A DNA stretch of 64,000 bases from Spirochaetota bacterium (GTDB lineage: Bacteria; Spirochaetota; UBA4802; JAFGDQ01). Within the stretch, counting starts at the first letter, position 1. Every line of letters begins with the position of its first letter. The position numbers were made by a program, and so were the translations under genes. Of this stretch, positions 1 to 64,000 are shown in pieces. The stretch spans positions 1-64,000 of the forward strand of contig JAZDKB010000019.1 in NCBI GenBank assembly GCA_043803405.1. The letters are read 5' to 3'. Below the pieces are notes generated by a model. The model was not told where the DNA came from, did not search any database, and saw only the letters and a list, made by a program, of their open reading frames with translations.

Positions 1-140
1 AGACTGGCAAATCATATAAAGATTTAGGTGCAGATTATTACGAAAAGATGTATAAAGAGCGTGTATTGAGAAATTTTAAACAAAAGGCAGCTTCGTTGGG
101 ATTTTCGCTGGTGCCTTTACAGATTTAGTTTCTCAGAAGA
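1..140 (+). mobile_element. 3' end of IS110-family transposase and right end of element (partial)
   Basis: Frame 3 reads TGKSYKDLGADYYEKMYKERVLRNFKQKAASLGFSLVPLQI* (stop 126-128), resembling the C-terminus of IS110 transposases, and is followed by a short end sequence GTTTCTCAGAAG. Confidence 0.65.
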
Positions 141-416
141 AGGTTTTATTTATCCTATTAATTAAATTGATTTTACTTGTTTAATTTATGTTTTAAGTGA
201 TATAATAAATCGTCCGAAAAATAAAAAGTAAAGTAATTTATTTCTTTTACAGAATCCAGATTAACTAATTTTAATAAAAAACGTGAGTATACAACTGCGC
301 AAAGGCTTTGGAAGGGAATTAAGCATTATTTATTCACAGCAGTTGAATTTTATTAAAACATAATGCGATGTGCTAGATAAAAGAGTGCACATGGCATTAA
401 AAAATAAATAAATTTA

Positions 417-2276
417 ATGAAAAAATTTAGAAATATAATTTCTATTATTCTTCCTGTCATTTTAATAATAACAATCCAGACCAGGGATTTGTTTCCCGAT
501 TTTATTTTAGATGAAGAAGAAAAGCCCGCCGAGGAGAGAAAGCCGGCAGGGGAAAAAGAAAAATATTCCAAGTACATTGCGAAAAATATAAGAACAGAAA
601 TAATTCCGGACATTAAAGGGGCAGTAAGGATTACATGGGATTTTCATAAGGAGTCGGATGATGATTATATAGTAGGCAGATCCATGATTGTGCCGGATAC
701 TGTAGAGAAGGCATTAAAGGCTGTCTCTATCAAGTTGGTCCCATCGGGCGCGAAAGGGGATGTTATTGATTCGAATTTAAAAGCAGGCGCTTATTACTAT
801 TGCATACTTGCTAAATCCAGAATAATGGATAAAGCAATAGAACTTCATGCAGGCCAGAATTATACAATTATCCCGGCAATTATTGAAGCAGAGCCTGTTC
901 GCGAGACTCTTAAATCTCTGCCGCAGCAAATATCGCTTATCTATGCCAGGATTGTCAATAATTCACAGGTTAGAATAACATGGAGAGGCATAGAAACCCG
1001 CGGCATCGTGTACACTGTTTACCGCGGCAATGCTGCGCTGGATTCGCCGTCAAAATTAGCGCAGGCGGAAAAACTCGGCGTAATTACAGACAGTAAAGAA
1101 AGCTTTATCGACAATAAAATTACAAAAAGCGGGACTTATTTTTATGCAATAACAACAAAAGACATTACAGGCGGTGAAGATTTGAATTTGATCCCGGATC
1201 AAAGCTTTACTATAACAGGTATTTTTGTTTCCCTTGAAATCCCCTCTCCGGTAAATTATATTTTTGCGGTGCCTACTGATAACGGCGTAAGAATCAGCTG
1301 GAACAAGACAAGTTCAGGCGTAGCTGAATATTTAGTATACAGATATTCAAACACTATTTCGGATTCGGACAGAATCAGTCTTGCTTCATTTTTGGGAAAA
1401 GTTCCGGCAAATGATACTGTCTATTTTGACAGGAATCCTGGCGAAGGTAATTTTTATTATGCCGTACTTACAAGATTTTTAAACGGGAAAGTATTGAATG
1501 ATCTTGTAAAAGGCGAAAATTATACAGTTGATCCTGTCGTGATCGGAAGCGAGATAAAAATAGTATCTCTTGATGCAGGCTCCTTTGCTAACAATATAGA
1601 GCTGACCTGGAAAATAAGCGGTAATCTGGGAACTAAAAATTATAAAATTTTCCGTAAAAAGAGCGCAATTACAAGCCCGGACGATTTAGAGGACGCGGAA
1701 ATCGCTGCGTATGTGAATATATATGATTCAAAATATATCGATAAAAATCTGGGAACCGGCAGGTATTATTACGCGATTGTTCCCAAGTCAGTTGACAGCA
1801 GCAAAGATTTTTCGCTTGCATCCGGAATTAATGTTACCGAAGCAGTTATCGAAAAAAAATCTCAGGCAATTATAAATTCAGAACTGCCGCAGCAAATAAA
1901 GCCCGAAGCAAAGGCAACGTTGCCGACAATTATTCCTCAGCAGGTGCTTCCGGAAAAAAAATATCCGGTAAAAACAAGCGCTTCAAAAATTGATTCCATA
2001 TTACAGGATTATTTTTTTACAGGAAAGTACTATTACGCATTGGTGGAACTTCATAATTATATAAAAAAAACAGATAACCGTAATGATACAGCCAAGGCAA
2101 AATTTTTTATCGGCAGAACTCTTATTGAACTTAATAATTATGAAGAAGCAGTAAAGTATTTAATACTTAAGGATGTAAATGAACAATATCCTAAAGCAGC
2201 AAAATTCTGGAGGGAATACGCCATTTCAAAAATATCGGATGATGGAAATTATATTATAAATGATAATTTAAGATGA
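417..2276 (+). CDS. Secreted/membrane-anchored protein with FN3-like repeats and C-terminal TPR-like region
   Basis: N-terminal hydrophobic segment; repeated VRITW/ISW...YYYA beta-sandwich motifs; helical C-terminus. Confidence 0.6.
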   Translation: MKKFRNIISIILPVILIITIQTRDLFPDFILDEEEKPAEERKPAGEKEKYSKYIAKNIRTEIIPDIKGAVRITWDFHKESDDDYIVGRSMIVPDTVEKALKAVSIKLVPSGAKGDVIDSNLKAGAYYYCILAKSRIMDKAIELHAGQNYTIIPAIIEAEPVRETLKSLPQQISLIYARIVNNSQVRITWRGIETRGIVYTVYRGNAALDSPSKLAQAEKLGVITDSKESFIDNKITKSGTYFYAITTKDITGGEDLNLIPDQSFTITGIFVSLEIPSPVNYIFAVPTDNGVRISWNKTSSGVAEYLVYRYSNTISDSDRISLASFLGKVPANDTVYFDRNPGEGNFYYAVLTRFLNGKVLNDLVKGENYTVDPVVIGSEIKIVSLDAGSFANNIELTWKISGNLGTKNYKIFRKKSAITSPDDLEDAEIAAYVNIYDSKYIDKNLGTGRYYYAIVPKSVDSSKDFSLASGINVTEAVIEKKSQAIINSELPQQIKPEAKATLPTIIPQQVLPEKKYPVKTSASKIDSILQDYFFTGKYYYALVELHNYIKKTDNRNDTAKAKFFIGRTLIELNNYEEAVKYLILKDVNEQYPKAAKFWREYAISKISDDGNYIINDNLR

Positions 2277-2329
2277 TTTATTTTATTTAGTTTTTTGCCG
2301 ATAGATAGATAGAATATCAGGAGTTTATT

Positions 2330-3601
2330 ATGAAACTTAAAACAATTATTACAGGAATTATTCTTATTATTTTGGGATTGGGCATTTATATTTATTACGA
2401 TTTTTATTTTAAGCCGGATAAAGCAGCTAAGGAATTGCTGCTCGATGGCGAGCTGATTTATGAGCGAGGGGACAAGGCCTCGATTAATAGCTCCATAGAC
2501 GCTTTCAAGAAAATAATCATAATTCATCCTGATTCAAAATATGTTCCTCTGGCATGGTACAATATTGCCAGATGCTATGAGAAACTCGGCCTGCACGATC
2601 TTGCATATCGTAAATATATTTATCTTATTAAAAATAATAATGAAAATGTCAGCAGCGGATTAAAAAAAGAAATATCTATACGGCTGGCGCATATAAACAT
2701 GCTTAAACAATATTCAGAAGAAGCGGTCAGCCAGTTATATGGCCTTTTAAATACGAATTTTAATAAGGAGTTCAGGAGCAGGATATACACCGAATTAGGT
2801 TACATTTATTTAAAACAAAAGGATTATAATAAAGCAAAAAGAATGTTCGACATTTCTTTGACTGAATACGGCAGCAATGAAGACGCGATTATCGGACAGG
2901 CCAGATCCATGAAATGGATGGGGAAAGATAATGATGCGTATGATTTATATGAACATTTCCTTAAGTATTATGGTGCCGTAAGTCAATATACTTATGACGT
3001 AAAGAAATCCTATAAAGATCAGGCTTATGCCAGCGGGTTGAATGCTTTCAGGAATAAACGATACGATTCCGGCATTTCATTTTTTAACAGAATACTGACT
3101 AATTTTCCAAATGATAAAATCAGTGAAAATGCTCTTTACTGGACAGGCGAATCATATTATGGGACAGGACAATTCGATAAGGCTATTTCATATTTCAACA
3201 GGGTCCTTTCCAACGGATTTTATCACAAAGATGAAGATGCAAGAATTAAAAAAGGCTATGCTTATTTTATAAGCAAAAGATTCGACCTGGCAGCAAGAGA
3301 ATTCCAGGTGTATCTCGAACAATATCCTCACGGCAGATATGTGCTCATTGCAAAAAACTGGAAAGAAATGAGCACCAAGGAGCTTTTGATCCGGATACAG
3401 ACAAAAAAATTGCCTGAAACAAAAGATATGCCCAGGATAAAAGAAGAACAGATAAAAGAAACGCCGAAAAAAGAAAATGACGGGCTTGAAGAGGATACAG
3501 GCGCCGATAAAGCGGAAAAGGATGAAGAGATTGCAGGCGAATACTACAAAGATACTTTGAACGGGGAAAAAATCCGACTTGAAAATGTCGCCGAGTTATA
3601 G
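2330..3601 (+). CDS. Membrane-anchored TPR protein (CpoB/BamD-like TPR array)
   Basis: N-terminal TM helix; multiple TPRs, e.g. NALYWTGESYY. Confidence 0.7.
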   Translation: MKLKTIITGIILIILGLGIYIYYDFYFKPDKAAKELLLDGELIYERGDKASINSSIDAFKKIIIIHPDSKYVPLAWYNIARCYEKLGLHDLAYRKYIYLIKNNNENVSSGLKKEISIRLAHINMLKQYSEEAVSQLYGLLNTNFNKEFRSRIYTELGYIYLKQKDYNKAKRMFDISLTEYGSNEDAIIGQARSMKWMGKDNDAYDLYEHFLKYYGAVSQYTYDVKKSYKDQAYASGLNAFRNKRYDSGISFFNRILTNFPNDKISENALYWTGESYYGTGQFDKAISYFNRVLSNGFYHKDEDARIKKGYAYFISKRFDLAAREFQVYLEQYPHGRYVLIAKNWKEMSTKELLIRIQTKKLPETKDMPRIKEEQIKETPKKENDGLEEDTGADKAEKDEEIAGEYYKDTLNGEKIRLENVAEL

Positions 3602-3636
3602 TTTTTAATATTGAAAAATATTTTGGATTTTATAAT

Positions 3637-3663
3637 CAAAGGGAACCATAGCGGTTCCCTTTG
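3637..3663 (+). terminator. Rho-independent terminator
   Basis: CAAAGGGAACC-ATAGC-GGTTCCCTTTG stem followed by T-rich tract, downstream of the TPR gene. Confidence 0.7.
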
Positions 3664-3766
3664 TTATTTATTCAGCTAAGTCTAAAAAGTTGTTGAAATA
3701 ATCCATTAAACAGTAATTCTAATCTTCCTGTAAATCTTTTAATAAAATTTATTAAACCAGAATGCG

Positions 3767-4849
3767 ATGAAAATACTCCATACTGCAGACATACATTTGC
3801 GCGAAGATAATATTGAAAGGTGGAACGCGCTTTCCGGCATTGTTACTCTTGCTAAAAAAGAAAGAATAAACGCTATGGTAATAAGTGGCGACCTTTTTGA
3901 TGCCGATATTGATGCGTTTAGGCTTAAAGCCAGGGTGCGGGAACTCTTTTCGGATGCTCCATTTGATATAATCGTTATTCCGGGTAATCACGATGCCAAA
4001 TCGTTCGAAGATAAAGCCTTTTTCGGCTCAAGGGTAAAAGTTCTAAGGTCAGTTGAAGATACCTACGAAGCAGGTAATGTCATTATTTCAGGTATACCTT
4101 TCAAAAATATTAATGAACAGGAAATTTTTTCAATACTCCATAACATTTCAGGAAGATTAAGCAGGGATAAGTGTAATATTCTCTTGTATCACGGCGAGTT
4201 GCTGGACGCTTATTACTCAAGGCACGATTTCGGAGATGAGGGTGATTACAGATACATGCCTGTAAGACTTGATTTTTTCAAGGATTTGAAATTTGACTAT
4301 GTTTTAGCCGGGCACTTCCATACAAACTTTAATGCTATGGAATTTGACAAGCTTAACGGGATCGGGTATTTTGTTATCCCTGGCTCGCCGGTTTCGGTCA
4401 CAAAAAGAGAGACCGGAAAAAGAAAGGTGAATATTTTTAATACAGGGGAAAGCCCAGGGGAAGTATTTGTCGATTCTTTTTATTATGAAGCAGTTAAAAT
4501 TGTTCTTGATCCATTTGTAGAGGACGACCCTGTAACTGTGATAAAAAAAACGCTGGATAAAGCGGATGCGCAGGCAAGGATTTTACTTTCCATTGAGGGC
4601 TATATTAACAGTTCGAAACACGGGATAAACGAAACAAAATTACATGAAGAACTGGAATTACTAAGTAATATAAAAAAAATAAATGAAGTGAACTTCAGAG
4701 CAATAGATATGAGCAGAATTCTGGAGGATGATGTATTCAAGGCTTTTGATGCAAAACTGAAATCCCCTGCTTTCTCTTCTCTCCCTTTTTCAGAGAAAGC
4801 AGCTATGAGGGAATATTTCCTGAGGGCAATGATGGAGTCTTTCGTATGA
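3767..4849 (+). CDS. sbcD: Mre11/SbcD-like metallophosphoesterase nuclease
   Basis: HTADIH, GDLFD, GNHD, GHFH motifs; overlaps the downstream ATPase gene. Confidence 0.85.
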   Translation: MKILHTADIHLREDNIERWNALSGIVTLAKKERINAMVISGDLFDADIDAFRLKARVRELFSDAPFDIIVIPGNHDAKSFEDKAFFGSRVKVLRSVEDTYEAGNVIISGIPFKNINEQEIFSILHNISGRLSRDKCNILLYHGELLDAYYSRHDFGDEGDYRYMPVRLDFFKDLKFDYVLAGHFHTNFNAMEFDKLNGIGYFVIPGSPVSVTKRETGKRKVNIFNTGESPGEVFVDSFYYEAVKIVLDPFVEDDPVTVIKKTLDKADAQARILLSIEGYINSSKHGINETKLHEELELLSNIKKINEVNFRAIDMSRILEDDVFKAFDAKLKSPAFSSLPFSEKAAMREYFLRAMMESFV

Positions 4850-7182
4850 AGATTACTGAATTTTCGATCGACAGATACGGCCCGCTCTCCGGTACAGGAG
4901 TAATCAAGCCGGGCGCATTCAATCTTTTCTTCGGCAAAAATGAGAACGGTAAAACACTGACTATCGATGCGCTTATTAAATTCCTTCTGGGAAAAAAGGC
5001 AAAGGATTTCAAGACGGAAAGAGTCGATTTTTTTCCTGAGGGTTATTTAAAAGTCGAGATAAATGAAAACTCTCCGGAAAGGAAAGAAAGGACTTTACCC
5101 GGCGACGGAGATCTACCGAAAATTACAAAGACGCTGTCGTCTTCCCTTACCTCATCCGACTGCAGGAACATATTTATAATCAGAAACAGCGATCTGTCGC
5201 TCGCCGGAGAGACTGAATATTATACCGGGATCACAGAAAGGCTTGTCGGACTCCGCTCTTCCGATCTTAAAAAAATAAAAAAGAATCTGCTGGAAATCGG
5301 TAAACTCACTCCAGCCATGGATTACAGCAACGATGAGAAATCATTACGCTTAAAGCAAAGAATAAAAAAAGCGGAAATATTAATAAAATCAATTGAAGAC
5401 GCAAAGAGTGAGCTGATAAAAGAAGGATACAAGGAGATTGAAGTAAGATATTTTAGAAAAACGAGGGATATTGCCGGCATTAGCGATATGATAGTTCTTT
5501 ATGAAGATGCAAGAAAACGATCATTGCTGGAAAAAACAGTTGAGCTTTCAAACGCGATTGAAAAAACTATCAGCTCTTTAAAGGACATGGAACCCTTCAG
5601 GGATGAGTATCTCGAACACTGGCAGGAATCCGAAAGGGAAATCAAGCGAAGCGAAAGAGAATTAATCGAACTTAGCGACAAAGCCGGAAAAATAAAAAAT
5701 TCCATATCAGCTATTGAGGAACAGCTTATAGAATTAAGACAAAATATCGAACTAATGAGCAATAAAAAAAAATATATTGATGACGGGAAATCAAATCTGC
5801 AGGGATTAAAAAACTCTTTATCCCAGGCAAATCCGGACATTTCACTTTTAGCTCTCCTTAAAAGATTATCGGTTTTTTCCTCAATTATTACTATTGCGGT
5901 AGTTCTTTCCTGGTTTTACAGCCCGTCCGTATATTTATACAGCGCTGGCATTTTATCGCTTCTAGTAAGTATAATATTATGGATTTACGAAATAAGCCTC
6001 AATCTGAAAAAGCGAAAAACTCTGAGAGAATTCGGAAGAATAAAGTTAGTTCTGGCTGAACAAAGAATCGGCGGGAATTCTGTTGAGGAAATTCTTAGCT
6101 CCATTGGAAAATTTGACGAGGATTATACAAAATTAATAAAAAGGAACAGTCAATACGAATCCGATTTAACTGCTCTGCGGAGACATTTGCTGGAAACGGA
6201 AAATAATATTCAGGCACATAAAAATGTTATTGATGATTACGAAAAAAAACTGTTATCGATAAAAACAAAGACCGGATTTAAAACATTGCAGGAATACAGC
6301 GAAATCCTCAAAATGAAACGGGGGAAGGAAAAAGAAAGAGACGGTATTGCAAATAAACTGGAAGGCATGCTTGGCATTCATGCGAAAAGCACGGGAGAAA
6401 TACTGAGCCTCGTAAGAGTTAAAATTAATGAACTGGAGATTTATAAAGAAAAAGGAAAAGGAACCGTATATAATGAAAAGGTGTACGATGATCTGGTCGG
6501 TAAAAAGAAAGCGGCAGAAGACAGCCTGAAAAATATGAGGGATAATATTTCGCGCTTTGAAAATTTTACGGCAAGGATAGAGCCGGAAGCAAATGATATT
6601 TTTATTGAAGACGAAGAAAAAATATACTGTAAAACACTTGTTGATCTTGAGGAAGTTTTAAATCGTTTAAAAAATTTTATTGAAGAAAACGACAAAAAAA
6701 GAAATGCAATAATACACACTGTACAAATAATAGATGAAATTGAAAATGATGAAAGTAAAAGAGTACTTGAATTATTTGATGACAACCTATCGGCATTGTT
6801 TGATGAAATAACAAACGGATATTATAAAGAAGTTATATTTGATAAAGAAGACGGTTTAATTAAAGTTAAACACAGCAATGGCGGGCTTGTTGACGCGTGG
6901 AAGCTGTCCGGCGGAGCATATGACCAGCTGTATCTTACAATCAGACTGGCGCTGGGAGATAAATTGCTAAAACCGGAAAAGGGATTTTTTATTATGGATG
7001 ATCCTTTCATAAAATCCGATATGTATAGAATTGAGAGACAAATGAATCTTCTGAAAAAAATATGCAATTCCGGCTGGCAGGTGCTGTATTTTAGTTGCAA
7101 GAATGAGATAAAAGATATACTTTCCAGTGATATTAAAAATAAAAATATTAATTTTTTTGATATCAGTTGGGTGAATAATTAG
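4846..7182 (+). CDS. Rad50/SbcC-like (YhaN-type) SMC ATPase with internal TM segments
   Basis: Walker A GKNENGKT, long coiled coils, LSGG signature, Walker B IMDDPF. Confidence 0.85.
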   Translation: MKITEFSIDRYGPLSGTGVIKPGAFNLFFGKNENGKTLTIDALIKFLLGKKAKDFKTERVDFFPEGYLKVEINENSPERKERTLPGDGDLPKITKTLSSSLTSSDCRNIFIIRNSDLSLAGETEYYTGITERLVGLRSSDLKKIKKNLLEIGKLTPAMDYSNDEKSLRLKQRIKKAEILIKSIEDAKSELIKEGYKEIEVRYFRKTRDIAGISDMIVLYEDARKRSLLEKTVELSNAIEKTISSLKDMEPFRDEYLEHWQESEREIKRSERELIELSDKAGKIKNSISAIEEQLIELRQNIELMSNKKKYIDDGKSNLQGLKNSLSQANPDISLLALLKRLSVFSSIITIAVVLSWFYSPSVYLYSAGILSLLVSIILWIYEISLNLKKRKTLREFGRIKLVLAEQRIGGNSVEEILSSIGKFDEDYTKLIKRNSQYESDLTALRRHLLETENNIQAHKNVIDDYEKKLLSIKTKTGFKTLQEYSEILKMKRGKEKERDGIANKLEGMLGIHAKSTGEILSLVRVKINELEIYKEKGKGTVYNEKVYDDLVGKKKAAEDSLKNMRDNISRFENFTARIEPEANDIFIEDEEKIYCKTLVDLEEVLNRLKNFIEENDKKRNAIIHTVQIIDEIENDESKRVLELFDDNLSALFDEITNGYYKEVIFDKEDGLIKVKHSNGGLVDAWKLSGGAYDQLYLTIRLALGDKLLKPEKGFFIMDDPFIKSDMYRIERQMNLLKKICNSGWQVLYFSCKNEIKDILSSDIKNKNINFFDISWVNN

Positions 7183-7257
7183 TCCTATAACAGGGCGAAT
7201 TTTCACTGTACTTTTGCAGAATCAAATTTATTGTAATTCATTTAAGCGAGGATAATT

Positions 7258-7983
7258 ATGTTCAGTAAATATTTCGATAAACTTGAAAAGAATCTTATTA
7301 AAAAATCAAAGACGGAAAAAAAAGGAGAAGTAAAGAGCGAAAAATCAACTGGAAAAAAGAAAGAAAAAGAAGCTGTTGATCTTGATGCGTTAAAGGAAAC
7401 ATTGAGTAAAATTATCCCGTCCCAGCTTGCCGTTGACTCGGTAAAAATGATTGATCCGAGCGGATATTCGCCTGAAAATGTGGATTTAATCGCTTATAAG
7501 GAATTGTTTAAAGACATAATTAATTTAATGGGAGGTTTTATCCCATGCGAGCTTGTATACAGCACTTATCATGTAACCCCTGTTTTGAACAAAGAGACTT
7601 TAAACGAAGTAATCAGAAGAATTGTGCAGGCAAAAAAAATTAACCGCTTCACCGATCGGGAAGATAAACCTGCACTGATTCCTGCATTTGCAATAGCTTA
7701 TGATTCCGACTTAAAACTGGCAGATTTAAAATCTGTATTGATAGATAATTACATGTCTATGAGCATAGATCCGGCATCGGAAGTTGATATAATTGTAATT
7801 TTGAATAAAGGCCTGATAATCAAGAACTGGAGAGATAAGAGAAGTTTTATAGCTCTTGAAACAGGCAAAGATACCTTCATGTGGTTTTTTATATTAATGA
7901 ACGAATATCTGGATGTTAACAAGGATAATGAATTCGATTTAAGAAATTATGTTAAACATGGCGAGAAATATAACGAATATTAA
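7258..7983 (+). CDS. Hypothetical protein (possibly DUF6602-like)
   Basis: 241-aa ORF with RBS; VDLIAY / IPCELV motifs. Confidence 0.45.
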   Translation: MFSKYFDKLEKNLIKKSKTEKKGEVKSEKSTGKKKEKEAVDLDALKETLSKIIPSQLAVDSVKMIDPSGYSPENVDLIAYKELFKDIINLMGGFIPCELVYSTYHVTPVLNKETLNEVIRRIVQAKKINRFTDREDKPALIPAFAIAYDSDLKLADLKSVLIDNYMSMSIDPASEVDIIVILNKGLIIKNWRDKRSFIALETGKDTFMWFFILMNEYLDVNKDNEFDLRNYVKHGEKYNEY

Positions 7984-8005
7984 TAAATAAATTCCGGAAG
8001 ATATT

Positions 8006-8959
8006 ATGGATAAAAACAGAAGAATAATTTTTACAATACTGGCGCTTGTTCTCGTTTCATGCATACTGGCTGTTATAGACATTAGTCTTAATATTAAAAC
8101 TACTGAGCAGAAGGAAATCAGGCTGCCTGTTCCCGAATTTGGCCCCGGAGTCGGCGTAATTAAAGTATATGGCCCGATCAGCATATCGGGCTCCGGCGGA
8201 AGCCCTATCGGCATGGGAGCAAGCGGAGCAGATGCAATAGTAAAAAAACTGTCGAAACTTGGTGAAGATGGCAGAATAAAAGCCGTTGTCTTAAGGATAA
8301 ATACTCCGGGAGGCACAATCGCTGCAGTGCAGGAAATATTCGGCAAACTGATGGAGTTACGAAAGCAGAACATTATACTTGTAGCCTCAATGGGAGATGT
8401 TGCTGCATCGGGAGGCTATTACATAGCCTCGGCGTGCAATTATATTGTTGCGAATCAGGGTACAATTACAGGATCAATCGGTGTTATCGCCGCAGCGCCC
8501 AATATAAGAGGACTTTTTGACAAATTAGGAATAAAAATGAACGTCATTAAAAGCGGCAAGTATAAGGATATTCTGTCGAGCTTTCGGGAATTAAATCCTG
8601 ACGAAAGGGATTTGTTGCAGGAGATGATCGATTCATCTTACATGAAATTTTTAAAGGATGTATCTCTCGGAAGAAATACACCGATTTCCGATATAAAACC
8701 TTATGCGGATGGTCGGGTATTTAACGGAGAAACAGCCCTGAAATATAAGCTTATAGACGGTATCGGGACTTATCAGGACGCTATTGATAAAGCGAAAAGC
8801 CTGGCAAAACTCCCGAAAGATGCTCCTGTTTACGATCAGACAGGAAGTCCTTTTGAACAAATATTAATGTCAATAGAAGGAGCATTGGGTAAAAAATCGT
8901 TTGAAGATACGCTTAAGCAAAAAAATTATTCAATGATAGAGTATAGTATTGAGCCATGA
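8006..8959 (+). CDS. sppA: Signal peptide peptidase SppA (S49)
   Basis: RINTPGG, AASGGYY, TGSIGV, KSGKYKD motifs. Confidence 0.92.
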   Translation: MDKNRRIIFTILALVLVSCILAVIDISLNIKTTEQKEIRLPVPEFGPGVGVIKVYGPISISGSGGSPIGMGASGADAIVKKLSKLGEDGRIKAVVLRINTPGGTIAAVQEIFGKLMELRKQNIILVASMGDVAASGGYYIASACNYIVANQGTITGSIGVIAAAPNIRGLFDKLGIKMNVIKSGKYKDILSSFRELNPDERDLLQEMIDSSYMKFLKDVSLGRNTPISDIKPYADGRVFNGETALKYKLIDGIGTYQDAIDKAKSLAKLPKDAPVYDQTGSPFEQILMSIEGALGKKSFEDTLKQKNYSMIEYSIEP

Positions 8960-9561
8960 TGGAATATATTAAATCGTTAAAATGGATCGATTATTTTTAC
9001 TTCTGCATTTTTGAACCAAGAAGACTGGTAAATCTTATCGGCAGAAAGGAAGGCAGCCCTTTTCTTATGGGACTGGTTATCGTATTTATTGTGTCTCTCT
9101 TCGAGATAATTTCTTTTTCAATGCTTGGTTCGGAGACTAGATTTTTTTATTATAAAATTACTTACGGCTGGGTATTTGTATTTCTAATTTTTATTTTAGA
9201 GATAATTGTTCTTTCTTCTTTGATGGATTTGTTTTGTCAATTCCGGGCGCATCCTGGAAGCATAATGCTTATAATAAATTTAGTAACATTCTCTTTTTTC
9301 CCGCTATTCTTTATTTTACCTGTAGTTATTATCTTTACGACAATAAATTTTGTTCCTGTCTTTTTTTATATGTTCTTTACTGTATTACTTCATAGCTGGC
9401 AGGCAATGATTATTATTCAGGGTATATCCGAAATCCATCAAATCAGTTTTGGCGAATCGCTGGTAACATTTTTACTGCCGTTTATTTTTGTAGGCTTAAT
9501 ACTGTTTTTTTTATTGATACTTTTTTTTATAAACTTGGTAGGGTTTATTTCAGCTTTCTGA
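8956..9561 (+). CDS. Yip1-like multi-pass membrane protein
   Basis: About five hydrophobic helices; overlaps the sppA stop. Confidence 0.6.
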   Translation: MMEYIKSLKWIDYFYFCIFEPRRLVNLIGRKEGSPFLMGLVIVFIVSLFEIISFSMLGSETRFFYYKITYGWVFVFLIFILEIIVLSSLMDLFCQFRAHPGSIMLIINLVTFSFFPLFFILPVVIIFTTINFVPVFFYMFFTVLLHSWQAMIIIQGISEIHQISFGESLVTFLLPFIFVGLILFFLLILFFINLVGFISAF

Positions 9562-9632
9562 GCTGCTTCCGTTTTGCTATCCTTTTGTAATTGCTGAATA
9601 AGAGTAACTTTGCTGCGAAATAGTTTCTGCTG

Positions 9633-9669
9633 ATTCAATGCAGTTAAAAGAGTTTTAACTGCATTGAAT
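9633..9669. terminator. Perfect 17-bp hairpin, probable bidirectional terminator
   Basis: ATTCAATGCAGTTAAAA-GAG-TTTTAACTGCATTGAAT between convergent genes. Confidence 0.7.
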
Positions 9670-9680
9670 GCAATAATATT

Positions 9681-9872
9681 TTAGACCGCCTTTTTAACTA
9701 TTTTGTTCGATCTTATACATCTTGTGCAGATATATTTTTTTACACTGCGGCCATTTTCAATAGTTCTGACTTTTTTAATATTAGGTCTCCATATTTTCTG
9801 TGTTTTTCTATTTGAATGGCTTACACTATGCCCGAACTGAACCGCCTTGCCGCAAATTTCACATTTTGCCAT
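9681..9872 (-). CDS. rpmB: 50S ribosomal protein L28
   Basis: MAKCEICGK...GHSVSHSNRKT...WRPNI...ICTRCIRS. Confidence 0.97.
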   Translation of the reverse strand: MAKCEICGKAVQFGHSVSHSNRKTQKIWRPNIKKVRTIENGRSVKKYICTRCIRSNKIVKKAV

Positions 9873-10031
9873 ATACTTCTCCGAATAATATTAATTACAA
9901 TAGGATTTTTTTAGAGACACCAATTTCAATTTATCTGTTGTAATATTGCAACAATTTTATGTTTTTTTAACAAATTTTCTATAAAAAGTATGAAAAAATA
10001 TTTCCGGTTAAAAAAGTTATTTCAGCTTGGG

Positions 10032-11198
10032 CTAATCCGATTTTTCTGCAAGTTCCGGTTTAGCGGGCTGTTCCTGATTTTCACTGGATTCCGGTTTTGA
10101 GGCCGGGATAGAATCAAGGAATTCATCGTAATTAACTTCGCTTAAAGCATCAATCTCTTCAACTGAACATCCGATCATAATTACATTATTTTCCAGTAAT
10201 GTTATATTCCTGACCATCGCCATTACTGAGGCTGTTTTTTTTTGCGGAAACAGGATATCGAGATAAATAAGGTTATTGACTTTAAAATACCTTATATATT
10301 TTCTTTCTTTAAAAACAATACCTATCCCTTTTTTGGAAATGTTGGATACGATGAGTTTTTCATCGGATTTGGGGAAAACTTTTTCTTTTATAAGCAATTC
10401 TTCTATGGTCATTGCGATTTTTTTCGCAATTAAAAGATTTGAGCTTGTCAATATGTTGGTATTATTAACCTGAATATAACCGTAGGGCATTTTCTGTTTA
10501 TAAAGCAGCGGCACCGATATTTCGGAAATATATTCCTTTTTGCCCTGCAGAAAATGGTCTTTTGCGTATATTGTATTAATATAGAAGTTACGGTTCTCTG
10601 TTTCAGTATTTCCGGATTCGCTGGTGTTTATTTGCGGTATAAAAATAGGTTTTTTATTTTTTAAAAAATACTGCATTCTGCTGTCGTTTTTACTTTCATT
10701 ACAGAAAAAAATTTTTGAATGATTAAAGGCTTCGGATGTTTCTTTCTGAATATATTCTTTTATACGTCCTATTTTTTTTGTTTCCATTGAAAGTGAATTT
10801 TCAATAATCGAATAGGATATCAGATTGGCAACAAAAATAATATTTTTACTTCCTCCTGTATCCATCGAATCCATAGCTTTGCGGTTCTCCACTCTTGCCT
10901 TGGAAATGATCTGGAATTTTTCTATTGTAAATAAAAAAACATCGTCACCCTGCTTCTCATTGAACTTCGCAAGAGCATGGATTCTGAAGTTTTCCTTCCA
11001 TGAAAAAATAAGACAGTTGCCGGTAATACTCTTTACGAATGCTATTCTAAAAGCGGCAACATTATCTGAATATCCCATGAAATTTATTCTTAAATCTGCA
11101 GTCTTTGTCTTTAAAAAAACATTGGCATTTGTAAAAAATTTTGCCAGAATTTTTTCAAAGCTGTTCCTGTCGGTAATTGTTTTTATCTGGTCTGTCAT
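10032..11198 (-). CDS. PilZ-related protein (DUF1577-like)
   Basis: RxxxR (RVENR) and NISxxG motifs; C-terminal PilZ-like barrel. Confidence 0.6.
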   Translation of the reverse strand: MTDQIKTITDRNSFEKILAKFFTNANVFLKTKTADLRINFMGYSDNVAAFRIAFVKSITGNCLIFSWKENFRIHALAKFNEKQGDDVFLFTIEKFQIISKARVENRKAMDSMDTGGSKNIIFVANLISYSIIENSLSMETKKIGRIKEYIQKETSEAFNHSKIFFCNESKNDSRMQYFLKNKKPIFIPQINTSESGNTETENRNFYINTIYAKDHFLQGKKEYISEISVPLLYKQKMPYGYIQVNNTNILTSSNLLIAKKIAMTIEELLIKEKVFPKSDEKLIVSNISKKGIGIVFKERKYIRYFKVNNLIYLDILFPQKKTASVMAMVRNITLLENNVIMIGCSVEEIDALSEVNYDEFLDSIPASKPESSENQEQPAKPELAEKSD

Positions 11199-11263
11199 TT
11201 GATTTTGCCCTTGCAGTATTATAGCAAAACTTCAGTTTTAATCAATGTAAAAAATATCAGGCA

Positions 11264-11956
11264 TCAGTTATTTTTAATATCGTTTTTTATAGCACCGTCA
11301 ACCAGGGTAATTGTTCTGCCGGTTCTTTCCGCAATGGTTTTATCGTGAGTAACTATTATAATTGTCTTATTATTTTCGCTTACAAGTTTTAAAAGAGTAT
11401 CCATAAGCAGATTTGAATTGAAAGTATCCAGGTTGCCTGTAGGTTCATCAGCTAAAATAACGCTGGGATTGCCGACAAGCGCCCTTGCAACAGCAATTCT
11501 CTGGCACTCGCCGCCGGAAAGTTCGCTGGGTTTGTGATCGGCTCTGTTTACCAGATCGAAACGTTCCAGCGCTTCCAGCGCATGTTCCCTTGCTTTTGCT
11601 TTTTTCATCCTTCTGATTAAAAGCGGGATCATAACATTTTCGACTGAAGAAAATTCATTCAGTAGATTATGCATCTGAAAAATAAAGCCGATATGCTGAT
11701 TTCTGAAACCGGCAAGATCCTCTATGCTGAAATTTGTAATGTCATTCCCCAATATTTCAACTCTGCCGGACTGAAAAAAATCAAGGCAGCCGATCATGTT
11801 TAATAACGTGGATTTACCTGCTCCGGATGGACCTACAACTGAAACAACTTCACCTTCATTTATGGTTAATGAAATTTTATCCAGTACCCTGAGAGCATTC
11901 CGGCCGTAACCGTATACCTTTTCAAGTTCTTCAACAACAATAGAGTTCCTCATCAA
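11264..11956 (-). CDS. lolD: Lipoprotein-releasing ABC transporter ATPase
   Basis: GPSGAGKS, LSGGE, ADEPTGNLD; adjacent to a LolC/E permease. Confidence 0.85.
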   Translation of the reverse strand: MMRNSIVVEELEKVYGYGRNALRVLDKISLTINEGEVVSVVGPSGAGKSTLLNMIGCLDFFQSGRVEILGNDITNFSIEDLAGFRNQHIGFIFQMHNLLNEFSSVENVMIPLLIRRMKKAKAREHALEALERFDLVNRADHKPSELSGGECQRIAVARALVGNPSVILADEPTGNLDTFNSNLLMDTLLKLVSENNKTIIIVTHDKTIAERTGRTITLVDGAIKNDIKNN

Positions 11957-11968
11957 TTGCCCTCGCTT

Positions 11969-13270
11969 TTATTCGTATCTGATCGTTTCAATCGGCTGCA
12001 ACTTTGACGCATGCCATGACGGGAAAATGGCAGCTACTGTGGAAAAAAAGACAGTGATTATCGTAATAGTTACAACGAACTCAGGGCTTATTTCCGTTGG
12101 TATTGAATCAAGATAGTAAACGTTCTTTGGAACCAGCGAGACTCTTTCGTAAAATCCTATTTTGAATAAATAATATATCATGGACATGGTATTGTTTATT
12201 ACTTTTTCTATCCATTCAACTATTGCCTCAAGGTTGATTGAAGCTGCAAGGCCAAGGACAACCCCCATGCAGGAACCGATAAGCCCAATTAAAAATCCTT
12301 CAAGAACAAATATGGTCATAATGGATTTTTGTTTCGCACCCATGGATTTAAGTATGCCGATAGACTTTCTTTTTTCCGCGACCACCATTACTAAAGTTCC
12401 CATAATGGTAAACAGGGCAGAAAAAATAACAAGGAAAAGTATAATTGTCATAATTAATTTTTCTAAACGAAGAGCGTAAAAAAAGTTCTGGTTTTTTTCT
12501 TCGGCTGTGCGTGTCTGATATTTATAACCTGTCGCGGCCTGAACTTTGTCGGCCATATAGTCCATTTTATATAAGTCGTATATCTTTGCACCGACACCGG
12601 AAGCCGTGTCGCCTATCTCGTAAAGATTTTGAGCGGATTTAAGCGACATTACAACCAGGCTGGTGTCAAATTCGTAGTAATGGGTTTTAAACAATCCTAT
12701 AACTGTGAATATGCCTTTCCCGGCTTCCATGCCCGTAGCTGCCGTTACCTTTCCTTTCGGCACAAAAAGCTCAATTCTGTTCCCGATAGAGATATTATTG
12801 TTAAGAGCCATTTCAGAACCTATAAATACTTCATTGGTTCCCGTGAAATTTTTTTTGCCTTCCGTAACGAATTTTGCGACTTCTTCGGGAAGATTCTTTT
12901 CAATGCCAATCCCTCTTACGGCAATAGGAGCCAGATTATCACTGAATCTGAATATGGCCTGGCCTTCAATATATGGTTCTGCGGATTTAATCCCTTTTAT
13001 GGACTCTATTTCTTTTTTCAGGCTAATATAATTCTTTATGGTTTTATCTCTTGAAATGGGATGATTTATAACTGAGATGTGAGATCCGACATCCAGAATT
13101 TTATCCTTTATGGCACTTTGAAAACCATTCATAACCGATATTACAATTATTAAAATAAATACTCCGATGAACACGATCATAATTGATAAAACAGTATTGA
13201 AGGATACTATTCCCTGGCTTTTTTTTGCTTTTAAATATCTGAACCCTATGAATAATTCGTATAAACTCAT
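11969..13270 (-). CDS. lolE: Lipoprotein-releasing ABC permease LolC/E family
   Basis: SVMNGF, IGILKSMGA motifs; FtsX-type C-terminus. Confidence 0.85.
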   Translation of the reverse strand: MSLYELFIGFRYLKAKKSQGIVSFNTVLSIMIVFIGVFILIIVISVMNGFQSAIKDKILDVGSHISVINHPISRDKTIKNYISLKKEIESIKGIKSAEPYIEGQAIFRFSDNLAPIAVRGIGIEKNLPEEVAKFVTEGKKNFTGTNEVFIGSEMALNNNISIGNRIELFVPKGKVTAATGMEAGKGIFTVIGLFKTHYYEFDTSLVVMSLKSAQNLYEIGDTASGVGAKIYDLYKMDYMADKVQAATGYKYQTRTAEEKNQNFFYALRLEKLIMTIILFLVIFSALFTIMGTLVMVVAEKRKSIGILKSMGAKQKSIMTIFVLEGFLIGLIGSCMGVVLGLAASINLEAIVEWIEKVINNTMSMIYYLFKIGFYERVSLVPKNVYYLDSIPTEISPEFVVTITIITVFFSTVAAIFPSWHASKLQPIETIRYE

Positions 13271-13423
13271 TATCTTCCTTTAAATTTATTCATAATATAT
13301 TTTTTAACTCTATCTTTATAAATTACTCATTTTAGCTGACTTTTCTGTAATATTATTGTTAAATTAAAAATAAATTTCATAATAATCATCAATTTTAAGG
13401 CGGCAGGATGCCGCCGTAAGGTT

Positions 13424-14239
13424 TTATAAACCGGTATCAGGTTTGGGCTTTGTGTACACGCCAAGATAATATGGCTCTGAAATATCGTAACTATCGTTCA
13501 TGTGCAAAAAGCTGATCAATTCATCCTTATGCAAATTAATAAATTGATATGCATTATCTTTGGAATTAGAAGTAAAAATATTTTGAAAATAGTCGATCAT
13601 AGACTGTAAATTGTTATTAAAAACCAGCTGCATATTCTTAACGAGCTTGAATTCTTTTAATCCCATAAAAGTATTAATATCATCGGATATATAATAGTCG
13701 TTATGCAAAGGGAAAATTAATTTTATGAATTCATCGTAAACGCCTTCAATGTCGTTATTATTCAGCACTACGCTGGCGAAAAAAAAGATACCGTCAAATT
13801 GTAAAGCGCGCTTGAATTCGTTTATGCACTTGCCCGAATCAAAAAAATCCAGATAGTCTACGCATATTAAAAGATCGGCAGCATAATAATCTACAGGAAA
13901 ATCGTGAAAATCGCCATTAATAAAATTTAACTTTTGCATGTCGCAATCTTTCCCTTTTGCCTGAATAAACTCCTTAATTGCTGAAAAAGAGGGCTCAACT
14001 ACAACAGTATATGCTTTAAATTTATTTACTATATCGAGTAAAATGTCTCCATGTCCGATGCCGGCTTTTATTATTACTTTTGGATTATATGTGTTGATAA
14101 CGTCGGACAGCCTCTCCCTGACAGCTTCCGATCTCTTTTGCGGCTCGATTAAAAAATTATTTTTTAGATCATTTTCAATGAAATTTTGCACCTGCTTCAA
14201 TCTATTCATATTTAACTCCCATGAAGTTTCTATAAACAA
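13424..14239 (-). CDS. Class I SAM-dependent methyltransferase-like protein
   Basis: AGIGHG glycine loop, VVEPS, GDF motifs. Confidence 0.6.
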   Translation of the reverse strand: MFIETSWELNMNRLKQVQNFIENDLKNNFLIEPQKRSEAVRERLSDVINTYNPKVIIKAGIGHGDILLDIVNKFKAYTVVVEPSFSAIKEFIQAKGKDCDMQKLNFINGDFHDFPVDYYAADLLICVDYLDFFDSGKCINEFKRALQFDGIFFFASVVLNNNDIEGVYDEFIKLIFPLHNDYYISDDINTFMGLKEFKLVKNMQLVFNNNLQSMIDYFQNIFTSNSKDNAYQFINLHKDELISFLHMNDSYDISEPYYLGVYTKPKPDTGL

Positions 14240-14324
14240 TTATACCGGAAGAAAACAACAATATTGAAGATATATCATGCAACCGGCGATGCAAATCAGC
14301 AACAACTTTTCTGCATATATAATT

Positions 14325-15041
14325 TTATTTTAATTTTTCATTTGAAGGAGGGATTTTCAAAAGCTGGTTTATGTGGTCTTTTATTTCCCTGGAATCCGGA
14401 AGTTTTTCAAGTGCCTTTTTGAGGAATCTTTTTGCCGTATCGAGCTGGCCTTTTTTCATTTGAAGGCATCCCATTGTATCAAGATATGCAGGGTTATCGG
14501 GATTATGTCTGAGCGCATTTCTGGCGTATAAAAGAGCATCGTTCAGATTGCCGTTATTTGCCGACATTATATATGCAGCCGAATTATAGGCGTTTGAGTT
14601 GTCTTTATCGATTTCGATAATCATTTTATAAACTGCAAGCGCTTCGTCCGGCTTGTTTTCTTTCTCCAGGATGAATCCGAGCATATTCAGCAGAGTAGTA
14701 TCGGTTTTTGAAATCTTTAATCCGTCATTAATATTTTTTTTTGCCTGCGGAATATCATCTGCCATGATTAAAGAATATGAAAGCATTTTTATTACTGCCA
14801 GTACATCGATAAATGTCAGCGGCAGATCCCGGACTTTTGTTAAATATGTAGCCGCGGTGTGATACAATTCTAGTCTGCAATAACAGATACCAAGGTTGTA
14901 TAATATTTCCGGATTTTCTTTATCGAGAACAAGCGCTGCGCTGAGTTTTTCTATAGCGCTATCGTAATCTTTGCCGGAGATTTTTTTAACGGCAGAATTT
15001 AAAAATATTTTAATTCTTTCATTGAGGTCGGTTGCGGACAT
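14325..15041 (-). CDS. TPR protein
   Basis: Repeated TPRs (YNLGICY, YLDTMG). Confidence 0.8.
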   Translation of the reverse strand: MSATDLNERIKIFLNSAVKKISGKDYDSAIEKLSAALVLDKENPEILYNLGICYCRLELYHTAATYLTKVRDLPLTFIDVLAVIKMLSYSLIMADDIPQAKKNINDGLKISKTDTTLLNMLGFILEKENKPDEALAVYKMIIEIDKDNSNAYNSAAYIMSANNGNLNDALLYARNALRHNPDNPAYLDTMGCLQMKKGQLDTAKRFLKKALEKLPDSREIKDHINQLLKIPPSNEKLK

Positions 15042-15054
15042 ATAATCCCAAAGC

Positions 15055-15804
15055 TCAGTCGAGCTTAATTGAATTTTTATTTGTTATTTTATTTAAAAAA
15101 TTATAATCAGTACAATCCAACGCCAGCGGCGTAATTGTAATATATCCTTTTTCAAGTTCTGTTATATCGGAAATATCGTTGTGTATGGATCCGATACCGT
15201 GATTATACTCCAGATGAATTTCTTCGTCTTTTCTGCCGGTTACTTTGTAATAATCGTTATATTTCCTTTTCCCCAGTGACGAATATTTTACTCCCTGAAT
15301 TTTATTGCTGGGCAGATCCGGGTAATTGATGTTCAGCAAATAAGATCCGTTGTTTAAAACAACAGTATCCTGAATATAATTAAGCAGAAATCTTGAAGCG
15401 TCAACAAAATATTCCGATTCTCCTTTTCGGTTAAGCGAGATCGCAATACCCGATATTCCGTACACATGTGCAACCCGCGCTCCGCCCACTGTGCCCGAAA
15501 AATGAACATCATCTCCCAGGTTGGATCCGTGATTTATGCCGGATATTACCAGATCGACTTTCGGGATAATATCTCCTCTTAGTCCCATGTTAACACAATC
15601 AGCAGGGAATCCTGGCACAGCGTATTTATTTTCGGAAATATGAATTACTTTAAAATTATCAATGAAGGAAATGGCGGTGGAACTCCCGCTTTTTTCTTCT
15701 GTCGGGGCAATTATAAACACATGATGCTTTTCAGAAAGGATATCGAATAATGTGTTTATGCCTTTTGCGTGGACCCCGTCGTCATTTGTTAATAAGATAT
15801 TCAT
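15055..15804 (-). CDS. surE: 5'/3'-nucleotidase SurE
   Basis: ILLTNDDG, SGINHGSNLG, SGTVG. Confidence 0.95.
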   Translation of the reverse strand: MNILLTNDDGVHAKGINTLFDILSEKHHVFIIAPTEEKSGSSTAISFIDNFKVIHISENKYAVPGFPADCVNMGLRGDIIPKVDLVISGINHGSNLGDDVHFSGTVGGARVAHVYGISGIAISLNRKGESEYFVDASRFLLNYIQDTVVLNNGSYLLNINYPDLPSNKIQGVKYSSLGKRKYNDYYKVTGRKDEEIHLEYNHGIGSIHNDISDITELEKGYITITPLALDCTDYNFLNKITNKNSIKLD

Positions 15805-15816
15805 TTTATGCTTCTT

Positions 15817-17142
15817 TTATTTTTTTTTGCATAAACCCTGATATGCGATATGCATCATGTACTGGTCGAGCAAAATAATTGCTGTGAACGCTTCAGCCAC
15901 AGGCCATATGCGAGACACAATGGTCGGGTCGCGGCGCGTTACCGCGCTAAGTTCGGCGTTTTCAACCGATACCTTGTCTATAGTTTTCTGGGGGCGCGCT
16001 ATTGTCGGGGTCGGCTTTACTGCAAGGCGGACAACTATGTCCTGGCCTGTTGCAAGGCCGCCTGTGATGCCTCCGCTGTTGTTGCTTCCGAACACAACCC
16101 GGCCTTTTTCCGCGCGTATCTGGTCGTTGCATGCGCTTCCGGTCATATCCTTAACCCTGACTCCTGCCCCTACCTCCACTGCTTTCACGGCTCCAATGCT
16201 CATCATCCGGCCCAGCTCTCCGTCCAGCTTTTCGAATACAGGTTCGCCCATGCCTGCGGGCACTCCTGTCGCAACGACCTCAACAATGCCGCCGCTGGAA
16301 TCGCCGTCGTCGCGTATCCTGATTATTGCATCGTACATCGCGTTTGCCGCGTCTATATCCGGGCAGTTAAGGATATGATGTATCCCCTGTTCCGCAAGAG
16401 CGTCAATTTCTTTTTTGCTGACCGGCTGGCGCTTGATATCGGGCACCATTTTTTCAATCTCTGCAAGTACAGCGATCTTTTCAAAAAATCTCATACCGGG
16501 TTTTATGCGTCCTTCTTTGAATACAAGATTGTAAACCGGGTCTGTTTCAATGCGGAACTGTTTAAAACCGTTTACTATTTTTATGGCTTTTTGATAGTCC
16601 ATTTCTTTCATGGCTATTCCGGCAGCTTCCTTAACGTAGGAAAATATTTCAATGCCGTTATCCTTAAGAACGCGCCTTGCAATTGCCCCTGCTGCTACAA
16701 TGGTCGATGTGTAGCGTCCGCTGAAAATGCCTGCGCCTATTGAGTCGTCCCACGATCCGTATTTCTGATACGATGCGTACGAAGCATGTCCCGGGCGCGG
16801 TGTGCGGTTTGTGCTTCTGTACTGCTCTATGTGCTCAAAATGCCTGTCCATGTTCGGTATAAGTATAACAAGCGGGGTGCCGTTCGTATATCCTTCGTTC
16901 ATAAACCCGGCCATAGTGTCGGCGGCATTTACACCGCTGTAAATCACAGGTATGTCTGGCTCACGGCGAGGCGATGACAGTTCCCCCTGCCCGGGTTTTC
17001 TCTGAAGGAGTTCCGAGTATATATCCTGCTCTTTGAAATAAAAACCCGGAGGCACTCCCTGTATATGTGTCGTAAGTCCTTCCTGGTACGATCCGCCAGC
17101 CACAGCGACCTGAAAAATATTTCCGTATGAACATCCCAGCAT
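15817..17142 (-). CDS. aroC: Chorismate synthase-family protein (divergent, 441 aa)
   Basis: PRREPD, TNGTP, PRPGHA, GDSSGG, GMGEPVF, NNSGGITGG, KPTPTI motifs; the N-terminal GESHG motif is replaced by GGSYQ. Confidence 0.8.
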   Translation of the reverse strand: MLGCSYGNIFQVAVAGGSYQEGLTTHIQGVPPGFYFKEQDIYSELLQRKPGQGELSSPRREPDIPVIYSGVNAADTMAGFMNEGYTNGTPLVILIPNMDRHFEHIEQYRSTNRTPRPGHASYASYQKYGSWDDSIGAGIFSGRYTSTIVAAGAIARRVLKDNGIEIFSYVKEAAGIAMKEMDYQKAIKIVNGFKQFRIETDPVYNLVFKEGRIKPGMRFFEKIAVLAEIEKMVPDIKRQPVSKKEIDALAEQGIHHILNCPDIDAANAMYDAIIRIRDDGDSSGGIVEVVATGVPAGMGEPVFEKLDGELGRMMSIGAVKAVEVGAGVRVKDMTGSACNDQIRAEKGRVVFGSNNSGGITGGLATGQDIVVRLAVKPTPTIARPQKTIDKVSVENAELSAVTRRDPTIVSRIWPVAEAFTAIILLDQYMMHIAYQGLCKKK

Positions 17143-17295
17143 TATTTTCTCCTTGATTTATATTGAAGCAAAATAATAGTATTATTGTAAAGAATATTAA
17201 CTGTTTCTTTAAGTAATAGCATGTAAAGTAGAGAATAATAATTTTTTCAAGTATAAATTATATTATATCCGGATTAATATTAAAAGGGGGATTAG

Positions 17296-17682
17296 ATGAC
17301 AGATTACTCCAAAGCCGCTTCTGCTAAAACGGAAAAGCCGGAAAATTTTAAGTTTGATTTTATTCCTGCAGGGAACAACGATTTAATAATAGAATGGGTG
17401 TATCCCGAATTTCAAAGCATCTGCCCAATATCCCAAAGACATGACCAGGGCACGTTAAAGCTTACATATAAACCAAAGGGAAAGATACTGGAAAGTAAGT
17501 CCATGAGAGAGTATTTAAGCGCCTGGCGCAACCTGCGGAGCTGGCAGGAATATGTAACCGAAGAGATAGCCGATGTTTTATTTAAAGCCCTGGACCCGGT
17601 CGGCTTAACAGTCGAAATAGAATGGAGCCCGCGCGGAGGCATTTTTGCACGCACTGTATCATCAAAAGGCGGAGATATATAA
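17296..17682 (+). CDS. queF: QueF-like preQ0 reductase (single T-fold)
   Basis: PEFQSICP...D, ESKSMREYL, PRGGI. Confidence 0.7.
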   Translation: MTDYSKAASAKTEKPENFKFDFIPAGNNDLIIEWVYPEFQSICPISQRHDQGTLKLTYKPKGKILESKSMREYLSAWRNLRSWQEYVTEEIADVLFKALDPVGLTVEIEWSPRGGIFARTVSSKGGDI

Positions 17683-17686
17683 AATA

Positions 17687-17714
17687 AAAAAGGGAAACTC
17701 GCGTTTCCCTTTTT
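17687..17714. terminator. Bidirectional terminator
   Basis: AAAAAGGGAAAC-TCGC-GTTTCCCTTTTT between convergent genes. Confidence 0.75.
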
Positions 17715-17745
17715 GTTTGAATCCCCAGCTTCAAAAATAAGGCTT

Positions 17746-18285
17746 TTAGAAGAAAGCCTTAACACCTAATGCAAATCCTACTCTTTCGCCTGTTACAGTC
17801 TCGCCGTTCTTCATACGAACATAAGAAAGGAACACCTCGCCATAAGCAGAAAGGTTCTTGTAAAAATTATATACTGCTCCGCCCTGGAGTTTTAAAGATG
17901 TTTCTGTAATATCAGAAGGTTTTGTTTTTTCAATCAATAATCCGGCGCCTGCATAGGGTAAAACCGGAGCTTTTACAAAGCTGAAATAATAATTTGCAAG
18001 CGGGCCGAATGAAGTTGTTTTTTCGCTCCCGCCTGTTCTTTTATCATTTTTATAACCTACTTTTCCGCCTATTGCAAGATTATCAATTACGCAATATTGA
18101 ACTTCGGGCTCATATCCCATAGCTAAAAATGAGAAGTAGGAAGAATTATCAAGATCGCCCATTCCTGTCCAATAAGAGAACAACGGCAAAGTAACTACAA
18201 TATTGCCTTTTGCAGCCTGATTATTCGCGGCAAATGCCGGAACTGCCAGAAACATAACAAAAACTATAGCTAAAATCTTTTTCAT
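17746..18285 (-). CDS. Small outer-membrane beta-barrel protein
   Basis: True start likely MKKILAIV (GGAGGT RBS); signal peptide AFA; alternating beta strands; C-terminal Phe. Confidence 0.75.
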   Translation of the reverse strand: MKKILAIVFVMFLAVPAFAANNQAAKGNIVVTLPLFSYWTGMGDLDNSSYFSFLAMGYEPEVQYCVIDNLAIGGKVGYKNDKRTGGSEKTTSFGPLANYYFSFVKAPVLPYAGAGLLIEKTKPSDITETSLKLQGGAVYNFYKNLSAYGEVFLSYVRMKNGETVTGERVGFALGVKAFF

Positions 18286-18667
18286 AATATTTACCTCCAA
18301 AATTTTATTATTTTTATAAACATAACATGCCAGGGATAATATAAATTTGATAGAAGCTAATGTAAAAATCGAAAAAAATAAAGCAACCATATTTTTATTA
18401 TTTAAAAAGCAAAATTTCGGAATAGCATTAAAAACAGGATAATTATCGTTTAAATACTATAAAAATATGTAAATTGTGTTTGAAATTATTAAATCATTAA
18501 CTAAGTATAAGTAAATTTAATTGTTATTTGTAAAAAAATTTTTCAGATTGTTATTTAATTCATTGCTAAAACAACCATGCCATTTTTAATATGGCCGTAA
18601 ATTCAATTGATTGTATTCTACGATCAACATTTTACCGATTTCCCATCAATAATTAGGTAGGTATATT

Positions 18668-19504
18668 ATGAATGTCATTACAGTTTCAAGGTCTTACGGT
18701 TCCGCCGGAACTTCGTTTGCCAGTAAACTTGCCGAGGTAATGGGCTATCGATATGTCGGTGAGGAGCTTGTAAAAAAAATCGATGAGTCTAAGGATGTAA
18801 GCGATGTCCTTGCCATGAATTTAGAGGCAGAGACGCCTCCGGATTTCTTCAAAAAAATGAAGGAACTGGTCAGTAACCGGAATTTCTTTAAAGTCGCCCT
18901 GGAAACATACGTTTATGAAATGGCGCTGCAGGATAATCTCGTATTCGTGGGAGGCGGCGTACACCTTATTCTTGAAGGTTATCCCTGCCTTTTTTCCGTT
19001 CAGATTGTCAGAGGTCTCTCGGACAGGGTACGGGCGGTGGCAGCAGATGAAAAGATCAAGTGTGATGTAGCTCTTGAATTAGTAAAAAAAATAGATAAGC
19101 ATAAGGTAAATTTCATAAAGCACTACTTTGATAAAGAGCTTTTTGACCCAACCATGTTTCATCTTACAATCAATTCAAGCCGCATGACCCTTGATGATGG
19201 CCTGGATATGATTGCAGAATACAGTGAGAAGGCTTTTAAAAGAGCAGATCATAATAATTCGAAGCTATTTCTGACAAAAAGGCTAATCGAAAAAAGGTCA
19301 CAGCTTATCCTTTTTGCACTTAATTTAACGCATCAGGGCAAAATTAATTTTGAAGCAAAGGACGACGGCAAACTTGTTATCAAAGGCGTAATAGGCGGGA
19401 AAAATGATAAAGAGCGCCTGCTTGGTATGCTGTCAAAAGTTCCGGGAGTAACAGGTGTTGAAGATAATCTTACGGTAGGAATCCTTTCCCGCAATCTCTA
19501 TTGA
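18668..19504 (+). CDS. Cytidylate kinase-like family protein with C-terminal BON domain
   Basis: ITVSRSYGSAG P-loop variant; C-terminal VPGVTGVEDNL. Confidence 0.75.
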   Translation: MNVITVSRSYGSAGTSFASKLAEVMGYRYVGEELVKKIDESKDVSDVLAMNLEAETPPDFFKKMKELVSNRNFFKVALETYVYEMALQDNLVFVGGGVHLILEGYPCLFSVQIVRGLSDRVRAVAADEKIKCDVALELVKKIDKHKVNFIKHYFDKELFDPTMFHLTINSSRMTLDDGLDMIAEYSEKAFKRADHNNSKLFLTKRLIEKRSQLILFALNLTHQGKINFEAKDDGKLVIKGVIGGKNDKERLLGMLSKVPGVTGVEDNLTVGILSRNLY

Positions 19505-19525
19505 TTTAAATACGGAGGAATTTAG

Positions 19526-20851
19526 GTGTTAATATTCAGGAATTTTGTACTGGCAATTATGTTTAGCGTGATGCCGACAATGCTTTTTGCATCGTCGGAA
19601 CACAGTGAAGCTTTTTTTCCGATCTGGTCAGTCGTATTTTTTGCGTTATTAATCCTTTCTATCGCAGTTTTCCCGCTAATTAATGCTGAGTGGTGGGGTA
19701 AAAATTACGGCTATGTGTCACTTGCGCTTGCTATCCCTGCAGGCATAATTGTCATTATAATTGAAAAGATCGCACTTGTCCATGCTGTGATCGAATATAT
19801 TTCCTTTATTATTCTCCTGGGTTCCCTTTTTGTTATTTCGGGTGGTATTGTAATTAAGACTTATATACGCGGAAGTGTTAAGTTAAACTGCGCATTTCTG
19901 GCATTAGGCGCTTTGCTTGCGAGCTTTATGGGCACTACTGGCGCGAGTATGATTTTAATCCGGCCGGTAATCAGGGCAAACAGGTGGAGAAGTAAAATTT
20001 CCCATGTATGTATCTTTTTTATATTTTTAGTGTCAAACGTTGGCGGAGTCCTTACTCCTCTTGGAGATCCGCCACTTTTTCTCGGCTTTCTGAAAGGCGT
20101 TCCATTTACATGGACATTCAGGCTTTTCCCTTTCTGGCTTTTTACTGTTTGTATAATTTTAATTGTTTTTTATTTTGTTGACAACCATTTAATGAAGAAA
20201 GAACACCCTGACGCATTTCTCCTCTCTCTTAATGATGATGAAAAGATGAAAATTGAAATACGCGGAAAAATTAATTTTATATTCCTCGGTATGGTTATCG
20301 CTTCTTTCTTTGCCCCTGAAATCATAAGAGAGATTATAATGATCGCAGCTGCGGGTTTGTCCGTCTACTTTACCCCGATTGCTTTACGTGAAGAAAACGC
20401 ATTTACATATCATCCGATCAAAGAAGTGGCAATACTCTTTGCAGGTATATTTGTAACTATGATTCCGGCTATGAAAATACTTGAAATAAGCGGTAGCCAA
20501 CTCGGCATCAGCTCGCCTGCTAAGTTTTTTTGGGCAACGGGCATTCTTTCCAGCTTTCTGGATAATGCGCCAACATATCTTGTGTTCCTGACAGCAGCAA
20601 AAAGCGTTGCCCAGTCACAGGGTGTTATAGACAATCTTATTGTCGGAGTTCCTCAGGCCTTTCTGCAGGCTATATCGGTAGGTGCGGTATTTATGGGCGC
20701 CAATACATATATAGGCAATGGGCCGAACTTCATGGTTAAGGCAATATGCGAAGAAAACGAAGTAAAGATGCCTTCATTCTTCGGCTACATGTTATGGTCA
20801 TGCGCCATACTGATACCGATTTTTATATTAATAACGCTCATCTTTTTTTAA
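19526..20851 (+). CDS. Sodium:proton antiporter (IT superfamily)
   Basis: GTTGASM, LTPLGDPPL, SSFLDNAPTY, TYIGNGPN. Confidence 0.85.
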   Translation: MLIFRNFVLAIMFSVMPTMLFASSEHSEAFFPIWSVVFFALLILSIAVFPLINAEWWGKNYGYVSLALAIPAGIIVIIIEKIALVHAVIEYISFIILLGSLFVISGGIVIKTYIRGSVKLNCAFLALGALLASFMGTTGASMILIRPVIRANRWRSKISHVCIFFIFLVSNVGGVLTPLGDPPLFLGFLKGVPFTWTFRLFPFWLFTVCIILIVFYFVDNHLMKKEHPDAFLLSLNDDEKMKIEIRGKINFIFLGMVIASFFAPEIIREIIMIAAAGLSVYFTPIALREENAFTYHPIKEVAILFAGIFVTMIPAMKILEISGSQLGISSPAKFFWATGILSSFLDNAPTYLVFLTAAKSVAQSQGVIDNLIVGVPQAFLQAISVGAVFMGANTYIGNGPNFMVKAICEENEVKMPSFFGYMLWSCAILIPIFILITLIFF

Positions 20852-20963
20852 ACGGCTCGGCTAATATAGTGAGCCGGTATAGCAGGTAATTTTAAAACTA
20901 TATAAGCGCAGGGATTTTGCAGCATTAGCAACATTGCCCTTGCGCTTATTAAATTATTGAGGC

Positions 20964-22265
20964 TTACATCCTGCGCTCATCGAAAACGCGTTTGCCTTTG
21001 CCTTCGCTTCGCGGTAATGTTTTTGGAGGAACCAGCCTGATATTTGCTCTTATGCCGACTATATCGAAAATTTTAGATTCGATAGCTCTTTCGACTTCTG
21101 CTATTTTCTGCGGGCCGGTTTCAAATATCTCTTTTTTACCTTCAATATCCAGACAAAGCTGATCCATATAACCTTTCTTCCGTACGAAAATAACATATTG
21201 CGGTGTGGCTGCGCATAATTCCATGAGTAAACTTTCTATAGTAGAAGGGAAAACATTTATCCCGTTGATAATCAGCATGTCGTCGCTGCGACCAAGAATT
21301 TTATCCATTTTAAGAAGCGTTCTGCCGCATGAGCATTTTTCGCGGTGAAGGGTAGTGATGTCGCGGGTGCGGTATCGTATCATGGGCATGGCTTCACGCC
21401 GGATCGAAGTAAGTATTAATTCGCCTTTTGATCCGGGCGGGAGCGTTTCTCCGGTGTCGGGATTAATTATTTCAGCGATAAAATGATCCTCGTTTATGTG
21501 AAGCCCGTTCTGTTCCTCGCATTCAAAAGCCACGCCCGGTCCCGCAAATTCAATTAAACCGTAACAGTCCAGGGCCTTAATTTTCATTTTTGCTTCTATC
21601 TCTTTCCGGATTTCAACTCTCCACGGCTCGGCTCCGAAAACCCCGATCCTTAGCTTTAAAGTGTCGATCTTAATGCCCATATCCTCGGCTCTTTCGGCAA
21701 GCGTCAACGCGTAACTGGGAGTAGAGAAAAGAACAGTAACCCCGAAATCCTGCATAACCATGAGCTGGCGTTCGGTGCGTCCGGAAGATATCGGTATAAC
21801 AGCGCAGCCGAGTTTTGTCGCGCCCTGGTGAAAACCCAGACCGCCTGTAAACAAGCCCATCTGGTAGCTGTTCTGGCATATATCTTCGGGTCGTATGCCT
21901 GCTGCCCAGAGGTTGCGTGCCATGCATTCGGTCCATTGTTCCATATCTCCGGCTGTATAGAGGCCTGTTATCGGTTTGCCTGTAGTCCCGGAAGAAGCGT
22001 GTATCCGGACAACTTCAGAAAACGGAACAGCGCAAAGGCCGAAAGGATAATTGTTTCTTACGTCTTCTTTGCCGGTTAAAGGAAGCTTTGGAAGTTCATC
22101 AATGGATTTTATTTTTACCGGATTAACTCCCATTTTATCATAAAATTTTTTATAAAACGGTACTTTATTATATGTCCGGTTTATTGTCTTTATCAATTGT
22201 TCAGACTGAAATTTTTTCATTTCGTCTGCTGACATTGTCTCAAAGCGTTCATCCCAATATTTCAT
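20964..22265 (-). CDS. paaK: Phenylacetate-CoA ligase
   Basis: HASSGTTGKP, GAEPW, RYRTRD, GRSDDMLII. Confidence 0.9.
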   Translation of the reverse strand: MKYWDERFETMSADEMKKFQSEQLIKTINRTYNKVPFYKKFYDKMGVNPVKIKSIDELPKLPLTGKEDVRNNYPFGLCAVPFSEVVRIHASSGTTGKPITGLYTAGDMEQWTECMARNLWAAGIRPEDICQNSYQMGLFTGGLGFHQGATKLGCAVIPISSGRTERQLMVMQDFGVTVLFSTPSYALTLAERAEDMGIKIDTLKLRIGVFGAEPWRVEIRKEIEAKMKIKALDCYGLIEFAGPGVAFECEEQNGLHINEDHFIAEIINPDTGETLPPGSKGELILTSIRREAMPMIRYRTRDITTLHREKCSCGRTLLKMDKILGRSDDMLIINGINVFPSTIESLLMELCAATPQYVIFVRKKGYMDQLCLDIEGKKEIFETGPQKIAEVERAIESKIFDIVGIRANIRLVPPKTLPRSEGKGKRVFDERRM

Positions 22266-22401
22266 TGTATTCCTCAATTATATACTGTTACATAATTAAT
22301 AATTTTTATTGCGGCCTGTACATTATGGAACGAGCTTAATAATTTTTTGTTTGCTTGAAGTATTTCGTATTAATCAGGCTTTACTTAAGCAGCAGTCTAT
22401 G

Positions 22402-23139
22402 TCAATTAAATTTATTTTTATAATTAACGTACTTTAAAAGATGTTTAAGCTTAACTATTCCATCCTGTTGAACAGTCTTAAGTAGCTGCTGAAAAATCTG
22501 TGCTGTGATTGTGGCGTCCCAGAAAGAGGAATGCAGCTCTTCAATGCAGACATTATAGCGCGTTGCCACATCCTTTAAAGTGCTGCTGTTTTTGTACGGG
22601 GTTTCCTCGGCAAAAGGAAATTTTTTAAACTGAATTGTCTTATCCAGAATCACTGTATCCAGCAAAATATTACGTATAGGAAAACCATAAAGACGCATCA
22701 TTTCGTTGTTTAGAAATCCCATATCCAGCCATCCATGATGAGCAACCAGAACTGATGAACCGATGAATTTAATAAAGCGCGGCAGCACTTCTTCTATGGA
22801 GGGCTGTGAACTGACCATATCCGGAACAATTTCATGAATAATTATAGATGTGGAAGGAATGTCCCTGTTCGGATTTATAAGTTCGTGGAAAACATCGGAA
22901 AGATCGATGCGGCCGTTTATAAGCCGTACAGCGCTTAACGAAACAATCCGATGGCCTTTTTTAGACTCCAGGCCTGTTGTTTCGCTGTCAAATACAGTGA
23001 ATTGAATTTCTTCAATCGGTTTTTCAACATCCTCGCTGTCAAAAGAATGCAAATATTCCCTGAGAAACGGCTGGAGATCATCTTCTTTTATATCATAAAG
23101 CGGACGAAGCCGCTTTTTTAATCTATCCCATAAGATCAT
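22402..23139 (-). CDS. DnaQ-like 3'-5' exonuclease
   Basis: FDSETTG, VAHH, H...D DEDDh motifs; typical partner of DUF294 proteins. Confidence 0.85.
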   Translation of the reverse strand: MILWDRLKKRLRPLYDIKEDDLQPFLREYLHSFDSEDVEKPIEEIQFTVFDSETTGLESKKGHRIVSLSAVRLINGRIDLSDVFHELINPNRDIPSTSIIIHEIVPDMVSSQPSIEEVLPRFIKFIGSSVLVAHHGWLDMGFLNNEMMRLYGFPIRNILLDTVILDKTIQFKKFPFAEETPYKNSSTLKDVATRYNVCIEELHSSFWDATITAQIFQQLLKTVQQDGIVKLKHLLKYVNYKNKFN

Positions 23140-23160
23140 AAGCCAAAACCATTTTACTGA

Positions 23161-25107
23161 CTATAATAAGATAATATTATACCGCACTCTTAATAATTCC
23201 TGCAATCTGTCAATTGTCTTGAACGCTTCCTTCAGCATGTTTCGCTGAATGATTGTCAGATCATCAGGTTTTATGTAATTGTCGGGTTCTTTTCCCTCAT
23301 TCATTTGGTTCACATGATGACGAACGCGCAACAGCATAATAACATTAAAGGCATCCAGCAAATTCTCCGAATCCTTCTGAGACAGTACGCCAGCTTTAGT
23401 TAATCCATTGATCCGGTCAATTGTATTGGTTTCAAAGATCTTCTGCTCGAGAGCCAGAATCCGCACTGCATTGATTAAAGGGCCAAGACCCATAAGTTTA
23501 AGATTGAGGTGATTTTTATATTCCCCTGATTTTTCAACAACAAGTCTTTTAAAAAAACCGAGAGGCGGCTGATAATGAATCACTGTTTCAGCCATATTAT
23601 GAAGAAAGAGTTTCCCTGTATCAAGATTAGCGGTTATGCATTCGATTAATCCGGGCGTAAAATCCATTGTACCGTAAATTGTCCTGAAGTCAAAAAAAAT
23701 TAAAGTTTGCATAATGTTTTCAGTGCTCATATTTACAGTCTGTATCCAGTTCCTGTAGTATTTCAGCCAGACACTGTAGGATTGGCACCATTGCGGATTT
23801 ATAGCCATGTAACCGCCTTTACATCTTGGGAATCCCGATTTTTCCAGACCTGAAACTACTTTTTCTCCCAAGGTTAAAAAATATTGCTGCACTTCCTTTT
23901 CCTGCTCCGGCGAGGACACGTCTGCAAAGATTATGGCATTATCCTGGTCGGTTCTCATGGTCTGCTCGCGGCGTCCTTCACTTCCTAAAGATATCCATGC
24001 ATACGGTACCGGAGGCTTGCCGAAGCGCTCACTTACCATCTCATCTTCTGCAAGCATTATTATTTTACTGGTCTGATAATCATTCAGGGTCGTGATCAGT
24101 TCGCATATATCCTTTGCCATGCCTCCGTGTTCCAGTATTATTCTCATGGATTTATCAATATTAGACCGCTGCCAGATTATCTGGTCAATATGCGTTGACT
24201 GTTGAATTCCTTTAATTACTGCCAGAGGATTATTCCCCTGGGAGGCCATTAAATCCATTTCCGAAATTATCCCTATAAGTTTCAATCCATCCATTACTGT
24301 AAGGTATTTTATCTTATCAGTGATCATACTGAGTATAGCTTCAAAGCAAAAAGCATCCGGTGAGATCGATTTAACAGGCCGGCTCATTATTTCCTGTACC
24401 GGCACATTGGCCAGATTTCCGGAAGCTATAAGTTTGCTGCGTATATCATTATCCGTCAAAATACCGATAGGCATCCGGTGTTCATCTACAATGATTGCCG
24501 ACCCTACGCCCCTGTTGGACATTTTGCGCGCTATGCCCACGATTGTCTCTTCCGGCGGGCATGTAAGAACGTCCGCGTGCATTACGTCTTTAACCCTGCC
24601 GGCAAAAAGAATTTCATTGATTTCCGGTTTTATTGAAAATACGGAATCGGTATTCTTCATTTTAGTGTCAAAATGCTTAAAGTCCTTGCTTGGGCCGGAA
24701 GTAAAATAAAGATTAAAGTCCGGATAATTCTCCATGAGTTCTTTAAAAGCTTCTTTTTTAAGCAGATAGCAGATAGTGTCTTCTTCCGCTATAATTGTCA
24801 GCGGGGACGGCCTGCCGATCAGAAGAGAGAATAGCCCGAAAAAGTCGCCTTCATCGGAATAATCGTAAACCCTGGCGTCTTCAATTTTATGCTTCCTGCA
24901 TAAAAGCATTTTAACCCCGCCCTTGCGGATAATATAAAGATGCTGTGCCGGCTGGCCTTCCGGGCTTAAAATGATTTCACCCTTGCGAAAAAATTCTATG
25001 CTGAATTCATTAATAAGTTTTTTCAATGTATCATCGGGAAGCAAATGGAAAGGAGGAATAACCTTGAGTGAATCTATTATTTTTTCAAGTGGTAAAGGAG
25101 CTGGCAT
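23161..25107 (-). CDS. cNMP-binding/CBS/DUF294 nucleotidyltransferase-like protein
   Basis: N-terminal cNMP domain, CBS pair, LGSEGRREQ...DQDN motif. Confidence 0.9.
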   Translation of the reverse strand: MPAPLPLEKIIDSLKVIPPFHLLPDDTLKKLINEFSIEFFRKGEIILSPEGQPAQHLYIIRKGGVKMLLCRKHKIEDARVYDYSDEGDFFGLFSLLIGRPSPLTIIAEEDTICYLLKKEAFKELMENYPDFNLYFTSGPSKDFKHFDTKMKNTDSVFSIKPEINEILFAGRVKDVMHADVLTCPPEETIVGIARKMSNRGVGSAIIVDEHRMPIGILTDNDIRSKLIASGNLANVPVQEIMSRPVKSISPDAFCFEAILSMITDKIKYLTVMDGLKLIGIISEMDLMASQGNNPLAVIKGIQQSTHIDQIIWQRSNIDKSMRIILEHGGMAKDICELITTLNDYQTSKIIMLAEDEMVSERFGKPPVPYAWISLGSEGRREQTMRTDQDNAIIFADVSSPEQEKEVQQYFLTLGEKVVSGLEKSGFPRCKGGYMAINPQWCQSYSVWLKYYRNWIQTVNMSTENIMQTLIFFDFRTIYGTMDFTPGLIECITANLDTGKLFLHNMAETVIHYQPPLGFFKRLVVEKSGEYKNHLNLKLMGLGPLINAVRILALEQKIFETNTIDRINGLTKAGVLSQKDSENLLDAFNVIMLLRVRHHVNQMNEGKEPDNYIKPDDLTIIQRNMLKEAFKTIDRLQELLRVRYNIILL

Positions 25108-25406
25108 TTTTTTATAAGATTAAATAGTACAAAATATATTTTTTACAGATAAAAGTAATGTAAGTCTTATTTAGCAGAAAATCAATATATTTCCGGGAGT
25201 ATTTCAAGATTATACCGGCTGATTGCATCAGCGGATTTTTTCAACCCGATGATAGAATAAAACCGGTTGCTAAATTAGTCAAGAAATAATAATAGGTTGT
25301 TTGGAAAGCGTTAAAACCGCTTAAAAGCTGCTGTTATAGCATAAATAAATTATTTTATTCTGTTTAATTATTGACTTATTTATTGCAGGGAATAACTTAC
25401 CTGTTT

Positions 25407-26351
25407 ATGAATATATTACATGAAATCCCGGACAGTATCGGCAAATTCAAAAATCCAGTTTTAAGTATCGGGACATTTGACGGGGTTCATGCCGGGCATC
25501 AGAAAATATTGCGTACACTTTTAGCCGTTGCGGAAGAAAAACAGACGGATGCGGTTGTGCTGACATTTGAAAGTCATCCGAGAAAGATTCTTACTCCTGC
25601 TACTCCGCCGAAAATTTTGACTACCAAGCATGAAAAAATAGAGGCCATAGCCGGCTGCGGAATAAACAATATTATTATAATAAAATTTACAAATGAAATT
25701 GCGAACATGCCAGCCGATGAATTTTTAAACAGGATGATAATAGATAAAATCGGCATAAGCCATCTTGTTGTGGGTTACGATCATGCTTTCGGGAAAGACC
25801 GGGACGGCGACTTTAATTATTTAAATGAAATCGCGAAAGACAAAGGCTTCGGGATCACTAGAGTAGAGCCGCAGATCTATCATTCGGTTCCCGTGTCATC
25901 GACATGGATAAGGGCCGAGATTGAAGACGGCAATATTTCATTTGCAAACGGACTTCTTCTAAGAAGATACACTATTTTCGGGAATGTTGACAAAGGCGAC
26001 GGCAGAGGCGCGAAGCTCGGATTCCCGACTGCGAATATTGTACCTGAGGATGCGGATAAGATTATCCCGAAAGACGGAGTGTATGCCGTTAAGGCTGTCA
26101 TCAATAATGATATCAAGAAAGACGGCATGCTGAATATAGGCACGAATCCGACCTTTTCAAAAACAGAGAGAACAATTGAATTAAATATTTTTGATTTTAA
26201 TAAGAATATATACAATAATAATATCCATGTTGAATTTTTTGAAAGAATAAGGGACGAAGTGAAATTTAATACGCCGGAAGCTTTAATTGAGCAATTGCAT
26301 AAAGATGAAAAAACTGCACGGGATATATTACGTAAAGAAGCAAATCTCTAA
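25407..26351 (+). CDS. ribF: Bifunctional riboflavin kinase/FAD synthetase
   Basis: GTFDGVHAGH, SSTWIR, LGFPTAN, NIGTNPT. Confidence 0.95.
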   Translation: MNILHEIPDSIGKFKNPVLSIGTFDGVHAGHQKILRTLLAVAEEKQTDAVVLTFESHPRKILTPATPPKILTTKHEKIEAIAGCGINNIIIIKFTNEIANMPADEFLNRMIIDKIGISHLVVGYDHAFGKDRDGDFNYLNEIAKDKGFGITRVEPQIYHSVPVSSTWIRAEIEDGNISFANGLLLRRYTIFGNVDKGDGRGAKLGFPTANIVPEDADKIIPKDGVYAVKAVINNDIKKDGMLNIGTNPTFSKTERTIELNIFDFNKNIYNNNIHVEFFERIRDEVKFNTPEALIEQLHKDEKTARDILRKEANL

Positions 26352-26410
26352 AAGCTGAGAGACGGCGAATATAATAGCTGCGTTAATTTTTTGACGCATT
26401 CATAATTTAT

Positions 26411-26926
26411 ATGCTACTGAATTATTTAAAAAATTTTACCGACACTTCCTGCTATACATACCCGTTTCCCACGGGCAGGTTATATATTTTCGGGAATAAA
26501 GAATCTATTAAACTTATAGCTTTCGGGCATAGCATAAATCATAAAAAGGAAGTTGAAAAAAGATTCAAGTCTGCCGTTACCGACGAAATTGAGAAAGCAA
26601 TTGAGTTCCTGGACCGCTATATTATCGGAGAGGACGGGGTACTGCCGAATCTTGACCTTACACCGTATAGCGATAAGGAAAGAAAAGTTTATGATGAATT
26701 AAAAAAAATAAAATTCGGAAGTACAATATCATATAAGGAATTATCGGAAAAATCCGGCATTAAAAACGGTTCAAGGTTTGTGGGGACCACTATGGCCAGA
26801 AATTTTTTTCCTATACTCATCCCGTGTCACCGGGTTATCAACTCCAGCGGCAGGATAGGGAATTTTTCAGCGGGAACGGCTGTTAAAAAATATCTTCTGC
26901 AGCACGAAAAAGTAGTTTTAAAATAG
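26411..26926 (+). CDS. ogt: Methylated-DNA-protein-cysteine methyltransferase
   Basis: IPCHRV active site. Confidence 0.9.
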   Translation: MLLNYLKNFTDTSCYTYPFPTGRLYIFGNKESIKLIAFGHSINHKKEVEKRFKSAVTDEIEKAIEFLDRYIIGEDGVLPNLDLTPYSDKERKVYDELKKIKFGSTISYKELSEKSGIKNGSRFVGTTMARNFFPILIPCHRVINSSGRIGNFSAGTAVKKYLLQHEKVVLK

Positions 26927-26968
26927 CTGTATATCTTCCATGAAAAAGCCGGAAAGAAAAATACTCAA

Positions 26969-28081
26969 TTGAATAAATTAAAGCAAATCCCCATTGTGCA
27001 TGTGAATACGGCAGACAGCTGGCGGGGCGGGGAGAAGCAGACATACTATCTGACATCTTGTTTAAATCAAAAAGGATATTTGTCATCCTGCATCTGCAGA
27101 GAAGGTTCTCCGCTGCATGAAAAGCTTCGCGACAACAGGCTGCCTTGTTTTCCGGTTAAAATATTTTATGGCATAGATGTTCTTACGGGTAAAAAGATTG
27201 CTGGTATATTAAAGAGAACCGGCGCAGGGATTCTCCATTTGCATACTGCCCATTCGCACTCTGCGGGTTATTTAAGCAGTTTTTTTTACAGGGTACCCGT
27301 AAATATTGTTTCACGCCGCGTCGACTTTCATATAAAGAAAAATTTATTCAGCAGGCTTAAATATAATTATCCTGATAAATATGTTACGGTTTCGGGCGCT
27401 ATAAGGGATATCCTTGTCAGTGACGGAATTCCGGCTGAAAAAATAAAAGTTGTTCATTCTGGCGTTGATCTTGATGCTTACAAAAACATTGAGTCCGGTT
27501 ATTTGTATAAAGAATTCGCATTCATTAATAATATTAAAAAGAAAGTAAAACTGGTCAATGTTGCTGCTCTTACTCCGCAAAAGGACCAGGCGACTCTTAT
27601 AAAGGCTATTGCAATTGCAGTTAAACAATTTAGTAACCTGGTTCTTTTTATTGCAGGGGAGGGCAAACTGAAAGATCCGCTTACAAAACTGCGCGACAGC
27701 CTTGGCCTTAAAGAACACATCGTATTTACCGGCTTCAGGAACGATGCGTTTAATTTAACGGACTTCGCGGACATATTCGTGATGTCGTCCAGATGGGAAG
27801 GACTGGGTACATCCATTATTGACGCGATGGCGTTAAAAAAGCCGGTCATAGCTGCAAACACAGGCGGGATACCGGAGCTTGTGCGTGACAGGGAAAACGG
27901 GTTGCTGATAGAAAAGGAAAATCCTGAAGCGCTTGCAGGTGCAATAGTCGCTCTTATAAAGAATAAATCCCTGCGAAAAAAGTTATCTGCCAGGGCGTTT
28001 AGGGATGCTCAGGGTTTTTCGATTAAGGAAACCGTTGCTAAAACAATTGAGGTGTACGGCGAATTGTGCGGCCTGCATTAA
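26969..28081 (+). CDS. Glycosyltransferase family 4
   Basis: WRGGE, QKD, EGLG...DAM, GGIPE. Confidence 0.9.
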   Translation: MNKLKQIPIVHVNTADSWRGGEKQTYYLTSCLNQKGYLSSCICREGSPLHEKLRDNRLPCFPVKIFYGIDVLTGKKIAGILKRTGAGILHLHTAHSHSAGYLSSFFYRVPVNIVSRRVDFHIKKNLFSRLKYNYPDKYVTVSGAIRDILVSDGIPAEKIKVVHSGVDLDAYKNIESGYLYKEFAFINNIKKKVKLVNVAALTPQKDQATLIKAIAIAVKQFSNLVLFIAGEGKLKDPLTKLRDSLGLKEHIVFTGFRNDAFNLTDFADIFVMSSRWEGLGTSIIDAMALKKPVIAANTGGIPELVRDRENGLLIEKENPEALAGAIVALIKNKSLRKKLSARAFRDAQGFSIKETVAKTIEVYGELCGLH

Positions 28082-28090
28082 TAAAAAAAT

Positions 28091-28163
<73 letters not shown>

Positions 28164-28297
28164 AAACTCGAAAACAAAAATATTTGATGCACGGGAAAAG
28201 TCAATTAAAATTGTTGACTAAATAAAAAAAACAATATAATAAATTTATATCACGTGATAAACAAATTAAAGAAAATATTTTTACCAGATAAAATATT

Positions 28298-28510
28298 ATG
28301 GAAACAAAATATACTGCTGTAATAAAGGAAGATGGGGAGTGGTGGATCGGATGGGTAGAAGAGGTTCCAGGTGTCAATTGCCAGGAACATTCTCACGATG
28401 AATTATTAGAGTCTTTAAAAATCACACTTAAAGAAGCTTTGGAATTCAATAAACAAGATGCTATTTCTGCTGCCGGATCCAGTTTTGTTGAAGAAACCAT
28501 CGCAGTATGA
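28298..28510 (+). CDS. hicB: HicB-family antitoxin (short)
   Basis: YTAVI..DGEWWIGWVEEVPGVNCQ. Confidence 0.85.
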   Translation: METKYTAVIKEDGEWWIGWVEEVPGVNCQEHSHDELLESLKITLKEALEFNKQDAISAAGSSFVEETIAV

Positions 28511-28695
28511 AAAGGAATGATCTTCTGAAGCATTTGCGCTCTAATGGATGTGAGTTACTGCGCGAGGGAGGGCGACACTCGTGGTGGTTTAATCCGAAAA
28601 TGAATAAGCGATCTGCTGTCCCGCGGCATTCTGAAATAAAAGACATATTGGCAAAAAAGATATGCAAAGATCTTGGCGTTCCATTTTTAAGGTAG
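28507..28695 (+). CDS. hicA: HicA-family toxin
   Basis: REGGRH...AVPRH.EI; overlaps hicB. Confidence 0.88.
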   Translation: MKRNDLLKHLRSNGCELLREGGRHSWWFNPKMNKRSAVPRHSEIKDILAKKICKDLGVPFLR

Positions 28696-28724
28696 ATTAA
28701 TCACTTTACATTTAAGTATGGGGT

Positions 28725-30746
28725 TTATTTTATCAGCCTTGCCCTTCTTTTCTGATACGGGTATACCGGGTCGTTAACATCGATCTGTTCAACATCTTTG
28801 GCCTGTTTAGGTTTAACCGAAGATATCATTGTGTCTGCGTCGTTCACCTGCAAAACCAGCTTCTTTTTTATTTTAAGGATATCCTTTTCCGCGGAACCGT
28901 CAAGTTTATATATTACAATAAAATCCCCTGCTTTCACGCCGTCTATGAGGCCGATGTTCACAAATATTTCATTGTCGTTTATGTTCAGCACCCGGCCCTT
29001 AAAAGGCATTGAATTATATATTCTGTTGGCGCTTCTTATCGCTATATTCGGCAGGTTTTCTTTACCGCTTTCGGATAAAGTAAAATTATTTATGATAACC
29101 CCTGTGTGAAAGTTCAGCAGCTCAAAATCGATAGCCAGATAATTAAGCCCTTCCCTGTAGTTCCCGAAAACGATAAAGTCCGGCTTCTCTATTTTTTCCT
29201 GCTTGGCCATATCGTCTATCAACTCAAGGTTATCGCCAAGATACTTGTTGTCGTATTTCAGATCTTTGCATATCTCCAGTCTTTTCTGCACGCTGAAAGA
29301 CTGCATTCTCCCGAACTGGCTTAGAGCAAATGTAAGGTAATTTGCAATTACTTCCCCCGCATCCGGATGAAGGCTTACGGGATCAACAGGACAAAAATTC
29401 AGGACAAGTATTTTCGGGACATCCCTTGGCGGGAACTCGGTCGCATAACCAGCCCTGGGATAAACCCTGTCCCTTCTTTTTATGACAGCGATTTTAAGCA
29501 TATCCTGGTATTTGTTTTCGGGATACAGGCTAAAAAGCGTTTTCTGCTCATTAACATACAATTCATTATAATTTAAAGTCTGGTACATATCCCGCAGGCT
29601 TTCCCTTGCTGTTCTGTTTAGCGGATTTAACAGAAGCGACCTCTGAATGTGCATAAGCGCATCCTGGGGAAGATTTATTTTTAATTTACCGGCCGCCAGT
29701 TTATAATGGTCTTCGCTTAATTTTACTCTTAATGGATTGCCCTCGGCAAAATCGTTCAAAACTAAATAATCTTCCATGTTGGCGCAGAGAAGGCTGTCCG
29801 ACGGGGACAGCTTCATTGCCTTTAAAAAAGAGCTTATGGAATTTGCATGGTCATTCATGCCCGAGTATGCGATTGCCATGTTGTAAAGCGATATACTGTT
29901 TCCGGGGTAGTCTTTAACGATTTTTTGAAAATATTGAAGAGCATGTTCGTAATTCTTCCGGACTAATAATAAATTACCCATGCTCCTGTTTGCAGAAAGG
30001 TTTTGCGGGAAAATTGCCAGCGCTTTGGCGAATTTATCGATCGCCTCTGCCATGTATTCTTCGTTCTGGCTTTCTTTAAAATCCCTCAGGAGTATTTGTC
30101 CGAATTTTACATATCCGTCAGCGAGGTCCGCGTTTGCGTCAATTGCCTTGCGGACATAACTCTTGGCTTCTTCGTCTCTTTTTTCTCTTATTTTAATATT
30201 CGCCATTAAAAGCAGCGATTCATAATGATAGGGATTGGATTTAAAGATATTATCGAGCTGTCTTTTTGCCCAGATATTTCTGTCCATGAGAAAATAAATA
30301 TATGCGATCCCGTATTTCGCGTCAGTGTTTCCTTCGGACAGCTTTAGCGATGTATTAAAATATGCGAGCGCGTCATTATATTTGCCGAGTTCAGTCATGG
30401 TAAATCCGAGACCGTTAATGGCATCAATATTATCTTTATCGAGTTTTAACACATCGCTGAAAAGGCCGATGGCTTCCTCAAAAGCTTCGGTTTTTACGTA
30501 CGATTTGCCAAGTCCCAGAATGGCCTGCTTATATTTCGGATTTTGCTTAAGCGCGTTTTTGAATGAAAGGATGGCCCTGAAATGATCCCCCTTCTGCAAA
30601 TATTCCCAGCCTTCTTTATTGTACGATATCGCATTTTTTTTCTGGCTGTATTCGATGGACAGAATAGCCGAAGAAAAAATAATTAAAATAAATATGGATG
30701 ATAATAGCGCTTTTAAACTATATTGTTTTTTGCTTCCGGTAGTCAT
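28725..30746 (-). CDS. Secreted TPR protein with C-terminal CsgG/FlgT-like region
   Basis: Signal/TM segment, many TPRs, C-terminal VNIGLIDGVKAGD. Confidence 0.7.
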   Translation of the reverse strand: MTTGSKKQYSLKALLSSIFILIIFSSAILSIEYSQKKNAISYNKEGWEYLQKGDHFRAILSFKNALKQNPKYKQAILGLGKSYVKTEAFEEAIGLFSDVLKLDKDNIDAINGLGFTMTELGKYNDALAYFNTSLKLSEGNTDAKYGIAYIYFLMDRNIWAKRQLDNIFKSNPYHYESLLLMANIKIREKRDEEAKSYVRKAIDANADLADGYVKFGQILLRDFKESQNEEYMAEAIDKFAKALAIFPQNLSANRSMGNLLLVRKNYEHALQYFQKIVKDYPGNSISLYNMAIAYSGMNDHANSISSFLKAMKLSPSDSLLCANMEDYLVLNDFAEGNPLRVKLSEDHYKLAAGKLKINLPQDALMHIQRSLLLNPLNRTARESLRDMYQTLNYNELYVNEQKTLFSLYPENKYQDMLKIAVIKRRDRVYPRAGYATEFPPRDVPKILVLNFCPVDPVSLHPDAGEVIANYLTFALSQFGRMQSFSVQKRLEICKDLKYDNKYLGDNLELIDDMAKQEKIEKPDFIVFGNYREGLNYLAIDFELLNFHTGVIINNFTLSESGKENLPNIAIRSANRIYNSMPFKGRVLNINDNEIFVNIGLIDGVKAGDFIVIYKLDGSAEKDILKIKKKLVLQVNDADTMISSVKPKQAKDVEQIDVNDPVYPYQKRRARLIK

Positions 30747-30867
30747 TTAAAATCACTCTGATTATTATTTTCAGTCCCATAAATAAAGCTTATAATGATA
30801 ATAAGTCAAGAGATATTCTTGATAGCCATAAACCCTGTATCATTCTGAATCTGCAGGAAATATATAA

Positions 30868-30980
30868 TAGACTTGTTTCAAAACTGTCATTTCGAGGAGC
30901 TTAGCGACGAGAAATCTATCATTTTGTTAATAGATTTCTCCCTTCGGTCGAAATGATACTTTTGATTTGCAATAAGTCTA
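30868..30980. repeat. REP/MITE-like nested palindrome
   Basis: TAGACTT...AAGTCTA outer arms; GTCATTTCGA...TCGAAATGA and GAGAAATCTA...TAGATTTCTC inner arms. Confidence 0.7.
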
Positions 30981-31055
30981 ATATTCATGCCTGTTTTTTT
31001 CAGTTGACCTTTTACTGCGATTCGATCATGTTTGTATTATATATTTATATATAGC

Positions 31056-31128
31056 GGGGCTGTAGCTCAATTGGGAGAGCGCTTGAATCGCACTCAAGAG
31101 GTAGAGGGTTCGACTCCCTTCAGCTCCA
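31056..31128 (+). tRNA. tRNA-Ala(CGC), integration target
   Basis: GGGGCTGTAGCTCAATTGGGAGAGCGCTTGAATCGCACTCAAGAGGTAGAGGGTTCGACTCCCTTCAGCTCCA; G3:U70 pair; anticodon CGC. Confidence 0.95.
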
Positions 31129-31129
31129 A
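31081..31129 (+). repeat. attL core (49 bp)
   Basis: Identical to 55324-55372. Confidence 0.92.
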
Positions 31130-31195
31130 TTAAAAACTTTATGTTTTATGCGGTTTTAAAAAGATTTTACATTAACTCATGAAATCGTTGAGTCG

Positions 31196-31214
31196 AAGTT
31201 GACGTATTGTTGAC
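31196..31214. promoter_or_regulatory. Putative integrase arm-type sites (left)
   Basis: AAGTTGACGTATTGTTGAC; 18/19 match to 55166-55184. Confidence 0.6.
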
Positions 31215-31215
31215 T

Positions 31216-32349
31216 TCATTGGATTATTGAATCAATTTTTATGGAATGTTTATTTAAATCTTCATTTGAGAATCCCATATTCGCATATCTTTTTTGAGTT
31301 GTAGCAAAATCCTGATGTCCTAAAAAAGCTTGTATATGTTCCAGCGATACACCTTCATTTAAGAGATTCTGAGCAAAGATATGTCTCAAATCATGAAAAT
31401 GTAAATTCTTAAGTTCATGTAAACTTATGATTTTTAAAAGTTTCAACCAATGCTTTCTGAATACAGCTACAGTATAATTTGACAATACTAAGTCAGATTG
31501 ATCATTCATTAAAGATAAAAGAATTTCTCTTAATATAGGTGTTATTGGAATTACCCTACGCTTTTTACTTTTAGTTTTAAAAGCAGAAAGTCGGATTATA
31601 GAATGTTCAAAATCAACTTCAGACCATTCTAAACTGAAAATCTCTCCTCTTCTCATTCCTGTAAGTAAAGCAATTTGAATTATGTTAAATAATCTTTTAT
31701 CAATAACTTCAGCCTTCTCAAGAAGCTCTTTAATCTGCTTCTTATTTAAATTTATTTCCCTGTAGTTATTTTCTTTTAATTTAATTTTACTGAAAGGATT
31801 ATGAACACAGTATTTTCTTCTAATACAAAAATTGAAAAAACATACACAGACCGCTAATGTTCGATTTACTGATGAGTTTGCAACAGATTGTTTTGCCTTG
31901 GTTTGTTTTGAAAAAAATAGCTGTTGTCTATAAAGGATAAAATCCTCTACATTACCTTCGTTAACATCTTTTAGCAATTTATCTTGTTTGAAAAATGTTT
32001 TCACTATTTTTTCAATGACAAAGCATTCCCACTTAAACATTGTTTCAGTTTTTGTATTTTTACAGAATTCAAGATATTCATTTAACTTTTCAAATAAAAG
32101 AAATGAACTTTCGGTTTTAATCAGTTGCTTTTCTAAATTTTCGATTTTTTCAATGAGCGGTGACTTGTCTGAAGAGTCTTCAAGCAGTCTTGTTTGCCAA
32201 CGACTATACATTGATTTAACAATACTGGGCTTGCATTTAACCTGCTTCCTAAATCTTTTTCCTGAGATGGGGTCAGTGTAATCAAACCTGTATGTTAACT
32301 GGCTAAATTCGTCAGCTTTTTCGTTGATGTATTTTTTTACGTATCTCAT
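31216..32349 (-). CDS. Tyrosine recombinase/integrase
   Basis: TGMRRGE, KTK, HDLRH, LGH, RY catalytic set intact. Confidence 0.95.
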   Translation of the reverse strand: MRYVKKYINEKADEFSQLTYRFDYTDPISGKRFRKQVKCKPSIVKSMYSRWQTRLLEDSSDKSPLIEKIENLEKQLIKTESSFLLFEKLNEYLEFCKNTKTETMFKWECFVIEKIVKTFFKQDKLLKDVNEGNVEDFILYRQQLFFSKQTKAKQSVANSSVNRTLAVCVCFFNFCIRRKYCVHNPFSKIKLKENNYREINLNKKQIKELLEKAEVIDKRLFNIIQIALLTGMRRGEIFSLEWSEVDFEHSIIRLSAFKTKSKKRRVIPITPILREILLSLMNDQSDLVLSNYTVAVFRKHWLKLLKIISLHELKNLHFHDLRHIFAQNLLNEGVSLEHIQAFLGHQDFATTQKRYANMGFSNEDLNKHSIKIDSIIQ

Positions 32350-32446
32350 ATTGTTTTCTCCTATTGTTTACATAGGGGAAGAAGAGATACACTTTGCTTT
32401 ATAAATAACATCTTATTCATACTACCTTCTCTTGCAAATACAATTT

Positions 32447-32638
32447 TTAATTGATTTTTGAATTATTAATAATCAATAAAATCTCATCTAACTTAAATAA
32501 GAATCTTCTTCCGTTTAAAGAATAAGCCGGTAATATCTTTTCTCTTACCATCTTTTGTATGCTATAAACAGGCACCGAGATTAAGGTGCTTAATTCTTTT
32601 GAATTAACAAATAATTTTTCCTTCTTCTCCATGATCAC
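32447..32638 (-). CDS. Excisionase-like HTH protein
   Basis: 63 aa; KELS.LI.V....I..MVREKILPA...GRRFLF pattern; upstream of the integrase. Confidence 0.75.
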   Translation of the reverse strand: MIMEKKEKLFVNSKELSTLISVPVYSIQKMVREKILPAYSLNGRRFLFKLDEILLIINNSKIN

Positions 32639-32778
32639 CTCTATTTATATGAGGTATTTAATATCAAGTATTTCCACTTTTACTTTTTCAAGGCAACCTT
32701 CAAACATCTATAAGTCCAGCACTTGTATGATCTTATTTTGTCATCGAGGCAGCAGATTTAGTGACAACTTTAATATTT

Positions 32779-33159
32779 TTAATTCTCAATAAAATTAGTC
32801 TTAAAATTTTTACAAGTATATGGAACAAGTTCTTGTTCGAAACCATTCTTAAATCTTTTAGTGAATAGAAAATTCTCTTCGAATTTGGAAAGTTCGCTAA
32901 ACGTTATATACAAGTTGTCATTTTTAAAATTTTGATTTCGATTGTTAACAATATCCTTAATATCGTTATACATTTTTTCATCTACGAAAATTGAAACCCA
33001 TATACCCTTGACCATATCTCTGCCGATACAAGTAAAAGTCGAAGGTAAGGGTTTTACACCTAGGCTTGTATTTACAATGTGAATTTTGCCTAAAGACAAA
33101 TCTTCAAACTTAACATCAACGTGTTTTAAATTTTCACTCATAACTTTTCTCCTTATCAT
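32779..33159 (-). CDS. Hypothetical protein
   Basis: ORF co-oriented with the module. Confidence 0.5.
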   Translation of the reverse strand: MIRRKVMSENLKHVDVKFEDLSLGKIHIVNTSLGVKPLPSTFTCIGRDMVKGIWVSIFVDEKMYNDIKDIVNNRNQNFKNDNLYITFSELSKFEENFLFTKRFKNGFEQELVPYTCKNFKTNFIEN

Positions 33160-33215
33160 TATTTATATTTTTAGAAACGACCTGTTTCTTATTATGCTAA
33201 CTAAAATCGAGCTTA

Positions 33216-33596
33216 TTAAATATCGAGAATTGTCACTCTCGGTTTTTGTCCGGGCAATCTATGAACTGCTATCAACTCAGAACTTTCTAAGACTTTTAAC
33301 GCTCTTGAAGCAGCTGATCTGTCGAAACCCCATTCAGTTCCGATTCGAGATAAATTGATTGCTACTTTAGCATTGCCATTCATACCAGCAATGTGCCAAA
33401 TATGAATCGCTAAGTGTAAAGCCTTACCCGGTAACCCACCTGCAATAATTATCCATTTCCAAGGAATCGGGCCTTTTAAAAATCTTTCACCTTTCCCGTA
33501 TTTTGGCAATTTTGACTTATCCTGTTTAACAGGTTTCTTTATCGCCGTATCTACTTTCAATTCTATATCCTCTATGTTTTTGAAAAAATCATCCAT
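33216..33596 (-). CDS. Small winged-HTH protein
   Basis: FLKGPIPWKW, GFDRSAASRALKVLE..ELI; GGAG RBS. Confidence 0.65.
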   Translation of the reverse strand: MDDFFKNIEDIELKVDTAIKKPVKQDKSKLPKYGKGERFLKGPIPWKWIIIAGGLPGKALHLAIHIWHIAGMNGNAKVAINLSRIGTEWGFDRSAASRALKVLESSELIAVHRLPGQKPRVTILDI

Positions 33597-33656
33597 TGTC
33601 TGTTGTGCTCCTTTAAATTAACTAAATGCTCTTCAATAAACCTTTATATTAAACTG

Positions 33657-35444
33657 TTAGATAGAAAGTTTATTCATAGAAAGCCTGTTTTCTGCTAATC
33701 CGAATTCATTGATAATATCATTTACAGTATTCCACATTTTTTCACCTCTTGGGTCACTATAGCGTGCAGGAGAATCAATTCTCTTTACGTCAGACGTTAA
33801 TTCGAAGCCATCCAATACCACTTTACTTGCTTTTGCCATTGCCTGCTTTGTTGCCCTTATAGATTCCTCAATAGTTTCGACAGGTGCTTCTATTAGTAAT
33901 GCGTCGTGAATAGGTGTGCAGATTTTTACTCCATTTTGAATAGCATAGCAACATGCCAATCTCATCATTTCGGCACCATTGGATTGCATTAAAAAATTCT
34001 TTATTGTAGTTTCTTTTGTTTTGGTTGTGATATGCAATGTCCAACCGAATACAGTTTTTAAATATCCATACAATTGGGCATAATCGAAGACATTCTCTAT
34101 CCAAGTCCAGAATTTTGGAAAAGTTTTATGATGTAATGCTATCAACTTTTCAGCTTCTCTTTCATCTCCACCAATCCGAATAGATAAACTTTTCTTGCCC
34201 ATCCCGTATAGTACACCCAATGCGCACTGTTTAAATAGATCTCGCTCTCTGGGATGAGTCTCTTTCGTTGCATTTTCGGGAACGACTCCAGCTAGTTTTG
34301 CAAACTGTAGGTAAGGGTCGCCTGATAAATAAGAGTTCATCATATTTTGATCTTTTGAAAGTGCAGCAGCTATACCGAATTCCTGTTGTGACCAGTCTAT
34401 ATATACAATAGCGTAACCTTGACTGGGCTTTATTAACACTCTTAGCCAAACAGATGGTCCGAAGATGTTTTTATTATTTCTCGGTTGATTCCTTCCTGTT
34501 ATGCTCCCAAATGCAGATAATATAAAGCGGTTCCTGTAATCTGAACCAATTGAAAGATCATTGAGCCTCATTCTATTTAAAGTTACTCTGAGTTCCCGAA
34601 GTGGATTAATGTTCGGGTAGATTTTAGACATCTCACTAAAGGTTTTGTCGTCTAATTTTAAGTGTCCGGAATCATGTCTTGGCCAAATATAATTATTCTT
34701 TTTCAACCAAGCCTCAAATTTTGCTGTTTTAAACGTTTTACCATTTTCATAAACGTTGTATTCTTTATCAATTTTAGAAATGAGGGTTTCTTTGATCATT
34801 TCCCAATTGTCTTTCAGGATTGTGTACAATGTATGATCTATTGGAATTCCGTAGCGCTCCATTATAGCAGCACATTTCATGTACTCTCCTCTCAATAAAG
34901 CATATGAGATGTTTATTTGCGGGATTATTTTGTACCAAAGTTGAGACAATGCTTTAACATCTGATTCACAATAAGACCAAATATATTCTTTATCTTTCTC
35001 AGACCATTTTTCATTTAAAATGAGATTTATCATGCCCTCTTTTTCTTGATAAGTGATCGAATCTAAACCATAATATAGCAGGGCATCAATTAACCCTCTT
35101 CTTCCTTTTTTCTTTTTATCAGGATTAAAAGGTAATTCGAGACCATTTGTGAGATTTTTAAATTCTATGCAAAGGTCGATTACATAATGTGGTAGCTGCC
35201 ACCCCAAAGATAGATGACACCCAAACTCAGCGCTTGCATAATAAGCAACGAAGATAGCATTAGAATTTATTGGATATGGTGGTAATTTGAAATTCGAAAA
35301 TTCTTCTTTCCATATCCTTATTATCTGACCACTTAACAACTCTTGCGCTACAAGACAAATTGGGATTGGCAATTCACCTTCAGAATTAAAGAATTCAAAA
35401 TCAACAAACCAAATTTCTTTTCCTGATAAATTAAAATCTTTCAT
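33657..35444 (-). CDS. Family A DNA polymerase with 3'-5' exonuclease, no 5'-3' nuclease domain
   Basis: Exo VDFEF and YCESD; TGRNQP; motif A DWSQQE, motif B RDLFKQCALGVLYG, motif C IHDA. Confidence 0.9.
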   Translation of the reverse strand: MKDFNLSGKEIWFVDFEFFNSEGELPIPICLVAQELLSGQIIRIWKEEFSNFKLPPYPINSNAIFVAYYASAEFGCHLSLGWQLPHYVIDLCIEFKNLTNGLELPFNPDKKKKGRRGLIDALLYYGLDSITYQEKEGMINLILNEKWSEKDKEYIWSYCESDVKALSQLWYKIIPQINISYALLRGEYMKCAAIMERYGIPIDHTLYTILKDNWEMIKETLISKIDKEYNVYENGKTFKTAKFEAWLKKNNYIWPRHDSGHLKLDDKTFSEMSKIYPNINPLRELRVTLNRMRLNDLSIGSDYRNRFILSAFGSITGRNQPRNNKNIFGPSVWLRVLIKPSQGYAIVYIDWSQQEFGIAAALSKDQNMMNSYLSGDPYLQFAKLAGVVPENATKETHPRERDLFKQCALGVLYGMGKKSLSIRIGGDEREAEKLIALHHKTFPKFWTWIENVFDYAQLYGYLKTVFGWTLHITTKTKETTIKNFLMQSNGAEMMRLACCYAIQNGVKICTPIHDALLIEAPVETIEESIRATKQAMAKASKVVLDGFELTSDVKRIDSPARYSDPRGEKMWNTVNDIINEFGLAENRLSMNKLSI

Positions 35445-36031
35445 CGTATTCCTCTAAGATTTTTTACAACTGGATGATCTACAGATTCAATAGTCCTGTT
35501 TTTGAATGCTATTCTAAGAATTTCATTGAATGTAATATCCGGCCATTCCGGTTCTGGGAAGTTGTCAACAGGCTCGTAGATCTGATATCGGTTTTGTGAT
35601 TGATTGGAACGTACTCTGATCCATTTATTAATTGCAAATTGGGCTGCCTCTAAGGCAGATTTATGCCATTGATTGTCACTGGGGTATGGCACCGGCCAGA
35701 TAAAAAGTTCCCCTTGTAATGTGATTGATGTAAATAATTTAACCTGAATCGCTTCATCGGATAATTCAGAGATTAGGCTAGGATGAATAAAATAAGTTTC
35801 ACCTTTTTCTTTTAAATTTATTATTAGAGCTGATATTACCCATTTAGAATGACTTCTTATAAATTGCTGCTTATCCGGTTTTTTAGTTTGGATTTCAGTT
35901 AGGATTTTTTTAATAATTTTTTCCTCAGAGAAATCCTGAGATATTTTTAACGTGTCAAGATTTGAAAAAATATCTTGATCGTTTGATGTGTTTTGAGCTT
36001 CTTCAAAACTTTTTGAATTATCAATATTCAT
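35441..36031 (-). CDS. Polymerase-associated protein (possible ssDNA-binding)
   Basis: 4-bp overlap with the polymerase start; aromatic-rich beta-type sequence; function inferred only. Confidence 0.55.
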   Translation of the reverse strand: MNIDNSKSFEEAQNTSNDQDIFSNLDTLKISQDFSEEKIIKKILTEIQTKKPDKQQFIRSHSKWVISALIINLKEKGETYFIHPSLISELSDEAIQVKLFTSITLQGELFIWPVPYPSDNQWHKSALEAAQFAINKWIRVRSNQSQNRYQIYEPVDNFPEPEWPDITFNEILRIAFKNRTIESVDHPVVKNLRGIR

Positions 36032-36228
36032 AAGCTACTCCTACATTGAAGTTGTTTTATATAATCAACGTACAGAAAGGATATAACTAAGAATATTTTT
36101 ATTAATTTAATTAAAAGATCAGGAGGAATAATATTTTAAACAAACAGAATGGAGAGTATAGTTTTTGTTAATTTCTTATGATTGCGGATTTTAACTGTAA
36201 ATTATTGTGTAAGAATAATAAAAATGGG

Positions 36229-38109
36229 TTACCTGTTTTCTATTTCAGTTTTCATAGTTATAAATTTATTGTTTAATTCTTTACGAAGATTTGAATCTTT
36301 TTTTTCAATTCTTGCTAATAATGAAGCAGCTATTCCTAACTTGTTCGCTAGGTCTTTTTGTTTAATATTATTTATTTTTCTGAATTCTCTTATTTCTGAG
36401 CCAGAGTATACCTCTTGCTCCAATTTAGATAATCTATAATAATGTGTATCATTATAATTGGAAATTTTTTTTGATAGCCAAGTGGGTTTTGCAATATGTA
36501 TGGAGCATTCTGACCATTGATTATCAACAAGTTCAGAAGGTTTTTGTTTTATTACTTTATAAGGTTTCTTTTTTGTATTACTTTCTAAATTAATGATTGG
36601 ATATTTGATCTTATTCAATCTGGATTTTTTATTTTTTATCTTTGATGAATCTTCTTCTTTTACAGTAATCCATTCACCTATATAACCCTTTTTCCTAAGT
36701 TTTTCAAGAGTTCCTTCTAACATTTCGATTCTTTTTGCACCGTATGACCCAGAAGATTCCTTTTCGGCATATGAATCTAAACCGCATCTTTTAATAAGAT
36801 CCGTAACTGATATTATAATATCTTCACAGGCTACCCATTGTAATGCTAAATTTGTCATCAGGAAAAATATTAAGTAATTTTCTCCTATCCCTTCTTTAAC
36901 AATCGCTTTTGGAAGTATAGTATAATTATTCTCGTCGAAATATGTCTTGTTCAGTTTTAGTCTTAATCTAAATTTCCTAATATCATTTATTGTTGGTTCA
37001 AAATCTAATTTATATATTTCAAGCTTATCACCTGAATAAGAAAAAAATACTTTACTCCTTTGATCATATTTATGAATATTTATTTTGTTAACACTTTTAT
37101 TTGGTTTTGCCAATATATAAACATTGCTGAAGACAAATAGAATTTTAATAAAATCTTTCTTTTCATAATCCTTTATCTGAATACCTTTTGCTTTTAATCC
37201 TTTTAAATAATCGGCCATACTTCCATCAATCTCTCTTTGCCTGCCTTTCCTTTCAAAGTTTAAAAAAATTGCTAATAAGTAACGCAGTCCTTTTGGACTA
37301 AATGCTTCGTTCATTAAACTTTTTATAAAATTTTCAACAGTTTTAAAATTTTCATCTTTCAATTTTCCAAAATAATATTTTTCTAAAGATGATTTATCCA
37401 AACTTAAAGAATAGGTAATGCCTAAATAATCTATCTTTATTATATATTGATCTTTTTGAGTAGTAAATTCAAGGTTATCAAAAAATCCTCTATCTCTTCC
37501 AAATTTATCTTCAGCAACTCCGGAGAACAGAGGCAGATAGAGTTTTAACCATAAAGGTATTGGAAATACTTCACTATATATAATCGAATCTATATCCTGA
37601 TTCCGCTTTTCCCATTGAGACTCAACATAACATAAAATGATTAAGGTTATGTCTGCAATATACTCTCCAGTTATATTATTTATATTTTCCTTGGTTGGTG
37701 GACATTTGAATATATCGACAATATGTTCTGCATCATAATAGTCTGACCAATTATATATTTCTTCAAGAGTGAGGTTGTCGAATTTCTTTAATTTGATTTC
37801 AAGTCTTTCAATTGTTTCCTTAATAGTTTCATATATATCAGCAGTATGGAAATACTGTTTACATTTTACCCATTCATATAGAGGTAAAGCATTAAACAAT
37901 TTTTTAGCTTGCTCTTTATCAAAATATTGGGTCATATCCTTAATAGTTGTTTCTTTTGTTATAGACTTTTTGGGGATTACTGGCCAATCTCCGGGTAATC
38001 TTCTGCGTGGTTGTGAAATGTCAGGTGCATCTTTGAGTTCATACATAGTATTGTCGTAAGTCTCATAGAGAAGGAATGATTTATTGCTATTGGGATTGTT
38101 GTATTCCAT
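36229..38109 (-). CDS. Large protein with C-terminal XRE HTH; possible replication initiator
   Basis: IREFRKINNIKQKDLANKLGIAASLLARIE; upstream wHTH-like RIEMLEGTLEKLRKKGYIGEW. Confidence 0.55.
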   Translation of the reverse strand: MEYNNPNSNKSFLLYETYDNTMYELKDAPDISQPRRRLPGDWPVIPKKSITKETTIKDMTQYFDKEQAKKLFNALPLYEWVKCKQYFHTADIYETIKETIERLEIKLKKFDNLTLEEIYNWSDYYDAEHIVDIFKCPPTKENINNITGEYIADITLIILCYVESQWEKRNQDIDSIIYSEVFPIPLWLKLYLPLFSGVAEDKFGRDRGFFDNLEFTTQKDQYIIKIDYLGITYSLSLDKSSLEKYYFGKLKDENFKTVENFIKSLMNEAFSPKGLRYLLAIFLNFERKGRQREIDGSMADYLKGLKAKGIQIKDYEKKDFIKILFVFSNVYILAKPNKSVNKINIHKYDQRSKVFFSYSGDKLEIYKLDFEPTINDIRKFRLRLKLNKTYFDENNYTILPKAIVKEGIGENYLIFFLMTNLALQWVACEDIIISVTDLIKRCGLDSYAEKESSGSYGAKRIEMLEGTLEKLRKKGYIGEWITVKEEDSSKIKNKKSRLNKIKYPIINLESNTKKKPYKVIKQKPSELVDNQWSECSIHIAKPTWLSKKISNYNDTHYYRLSKLEQEVYSGSEIREFRKINNIKQKDLANKLGIAASLLARIEKKDSNLRKELNNKFITMKTEIENR

Positions 38110-38459
38110 AAAATTATTTTTAAAAATTAAAATATTCCATAACTATTATCGGAATATGTTTTACTATATCAATTAATAGAATATATATATATAAGATAGT
38201 ACGGGTGTGCCGAAATGTACCAAGGGATGTGCAATATTGCAACATATTTATCAAAACTGAGGTTGAGATTTTAGTAAGTGTTATTTTCGCTCCAGTAGTC
38301 AGTTCACGGTAAATCCATGTTAACCGTATCTAAATGATTCAGCAGAAGCTTGCGTACTTCTTTGGTTGAGTTTTGAATAAGAATCGGTTGGTGTTATATT
38401 AACATATTTACTAACTCATTTCATATTCTGCACATAATAATTGTATTAAAAATAATAAA

Positions 38460-39914
38460 TTAAGGATTTTCTCTGCTAAACCATGCAACAGCGTTTGTTG
38501 TAAAAGCTGCTACATATATATTCTTTCCATCAGGGGATATTATAACGGAATTTAGCCCATTTATATTTTCATTTGTATAATTGGTTATATATGTAAGAAC
38601 TCCACTGCTTTCGTTTCTTGTAAATAAACCAACTGTTGCACCCCATGTAGTATAATAAACATTTTTATTATCCGGTGATACTATAATAGAGGTTACCATA
38701 CTACTCCCAAAACCTGAATAACTATTTACAAATGTTAGTACTCCTGTGATTAAATTTCTTGTAAATAAATAAACTAAAGGTGAGGATGTACTTGCTGCAT
38801 ATAAGCTTACCCCATCTGAAGATATTGTGACAACACCTAAATAGCCACTTGGTGAATATTTATTTATATAACTAAGTTCTCCCGTAGTCTCATTTCTAGT
38901 AAATAGTGAGATGCTATCTTCTGTTGGGACATAGAGATGTTTTCCATCAGAAGATATTGTAATACTATTTGGCCACCATAAACCGGAAACAATATACCTG
39001 TCAACATATGTTAGCGCTCCAGTAGTCTCATTCCTACTAAACCATGCAATAGCATCGGAAGCCAATGCACTGACATATATAAATTTTCCATCTGGAGAAA
39101 CTATAATAAAACATGGCGTTTCAATACTTATATCTGAATAACTACCACTATATGTAAGAGCACCTGTTCCGCTATCCCGACTAAACCAGGCTACTGTGTC
39201 AGAGCCGTCTGCTACTATGTAGACATGCATTCCATCAGAAGAAATTGCAATGGATGTAGGGCTTACAATTTCTGTGCTAGAATATTTATCAATATATGTA
39301 AGAGCTCCTGTTGTCTCGTTTCTACTAAACCATGCAACAAGACAACTATTATCATCTTTTTTAACAGACACTCCATATGCATTTTTACCATCAGGAGAGA
39401 CTGTAACACCCATTGTACCTCCTAACTCAATATTTGAATACATGCCAGCATATAAAAGTCTGCTATCTGCAATTACGTTTCCTTTTAGATATATTATATA
39501 TGGGTTTTTAGTTGAATCATTGTTCTTAATAGTTATTATAGCATTTTTTTCTCCGACATTATCAGCATTGAATTTTACAGTGAATGTTAGATATTTACTG
39601 GGATAAATGTTGTAATATGCTGGCTGTGTTAATGAATAATAATCAGAGTTAGTTATTGTTATAGCTTCAAATATTTCTAAAACAAAACTACCATTATTTT
39701 TTATTGTAAACTCTATTTCGCTCGATGCACCTAACCATAAATCACCGAAATCGTAAAGATCGCCAGATGTTATATTATTACCATTCTGCTCTATGGCCAT
39801 ATCTGGTACAATCATATCTAGTTTAGAATTATCTATACAGCTAATAATGTTAAATAAAATAATTAATAAACCAATTTGGATTATTTGCCCAAGAGTGTTT
39901 TTATTTTTTTTCAT
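38460..39914 (-). CDS. Lipoprotein: Ig-like (ASH/choice-of-anchor D) domain plus lactonase-like beta-propeller
   Basis: Lipobox-like IISC; FTIKNNG; about seven repeats of ISPDG..Y...WFSR..TGALT. Confidence 0.75.
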   Translation of the reverse strand: MKKNKNTLGQIIQIGLLIILFNIISCIDNSKLDMIVPDMAIEQNGNNITSGDLYDFGDLWLGASSEIEFTIKNNGSFVLEIFEAITITNSDYYSLTQPAYYNIYPSKYLTFTVKFNADNVGEKNAIITIKNNDSTKNPYIIYLKGNVIADSRLLYAGMYSNIELGGTMGVTVSPDGKNAYGVSVKKDDNSCLVAWFSRNETTGALTYIDKYSSTEIVSPTSIAISSDGMHVYIVADGSDTVAWFSRDSGTGALTYSGSYSDISIETPCFIIVSPDGKFIYVSALASDAIAWFSRNETTGALTYVDRYIVSGLWWPNSITISSDGKHLYVPTEDSISLFTRNETTGELSYINKYSPSGYLGVVTISSDGVSLYAASTSSPLVYLFTRNLITGVLTFVNSYSGFGSSMVTSIIVSPDNKNVYYTTWGATVGLFTRNESSGVLTYITNYTNENINGLNSVIISPDGKNIYVAAFTTNAVAWFSRENP

Positions 39915-39964
39915 GTTAAAAATATCCTTATTTATTAAACTTAAACATGGATAGTTTACTAAGG

Positions 39965-41419
39965 TCAATCTCTGCTAAACCAGATAACTGCATTACACCA
40001 GTCAGCTGCAACATATATATTATTTCCATCTGGGGATATAGCAAGTGAATATGCTTCGTCTATATTACTTTCATTAGTGTATTTTCCAGTATACGCAAGT
40101 TCACCGGTAGACTCATCCCTTACATACCAAAAAACGGAATCTGTAACTTCTGAAGTAACATAAGCATTTTTCCCATCAGGATGGATAATAAGTGATTGAG
40201 GATAATCTACGTCTTCATAATAGATATAATTACTATTAGTGAGATCACCGGTGTCTGTATCCCTGGCGAATGAATAAATTGAACCGCCAATGCCATAGTG
40301 CACTACATAAACATATTTACCATCAGGAGAAATGGCAACAGACCGGGCATTAGTTATATTATGTGAGATCGTTTTATCTACAAAAGTAAGATCGCCAGAA
40401 CTTGCATCCCTGTCAAACCATGAAACTGAACCATCTACTTCAGCTGCTATATATATATTATTCCCATCCGGAGATATTACAATTGAATTTACTCCATCAA
40501 TATTTACATTTGAATAGCTATTCCGAAATGTTAACTCTCCGGTAGTTGTATTTCTGTTAAACCATGCAATTGTATCAGCAGCATAACCAATAACATAAAC
40601 ATGCTTTCCGTCAGGAGAGACGGTAACATAATTTGCTTGATCAATGATTGAATTAGTATAATTGTTAAGATAAGTGAGGTAGCCGGTGGTTGTGTTTCTA
40701 CTAAACCATGCGATTGTGTCAGATTCTTCTGCGGTCACATATGCATTTTTACCATCCGGAGATATAGCAACACAATTTGCCCCGTTAAGAATAGTTACAT
40801 CCCTATATCTAAAACTCCATGTTAAAGCTCCTGTGCTCTCATTTCTATTAAACCAACTGACTGCATCATAATAATATGAAGTAGCATAGACATGCCTTCC
40901 GTCAGGAGAGACTGCTACAGAACGGCAAAGCCCTACATTGGTAAGTGATTGATATTTATCAATGTATTCCAGTCTCCCTCCCCCTAATCCAGATCCCTTT
41001 ACACTAAATGTATATGGATCCTGTAATGAATCATTACTATTAATTGTTATTATGGTCGATCTTTCTCCTTTATTCTTCGGGTTATAAATTACTGTGAAAT
41101 TTTCATTCCCACCAATTTCAATCATAGTATTTGCAGGTTGTTGAACTGAGAAATCATCACTATTGCTTGTTTCAATATCTCCATTAATCCTAAGAGCAAA
41201 ATTACCAGTATTTTCAATTGTAAATTCAATATAATTTGACAATCCTATTGCCAAACTATTAAAGGTGTACCCCAATTCTCCAGGAAGAATAGCATTATTA
41301 CTAAGCCTCACCTGTATATCAGGTATAACCATATCCATTTTGGGAGTATCAAAACAAGTGATTATATTAAATATTATAAAGATAATGGGGATTATTTTTT
41401 TAAAGATATTTATCTTCAT
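39965..41419 (-). CDS. Lipoprotein: Ig-like domain plus lactonase-like beta-propeller (paralog of 38460)
   Basis: IITC; FTIENTG; repeated ISPDG...WF.R..TG.LT. Confidence 0.75.
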   Translation of the reverse strand: MKINIFKKIIPIIFIIFNIITCFDTPKMDMVIPDIQVRLSNNAILPGELGYTFNSLAIGLSNYIEFTIENTGNFALRINGDIETSNSDDFSVQQPANTMIEIGGNENFTVIYNPKNKGERSTIITINSNDSLQDPYTFSVKGSGLGGGRLEYIDKYQSLTNVGLCRSVAVSPDGRHVYATSYYYDAVSWFNRNESTGALTWSFRYRDVTILNGANCVAISPDGKNAYVTAEESDTIAWFSRNTTTGYLTYLNNYTNSIIDQANYVTVSPDGKHVYVIGYAADTIAWFNRNTTTGELTFRNSYSNVNIDGVNSIVISPDGNNIYIAAEVDGSVSWFDRDASSGDLTFVDKTISHNITNARSVAISPDGKYVYVVHYGIGGSIYSFARDTDTGDLTNSNYIYYEDVDYPQSLIIHPDGKNAYVTSEVTDSVFWYVRDESTGELAYTGKYTNESNIDEAYSLAISPDGNNIYVAADWCNAVIWFSRD

Positions 41420-41438
41420 CTTCTTATCTCCAGAATAG

Positions 41439-42374
41439 TTAAAATTTCTTAACGATACTTGCCCCTAAGTAGCTTTCTTGATAATAATTTTTATTATTAT
41501 TTAGATTTATGTTAAATGAAATGCTGCTTTCGTTCGCATTTTCTAGTTTTCCAATTTTTTTATCTAAGTAATGACTTGAAAAGAAAAATACATCTACTAA
41601 ATTTAAAGTATAAACCAGAGCAAAAGCACCAATAGATATTTTAGCCATTGTTGCTGAATCTTTGCTTTCTTTATAATTTTTTTCATATGTACTTACTGGT
41701 GAACCATCTGGTGTTTTTTCATATGTAGACCTTTTCTCAGTGTAATTATAGATAGAATATCCCATGAAAGCTCCTGATAAAATGAAGCTCCCCATAAATA
41801 TGCATCCGTTTACCTTTCTCCCAACATAAAATTGTCCAAGTCCAGGGACAATGCTTCTTGCATAATAGCCTGTTTTAGATAGTGGAGTTAATATGTCTTT
41901 ATCTCCAGATATGATTCTATGCGCAAGATCCTTTGCGAGATCTGCAGCAGTTTTGTCAACATCATCTATAGACGGAGATTCACCTCTTGATGAAAATAGA
42001 GATACACCGCTTTCAACATCAACGTATCTAACATTTATTAAAATTGACTTTGTAATAGATGAAACTTCACCAACTACTATTTTTCTTGCTGATAAAAGTT
42101 TCCCAAACTGAACAGCACATGCAGAATCAGTACAACCGGACATTTGTAGCTCTTGTTCTTTAAGAATTTCTTCCATTTGTGCTCTTTCGACAACAACAAA
42201 GTTACCAATATTAATAAATTCTGAGCGAAATATTTCAGATATTGCATTTGATACAATTTTAGGAACGCCATTTGGCGCGAAATCAAGAACTGCGATAGTT
42301 ACTTTATCCTCAGAAAAAGCAGTAGAAATAAATGATAAAAAGAATAAAACAAATAAAAACCTAAACCTTTGCAT
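41439..42374 (-). CDS. CsgG/FlgO-like domain protein with hydrophobic C-terminal region
   Basis: IAVLDF, VVERAQMEEILKEQELQMSGCTDSACAVQFGKLL; SIVPGLGQFY. Confidence 0.75.
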   Translation of the reverse strand: MQRFRFLFVLFFLSFISTAFSEDKVTIAVLDFAPNGVPKIVSNAISEIFRSEFINIGNFVVVERAQMEEILKEQELQMSGCTDSACAVQFGKLLSARKIVVGEVSSITKSILINVRYVDVESGVSLFSSRGESPSIDDVDKTAADLAKDLAHRIISGDKDILTPLSKTGYYARSIVPGLGQFYVGRKVNGCIFMGSFILSGAFMGYSIYNYTEKRSTYEKTPDGSPVSTYEKNYKESKDSATMAKISIGAFALVYTLNLVDVFFFSSHYLDKKIGKLENANESSISFNINLNNNKNYYQESYLGASIVKKF

Positions 42375-42555
42375 GCTAATCCTCCAATATTTTTATCCAT
42401 TTTTAAATCGTTACTATTGCTCAAGAACAAAATTACGCTAAAATAATTTCAACTTAGGAAATGTAAATTCTTATCATTTTATTTTGTGTCCCACTGTCAA
42501 GTGAATACCATCATTATACACACAACCGAATCTGACTCACTTCAGCAATTTTAAT

Positions 42556-44193
42556 TTAATAATCAAATTTAGCATACTTCAAACTTCCATTAGTACCATC
42601 ATGATAACTGATATGCGGATTATCATTGATATCAAGGGCTATTGAAGAATATTTGCCAACAGTTCCATTTCTATCCACTGGTATTATTAACCAGTTATTT
42701 CCAGTCCATCTGGCATATTTTAAATTTCCGTTAGTTTCATCATAGTAAGTGATATGCGGGTAATCATTACTATCTAGAGCAAGTGAAGAATATTTACCAA
42801 CATCTCCATTACTATCCACAATTACTATTGACCAATTACTTCCATTCCAACTGGCGTATTTTAAATTGGTATTAGTCGCATCATAGTAGCTGATATGCGG
42901 ATTATCGTTACTATCAATGGCTAATAAAGAATAACATCCAACATTATCATTAGAATCCACAGTTGCTATTGACCAATTACTACCTGTCCATCTGGCATAT
43001 TTCAAATAATCATTATTTGTGTCATAATAACTTATGTGAGGATTATTATTACTATCAAGAGTTATTGAATTATCTAAACCAACATATGGTGCATCTATAC
43101 TATCGAATGTCCAGCTAGTCTCCGTCCATTTAGCATACATTAATATGCCAAGCTCCAGATCACAGTAACTGATGTGAGGATTCCCACTACTGTCAATAAC
43201 TAGGGAAGTATCATATCCAATATAAGCACTATCTACAGTTGCTATTGACCAGCTACTCCCAGTCCATCTGGCATATTTTAAATCTCTGTTTGAGCTTGCA
43301 TCCAAATAGCTAATATGCGGTCTATTATTGTTGTCAATAGCTATTGAAGTATAAAGACCTAAATTTACTCCAGTGTCTATAGTTGATATTGACCAAGTGC
43401 TTCCGGTCCATCGTGCATATTTTAAATTACCATTAGAATAATTGTTATTATGATAATAATAACTGATATGCGGATTATCATTACTGTCCAGAGCTATTGA
43501 AGAGTATTCTCCAACAGTCCTATTAGGATCCACTGTCTCTTTTAACCATGATTTACCATTAATTGTAACCATATTTTCAAGTTCTACTTTATCAATATTT
43601 ATGTTTACAGTCGTAGTTTCTCCTGCTTTAATTTCAAAAGTAATTGATGTTGGTGACTGTACAAAATCAAAATAAAGAGTATCAACAGCATTCATATCAT
43701 ATGTATTCAGGTAGACATCCTGTCTCCAGAACTCAATAGCATAATCTTCTTTTTGCTCTAGTTTTAAAGAATAAATACCGGGTTTAAAATCTCTTAATTT
43801 GAAATAGTCATTATATAACAATACAGAACTATTTTTATTGTCTAAATATTCTCCAAGTGAGCACCAAGCTCCTGTATTGCTATAATTATGATATGTCTCT
43901 GTACCAGTTAAAGTAGCTTCAACATTAAAATTTATACAGGAACTAACACTATAAAAATTTGTAGTCGAGCTGGTCAAATAATTATACTGGTTTGCAATTT
44001 CTGTAATCGAATTAAAGTTCAAGTAGATATTTAAATCAATCTTCCCCATAGTCTCTGTTCCTGCCGAGTTATTATTAGCATCTCCACCAGAACAGGAAAT
44101 AATATTTAAGGAGAGTAAAATACATACACTAATAAAAAAAGTGGGTATAAAGTGTTTTACAATAGTAAAATTTTTAATTACAGATAATTTCAT
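42556..44193 (-). CDS. Lipoprotein with C-terminal repeat beta-propeller
   Basis: IISC lipobox; about seven repeats of SIALDSNDNPHISYYD...LKYARWTG. Confidence 0.75.
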   Translation of the reverse strand: MKLSVIKNFTIVKHFIPTFFISVCILLSLNIISCSGGDANNNSAGTETMGKIDLNIYLNFNSITEIANQYNYLTSSTTNFYSVSSCINFNVEATLTGTETYHNYSNTGAWCSLGEYLDNKNSSVLLYNDYFKLRDFKPGIYSLKLEQKEDYAIEFWRQDVYLNTYDMNAVDTLYFDFVQSPTSITFEIKAGETTTVNINIDKVELENMVTINGKSWLKETVDPNRTVGEYSSIALDSNDNPHISYYYHNNNYSNGNLKYARWTGSTWSISTIDTGVNLGLYTSIAIDNNNRPHISYLDASSNRDLKYARWTGSSWSIATVDSAYIGYDTSLVIDSSGNPHISYCDLELGILMYAKWTETSWTFDSIDAPYVGLDNSITLDSNNNPHISYYDTNNDYLKYARWTGSNWSIATVDSNDNVGCYSLLAIDSNDNPHISYYDATNTNLKYASWNGSNWSIVIVDSNGDVGKYSSLALDSNDYPHITYYDETNGNLKYARWTGNNWLIIPVDRNGTVGKYSSIALDINDNPHISYHDGTNGSLKYAKFDY

Positions 44194-44346
44194 AACTTTC
44201 TCCTTGTTTATTTATTTTAAAATATTTTGTTTACTTGTATTATTTTATTTATAACAAATAAAAATTACTGTTCTTATTGCTTTTCTTTAAATAAATTTTT
44301 AATAGTTAAGATAGTAAAATGTTATCTTGTAGTTTAAATTGAATAT

Positions 44347-44811
44347 TTACATTAGTAATATAAGTAGACACGCAAGACCAGCTAATATCCATCCCCATCT
44401 AGAACAAGAACTACTCTCATTATTTGTATTGGAAGTAGATGTATTAGTAGAACTATATGAATTGGTTGAATTATTTGTCTTAGACTCTAAAATTATAAGC
44501 CGATTCTTTGCGGTTTCTAAATTTATTTTTGCAATCTCAACTTTTCTTTCTGCTTCAGCACGGCTCATTCTATTTACAGTGCGGGTAAAGGGGGCAAATT
44601 TACTTTTTGACAATGACATAATAATATCGCCGGAAGTTGTTGTTGCTGTTGTTTCATTATACTCCTTAATAGCGTTATTATATTCTTCCAATGCTTGATT
44701 ATATTCTCTTCGTGCCTCTTCAAGAGATGATTGGGATAAAATTTGTTTTGGAAGTAAAAATAAAAATATATAAATGAAAAAAATAAAAAGTAGGCAAATC
44801 CTGCTTTTCAT
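44347..44811 (-). CDS. Hypothetical exported protein with coiled coil, S/T/N-rich linker and C-terminal TM anchor
   Basis: Signal peptide; GGAG RBS; ECF-type motif upstream. Confidence 0.55.
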   Translation of the reverse strand: MKSRICLLFIFFIYIFLFLLPKQILSQSSLEEARREYNQALEEYNNAIKEYNETTATTTSGDIIMSLSKSKFAPFTRTVNRMSRAEAERKVEIAKINLETAKNRLIILESKTNNSTNSYSSTNTSTSNTNNESSSCSRWGWILAGLACLLILLM

Positions 44812-44850
44812 AAAATATCTCCATTGTTAATTTTTTATTAAATTTCTGGG

Positions 44851-44885
44851 TATAAGTGAAAAAATTTGGGAGATCGTCACAAAAA
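44851..44885 (-). promoter_or_regulatory. Putative ECF sigma promoter, copy 2
   Basis: Minus strand TTTTTGTGACGAT-N13-TCACTTATA, matching 49454-49488. Confidence 0.6.
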
Positions 44886-45000
44886 AAATGAGGAATTATT
44901 TAAAAAAATTGTGTTTTTGGTAAGAAGTATGCTGGAATATAATTTTTAAAAAGCTGAGGGTTTATTAATCTATTTAAGTTTTATTAAATTATCACTATAA

Positions 45001-45975
45001 TCAGTAGCTTAAATACCAAATATCGCGTTTATAGGTTAAGCCATGATATTCGTCATATCCCCCAATTAACCATATTTTATCATTAAAAACTTGACTGACA
45101 TGGCTATAGCGAAAACTCCATAGTGTAGTTAGATCAGTTTGAGTCCAGTTAATACCATCAGAGGTATACCAAACATCATTGTATTCAGTTGAGATATTTC
45201 CATTTATACCACCCATAATCCAGATTCTGTTTTTGTAGACAGCGATGCTATGCCTGTCTCGCGGTACCCATTGAGCAGACGGCGTTACTTGAATCCAATT
45301 TATTCCGTTGATACTGTACCAGACATCATTTTTATCACTATCATCGTAACCACCAATTACCCACATTTTATTGTCAAAAACAACACTAAGATGATCATTC
45401 CGCCCCGTCCAGTTTGCTGCTGCTGTCGCTTGTATCCAGTATGTTCCATTGTCACTGTACCAAACATCATTTAATCTATTACCATTCCATCCGCCCATAA
45501 CCCATATTTTATTATCAAATACAACGCTGGATTGATCACGCCGGATACCCCAGGATGCGGACGCTATCGCCTGGGTCCAAGTAATGCCATTATCACTGTA
45601 CCAGACATCATTTTTAAGACTGTCATGAAATCCGCCTCCGATTACCCACATCTTGTTATCAAATACTACGCTTGTATGCTCATAGCGCGCTCCCCATTGA
45701 GCAGATGCTGTTGCCTGATGCCAGTTTATGCCGTCTTCGCTATACCAGACATCATTTTTCATGTTGCTACTGCTTCCTTCATACCCGCCCATTATCCACA
45801 TTTTATTATCAAAAACTACACTGGTATGAGATATTCGTCCGCTCCATGAAGTATTTTCAACTGCTCTTATCCAACTGCCAGATATATTATTATAGTCAAT
45901 TTCTTCCAGTGAGCCGGTGCAGGAAACAATGATAAGCGTAAATATTATTAAAACTATATGAAATAACCTCTTCAT
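45001..45975 (-). CDS. Kelch-repeat lipoprotein
   Basis: IVSC lipobox; six repeats of SVVFDNKMWVIGG...NDVWYS.DG..W. Confidence 0.85.
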   Translation of the reverse strand: MKRLFHIVLIIFTLIIVSCTGSLEEIDYNNISGSWIRAVENTSWSGRISHTSVVFDNKMWIMGGYEGSSSNMKNDVWYSEDGINWHQATASAQWGARYEHTSVVFDNKMWVIGGGFHDSLKNDVWYSDNGITWTQAIASASWGIRRDQSSVVFDNKIWVMGGWNGNRLNDVWYSDNGTYWIQATAAANWTGRNDHLSVVFDNKMWVIGGYDDSDKNDVWYSINGINWIQVTPSAQWVPRDRHSIAVYKNRIWIMGGINGNISTEYNDVWYTSDGINWTQTDLTTLWSFRYSHVSQVFNDKIWLIGGYDEYHGLTYKRDIWYLSY

Positions 45976-46050
45976 AGGAATTACCTTTTGAACATAATAA
46001 TTGATCATGGTTTATAACATAGATGTAACCTTCATATAGGATGTTATATT

Positions 46051-47022
46051 TTAATATATGTACCAGACATCGCGAAAATTATTTACCGTATCATATCCGC
46101 CAAGTATCCATATTTTATTATCATATACTTCGCTTCTGAAGCAATAACGGGCAATCCAGTTTACAATTGCTGTACTCTGGGTCCATGTAATACCATTTCC
46201 GCTGTACCAGACATCATTATTTAATCCATCATTATCTAATCCACCCAGAATCCATATTCTATTATTAAACACTACACTTGTATAATAAGCACGGCCTGTC
46301 CAGGTTGCGTTTGACGTAGCTTGAGTCCATGTAATACCGTCAGCGCTGTACCAAACATCGTTTTTATATCCAGAAGCATCCCAACCACCGATTACCCATA
46401 TTTTATTATCAAAAACGACACTCGTTTGCCAATATCGGGCTGTCCAATTCGCGCTAGCTGTAGCTTGAGTCCACGTAATGCCATCTACGCTATACCAAAC
46501 ATCGTTATTCCTTGTACTACTACTATTATTCATTCCACCAATTAGCCACATTTTATTATCAAAAACAACACATGTGTGAGCTGACCGTGCACTCCAATTC
46601 GCACTCGCTGTAGCCTGTGTCCAAATGATGCCATCTTCACTGTACCATACATCATTTTTGTCAGTACCACCATTTCCACCGATTACCCATATTTTATTAT
46701 TATATGCCATACTTACAAGTTCAGTTCGGGGACTCCAGTTCGCATTTGCAGTAGCCTGAGTCCATGTAATACCGTTAGTGGTGTACCATACATCATTCTT
46801 ATACCCAGATTCATATCCACCGATAATCCACAATTTATTATCAAAAACCACACTTGCATGTGTTCTTCTGGCACTCCAATTCGCACTTGCTGTAGCTTGT
46901 GTCCAGCTATTTTGAGATAATGGATTGGTGTTTTTATTATAGTCAATCTCTTCAAGTGAACCGGTGCAGGAAACAATGACAAGAGTAAATATCAATAATA
47001 CAATATATAACAGCTTATTCAT
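46051..47022 (-). CDS. Kelch-repeat lipoprotein (paralog of 45001)
   Basis: Same IVSCTGSLEEIDYN N-terminus; six kelch repeats. Confidence 0.85.
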   Translation of the reverse strand: MNKLLYIVLLIFTLVIVSCTGSLEEIDYNKNTNPLSQNSWTQATASANWSARRTHASVVFDNKLWIIGGYESGYKNDVWYTTNGITWTQATANANWSPRTELVSMAYNNKIWVIGGNGGTDKNDVWYSEDGIIWTQATASANWSARSAHTCVVFDNKMWLIGGMNNSSSTRNNDVWYSVDGITWTQATASANWTARYWQTSVVFDNKIWVIGGWDASGYKNDVWYSADGITWTQATSNATWTGRAYYTSVVFNNRIWILGGLDNDGLNNDVWYSGNGITWTQSTAIVNWIARYCFRSEVYDNKIWILGGYDTVNNFRDVWYIY

Positions 47023-47049
47023 AAATAAAACCTATTATTATAAAAGATT

Positions 47050-48042
47050 CTAAAACCGAATCAACAAACCTGCTCCATAGAAATTTTCTTGTTTATTTTG
47101 ATTATATCCATTAAAACCTGAAGTGTATATTAACGGAATAACCGGCATATAATTACTTCCGGAAGAGGCTAATTCGACCGGTTTGGAAGTAAAATATTTA
47201 TAAATAAAAAATACTGCTAAAATAGTTGTTCCTATGCCAGCTCCATATAAAATATTTCTTGTCTTTTCATACTTATCTGCGTCTTCCTTTTTGCTGGTCA
47301 TACTATTTTGAAGTGAGGCCGCTTCATTTGGGTCAGTTGTCGTGTGGTACCTGTCTGCAAGACTGTTATAATCCGAGATTGTGCTTTTAAGTTTCGTGTC
47401 AAAATAATATCCGGTTCCGGCTAAACCTGCCGAAATGACAATAAAACTTATAGATAAAAATCCATAAGTTCCTTTTCTTGTTGATGGTTCACTTTTTATT
47501 AGCGGTTTTTCATCTTTTCCTTTATCAGTAATTATTACTTCTTTCCGATTTGCAACATTTCCCGATAATCTACCGGCAATTTGTTTAACTGCATCCTCAA
47601 TATCATCCTCTGTTGCAGCTTTTTCAGTCTCAGCCAGAATTATGCTGCCTTTGCTGATATCCACCATTTTGACGGAAAGAGTATATGTTTTAATTTTAGA
47701 AAGACTTCCAACCACTACAAGGTCAGCAGAAAGCAGTTTCCCGACCTGAACTAAACATGAAGTATCGGTACAACCGGACATCTGGAGGCCTTGTTCCTTC
47801 AGTATAAGGTCTATCATGCTTCTTTCAAGAACAACAAACGCAGCGCTTTTATGAAGATTGATTTCAAGGGTATCCCTGGCAATGTCCGCGTATGATTTGG
47901 GAGCGTTTTTTGCGTCAAAATTAAATACGGCAATCCGTTTCTTTTCATTTGCCGATAAAGAAATATTATTAAAAATAATACTAAAAATAAATATAAAAAA
48001 CGCCAGCCGATTAAATATTGTCATTTTAATATCCTGATTCAT
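47050..48042 (-). CDS. CsgG/FlgO-like domain protein with hydrophobic C-terminal region
   Basis: IAVFNF, VLERSMIDLILKEQGLQMSGCTDTSCLVQVGKLL. Confidence 0.75.
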   Translation of the reverse strand: MNQDIKMTIFNRLAFFIFIFSIIFNNISLSANEKKRIAVFNFDAKNAPKSYADIARDTLEINLHKSAAFVVLERSMIDLILKEQGLQMSGCTDTSCLVQVGKLLSADLVVVGSLSKIKTYTLSVKMVDISKGSIILAETEKAATEDDIEDAVKQIAGRLSGNVANRKEVIITDKGKDEKPLIKSEPSTRKGTYGFLSISFIVISAGLAGTGYYFDTKLKSTISDYNSLADRYHTTTDPNEAASLQNSMTSKKEDADKYEKTRNILYGAGIGTTILAVFFIYKYFTSKPVELASSGSNYMPVIPLIYTSGFNGYNQNKQENFYGAGLLIRF

Positions 48043-48119
48043 ATATATTTTATAATATTTTTGTAATATTTTTAATATATAATCAAAATTGTCAACTTAG
48101 TCTTTGTTTTCGAGAAAAT

Positions 48120-48920
48120 TTATTTCCATTCAATTTCTTTAAGGATAGTTTCTGCAATGCCAGTGCATTTAACATCGATTTCATTAGCTGAATCAATTGT
48201 TTCGGTAACGCCGAAAATCACTTTTGAGTCTCCTACATCAATTACTTTCGCAGTGATAATTATTTTTTTTCCAAGACCGGACACTGAACCTGAAAGAATT
48301 CTGTTAAATCTAAGTCCCTTCTGGTTTTTGCTTAGATCAATAACCTTTCCTTGTCCAAGTGTGCGTAAAAGTTCATTATGTATATTATCTGTTACAGTTT
48401 TTGATAAGCTGCTTTCAATATTTTTTGCTGAAAAAAGATTTACACCCAGCCTGTATTTAACATTTTTATTATCACTCAAAATAGATTTTTCTTGAATTGC
48501 CTTATTCTCATCTTTTATAATATCTTTTAAATGTTTAGAGTTATCCTGTTCTGCGCTGAAATCAACCAATATTTGACTGTCGGACTTGTCGGATAATTCA
48601 GAGTTATTATTCTTTATATATTCAGCGGAAAATAATATTGCTGCTGTTAATATTCCGGCTGTGATTATTGAAATAATACCCAATATTATTTTACTTTGTT
48701 TAATGGAAAACCTAAGTTTTAGTTTATAGGAAAGAAAAAATATCCTGACAGCCAGGCCATAGATTAAATTATATTCGCCAAAATTCTGTAGTGTTTTAAT
48801 AAGTGCTTTTTGTTCATAACGAACAATAAATACCTTCACATCATTAGGCAGGAACTGCTTAAATCTGAATCTTAGTAAAAGCTTTTCAAATGTGCTTATG
48901 TTATTAATGCCATTGCTCAT
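48120..48920 (-). CDS. Putative anti-sigma factor with single TM and periplasmic FlgO/CsgG-like domain
   Basis: Overlaps the ECF stop codon; one TM; GSVSGLGKKIIITAKVIDV. Confidence 0.65.
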   Translation of the reverse strand: MSNGINNISTFEKLLLRFRFKQFLPNDVKVFIVRYEQKALIKTLQNFGEYNLIYGLAVRIFFLSYKLKLRFSIKQSKIILGIISIITAGILTAAILFSAEYIKNNNSELSDKSDSQILVDFSAEQDNSKHLKDIIKDENKAIQEKSILSDNKNVKYRLGVNLFSAKNIESSLSKTVTDNIHNELLRTLGQGKVIDLSKNQKGLRFNRILSGSVSGLGKKIIITAKVIDVGDSKVIFGVTETIDSANEIDVKCTGIAETILKEIEWK

Positions 48921-49432
48921 AGAAGATCCTCAATATTCCTGATGCCTTTTTTACTGAGATTGTCGATTATTTTATCAACTATATGCCTGTATTTATACTC
49001 TACCTGGCGTTTAGTAAGTCCCATTTGCCTTCCGGCCTCAGTATAGCTATAGTTATAAACAGCAACAAGATCGAATAGATTCTTTTCTTCATCGCTATTG
49101 AAATTGGCCATGTCTTCCATAGCTTCGCTAATTATTATCCGGGCATCTCTGAATCCGTTGACGAACGTTAAACTTATATCTTTAAAAACATCGTCGATAT
49201 CAATATCTCCTTTCTCCTTTCTATAAAATTCTAATACAACGTTTCTTAAAGTGCCATAAAGCCATTTGCGGCTATCAATAATTTTTTCATAATTTTCAAA
49301 GAATCTTATAAATACTTCCTGGCAAATATCTTTAGTGTCATCTATATTCTCAACCTTGGTGTAAACAGTGCTGAATATCAATGAATAATATCTTTTGTGA
49401 TCTTCAGTAAACCGGTCTTTTTTTTTGCTCAT
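48917..49432 (-). CDS. ECF sigma-70 factor
   Basis: DICQEVFIRF, WLYGTLRN (region 2); YSYTEAGRQMG (region 4); 171 aa. Confidence 0.85.
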   Translation of the reverse strand: MSKKKDRFTEDHKRYYSLIFSTVYTKVENIDDTKDICQEVFIRFFENYEKIIDSRKWLYGTLRNVVLEFYRKEKGDIDIDDVFKDISLTFVNGFRDARIIISEAMEDMANFNSDEEKNLFDLVAVYNYSYTEAGRQMGLTKRQVEYKYRHIVDKIIDNLSKKGIRNIEDLL

Positions 49433-49453
49433 TGTTTATATGTTGTATATAAA

Positions 49454-49488
49454 TATAAGTGACTTTTTAATATAAATCGTAACAAAAA
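49454..49488 (-). promoter_or_regulatory. Putative autoregulatory ECF promoter
   Basis: Minus strand TTTTTGTTACGAT-N13-TCACTTATA, about 20 bp upstream of the sigma start. Confidence 0.6.
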
Positions 49489-49888
49489 TTTATTGTTAAG
49501 AAATTGAATTAAATGGGACACTTTTTGATAATCCATATATATAAAACTAATATTATTTAGCTTTAAAGATTAGGATTCATAGGATATCCTATGTTATGAA
49601 TTGTAAAATGAAGTATTGGTGAATATATGGGTATTAATCATCCAGGTTAATATTCAATAAAATATTTTTACTGATTCTAAATGAAGAAGTTTTACTTTCT
49701 TCAATAAACCGATGTAATGAATAAAGTTTTTATACTATATTTAATTAATAATATTTTTGTTTTCTACGAAAATAATACAAATTATAATTTTTGTTATACA
49801 AAAACAAGTATTTTTTAGTTAATTTTTAAGATTCATCCCTCAATTCAAGATAAATACAGGGTTTTAAATCATTTACTATTGTTTGAAT

Positions 49889-50719
49889 TTAATAATATTT
49901 TACTTCCATTTTAATTTTGTTGTAAATTTCTTGCTGGTGCGGTTCCCAATGAGTTATGATTCTCTTGTACTCTTTTTTAGGTAATACAATTATTCCACTG
50001 GTTTTAGTTTCCCTAACTGAAAATGATGAAATCAGATTAAATATATTTTTTAATTTTATTTCAAAATTATTTTTTTTATCTTCATCATCATATAAAGAGT
50101 TTGATAAATCTAAATTTTTTTTAAATTTTGAAAAAATATCACCAAGACTTTTCCCCTGATCTAAAAACCATATCTGTGACCATAGGTCGTATGGTCTATT
50201 GGCAATAGGAGTGCCAGTCATTATTACCCTTCGTGCAAACGTAGGGGCAATTTTAAAAAAAGATTTTGTTAGTGAAGATTTTGGATTTTTTAATTTTACG
50301 GATTCGTCTAAAATAATTCCAACTGGTCTTGTCTTATTAAATAAATCAATTCTTTCAATTTCACTTTTTATAACTTCATAATTGCAAAGAATAACTTTGG
50401 CAGGACTATTAAAAACATAATAATTTGAGTGCTTATTCTGAGATAATATTTTCGGATGCAGATAAGTGTGAAAAGATAATTCTTTTTCCCAATTCTTTAA
50501 CAAACTTTTTTTTACTACTATAAATACTGTGTCTATTATCTTTTTTTCAAACCAGTATAAAATTAAATCAATAGCAATTTTGGTTTTTCCTAATCCTTGT
50601 TCGTGAAATATTGCTGCATATTCTAAATCACATATTTCATCTTTTGCGTTTTTTTGGTATGGAAATGCCGCCAATTTTTCCTTATAATTTGGTTCAATTT
50701 TTAATTTTATTCTTCCCAT
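49889..50719 (-). pseudogene. SNF2-family helicase, N-terminal domain only (truncated)
   Basis: EQGLGKT, DES, MTGTP, DLWSQ present; stops at 276 aa with no helicase C-terminal domain visible in downstream frames. Confidence 0.75.
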
Positions 50720-51168
50720 ATGGCGGAGTAATTTTTAATTTCTAAATTGATAATATCACAGATAATTATATAATTAATATCTTTTGCATCTATTTCAATA
50801 TCATTTAAGAAGTATTTAATTAACTGATTTGAATTCCTTAAATTTTTCCAAGGGACAGCAAGAATAAATAATGAGTTTTCATTACTTTTACAAAATTTTA
50901 AAAATGCCTTTATTTGATCTTCTGCATGATTCCAATATTTTTCTAATTCTTGACTTATCTTCGCTTCACCAATAACATAATTTTTATTACTTCTATAATT
51001 TATTCGAGCATATATATCCGGACAATAATTTTCAATTCTTTTAGGTTTGTTTATAATTGTTGAGTCAGATGTATCACTCATCAATAAAACATTATTTGAA
51101 TTATATTTTGAGAATATCCATTCCTTTATATTCTGTACAAGTAATATATGCTTATCAGATTCTGGCAT
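50707..51168 (-). CDS. Small PD-(D/E)xK-like nuclease candidate
   Basis: PDIYA...IGEAK motif. Confidence 0.55.
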   Translation of the reverse strand: MPESDKHILLVQNIKEWIFSKYNSNNVLLMSDTSDSTIINKPKRIENYCPDIYARINYRSNKNYVIGEAKISQELEKYWNHAEDQIKAFLKFCKSNENSLFILAVPWKNLRNSNQLIKYFLNDIEIDAKDINYIIICDIINLEIKNYSAIWEE

Positions 51169-51180
51169 CGATCATCTATA

Positions 51181-52206
51181 TTAAGACTCAATAAATTTAC
51201 ATAATTCTATCAATTGATCTCTTGCATCAAATAAATCTTGTACTTCTGCTGATTCTCTTTCGTCTCTTAATTTTTGAGATTCTGACCATTGCATTGACAT
51301 AATCTTATTTGATAATTCTTTTGCTAATTGTTCTAATTTTGCATTTAGTAAGAATAAATTATCAGTTGGTTGAGGTGGGGCAATGGCATCCAATGCTTTT
51401 TGGACAGCATCTTTACCCTTTGTTTTTATAAATATTTCCCTGCTTTCTTTTTTAGGTAGAATAACAGGTAATTTCCTTACGTCTTCTAATCGTTTAAATT
51501 TTAAATCAATAACCCATTTTGCAAAATCTTTAAACGTAAAATTAGCATCGACTATAGCTTTTTTTACAGGAGTTCTCTGTAATTCAACAAAAGCTGAAAA
51601 CCTTGATGGATCAAAGTCGGAATCACTTTCAAGTTGAGACTTATATTCGTTTTCCATTACCAAATATGCTTCAATATAATCCTCTACTTCTTTTTTTCGT
51701 CCCCCGCAAAAATCAATTATCTGATTCATTGTAAGATGCTCAGAGTTTCTCAAATATTCAAGATATTTGGCTTTTGAGTACGGGTCCCATGCTCTTGGAC
51801 CAACAAGATGAGATTGTAACCTAATAGCATCAATTTCTTCTGGTGTCATTGCTTTATAAACAATAGATAGTATTTTATCCCATTTTCCGGGTATTTTTTT
51901 ATCATGGAACTCTTTATAAATTGCCAACCGAGTATTCCCTTCGATTACAACATATTTCTTATCAGACTTATCATTTACAATGATTGGATGTATAATCCCA
52001 CCATTAGTTTTAATAGACGTCTTTAAACTTTGAAAAGTGACACCATTCCCATCCGTTTGACTATCCCCAACTCCTAATGCCAATGCAATTTGTTCACTTG
52101 GGATATCATCACCATAAAATTCCAAGAATTGAGCAATACGAGGATTTGACTTATCTAATTCAATATCCTTTATTGGAATTAATTTAATACTATATTCTAT
52201 ATTCAT
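51181..52206 (-). CDS. ParB/Srx N-terminal domain protein
   Basis: LDKSNPR, GGIIHPIIV, VIEGNTRL, WDPYSKA. Confidence 0.75.
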   Translation of the reverse strand: MNIEYSIKLIPIKDIELDKSNPRIAQFLEFYGDDIPSEQIALALGVGDSQTDGNGVTFQSLKTSIKTNGGIIHPIIVNDKSDKKYVVIEGNTRLAIYKEFHDKKIPGKWDKILSIVYKAMTPEEIDAIRLQSHLVGPRAWDPYSKAKYLEYLRNSEHLTMNQIIDFCGGRKKEVEDYIEAYLVMENEYKSQLESDSDFDPSRFSAFVELQRTPVKKAIVDANFTFKDFAKWVIDLKFKRLEDVRKLPVILPKKESREIFIKTKGKDAVQKALDAIAPPQPTDNLFLLNAKLEQLAKELSNKIMSMQWSESQKLRDERESAEVQDLFDARDQLIELCKFIES

Positions 52207-52570
52207 ATTTACCTCTTAATTTATGAGTTTAGATAATGACCAATTATTATTTCCATTATAAAGTTTTAGAATTAGGCGATTTTAATAACATTGCTTTATA
52301 ATTTTAATAATAGAAAAATATATTTTCTAAATTACAAGGACAATTTAAAAATAATTCAGTTTTTGAATCCTCTTTCAGAGTAATTATTTTAATAGTTATC
52401 TGAAATAAAATTTTTATAAAAGAACTTGATGATTTATAAATATTTTTATATATTTCCATCAAATAAAACGAGACATAATATAGCGGTTCAGGAATTAGAA
52501 ATAATTGTTCAAATTAAACGATACAAATGTTATTTTTAACTATTTAGGATTATATTCGGAGATATTATAA

Positions 52571-53893
52571 ATGGAAATGTTAAATAGCAGAGAACTATCT
52601 ATTTGTATATGGATAGGAATTTCATTTATTATATGCATAATATTTTTTTCCAAGATAAAAAAATCTATTTTTGATGTGCTTAAAGCATTTTTCTGTGCAA
52701 AGTTACTCATCCCTCTATTATTTATGACCATTTATATAATGGGTTGCATTTATGGTTTAAATTACCTTAGACTTTGGAATACCGATCAAATAAAGAATAC
52801 AATTATCTGGTATTTGACAACTGCTGTTGTAACATATTTTAATAGTCTTGAAATTGCAAATGAGCTTCATTATATAAGAAAATGGATTAAAGATAATTTA
52901 AAAGTAATAGTCTTTCTCCAATTCATATTCAATTTTTATACTTTTCACATTATCATTGAATTTTTATCTGTACCAATTTTTTTCATAATTGGCGGAATGC
53001 AGGGATTTATTCAATCAGAGAAAAATAATAAAAACACAAAATTATTAAAACCTCTTAATTTTTTAATCGCATTATATGTTATATCAGTAATAATATTTAC
53101 TGTATATAGTTTAGTTACAAATTTCAATGAATTTGCTCAATTAAAAACTATCTACGATTTTGTAGTCCCAATAATACTTTCATTATTGATATTACCGTTT
53201 ATTTGCATATTATCTATATTTTCTGATTATGAAATCGCATTTTTAAATTTTAAACATCATTTAAAGGATATATCTTTATTGAGATTTGCTAAGATAAAAT
53301 CATTGATAAAATTTCACATGAAGTCAAAAAATTTATTAAGATGGTCAAGTAATTTATTCACAGAAAATATTTCATCAAAGTCAGATATACTTACTTCAAT
53401 TGAAAACTTTAAAAAACTACTTCTTATCGAAAAAAATCCCCCATCTGTTTCTCCTGACAAAGGTTGGTCTCCATATTCTGCTATTAAATTCCTTGATTCT
53501 GAAGGAATAAAAACAGGGCATTATAAACATTCAATAGATGATGAGTGGTTTGCGTGTTCTCCTCACACTGAAATCAATAAAGGGAAAAACTTTTTATCAA
53601 ATAACGTCTCTTATTATGTTGAAGGTAGTTCCAGTATAGCCAAAAAGCTATTATTAGTTTTGGATATATTTGAATTAGAAAATAGTAAAGACGCAGTTAA
53701 ACTATTTTTACACTTGATAAGAATATTATTTAAAAAATCAACAGAGAAAGAACTCCCTCATGATTTTGAAAAGGCTATTATGAACAGAATAGATTCTGAA
53801 TCTGTAATCGATGCATTTAAAATTATATTAAAGAAAAATAATACACTGACTAACAAAGCATATTTTTTAGAATTTTCAATCGAGAAGATTTAA
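52571..53893 (+). CDS. Multi-pass membrane protein with soluble C-terminal domain
   Basis: About six to seven TM helices in the N-terminal half. Confidence 0.65.
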   Translation: MEMLNSRELSICIWIGISFIICIIFFSKIKKSIFDVLKAFFCAKLLIPLLFMTIYIMGCIYGLNYLRLWNTDQIKNTIIWYLTTAVVTYFNSLEIANELHYIRKWIKDNLKVIVFLQFIFNFYTFHIIIEFLSVPIFFIIGGMQGFIQSEKNNKNTKLLKPLNFLIALYVISVIIFTVYSLVTNFNEFAQLKTIYDFVVPIILSLLILPFICILSIFSDYEIAFLNFKHHLKDISLLRFAKIKSLIKFHMKSKNLLRWSSNLFTENISSKSDILTSIENFKKLLLIEKNPPSVSPDKGWSPYSAIKFLDSEGIKTGHYKHSIDDEWFACSPHTEINKGKNFLSNNVSYYVEGSSSIAKKLLLVLDIFELENSKDAVKLFLHLIRILFKKSTEKELPHDFEKAIMNRIDSESVIDAFKIILKKNNTLTNKAYFLEFSIEKI

Positions 53894-53944
53894 TGCAAAA
53901 AACAGATAATTATTCTCTGACATTTGATGTTAAATGAGACAGTA

Positions 53945-55096
53945 ATGAAAACAGGTAGAAATGAACCTTGCCCTTGTGGTAGCGGATTAAAATATAAGAA
54001 GTGTCATGGTTCACCAAACATGAAGAACAAAATCTTTAATTCTACAATTAACCAAATAAATCAAGAAATTATTAAACAAAAAGTAAGAGAAGATAAACTG
54101 GGTGATGTTCGACCTACGATAAGTACTGAATTTAAAGGACGTAAAATAGTTGCTGTTGGCAACCAAATACATTACGCCCCCAGAGAGAGATGGAAAACAT
54201 TCCATGACTTTCTTTTTGACTATATAAAGCATTGTTTTGGTATCGAATGGGCGAATAAGGAATTGAAGAAAAAATATGAAGAGATGCATTCGATATTACA
54301 ATGGTATCAGGACTTATGTAAATTTCAACAAGCACATATGGTTGAGAAACATGAAATATATTCCGCTGATAGCACTGGTTCTGTAGGAGCCTACCTTGCC
54401 TTGGCATATGATTTATATATATTGAGACATCACTTAGCTTTACAAGAGCGACTAATTACCAGATTAAAAGATAAGAAGCAGTTTCAGGGTGCTCGTTATG
54501 AGGTATATGTAACTTCATCTTTTATTAAAGCAGGTTTTGATATATCATTTGAAGATGAAACGGATAGGACGATTTCACATTGTGAATTTGTAGCTACTCA
54601 TAAAGCATCAGGTAACAAATATTCGGTTGAGGCAAAAAGCCGTCATAGAAAAGGATTGCTTGGACAAGATGGTGAGCAAAGAAATTGGGATGATCAAAAA
54701 TTATGGATAGGAACTCTTCTAAGAGATGCTTTAAAAAAAAGTGCTTCATATCCGAGAATCATTTTCATCGATGTTAATATGCCCCCTGAAAAAGGAGAAG
54801 TGTTTAAGAAGAGTTGGGTAGATGGCTTGATGAAAGAAGTAAGCCGTGTTGAAGTTGATATTATTAGTGGGGTACCCTGTCCCCCTGCATATTTATACTT
54901 CACAAACCATCCAAATCATTACGTAGGTAACAATGAAGTTGAACCAGCAAAAGATTTCTTTTTTACGGCAATCAACATCCAAGAATTTAAACAAGGTAGT
55001 ATTGAAAATGCAAGAAAAACACATCTTCATCAATTTATACTTTGGGATTCAATAAATTCTCACTGTAAAATTCCAGAGAGCTTTGAGAATTCGTAA
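53945..55096 (+). CDS. SEC-C motif protein with possible PD-(D/E)xK-like domain
   Basis: [19 protein letters not shown]; later CEF...VEAKSR. Confidence 0.7.
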
Positions 55097-55165
55097 AAAT
55101 TTCAATTTCAGTTCGTTATCTTATAAAGTATGCCCAGTGGTACACATAACTTCAACTTTAAATAT

Positions 55166-55184
55166 AAGTTGACGTATAGTTGAC
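55166..55184. promoter_or_regulatory. Putative integrase arm-type sites (right)
   Basis: AAGTTGACGTATAGTTGAC. Confidence 0.6.
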
Positions 55185-55323
55185 CAGCTCAATCCACGTT
55201 AAATAATTTAAAGCAAAGTATATCAATTTTCTCCTATATTTTTAATAATTTTTGTTTAATTTTTAAATCAATTTTACACATATTCAAACAATTTACAGCA
55301 AACCTAATTAAGATTGCATATTT

Positions 55324-55372
55324 GCTTGAATCGCACTCAAGAGGTAGAGGGTTCGACTCCCTTCAGCTCCAA
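55324..55372 (+). repeat. attR core (49 bp; duplicated 3' part of tRNA-Ala)
   Basis: GCTTGAATCGCACTCAAGAGGTAGAGGGTTCGACTCCCTTCAGCTCCAA, identical to 31081-31129. Confidence 0.92.
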
Positions 55373-55486
55373 AAAAGAAGTTGTCCCAAAAGAATGCCAC
55401 AGAGTCACTGAGGCACAAATCCCCCTTTCAAATTTACTGTATATAATATGTCTTTTAAAATTTTCCTCTCCCGAAAGTTATTTTTA

Positions 55487-55924
55487 TCAGCCATAGCTGA
55501 ATTGATGTGGCTTTACAGCATTCCGGAACGTGAAGCGAAGGTGAAGCGAAGCTGAAACGGAGGGGAAGCGAAGCATTCCGGCAGAGGGTATCTTTCTTTG
55601 TTGTGAAATAATGTTAAGAGAATTATATTTATATCCTGCCGGAATACGCTCTTTCATAAAGTCCGATATATAAAGATTATACCCGCTCATGTTCAGATTG
55701 CGCGCTTTTCTATTATATTTATTTTTTTCTTCTTCAGCTAAAGCCTGCCATGATTTAACAGCTTTTGCAAATGATTGTCTGTTCCTTCTCTGGGTAAAAG
55801 TATTCGGATTGCATGGTATTATATAGCTGCGTATGCATTGCGTATTCAGTCTTTTATACCACACAACATTGCCCGCACGTCCGCTTACTTTGCTGAACAA
55901 TGGATTTAGAGTTATTATTGCCAT
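55487..55924 (-). CDS. Small basic hypothetical protein
   Basis: VSGRAGNVV...NPNT..Q...R..F..AV..WQ...GYNLYIS. Confidence 0.6.
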   Translation of the reverse strand: MAIITLNPLFSKVSGRAGNVVWYKRLNTQCIRSYIIPCNPNTFTQRRNRQSFAKAVKSWQALAEEEKNKYNRKARNLNMSGYNLYISDFMKERIPAGYKYNSLNIISQQRKIPSAGMLRFPSVSASLHLRFTFRNAVKPHQFSYG

Positions 55925-56066
55925 AAATTTATCCTGTTAACAGCAGGAAACTCGATCCCCTGCTATAAAATATCCCCTCATATATATATACGATTTTAGG
56001 TCACGTTTTTGTGACTTAACAATGAGGATTGTTTAGAAATACCAGAGAAATAAGATTTTTTTTTGA

Positions 56067-56273
56067 TTTTTAAGAAAAAAATTATTAACGGGGGAAATAG
56101 AAAAGAGAAACTGCAAGGACGGTGTTAATATAATTCTTCCTGAATATATGCTGAAGAAATACGAGGGAGATCCTCTCAAAGTTGATTTTGATTTAAAAAA
56201 TGCGAAGTATAAAATTTATCAGAAATCAGGAGATAAGATTATTTCTTCAGGCAGCCTAATGCTTGAATTATAA
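56067..56273 (+). pseudogene. Start-less open frame, probable gene remnant
   Basis: 68 sense codons (...LTGEIEKRNCKDG...SGSLMLEL*) with an upstream in-frame stop and no start codon at its 5' end. Confidence 0.3.
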
Positions 56274-56323
56274 TGTAAATAGTAGCCTATTTTAAATAAT
56301 TCTTGCTTTTCTCGTCTTTTACT

Positions 56324-56361
56324 CTTCACTATTTGGCCTGTATTGCGTTTTATTTATCGGT
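56324..56361 (+). repeat. 38-bp direct repeat, copy 1
   Basis: CTTCACTATTTGGCCTGTATTGCGTTTTATTTATCGGT; 36/38 to 59523-59560. Confidence 0.85.
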
Positions 56362-56459
56362 CTAATGTAAATGCTCGTTAATCAATAAAAAAAGTTGATC
56401 TTCTGAATGGGAATATTGTACTTTCCTGTATTGACATAAAAACTTTGGAGAGGTGATGT

Positions 56460-57914
56460 ATGCATAAAGAGAAGAAATGTATAGTAATAACCTCGGAACA
56501 GTTCAAAAATGAAATATTAAAACCCGGGCAGAAAGCCATAGCTGTCGGGACAATTGTGGGGATATCGCTTTTTTCGAGTGGGTGCGCTACTTTTTATGAT
56601 GCAAGAGATGAGAGATCTGTTGTAAAAATTGAGAAATACGCTGAAAGCAATGATGTTGAGGTTAGAAAGGGAGTCGCAGAGAATAAAAATACACCAGCCG
56701 GAGTATTAAAGAAACTTGCCAGTGATCCTGACACCTGGGTTAGGGTAGGAGTCGCAAAGAATAAGAATACACCTGTTGGAGTATTGGAAAAACTTGCCAG
56801 TGATCGTGATACCTGGGTTAGAAGAGCCGTAGCATCAAGTGAAAACACACCTGTAAAATTACTGGTAATACTTACTTATGATTCTAATTCGAATATAAGA
56901 AGTGATGTCGCAAAGAATAAAAACACGCCCGCAAGTTTACTGGAGAAACTCTCTATCGATGATCCATATAGTGTCGCAGAAAATGAAAACACGCCAGTCA
57001 GTATATTGGAGAAACTATCTAATAATCCTAGTCCTTATGTTAGGAGGAATTTGGTAAGTAATAAAAACACACCCATAAGTGTACTGGAAAAACTCTCTAA
57101 CGATTCTGATATTGATGTACTGTGTGCTGTCGCAAATAGTAATCATACACCATTAAGTATCGTGAAAAAAATCTATTATTCACTAGAAGGAAAGGGCTAT
57201 TCCAAGTCTATGCCTGCTGCCAAGTCTAGAATCAACAGCGAAAAAGAAAGTATTGCTTATGAAGAACAGAGGTTAAGGGACATTAATATAAGAAAATCAG
57301 CTGATCCCAAAACCCCTCCTGATATACTTGAACAGCTCGCCAGTGATCATTATAACGATATAAGGTGCAACGTTGCACAAAACAACAATACGCCTATACG
57401 TGTTCTTGAAAAACTTTCTAATGACTCTGAAGAGCGTGTAAGGAATTGCATTCCATATAATGTTAGGGAAAAGTTTTATGAGGATAATAAGAAAAAAGCA
57501 AATGATCAGAATACATCTGCTAATGAACTTGAAAAACTCGCAGCTAATTTAAAATCTGAAATAAGAAAAGCTGTTGCTGCTAACCGGAAAACCTCACTAA
57601 GTGTACTTGAACAGCTCGCAAACGATTCTGATCAGGATGTAAGACTTGCTGTTGAAAATAACAGCAACACCCCAGCCAGTGTTAAGAAAAAACTTGCCGT
57701 AAGAAGAGAAGAAGAAAAGAAATTAGCCGAAAAACAACTTGCCGAGAAGATAAGACTCGAACAGGCTGCGAAAAAGTATCAGGGTTCCGGGAGTACGGGA
57801 TGCTCTGGCTGTACTGGTTGTATATACAGCTGTACAGTAAAATGTACGTATGGTTGCACATTTGGTTGTACTGCATACTGTACTGCTTACTGTACTGTAA
57901 TGACGGCGAGGTGA
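56460..57914 (+). CDS. LRV/HEAT-like repeat lipoprotein with C-terminal Cys-repeat (putative radical SAM target) tail
   Basis: GGAGAGG RBS; hydrophobic segment ending LFSSGC; ~26-aa VR..VA.N.NTP..VLEKL repeats; tail CSGCTGCIYSCTVKCTYGCTFGCTAYCTAYC. Confidence 0.8.
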   Translation: MHKEKKCIVITSEQFKNEILKPGQKAIAVGTIVGISLFSSGCATFYDARDERSVVKIEKYAESNDVEVRKGVAENKNTPAGVLKKLASDPDTWVRVGVAKNKNTPVGVLEKLASDRDTWVRRAVASSENTPVKLLVILTYDSNSNIRSDVAKNKNTPASLLEKLSIDDPYSVAENENTPVSILEKLSNNPSPYVRRNLVSNKNTPISVLEKLSNDSDIDVLCAVANSNHTPLSIVKKIYYSLEGKGYSKSMPAAKSRINSEKESIAYEEQRLRDINIRKSADPKTPPDILEQLASDHYNDIRCNVAQNNNTPIRVLEKLSNDSEERVRNCIPYNVREKFYEDNKKKANDQNTSANELEKLAANLKSEIRKAVAANRKTSLSVLEQLANDSDQDVRLAVENNSNTPASVKKKLAVRREEEKKLAEKQLAEKIRLEQAAKKYQGSGSTGCSGCTGCIYSCTVKCTYGCTFGCTAYCTAYCTVMTAR

Positions 57915-58003
57915 ACATCGCGCAGTATTCATTGTACTTCCAATCGTGTATACTGAGGATTTTTTAAGTACATACATCCGCTGTAACCGGAGTTTAAAAT
58001 TCA

Positions 58004-59452
58004 ATGTCTTCCAATAAATCATTACAAAAGTTCCAAACGGCATCTGAAATTGTCTACCTCAATAAAAATGGCGATACAATTTTCTTTAATGCCGAAAATG
58101 TAAATCCTGTATATTTCCCTCAAGGCGGCGATGATGCAAAATCGATAATCCGGTCGCTGAAAGATAAAGGGTCGTTTACATCTGAGTCAGCCGCAACTGT
58201 ATGCCCGGCTGAACTCTTTGACTTCTTTCTTGAGCATAACATTATAGTTGAGAAGAATCAGAATTTCCAGAATACAGTCAAAAAGTGCGATAACTGCGAA
58301 TGCGGACAGAAGTCTGTGAGCCGCAGCATGTATCTGCTGCTCAGTCATTCATGCAACCAGAAATGTATATACTGCCTTAACGGCCGGGAAACCTACAATT
58401 CAGATCATGGCATGATGATGACAGAGGGAGTTGCTTTTAAATCGGTAAAAACAGTTTACGATTCAATATCCCCTTATGGCAATCTTGAAATTGTTTTTTT
58501 CGGAGGTGAACCGCTTCTTAACTGGTCGCTTGCAAAAAAAGTGATTCATTACTGCGAGGGTATTTTGAAGCCCTCCTCTCCGGACAAAAAGGTTAATTAT
58601 CATCTCACGACAAATCTGACTTTATTCCCTGATGATCTCGTTGAATACGCGCTTATGTATAACATTACTTTTCTTGTAAATATTGACGGCCCGGAAGAGA
58701 TTCATAATAAAACCAGGCCTTTCCTGAACGGCAGCGGAAGCTTCAAAAGATCCGTTGAAAATATTTCGCGACTGAATAAAGCAGGAATATCAGTTGCTCT
58801 CAGGGCTACCGTTACAAAATATAATCAGCATCGCATGCTTGAAGTTACAAGAACGCATAAAGATATCGGCGGAGCCGGTTCTGCTTTTGTCCCGCTTAAT
58901 GCTATAGATTCCGACGAAGAAACCCTGCCTGCTGATTTATGCCCTGACCCGAAAGTGTTCTCAAAAGGGCTGCAGGACGTTTATAATTCAGGCATTTGGG
59001 AAACTCAAAATCTTTATCCATTCAATGAATATACCGGAAGACTTGTTCCGGGTTATCGCAATACATGGGCATGTGGGGCACCTCATGGTAACACCCCTGT
59101 TATCACCGCGGATGGAGATATTTTTTCATGTATATATCTTGTGGGGATTGAACGATTTAAAATCGGCCATATCAACAACAACGAATTTCCTTTTGCATCC
59201 GTAGTCAATGATATGCTTGAGATAACTAACGTAAATAGTTCTGAAGAATGTGCCAACTGTGGCTTCCGATATCTATGCGGCGGTGGTTGTCCAGTTGGGC
59301 GATTTACCATCGCGGGCAATCCGAATGCTTCGGAAGAGATTAAACTTTACACTCGCGAAATTTCCTGCGCTGTGAGTAAAACAGTTCTGACGGAACTTAT
59401 CTGGAGCTTTGCGAAACAGAAAAAGGATATGCTGCATCTTGGAAGGCGATAA
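58004..59452 (+). CDS. Radical SAM/SPASM peptide/protein maturase
   Basis: CNQKCIYC, FFGGEPLL, TTN, IDGP..IH; SPASM CGA...DGDIFSC...CANC..RYLCGGGCP...C; ~100-aa N-terminal extension. Confidence 0.92.
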   Translation: MSSNKSLQKFQTASEIVYLNKNGDTIFFNAENVNPVYFPQGGDDAKSIIRSLKDKGSFTSESAATVCPAELFDFFLEHNIIVEKNQNFQNTVKKCDNCECGQKSVSRSMYLLLSHSCNQKCIYCLNGRETYNSDHGMMMTEGVAFKSVKTVYDSISPYGNLEIVFFGGEPLLNWSLAKKVIHYCEGILKPSSPDKKVNYHLTTNLTLFPDDLVEYALMYNITFLVNIDGPEEIHNKTRPFLNGSGSFKRSVENISRLNKAGISVALRATVTKYNQHRMLEVTRTHKDIGGAGSAFVPLNAIDSDEETLPADLCPDPKVFSKGLQDVYNSGIWETQNLYPFNEYTGRLVPGYRNTWACGAPHGNTPVITADGDIFSCIYLVGIERFKIGHINNNEFPFASVVNDMLEITNVNSSEECANCGFRYLCGGGCPVGRFTIAGNPNASEEIKLYTREISCAVSKTVLTELIWSFAKQKKDMLHLGRR

Positions 59453-59522
59453 TTTTAGTCTTTTCTGCTTACCAGGGGATATTGTTTATTTCAGTAAGTT
59501 CTTGATTTTTTCTGTTTTTATG

Positions 59523-59560
59523 CTTCACCATTTGGCCTGTATTGCGTTTTATTTATTGGT
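59523..59560 (+). repeat. 38-bp direct repeat, copy 2
   Basis: CTTCACCATTTGGCCTGTATTGCGTTTTATTTATTGGT. Confidence 0.85.
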
Positions 59561-59708
59561 ATAGTGTTACTAACCGTTCTTTCTAAAGTATTTTTATTAT
59601 TTTAATCTGTGTTTCTGACAATCGGCTCTGTGCAATTCAGTAAGTTATCCCGTGGATTATTGATTAATAAAAAGACAAATTGTAAATACATAACTCCGGA
59701 TCTTTAAT

Positions 59709-60317
59709 ATGCTGATCGATAAAATATTTTACGGGAAATATATAGAATACATTATACTTTTCATATTATCTATACCGTTGGCGATTGGACTTCTGAAATA
59801 TTTTTTCATGCTGCGAAAAAATACATACATGAAAAAGTCAAAAGCAATTGACTATCTGCTATCTATCGCAATGGTATTTATATCTTTGTTTCTATATGCT
59901 TATCAGGACGAAATAACAAGAAACACGAAAGTCTGGATTGTTATTCAGGGAGAAAAGAATCCGGTTAAAATTGAAAAAGTATTATTATTCAAAGGCACTG
60001 ATTTTTATTCCGTAGAAGGAAAGCATTTCAGGATCAAAACCAATCCTTCGGGTTATGCTGTTGTAAATGATTCGGACAGAATACTCATACTTGAGCCTGT
60101 CGTATATTCCCAGGTGAGTGTTCTGCCGGAAGCAGCTCAAAAATTTAAAAATTTCCATTTTAATAACTATGTAGAAAAAGGCAGCATAATATATTTTCAA
60201 AAACTTAAGTATTTTGGTTTCGAAGATGAAGCTCCTCCCGAATCAAGGGAAATTTCGATTCAGGGAAACGAACCCGGTTTTGGAAGGATGGAACTGGAAT
60301 GCTGGCTCAGATGGTAA
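59709..60317 (+). CDS. Hypothetical membrane protein (2 TM plus soluble domain)
   Basis: 202-aa ORF. Confidence 0.6.
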   Translation: MLIDKIFYGKYIEYIILFILSIPLAIGLLKYFFMLRKNTYMKKSKAIDYLLSIAMVFISLFLYAYQDEITRNTKVWIVIQGEKNPVKIEKVLLFKGTDFYSVEGKHFRIKTNPSGYAVVNDSDRILILEPVVYSQVSVLPEAAQKFKNFHFNNYVEKGSIIYFQKLKYFGFEDEAPPESREISIQGNEPGFGRMELECWLRW

Positions 60318-60351
60318 TATTAATCTATCAAACAATTTATTATCTAAATCA

Positions 60352-60798
60352 ATGAAAAACATAATCAATAAAATCGATGTATTCTTGCATGACAAGCGTA
60401 TCTTTAACCGGCCATTAGGCTTGTGGGTAGTACTTATCATTCTTGGAATGTGGAGTATTGCGAAAGCGGTGGATTATATCATGTTTATTTTTGGAGCGGC
60501 TTCTATCCCTGAAATAATAGCCAGCACCGTAATAATTCCTATAAATTTATATTGTATTACCGGGTTGTGGAATTATAAAAGAAAAGCCTTTGAGGCTGTA
60601 AAATACTGGCTCTGGCTTTCCTATATACTCGCGGTATTCATTTTACCAGGGTATGTATCGGTATTTCCGGAAGAGCGGGGAGATGCACGGTTGTTAATGG
60701 CAGTTATTATGTCACCAGTTCTTATAGCATGGATAATCTTAAGATTTTCATCATTGAAATCAATGTTCAAAGATGATGAAAACAAAAAAATCAAATGA
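60352..60798 (+). CDS. Hypothetical 4-TM membrane protein
   Basis: Likely start MKNIINK; RPLGLWVV; overlaps the next gene. Confidence 0.6.
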   Translation: MKNIINKIDVFLHDKRIFNRPLGLWVVLIILGMWSIAKAVDYIMFIFGAASIPEIIASTVIIPINLYCITGLWNYKRKAFEAVKYWLWLSYILAVFILPGYVSVFPEERGDARLLMAVIMSPVLIAWIILRFSSLKSMFKDDENKKIK

Positions 60799-61508
60799 AC
60801 AAAATAATAGTCTCTATTGGATGTATCTCCGGCACAAAGGACTATGAGATCAATGAGCATCTCTACTCAACTAAATACCGCGTGACTTCCGAATATCAAA
60901 TGCTTACTTATGAATTCCCAATTCCTTATGATCATCCGGTAAATATTAAACATGTTTGTGAATTATGCAGAGACGAATTATCAATAGAGCTCGCGAATAA
61001 TACCCTCCTCATTAAGAGACAGTTATTATTTCCGGTTCTTTATCTCCTGGGATCGGGAGGAAGTCTGTATTTTTACAACAAGGCTGTTACGGGGACTGAT
61101 TTACATTGGACAATTGCAATCATTCTTACAATCGCAGGGACTCTTTTTTGCGGATATATGTCTTTTATACTGGGATCACTTGAATTTGAAAACAGGGTAG
61201 GTATAAAAAAAGGAAATAAAAAATATGATTACCATCCATTCTCTATTTGGAAGCATAAGATCATCAATCCCGATGAAAAAGCTCCTCTTCTGCGCAAATA
61301 TAAAATTACACGGCTTGCGATAGTGTGTATTTTTATTCTGTATCTGTATTTTTTTTATGGAATCGTTATTGAGAGAAAGGGACAGGAAGTCTATGATGCG
61401 TTAATCAGTCTTGGTATTGTATTCGGTATAGGAGCCTTATCGTATGGCCTTTTAAATGGGATTTATGAAATGATAAAAATAGTAAGGAAGAGACGGAATA
61501 AAGATTGA
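60795..61508 (+). CDS. Hypothetical membrane protein
   Basis: CELC motif; four TM segments. Confidence 0.55.
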   Translation: MNKIIVSIGCISGTKDYEINEHLYSTKYRVTSEYQMLTYEFPIPYDHPVNIKHVCELCRDELSIELANNTLLIKRQLLFPVLYLLGSGGSLYFYNKAVTGTDLHWTIAIILTIAGTLFCGYMSFILGSLEFENRVGIKKGNKKYDYHPFSIWKHKIINPDEKAPLLRKYKITRLAIVCIFILYLYFFYGIVIERKGQEVYDALISLGIVFGIGALSYGLLNGIYEMIKIVRKRRNKD

Positions 61509-61598
61509 ATTGTACAATAATGTTTCAAAAGCAAACGCTTGGGAAATATAAATTTTACCGAGGCAGAAGAGAAAGTAAAAAAATTTCTAACATTAAAT

Positions 61599-61810
61599 GT
61601 ATGCCGTGGAAAGTTGGACAACAAATGATGGAGTCCGGATGTTAAGGATGACCCTTCGGGATCGGCTTGCAGGAGCAGGTTCCAAACCGCCGGAAGCTGC
61701 TTTGTTAAAGAGAGAAGGTAGTTAATGTTTCGGTTAAAAGGCTTCGATTAAAGGAGTCAGGTGAGCTAGCAGGAGGCGAACGAAAGTGAACCGATCGGAG
61801 AGGTGTCGGG
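61599..61810 (+). mobile_element. Group II intron 5' fragment (part of domain I)
   Basis: Starts GTATGCCGTGGAAAG; contains GATGACCCTTCGGGA, GCAGGAGCAGGTTCCAAACCGC, GGAGTCAGGTGAGCTAGCAGGAGGCGAACGAAAGTGAACC; recognised from memory of bacterial group II intron 5' ends; no RT or domain V/VI seen. Confidence 0.65.
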
Positions 61811-62106
61811 AGTGGGAACATATTATTCCTGAAACTCTTTCCATAAATGAAAGATGCCCTGCCTGCGACAGAATTCAGGGAATCCATAACCAGATTTGGG
61901 CGTGCAGAACTTGCAACATTAGGAAAGGCACCAGGGGCTTATACGATTTTATCCGCGACTTGTATCCAAAAGCAAAGAAAATATCAGACGTGCTGCCTGC
62001 TCTACTTGAAAAGAAATATCTTAAGACTATTTATTACTGCCACCAGTGCAAGGGCACGCTTGACTGGGACGGTAAGTGGATTTCCGTGCCGGATTTGGAC
62101 TTGTGA
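61786..62106 (+). pseudogene. HNH endonuclease C-terminal remnant
   Basis: WEHIIP...CPAC...HNQIWACRTCNIRKG; the apparent start lies within intron-like sequence. Confidence 0.6.
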
Positions 62107-62109
62107 AAT
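62078..62109 (+). repeat. 32-bp direct repeat (left) flanking the GxxExxY unit
   Basis: GGATTTCCGTGCCGGATTTGGACTTGTGAAAT; 30/32 to 62822-62853. Confidence 0.85.
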
Positions 62110-62821
62110 GATGTCTGAACCTTGATTCGCAGGATTAAAGAATTAACTTGATTTTCTGTTTTACAGAAGTACGATATGTCTGAATACTGAACTTTAAAGA
62201 TAATCTTTGTCTGAAAAAAATTTTATTATCCTATAAAATATGTTCAGCTATAGATGAAACACTAAATGATCTATAAAGATTTAACGCAAAAAATTATCGG
62301 ATGCGCGATGCAGGTACATCGGATATAGGAAATGGATTTCAGGAAGTAATATACCAGCGGGCGCTGGCAATTGAAATGGAGTATGCAGGTTTAACATTTG
62401 AACGTGAAAAAGAAATGGATATATTTTACCGTGAAGAACGCATCGGGTCGCGCAGGGCGGATTTTTTTGTTGAAAATAAAATCATGGTTGAATTGAAGGC
62501 AATCGTAAAGCTTGAAGATGTACATCTTGCGCAGGCAATGAATTATCTTGAAGCATATAATATGGAAATAGGATTGCTTATAAATTTCGGGGCAAGGAGT
62601 TTAGAATTTAAAAGAGTGCATAACAGACGTCTGAACCATGATTCGCAGGATTAGTCTGGTTTACTGATGTCTGAACCTTGATTCATGGGATTATAGGATT
62701 AACCTGATTAGCTGTTTTGCAATAGTATGGTATATCTGAAAACTGAACTCCGGAAATAATCAATGTTTGCGAAAATCATGAAAATCCTTTAATCAGGTTA
62801 ATCATGGTTCAGACAGTGGTA
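62110..62821. mobile_element. Putative GxxExxY nuclease mini-element with hairpin repeats
   Basis: Terminal IR TGTCTGAACCTTGATT (62112-62127) / AATCATGGTTCAGACA (62800-62815); 96-bp imperfect repeat 62110-62205 vs 62666-62761. Confidence 0.6.
62266..62654 (+). pseudogene. GxxExxY protein, frameshifted near codon 20
   Basis: MIYKDLTQKIIGCAMQVHRI then TAG; the shifted frame continues GNGFQEVIYQRAL...RADFFVE...VELKA...GLLINFG. Confidence 0.8.
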
Positions 62822-62853
62822 GGATTTCTGTGCCGGATTTGGATTTGTGAAAT
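62822..62853 (+). repeat. 32-bp direct repeat (right)
   Basis: GGATTTCTGTGCCGGATTTGGATTTGTGAAAT. Confidence 0.85.
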
Positions 62854-63015
62854 TTGTGTATGGATTCCAAAGAGAAGAGTTTTATTATTAATGAAAAGCT
62901 TGAATAAATAGAAGTTATTACACTATGAAATTTTTAGCAAATGGACATCCTTATCCGGCAAAAACGCGACTTTCTAAACTTTACCGTACCTGGCACCAGG
63001 AAGTTCTGTCTTTAA

Positions 63016-63041
63016 AGGGGAGGCGCGAGGCCTGCCCCTAC
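63016..63041 (-). repeat. GTAG-type REP element
   Basis: Minus strand GTAGGGGCAGGCCTCGCGCCTCCCCT. Confidence 0.55.
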
Positions 63042-63297
63042 AGGGGTATCTTGCATTTCGAGAAAAGGAGAGGGGGAAAAGAAGGTCTGAACCGCGAAGT
63101 AAAAGGAGGATTCGCACAGGGATTTCATAGATTATGCTTTTCTTTAATTATATTAATTTGAGAGTTGGACAGATGGTATTTGTGGACAAAAAAGCCTTCA
63201 TATTTGCTAGAAGGATTTGTATAGAAGTAATACAAATACTAATATTTTTTTAATTAACTACAATGTCGGTGTTCAAAAAAAATAAAAGCTATATAAA

Positions 63298-64000
63298 ATG
63301 AACAGATCATTCTATTCAGACTCAATACTTAATTTCTTAAAGTCCAGTGACAATGAAATAATTGGCAAACTTAGCCGGAATCCATTTGGGGCTGAAGAAA
63401 CACAAGTAAATGCTTGGGCTGAGCAGATTAGAATTCTTAAGCAAATTTTATTAAAATATGACGGTGCTGTTTATTTTGAATTTTCTATTCCTCGCATGGG
63501 GCAAAGAATAGATACTGTAATATTAATAAAAGGAGTAATTTTTATTTTAGAATTTAAAGTCGGAGAAAAAGACTTTAAAGCAAGTAACATAGATCAAGTA
63601 TGGGATTATGCGCTTGATTTAAAAAATTTTCACGAAACTAGCCACAATTTCTTCATTGCACCAATTCTAATTGCAACTGAAGCAAAACACACAAATCCAT
63701 TCGTTGTAAAAACAACAAAAAATGACAAGCTGCTTGAACCAATAAAAGCAAATCCTCAGTTACTTACAAAAGTAATAGAACAAGTATTAGCCTTTGCAAA
63801 TGTAGAAAGAATTGAACCTGATAAGTGGGAAAAAGGTACTTATAGACCAACTCCAACAATAATTGAAGCAGCTATGGCATTGTACAATGGGCATAGTGTT
63901 GAAGAAATAGCCAAATGTGAATCGGACGATATTAACCTAGGTTATACTACAAAAGCAATTTCTGAAATCATTGAATCCGCAAGAATAAATAAAAATAAAG
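63298..64000 (+). CDS. DUF2075/Schlafen-like helicase-nuclease, N-terminal part (runs off window)
   Basis: MNRSFYSDSILNFL...QVNAWAEQI...FEFSIPRMGQRIDTVILI...LEFKVG...QVWDYALDLKNFHE...YRPTPTIIEAA; absent from the ORF track because it has no stop in the window. Confidence 0.75.
   Translation, partial: MNRSFYSDSILNFLKSSDNEIIGKLSRNPFGAEETQVNAWAEQIRILKQILLKYDGAVYFEFSIPRMGQRIDTVILIKGVIFILEFKVGEKDFKASNIDQVWDYALDLKNFHETSHNFFIAPILIATEAKHTNPFVVKTTKNDKLLEPIKANPQLLTKVIEQVLAFANVERIEPDKWEKGTYRPTPTIIEAAMALYNGHSVEEIAKCESDDINLGYTTKAISEIIESARINKNK

Follow-up and report, generated by a model that had tools for sequence, protein, structure and literature searches.

A candidate protein-stapling cassette from Spirochaetota: an RRE-radical SAM-SPASM maturase encoded beside an LRV-repeat protein with a cysteine-threonine tail

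Organization of the locus

The window analysed here, a stretch of 64,000 nucleotides from a Spirochaetota bacterium (contig JAZDKB010000019.1, forward strand), contains two neighbouring genes on the + strand that we treat as one cassette. The first (56460-57914, 484 aa) encodes a leucine-rich repeat variant (LRV) protein ending in a cysteine-threonine tail and is preceded by a ribosome-binding site, GGAGAGG (56447..56453), which was read from the sequence 6 bases 5' of the ATG. The second (58004-59452, 482 aa) encodes a maturase of the RRE-radical SAM-SPASM type. A preliminary description of this DNA had reported a 484-aa LRV protein with a radical SAM/SPASM gene 89 bp downstream, and both open reading frames (ORFs) were recovered at exactly these coordinates. 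The 89-bp spacer between them (57915..58003) carries no terminator-like site on the + strand; the sole such site on that strand lies inside the enzyme gene at 58865, and promoter and terminator scans of the region returned counts at the level of shuffled sequence. No tRNA was found in 44000-64000.

The cassette had been described as having no dedicated peptidase or transporter, which still holds as neither family was found in the flanking ORFs. A downstream membrane ORF (59709-60317) shows no similarity to the ORF that follows the related enzyme of a Leptospiraceae MAG (E 2.2), and the downstream genes were therefore left out of the cassette. No RNA run among the public sequencing runs listed contains the locus. 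Four read-derived contig pieces of 151-259 bases, from two DNA runs of one study (shares 0.14 and 0.07), leave 57585-58808 uncovered; the fusion of body and tail is supported by the occurrence of the same LRV-plus-tail architecture in four other proteins.

The LRV protein and its tail

Residues 1-42 (56460..56585) contain a KKCIVITSEQ motif, a weakly hydrophobic segment and a lipobox-like ISLFSSGC, and are proposed to act both as a signal peptide and as an RRE-bound leader. The sequence S-S-G-C, part of LFSSGC at residues 37-42, follows a weakly hydrophobic stretch of 13 residues (best 13-aa mean hydropathy 1.78) and places the cysteine at position 42. This lipobox deviates from the canonical L-[AS]-[GA]-C, and Cys42 lies later than in typical lipoproteins. 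No twin arginine was found in the protein.

The solenoid body (56646..57704) consists of about 11-12 repeats of 26 aa, located by Pfam and by ten xTP anchors spaced mostly 26 aa apart. The Pfam LRV model (PF01816) assigns the protein to this family at E 8e-43 (142 bits, cut-off 21.6), and LRV_2 (PF25591) scores 53.5 bits. Within the LRV-coding region there is a tandem duplication of 78 bp at 56660-56854. A Lys/Glu-rich, helix-like stretch and a GSGSTG linker, read from the translation, connect the body to the tail (57687..57800) and are unconserved among four related LRV-tail proteins.

The tail, our proposed core, ends in VMTAR and the stop codon (57801..57914). Its nine cysteines, at residues 448, 451, 454, 458, 462, 466, 470, 474 and 478 (57801-57911), are spaced as CxxC and CxxxC, and seven of them are directly followed by threonine, in agreement with the earlier account of nine cysteines mostly followed by Thr. 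Only five cysteines occur in the remaining 447 residues. The final 2.6 tail units form a 12-bp tandem repeat at the DNA level. When the complete genome was translated in six frames and its 17,941 ORFs of 60 aa or longer were ranked by the number of Cys-Thr/Ser pairs in their best 40-aa window, this protein had eight pairs and the runner-up four; the density of such pairs in the tail exceeds chance.

The Cys-Xaa-Xaa-Xaa repeat model TIGR04117 (cut-off 50 bits) matched neither the whole protein (E up to 0.01) nor its last 74 residues (E up to 1), and a profile of short partners run against the same genome reached the ORF at only 14 bits (E 0.028). A protein search with the tail alone (residues 425-484) gave two candidates, neither of which scored. 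Among the best 120 of the 218 matches to the whole protein, all ordinary LRV proteins, none has a Cys-rich tail; one of these 120 carries five cysteines in an N-terminal, zinc-ribbon-like stretch. The protein atlas returned no usable feature for the last 80 residues, and their structural neighbours fell under the bar of the tool.

Domains of the maturase

The predicted structure of the maturase has a mean pLDDT of 89. Its N-terminal domain (residues 1 to about 100; 58004..58303) comprises strands at 10-38 and helices at 42-77 with block pLDDT values of 89-95, and N29, P35 and G41 vary little or not at all among 32 aligned family members. This layout agrees, at the level of the fold model, with the RRE fold that the preliminary description had suggested looking for in the N-terminal extension. 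The radical SAM core (58313..58903) matches PF04055 over residues 113-272 with 54 bits (cut-off 29.5), and its C117-x3-C121-x2-C124 motif (CxxxCxxC) is invariant in the same 32 sequences, which identifies the protein as a radical SAM enzyme. The C-terminal region (59051..59452), which ends in a helix, contains seven further invariant cysteines (C357, C376, C416-x2-C419-x5-C425-x3-C429 and C455) that assign it to the SPASM type. It aligns with the SPASM regions of CteB and anSME; the Pfam search itself reported no match to the SPASM model.

Comparison with solved structures points to the same class. Foldseek found CteB as the best PDB match of the model (E 1e-21) over 462-478 alignment columns with the N-terminal domain included, and the profile match to CteB has an E value of 6.6e-43. 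An assignment of the enzyme to the RRE-rSAM-SPASM peptide maturases is thereby supported. By prediction, from the domain fold, the CteB alignment and the co-folding described below, it is an RRE-dependent maturase.

The enzyme could not be placed in a named family, as all of the best 25 of 66 NCBIfam scores lie under the curated cut-offs. The highest is PapB (NF047865) with 168 bits against a cut-off of 340, followed by the nif11 maturase model with 160 bits and the SCIFF maturase (TIGR03974) with 151 bits against 425; these top families are all peptide maturases. The neighbour of the enzyme is a 484-aa protein and not a SCIFF peptide. Scores were far lower for CrpC (TIGR04463; 65 bits, cut-off 525) and for the CXXX-repeat maturase rSAM_Cxxx_rpt (TIGR04115; 40.3 bits, cut-off 350).

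Related loci and their partners

The maturase is one member of a large family that has no name and is spread across many phyla. A survey of pairing covered 28 related loci (L005-L026 and L090-L095). A Cys-Thr/Ser repeat partner, defined as an adjacent same-strand ORF with at least six cysteines in 40 aa and at least three Cys-Thr/Ser pairs, was found in eleven of them (L006, L008-L012, L018, L021, L091-L093). Shorter Cys cores behind a twin-arginine-like leader were observed in two loci (L015, L019), short Cys-rich precursors in five (L020, L022, L025, L026, L095), and a leader-motif protein with few cysteines in three (L016, L017, L094). Two loci have a Nif11 precursor as the neighbour (L005, L007). 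In L090 the partner is cut off by the contig end, and its start opens with the same KKCI-type motif. The flank was too short for judgement in the other four (L013, L014, L023, L024).

The bodies fused to the Cys-Thr/Ser repeats vary: they include LRV and TPR, and one 420-aa protein matches no Pfam family. The preliminary description had asked whether, beside homologues of the maturase, the Cys tail persists when the body domain is swapped, and the test was positive (LRV, TPR, none). In the Leptospiraceae MAG (L006), whose enzyme is 53% identical to that of the window, the partner shares the N-terminal motif, the LRV repeats and the Cys-Thr tail. Three further proteins with LRV repeats and a Cys-Thr tail were found by profile search, namely P0349 (594 aa), P0338 (335 aa) and P0279 (199 aa); P0349 and P0279 have the full N-terminal motif and P0338 only its hydrophobic lipobox end. 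TIGR04117 scored 15-27 bits on the partners in L008, L009, L012, L015 and L019, all under its cut-off of 50. The Nif11 precursor of L005 and L007 has a single cysteine and is served by the same enzyme clade, and members of the family may therefore differ in their chemistry.

No maturase was found in 400 other genomes of the same phylum at E up to 1e-60. A metagenome scan with the single enzyme sequence gave no match; with an alignment as the query, only L090-L095 among 80 loci were family members. Viral contigs yielded 26 loci, all with at most 31% identity and with the match confined to the core, so that the family itself was not seen among these phage contigs.

Predicted binding of the N-terminal segment

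Co-folding of the enzyme with residues 1-60 of the LRV protein gave an ipSAE of 0.71 (0.69, 0.71 and 0.71 in the runs) against 0.00 for the best of three controls, which were unrelated proteins rather than other signal peptides. Contact agreement between runs was at least 55% and partner pLDDT at least 53. Residues 29-39 and 6-19 of the LRV protein are predicted to lie on the RRE, the former against enzyme residues 33-42, and the interface on the RRE spans residues 26-47 and 64-78. In calibration of the tool, the mark was reached by 116 of 157 solved complexes and 2 of 215 mismatched pairs, counts that apply only roughly here because our own alignments were used. The pass may also reflect resemblance to solved RRE-leader complexes (CteB, SuiB, ChlB). 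Since the co-fold puts the hydrophobic segment that ends in the lipobox on the RRE, it suggests that one peptide serves as both export signal and RiPP leader; the general export route and signal peptidase would then take the place of a dedicated transporter and protease.

Detection of this N-terminus depended on the subtype. A profile built from the N-termini of four other LRV proteins ranked the ORF first of 17,941 genome ORFs (E 9.6e-6; next 0.008), whereas with a general profile of 40 partner leaders it did not rank among the top 15 hits in the genome (E up to 6.6). An RR-x-hydrophobic motif is present in the first 120 residues of 97 of the 127 proteins found with the partner profile, and the TAT-signal model scores 18.0 on the L015 partner (cut-off 16.7). 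The genome of the window encodes TatC (185 bits, above cut-off) and an Lgt-like gene that scores 100 bits, under its cut-off of 118.9.

Proposed function and alternative explanations

We favour, at a probability of roughly 0.6, the reading that the two genes form a horizontally acquired protein-maturation cassette in which the RRE-rSAM-SPASM enzyme staples the Cys-Thr tail of an exported, lipid-anchored LRV protein. The maturase most likely cross-links the tail of its partner, and by analogy the links are probably ranthionine-type thioethers. The precursor would have three parts: a 42-residue lipoprotein-signal-like segment with the family motif, an LRV alpha-solenoid and a nine-Cys tail in CT-x-x units. 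In the cytoplasm, the RRE is predicted to dock on the N-terminal segment by beta-strand addition. The radical SAM core would then abstract hydrogen from a side-chain carbon near each cysteine, most likely of threonine (T-x-x-C or C-T), and the Cys sulfur would close a small ranthionine-type ring, up to nine times, as judged from the nearest characterised enzymes. Export by the general machinery, a cut by signal peptidase II before Cys42 and lipid anchoring may follow; the signal peptide would thus serve as the leader and signal peptidase as the leader protease, and no dedicated transporter would be needed. This would yield a solenoid, at the surface or in the periplasm, that ends in a rigid, chemically stapled rod. 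One awkward feature is the gap of about 400 residues between leader and core, across a folded solenoid, for a single enzyme molecule. The suggestion of a carrier-displayed RiPP, made in the preliminary description, is unsupported, as neither a protease nor a cleavage motif was found.

The same enzyme and substrate could act with an N-terminal segment that serves solely as a RiPP-type leader or as a membrane anchor and is not cleaved as a signal peptide; the LRV protein, once stapled, would then remain cytoplasmic or sit at the inner face of the membrane. The lack of a twin arginine, the 25-residue charged region ahead of the hydrophobic stretch and the weak hydropathy (maximum 1.78) agree with such a segment; in the short precursors of the sister clade, a comparable Y-T-V-x-S-L-C stretch lies in leaders that are clearly soluble, and it is exactly the hydrophobic stretch that the RRE is predicted to bind. 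We nevertheless judge this unlikely, as a lipobox-like cysteine follows the segment in the window protein and in L006, L009, P0338, P0349 and P0279, relatives show RR-x-F-L and A-x-A ends, as Tat signals typically do, and the genome has both TatC and the Lgt-like gene.

The chemistry of the tail could also differ from side-chain thioethers and consist of sactionines (Cys-to-alpha-carbon), carbon-carbon cross-links or oxidation of Cys or Thr. PapA and NxxcA follow an in-line ranthipeptide logic, CX3D and NxxC respectively, which the repeated cysteine with a fixed Thr neighbour resembles, and the top scores of the enzyme are with known ranthionine formers (PapB, SCIFF/CteB) and not with sactisynthases (RumMC, 80 bits). 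These observations make another chemistry quite improbable even though every named family scored under its cut-off, the anaerobic sulfatase maturase model also reaches 114 bits and only two of six CteB proximity positions are kept in the alignment (L125/F166/T202/N226/I377/Y378 versus F/F/T/S/H/Q in CteB; positions from PMC10288494).

That the tail is a metal- or iron-sulfur-binding motif needing no enzyme, with the adjacent radical SAM gene acting elsewhere, is very improbable: Cys-rich tails frequently bind metal, the nearest structural neighbour of the last 80 residues in the atlas is a CopL-like metal-binding cluster (below the bar of the tool) and the CrpA authors propose a metal-related role in their text (PMC13692751), but the pairing of this enzyme family with a Cys-repeat gene recurs in at least seven phyla, such a tail is found in none of the 120 best LRV homologues, and the genome has no other candidate substrate of this composition. 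Metal binding after stapling is compatible with the stapling cassette that we favour.

A broader and more tentative extension of the stapling cassette, which we hold to be possible but doubtful, is that the Cys-Thr repeat is a portable 'staple tag' carried by unrelated exported proteins (LRV, TPR, RHS-repeat, beta-propeller) in many phyla. The RRE would read the hydrophobic core of the export signal and retain the protein in the cytoplasm until it is cross-linked, much as Tat proofreading chaperones do with cofactor enzymes. Signal peptidase would be the leader protease, and in the window leader and core would act across about 400 residues.

If stapling by the cassette is correct, radical SAM stapling would extend beyond small secreted peptides and a single archaeal protein, and would be a widespread bacterial means of hardening one particular stretch of exported proteins. 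A large enzyme family, at present annotated as 'radical SAM protein', would also be defined. With only two genes and a short tail, the cassette is a tractable model for asking how an RRE enzyme handles a substrate with distant leader and core, whether a signal peptide can serve also as a RiPP leader, and how ladders of Cys-Thr thioethers affect protein stability or metal binding.

Comparison with known systems

PapB/PapA (freyrasin) gives the top NCBIfam score of the window enzyme. PapA has repeated in-line Cys-x3-acceptor units, each closing into a small ring; its acceptor is Asp, that of the thermocellin link is Thr, and its precursor is short and has no body domain. QhpC, a subunit of quinohemoprotein amine dehydrogenase, works outside the cytoplasm. 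Its maturase QhpD resembles the window enzyme in being a SPASM enzyme that acts on a protein subunit, where it is described as forming beta/gamma thioethers (PMC10114670). Both sides of the pair differ from the window: the enzyme scores 120 bits on QhpD (cut-off 453), and QhpC is a dedicated enzyme subunit with a cofactor rather than a repeat tail on varied bodies.

CteB/CteA (SCIFF, thermocellin; PDB 5WHY/5WGG) shares the three-domain layout and is the best match among solved structures in both sequence and fold. Its link is described as S-to-gamma-carbon (PMC10114670). The system differs in its short precursor (about 45 aa, six cysteines), and four of six catalytic-site proximity residues are changed in the window enzyme (positions from PMC10288494).

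Databases already treat Cxxx-repeat proteins as radical SAM targets, with TIGR04117 ('Cys-Xaa-Xaa-Xaa repeat radical SAM target protein') and TIGR04115. A literature search on radical SAM and CXXX repeat found no experimental paper on these two families, one on cysteine-rich repeat and thioether found nothing relevant, and one on ranthipeptide and twin-arginine found only unrelated genome papers.

The closest counterpart is CrpC/CrpA of Methanococcus voltae, reported in September 2026, in which a SPASM enzyme puts thioethers into the 28.8-kDa Cys-repeat protein CrpA (PMC13692751). With this report, and with TIGR04117 already in NCBIfam, the term 'undescribed system' in the preliminary description was an overstatement. 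Both systems place an RRE-rSAM-SPASM enzyme beside a full-size protein, with the C-terminal Cys repeats of CrpA cross-linked by thioethers; the N-terminal region of CrpA aids binding, and no dedicated protease or transporter is identified there (PMC13692751). Its main text makes no mention of a signal peptide, twin-arginine, secretion or export, and its Supplemental Data set 1 covers multi-domain CrpA homologues, a list that may already contain such Cys-tail proteins. The Crp system differs in being archaeal and in having 17-residue repeats with a C-x-x-Q/D motif (PMC13692751) instead of the 4-residue CT-x-x units of the window. In our favoured reading, the cassette is a bacterial variant of the protein stapling first shown in archaea in 2026.

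Architecture of the gene pair

Both open reading frames lie on the forward strand where the preliminary description had placed them. The substrate gene (56460-57914, 484 aa) has a GGAGAGG ribosome-binding site ahead of its start, and the maturase gene (58004-59452, 482 aa) begins 89 bp past the substrate stop. The body of the substrate protein consists of LRV repeats (Pfam LRV, E 8e-43, 142 bits; LRV_2, 53.5 bits) with ten xTP anchors spaced mostly 26 aa apart, followed by a Lys/Glu-rich stretch, a GSGSTG linker and a tail with nine cysteines (residues 448, 451, 454, 458, 462, 466, 470, 474 and 478). Seven of these are directly followed by Thr, and five further cysteines occur in the remaining 447 residues. 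The 3.98-Mb genome has 17,941 six-frame ORFs of 60 aa or longer, and of these the substrate ORF has the most Cys-Thr/Ser pairs in its best 40-aa window, with eight against four for the runner-up. The last tail units are encoded by a 12-bp tandem repeat. A 78-bp tandem duplication of two LRV units (56660-56854; 2.5 copies, 76-86% matches) suggests a recent repeat expansion within the same gene.

The maturase contains a C117-x3-C121-x2-C124 motif and seven more cysteines, all of them invariant across 32 aligned family members, and matches Pfam Radical_SAM with 54 bits. Its AlphaFold model, built from that 32-sequence alignment (mean pLDDT 89), has a domain ahead of the core with strands at residues 10-38 and helices at 42-77. 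CteB was the top solved match of this model in Foldseek (E ~1e-21) over 462-478 columns, an extent that includes the N-terminal domain, and was followed by TigE, anSME and ChlB; the family profile also matched CteB (E 6.6e-43). Taken together, the cysteine motifs, the modelled N-terminal domain and the CteB match indicate an RRE, radical SAM and SPASM layout. The maturase falls under the curated cut-off in all of the best 25 of 66 matched NCBIfam families, scoring 168 bits against 340 for PapB, 160 against 519 for the nif11 maturase, 151 against 425 for the SCIFF maturase, 120 against 453 for the QhpD-type family, 114 against 349 for the anaerobic sulfatase maturase and 65 against 525 for TIGR04463. 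A separate search gave 40 bits against 350 for TIGR04115.

Distribution and origin of the maturase family

A total of 441 maturase relatives were found at E <=1e-3 (4055 candidates scored). The 120 matches listed comprise the protein itself and 119 relatives with 41-76% identity to it, the closest full-length relative among them being 71% identical; named sources are Eremiobacterota, Leptospiraceae, Thiodictyon, Thermodesulfitimonas, Nitrospirota, Desulfobacterales and Geobacteraceae. In a tree of 21 family enzymes and four outgroups, which left out the enzymes of loci L012, L013, L014, L023, L024, L092, L094 and L095, the family forms one clade (support 100/100). The window's maturase falls in a 100/100 subclade with those of L090, L006, L005/L007, L011 and L091; members of this subclade come from Spirochaetota, Vulcanimicrobiota and Pseudomonadota.

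The maturase occurs once in its own genome, and a search of 400 further genomes from the phylum, among them two from its genus and another two from its taxonomic family, gave no match at E <=1e-60. The G+C content of the cassette is 38-42% against 24-35% upstream and 33-36% downstream, and the surrounding genes encode a ParB-like nuclease domain, a fragment of SNF2, a SEC-C motif and PD-(D/E)XK. We read this as a horizontal acquisition.

Several other features were observed in the surroundings. The minus strand at 49889-52206 (24-31% G+C) carries an SNF2-related fragment of 276 aa that covers just the N-terminal part of the helicase, an ORF of 153 aa and a ParB-N-domain protein of 341 aa, and resembles a relic of a defence or mobile module beside the cassette. 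Two tandem Kelch-repeat proteins (335 and 323 aa) lie beside a CsgG-like protein at 45001-48042, and a fragment of an ECF-type sigma factor is close by. After a 257-bp gap, the maturase gene is followed by three small predicted membrane proteins (59709-61508; 202, 194 and 237 aa), of which two overlap; they have no family match and are not conserved beside the Leptospiraceae enzyme.

Partners of related enzymes

Genome and metagenome contig scans yielded 28 loci with a family member, with 35-55% (L005-L026) and 29-60% (L090-L095) identity to the window's maturase. The check suggested in the preliminary description, whether genes beside maturase homologues keep the Cys repeat and swap the body, gave a positive result. 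Eleven loci (L006, L008-L012, L018, L021, L091-L093) have an adjoining same-strand ORF with at least six Cys in 40 aa and at least three Cys-Thr/Ser pairs. The body is LRV in L006, a Leptospiraceae MAG (22.4 bits, barely over the Pfam cut-off), eight TPR units in L010 and a 420-aa protein without a Pfam match in L018, while the partners of 81-179 aa carry the repeats without an additional body. The partner gene lies upstream or downstream of the enzyme gene depending on the locus, and at none of the loci is there a protease or transporter with the pair. The L010 partner (L010:6494-8518, Geobacter MAG, 674 aa) runs from leader through Cys-Thr repeat and TPR units to a long charged tail; its repeat stands straight after the leader and that of the window at the C-terminus, so the order is reversed.

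A shorter Cys core after a twin-arginine-like leader was found at two loci (L015, L019) and a Cys-rich precursor of 57-87 aa at five (L020, L022, L025, L026, L095). At L090, where the enzyme is 60% identical, the downstream ORF opens with the window's KKCI-type motif and is cut by the contig end, and at four loci (L013, L014, L023, L024) the flank is too short to judge. Two Vulcanimicrobiota MAGs (L005:6591-6851 and the matching L007 ORF) have a single-Cys Nif11-leader precursor (Pfam Nif11, 51.6 bits) after an enzyme of the same subclade, 55% identical, which argues that the family serves very different substrates. Three partners (L016:6282-7595, L017:6472-7905, L094:235-567) have a leader-like N-terminal motif but hardly any Cys, and lack Cys-Thr repeats; they may receive another modification from the enzyme, or they may be decayed or accessory.

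A profile of 11 short partners matched 127 of 1.84 billion representative proteins (E <=1e-3), a library without genomic context. By the same Cys-Thr/Ser measure (at least six Cys in 40 aa, at least three pairs) 109 of the 127 are rich, 97 have an RR-x-hydrophobic motif within the first 120 residues and 13 are at least 250 aa long. Pfam bodies, checked in those 13 and one 239-aa protein, were LRV in P0349 (174 bits) and P0338 (46 bits), TPR in P0294, RHS repeats in P0266 (777 aa), a PQQ-type beta-propeller in P0308 (553 aa) and, below cut-off, bMG3 in P0350; P0266 and P0308 have the same leader and Cys-Thr repeats, and the other eight proteins had no Pfam body. Another LRV protein with a tail is P0279 (199 aa, 28.4 bits). 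Among the LRV homologues of the window's protein, the 120 best all lack a Cys-Thr tail.

The N-terminal segment and its predicted contact with the enzyme

Three N-terminal elements occur in the same order in the window's protein, P0349, P0279 and the L006 partner: K-K-C-I/F-x-x-T, a weakly hydrophobic stretch and an I/V-S-L-F/Y-x-x-G/K-C end. The L090 partner has the K-K-C-I motif ahead of the contig end, and P0338 has just the hydrophobic, lipobox end of the segment. A segment profile of this LRV subtype, made from four of these proteins with the window's excluded, ranks the substrate ORF first among the 17,941 ORFs (E 9.6e-6; next 0.008). Recognition by two broader profiles is not convincing: the ORF is absent from the 15 best genome matches of a general leader profile (40 sequences), and it scores 14 bits (E 0.028, own genome) with the profile of short partners. 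Judged by these profiles, the window's protein is a distinct LRV subtype, tied to the main family by enzyme and architecture. In the main family the segment resembles a Tat signal: RR-x-F-L is followed by a hydrophobic stretch that closes with x-S-V/L-F and by either A-x-A or a lipobox Cys. One partner reaches the TAT-signal model cut-off. Genes for TatC (185 bits) and for an Lgt-like protein (100 bits, under its cut-off) are present in the genome.

Co-folding of the maturase (alignment of 32) with substrate residues 1-60 (alignment of 4) gave ipSAE values of 0.69, 0.71 and 0.71; of three controls, which were unrelated proteins and not other signal peptides, the best had 0.00. In the calibration of the method, 116 of 157 solved complexes and 2 of 215 mismatched pairs passed the mark, counts that apply only roughly here because our own alignments were used. 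The runs agreed in at least 55% of contacts, with a partner pLDDT of at least 53. Substrate residues 29-39, the hydrophobic stretch to the putative lipobox, are predicted to lie along enzyme residues 33-42, which include the invariant P35 and the nearly invariant G41, and residues 6-19 likewise touch the enzyme in the model. The predicted contact has the classical RRE-leader geometry; since this is known from the solved complexes of CteB, SuiB and ChlB, the result may partly reflect likeness to them.

Proposed mechanism

The gene pair, its domain make-up and the conserved pairing are directly established, and the pair is a real, coherent cassette. We favour, with a probability of roughly 0.6, an acquired maturation cassette in which a putative leader/signal segment precedes an enzyme-stapled tail and export follows. 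The RRE is predicted to bind the N-terminal segment; as in the nearest characterised enzymes, the maturase would then cleave SAM reductively and take a hydrogen from a side-chain carbon, and a Cys sulfur would close the ring, with the cycle repeating along the tail. Export and then cleavage before Cys42 would complete the process, and would explain the absence of a protease or transporter at every locus. Thr is the obvious candidate acceptor because it follows seven of the nine tail cysteines; it stands three residues before the next Cys in six of the seven units and two residues before it in the remaining one. The sulfur is linked to the gamma-carbon in thermocellin and to the beta-carbon in freyrasin (PMC10114670). 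Leader and core are about 400 residues apart; to bridge them, one enzyme may work on the chain while it is unfolded, the solenoid may be sufficiently curved, or activation of the enzyme by the leader may occur in trans.

Comparison with known systems

Cxxx-repeat targets are already recognised at the database level (NCBIfam TIGR04117 and TIGR04115). Our literature search found no paper on these two families, nor one that connects enzymes of the ranthipeptide class with Tat signals or lipoprotein signals. Features that appear to be new are the family to which the enzyme belongs, the use of the Cys-Thr module to tag a variety of putatively exported bodies, the subtype of putative LRV lipoproteins and the predicted overlap of signal peptide and leader. 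One archaeal system in which a SPASM enzyme staples a full-size protein has been published (PMC13692751); there, a protein of 28.8 kDa receives ranthionine-type links from CrpC in motifs of the C-x-x-Q/D type. In that paper, multi-domain bacterial homologues are mentioned only in the supplement, and the terms 'signal peptide', 'twin-arginine', 'secret' and 'export' are absent from the main text. The CrpC system differs from the one in the window in being archaeal and in using an enzyme of another family.
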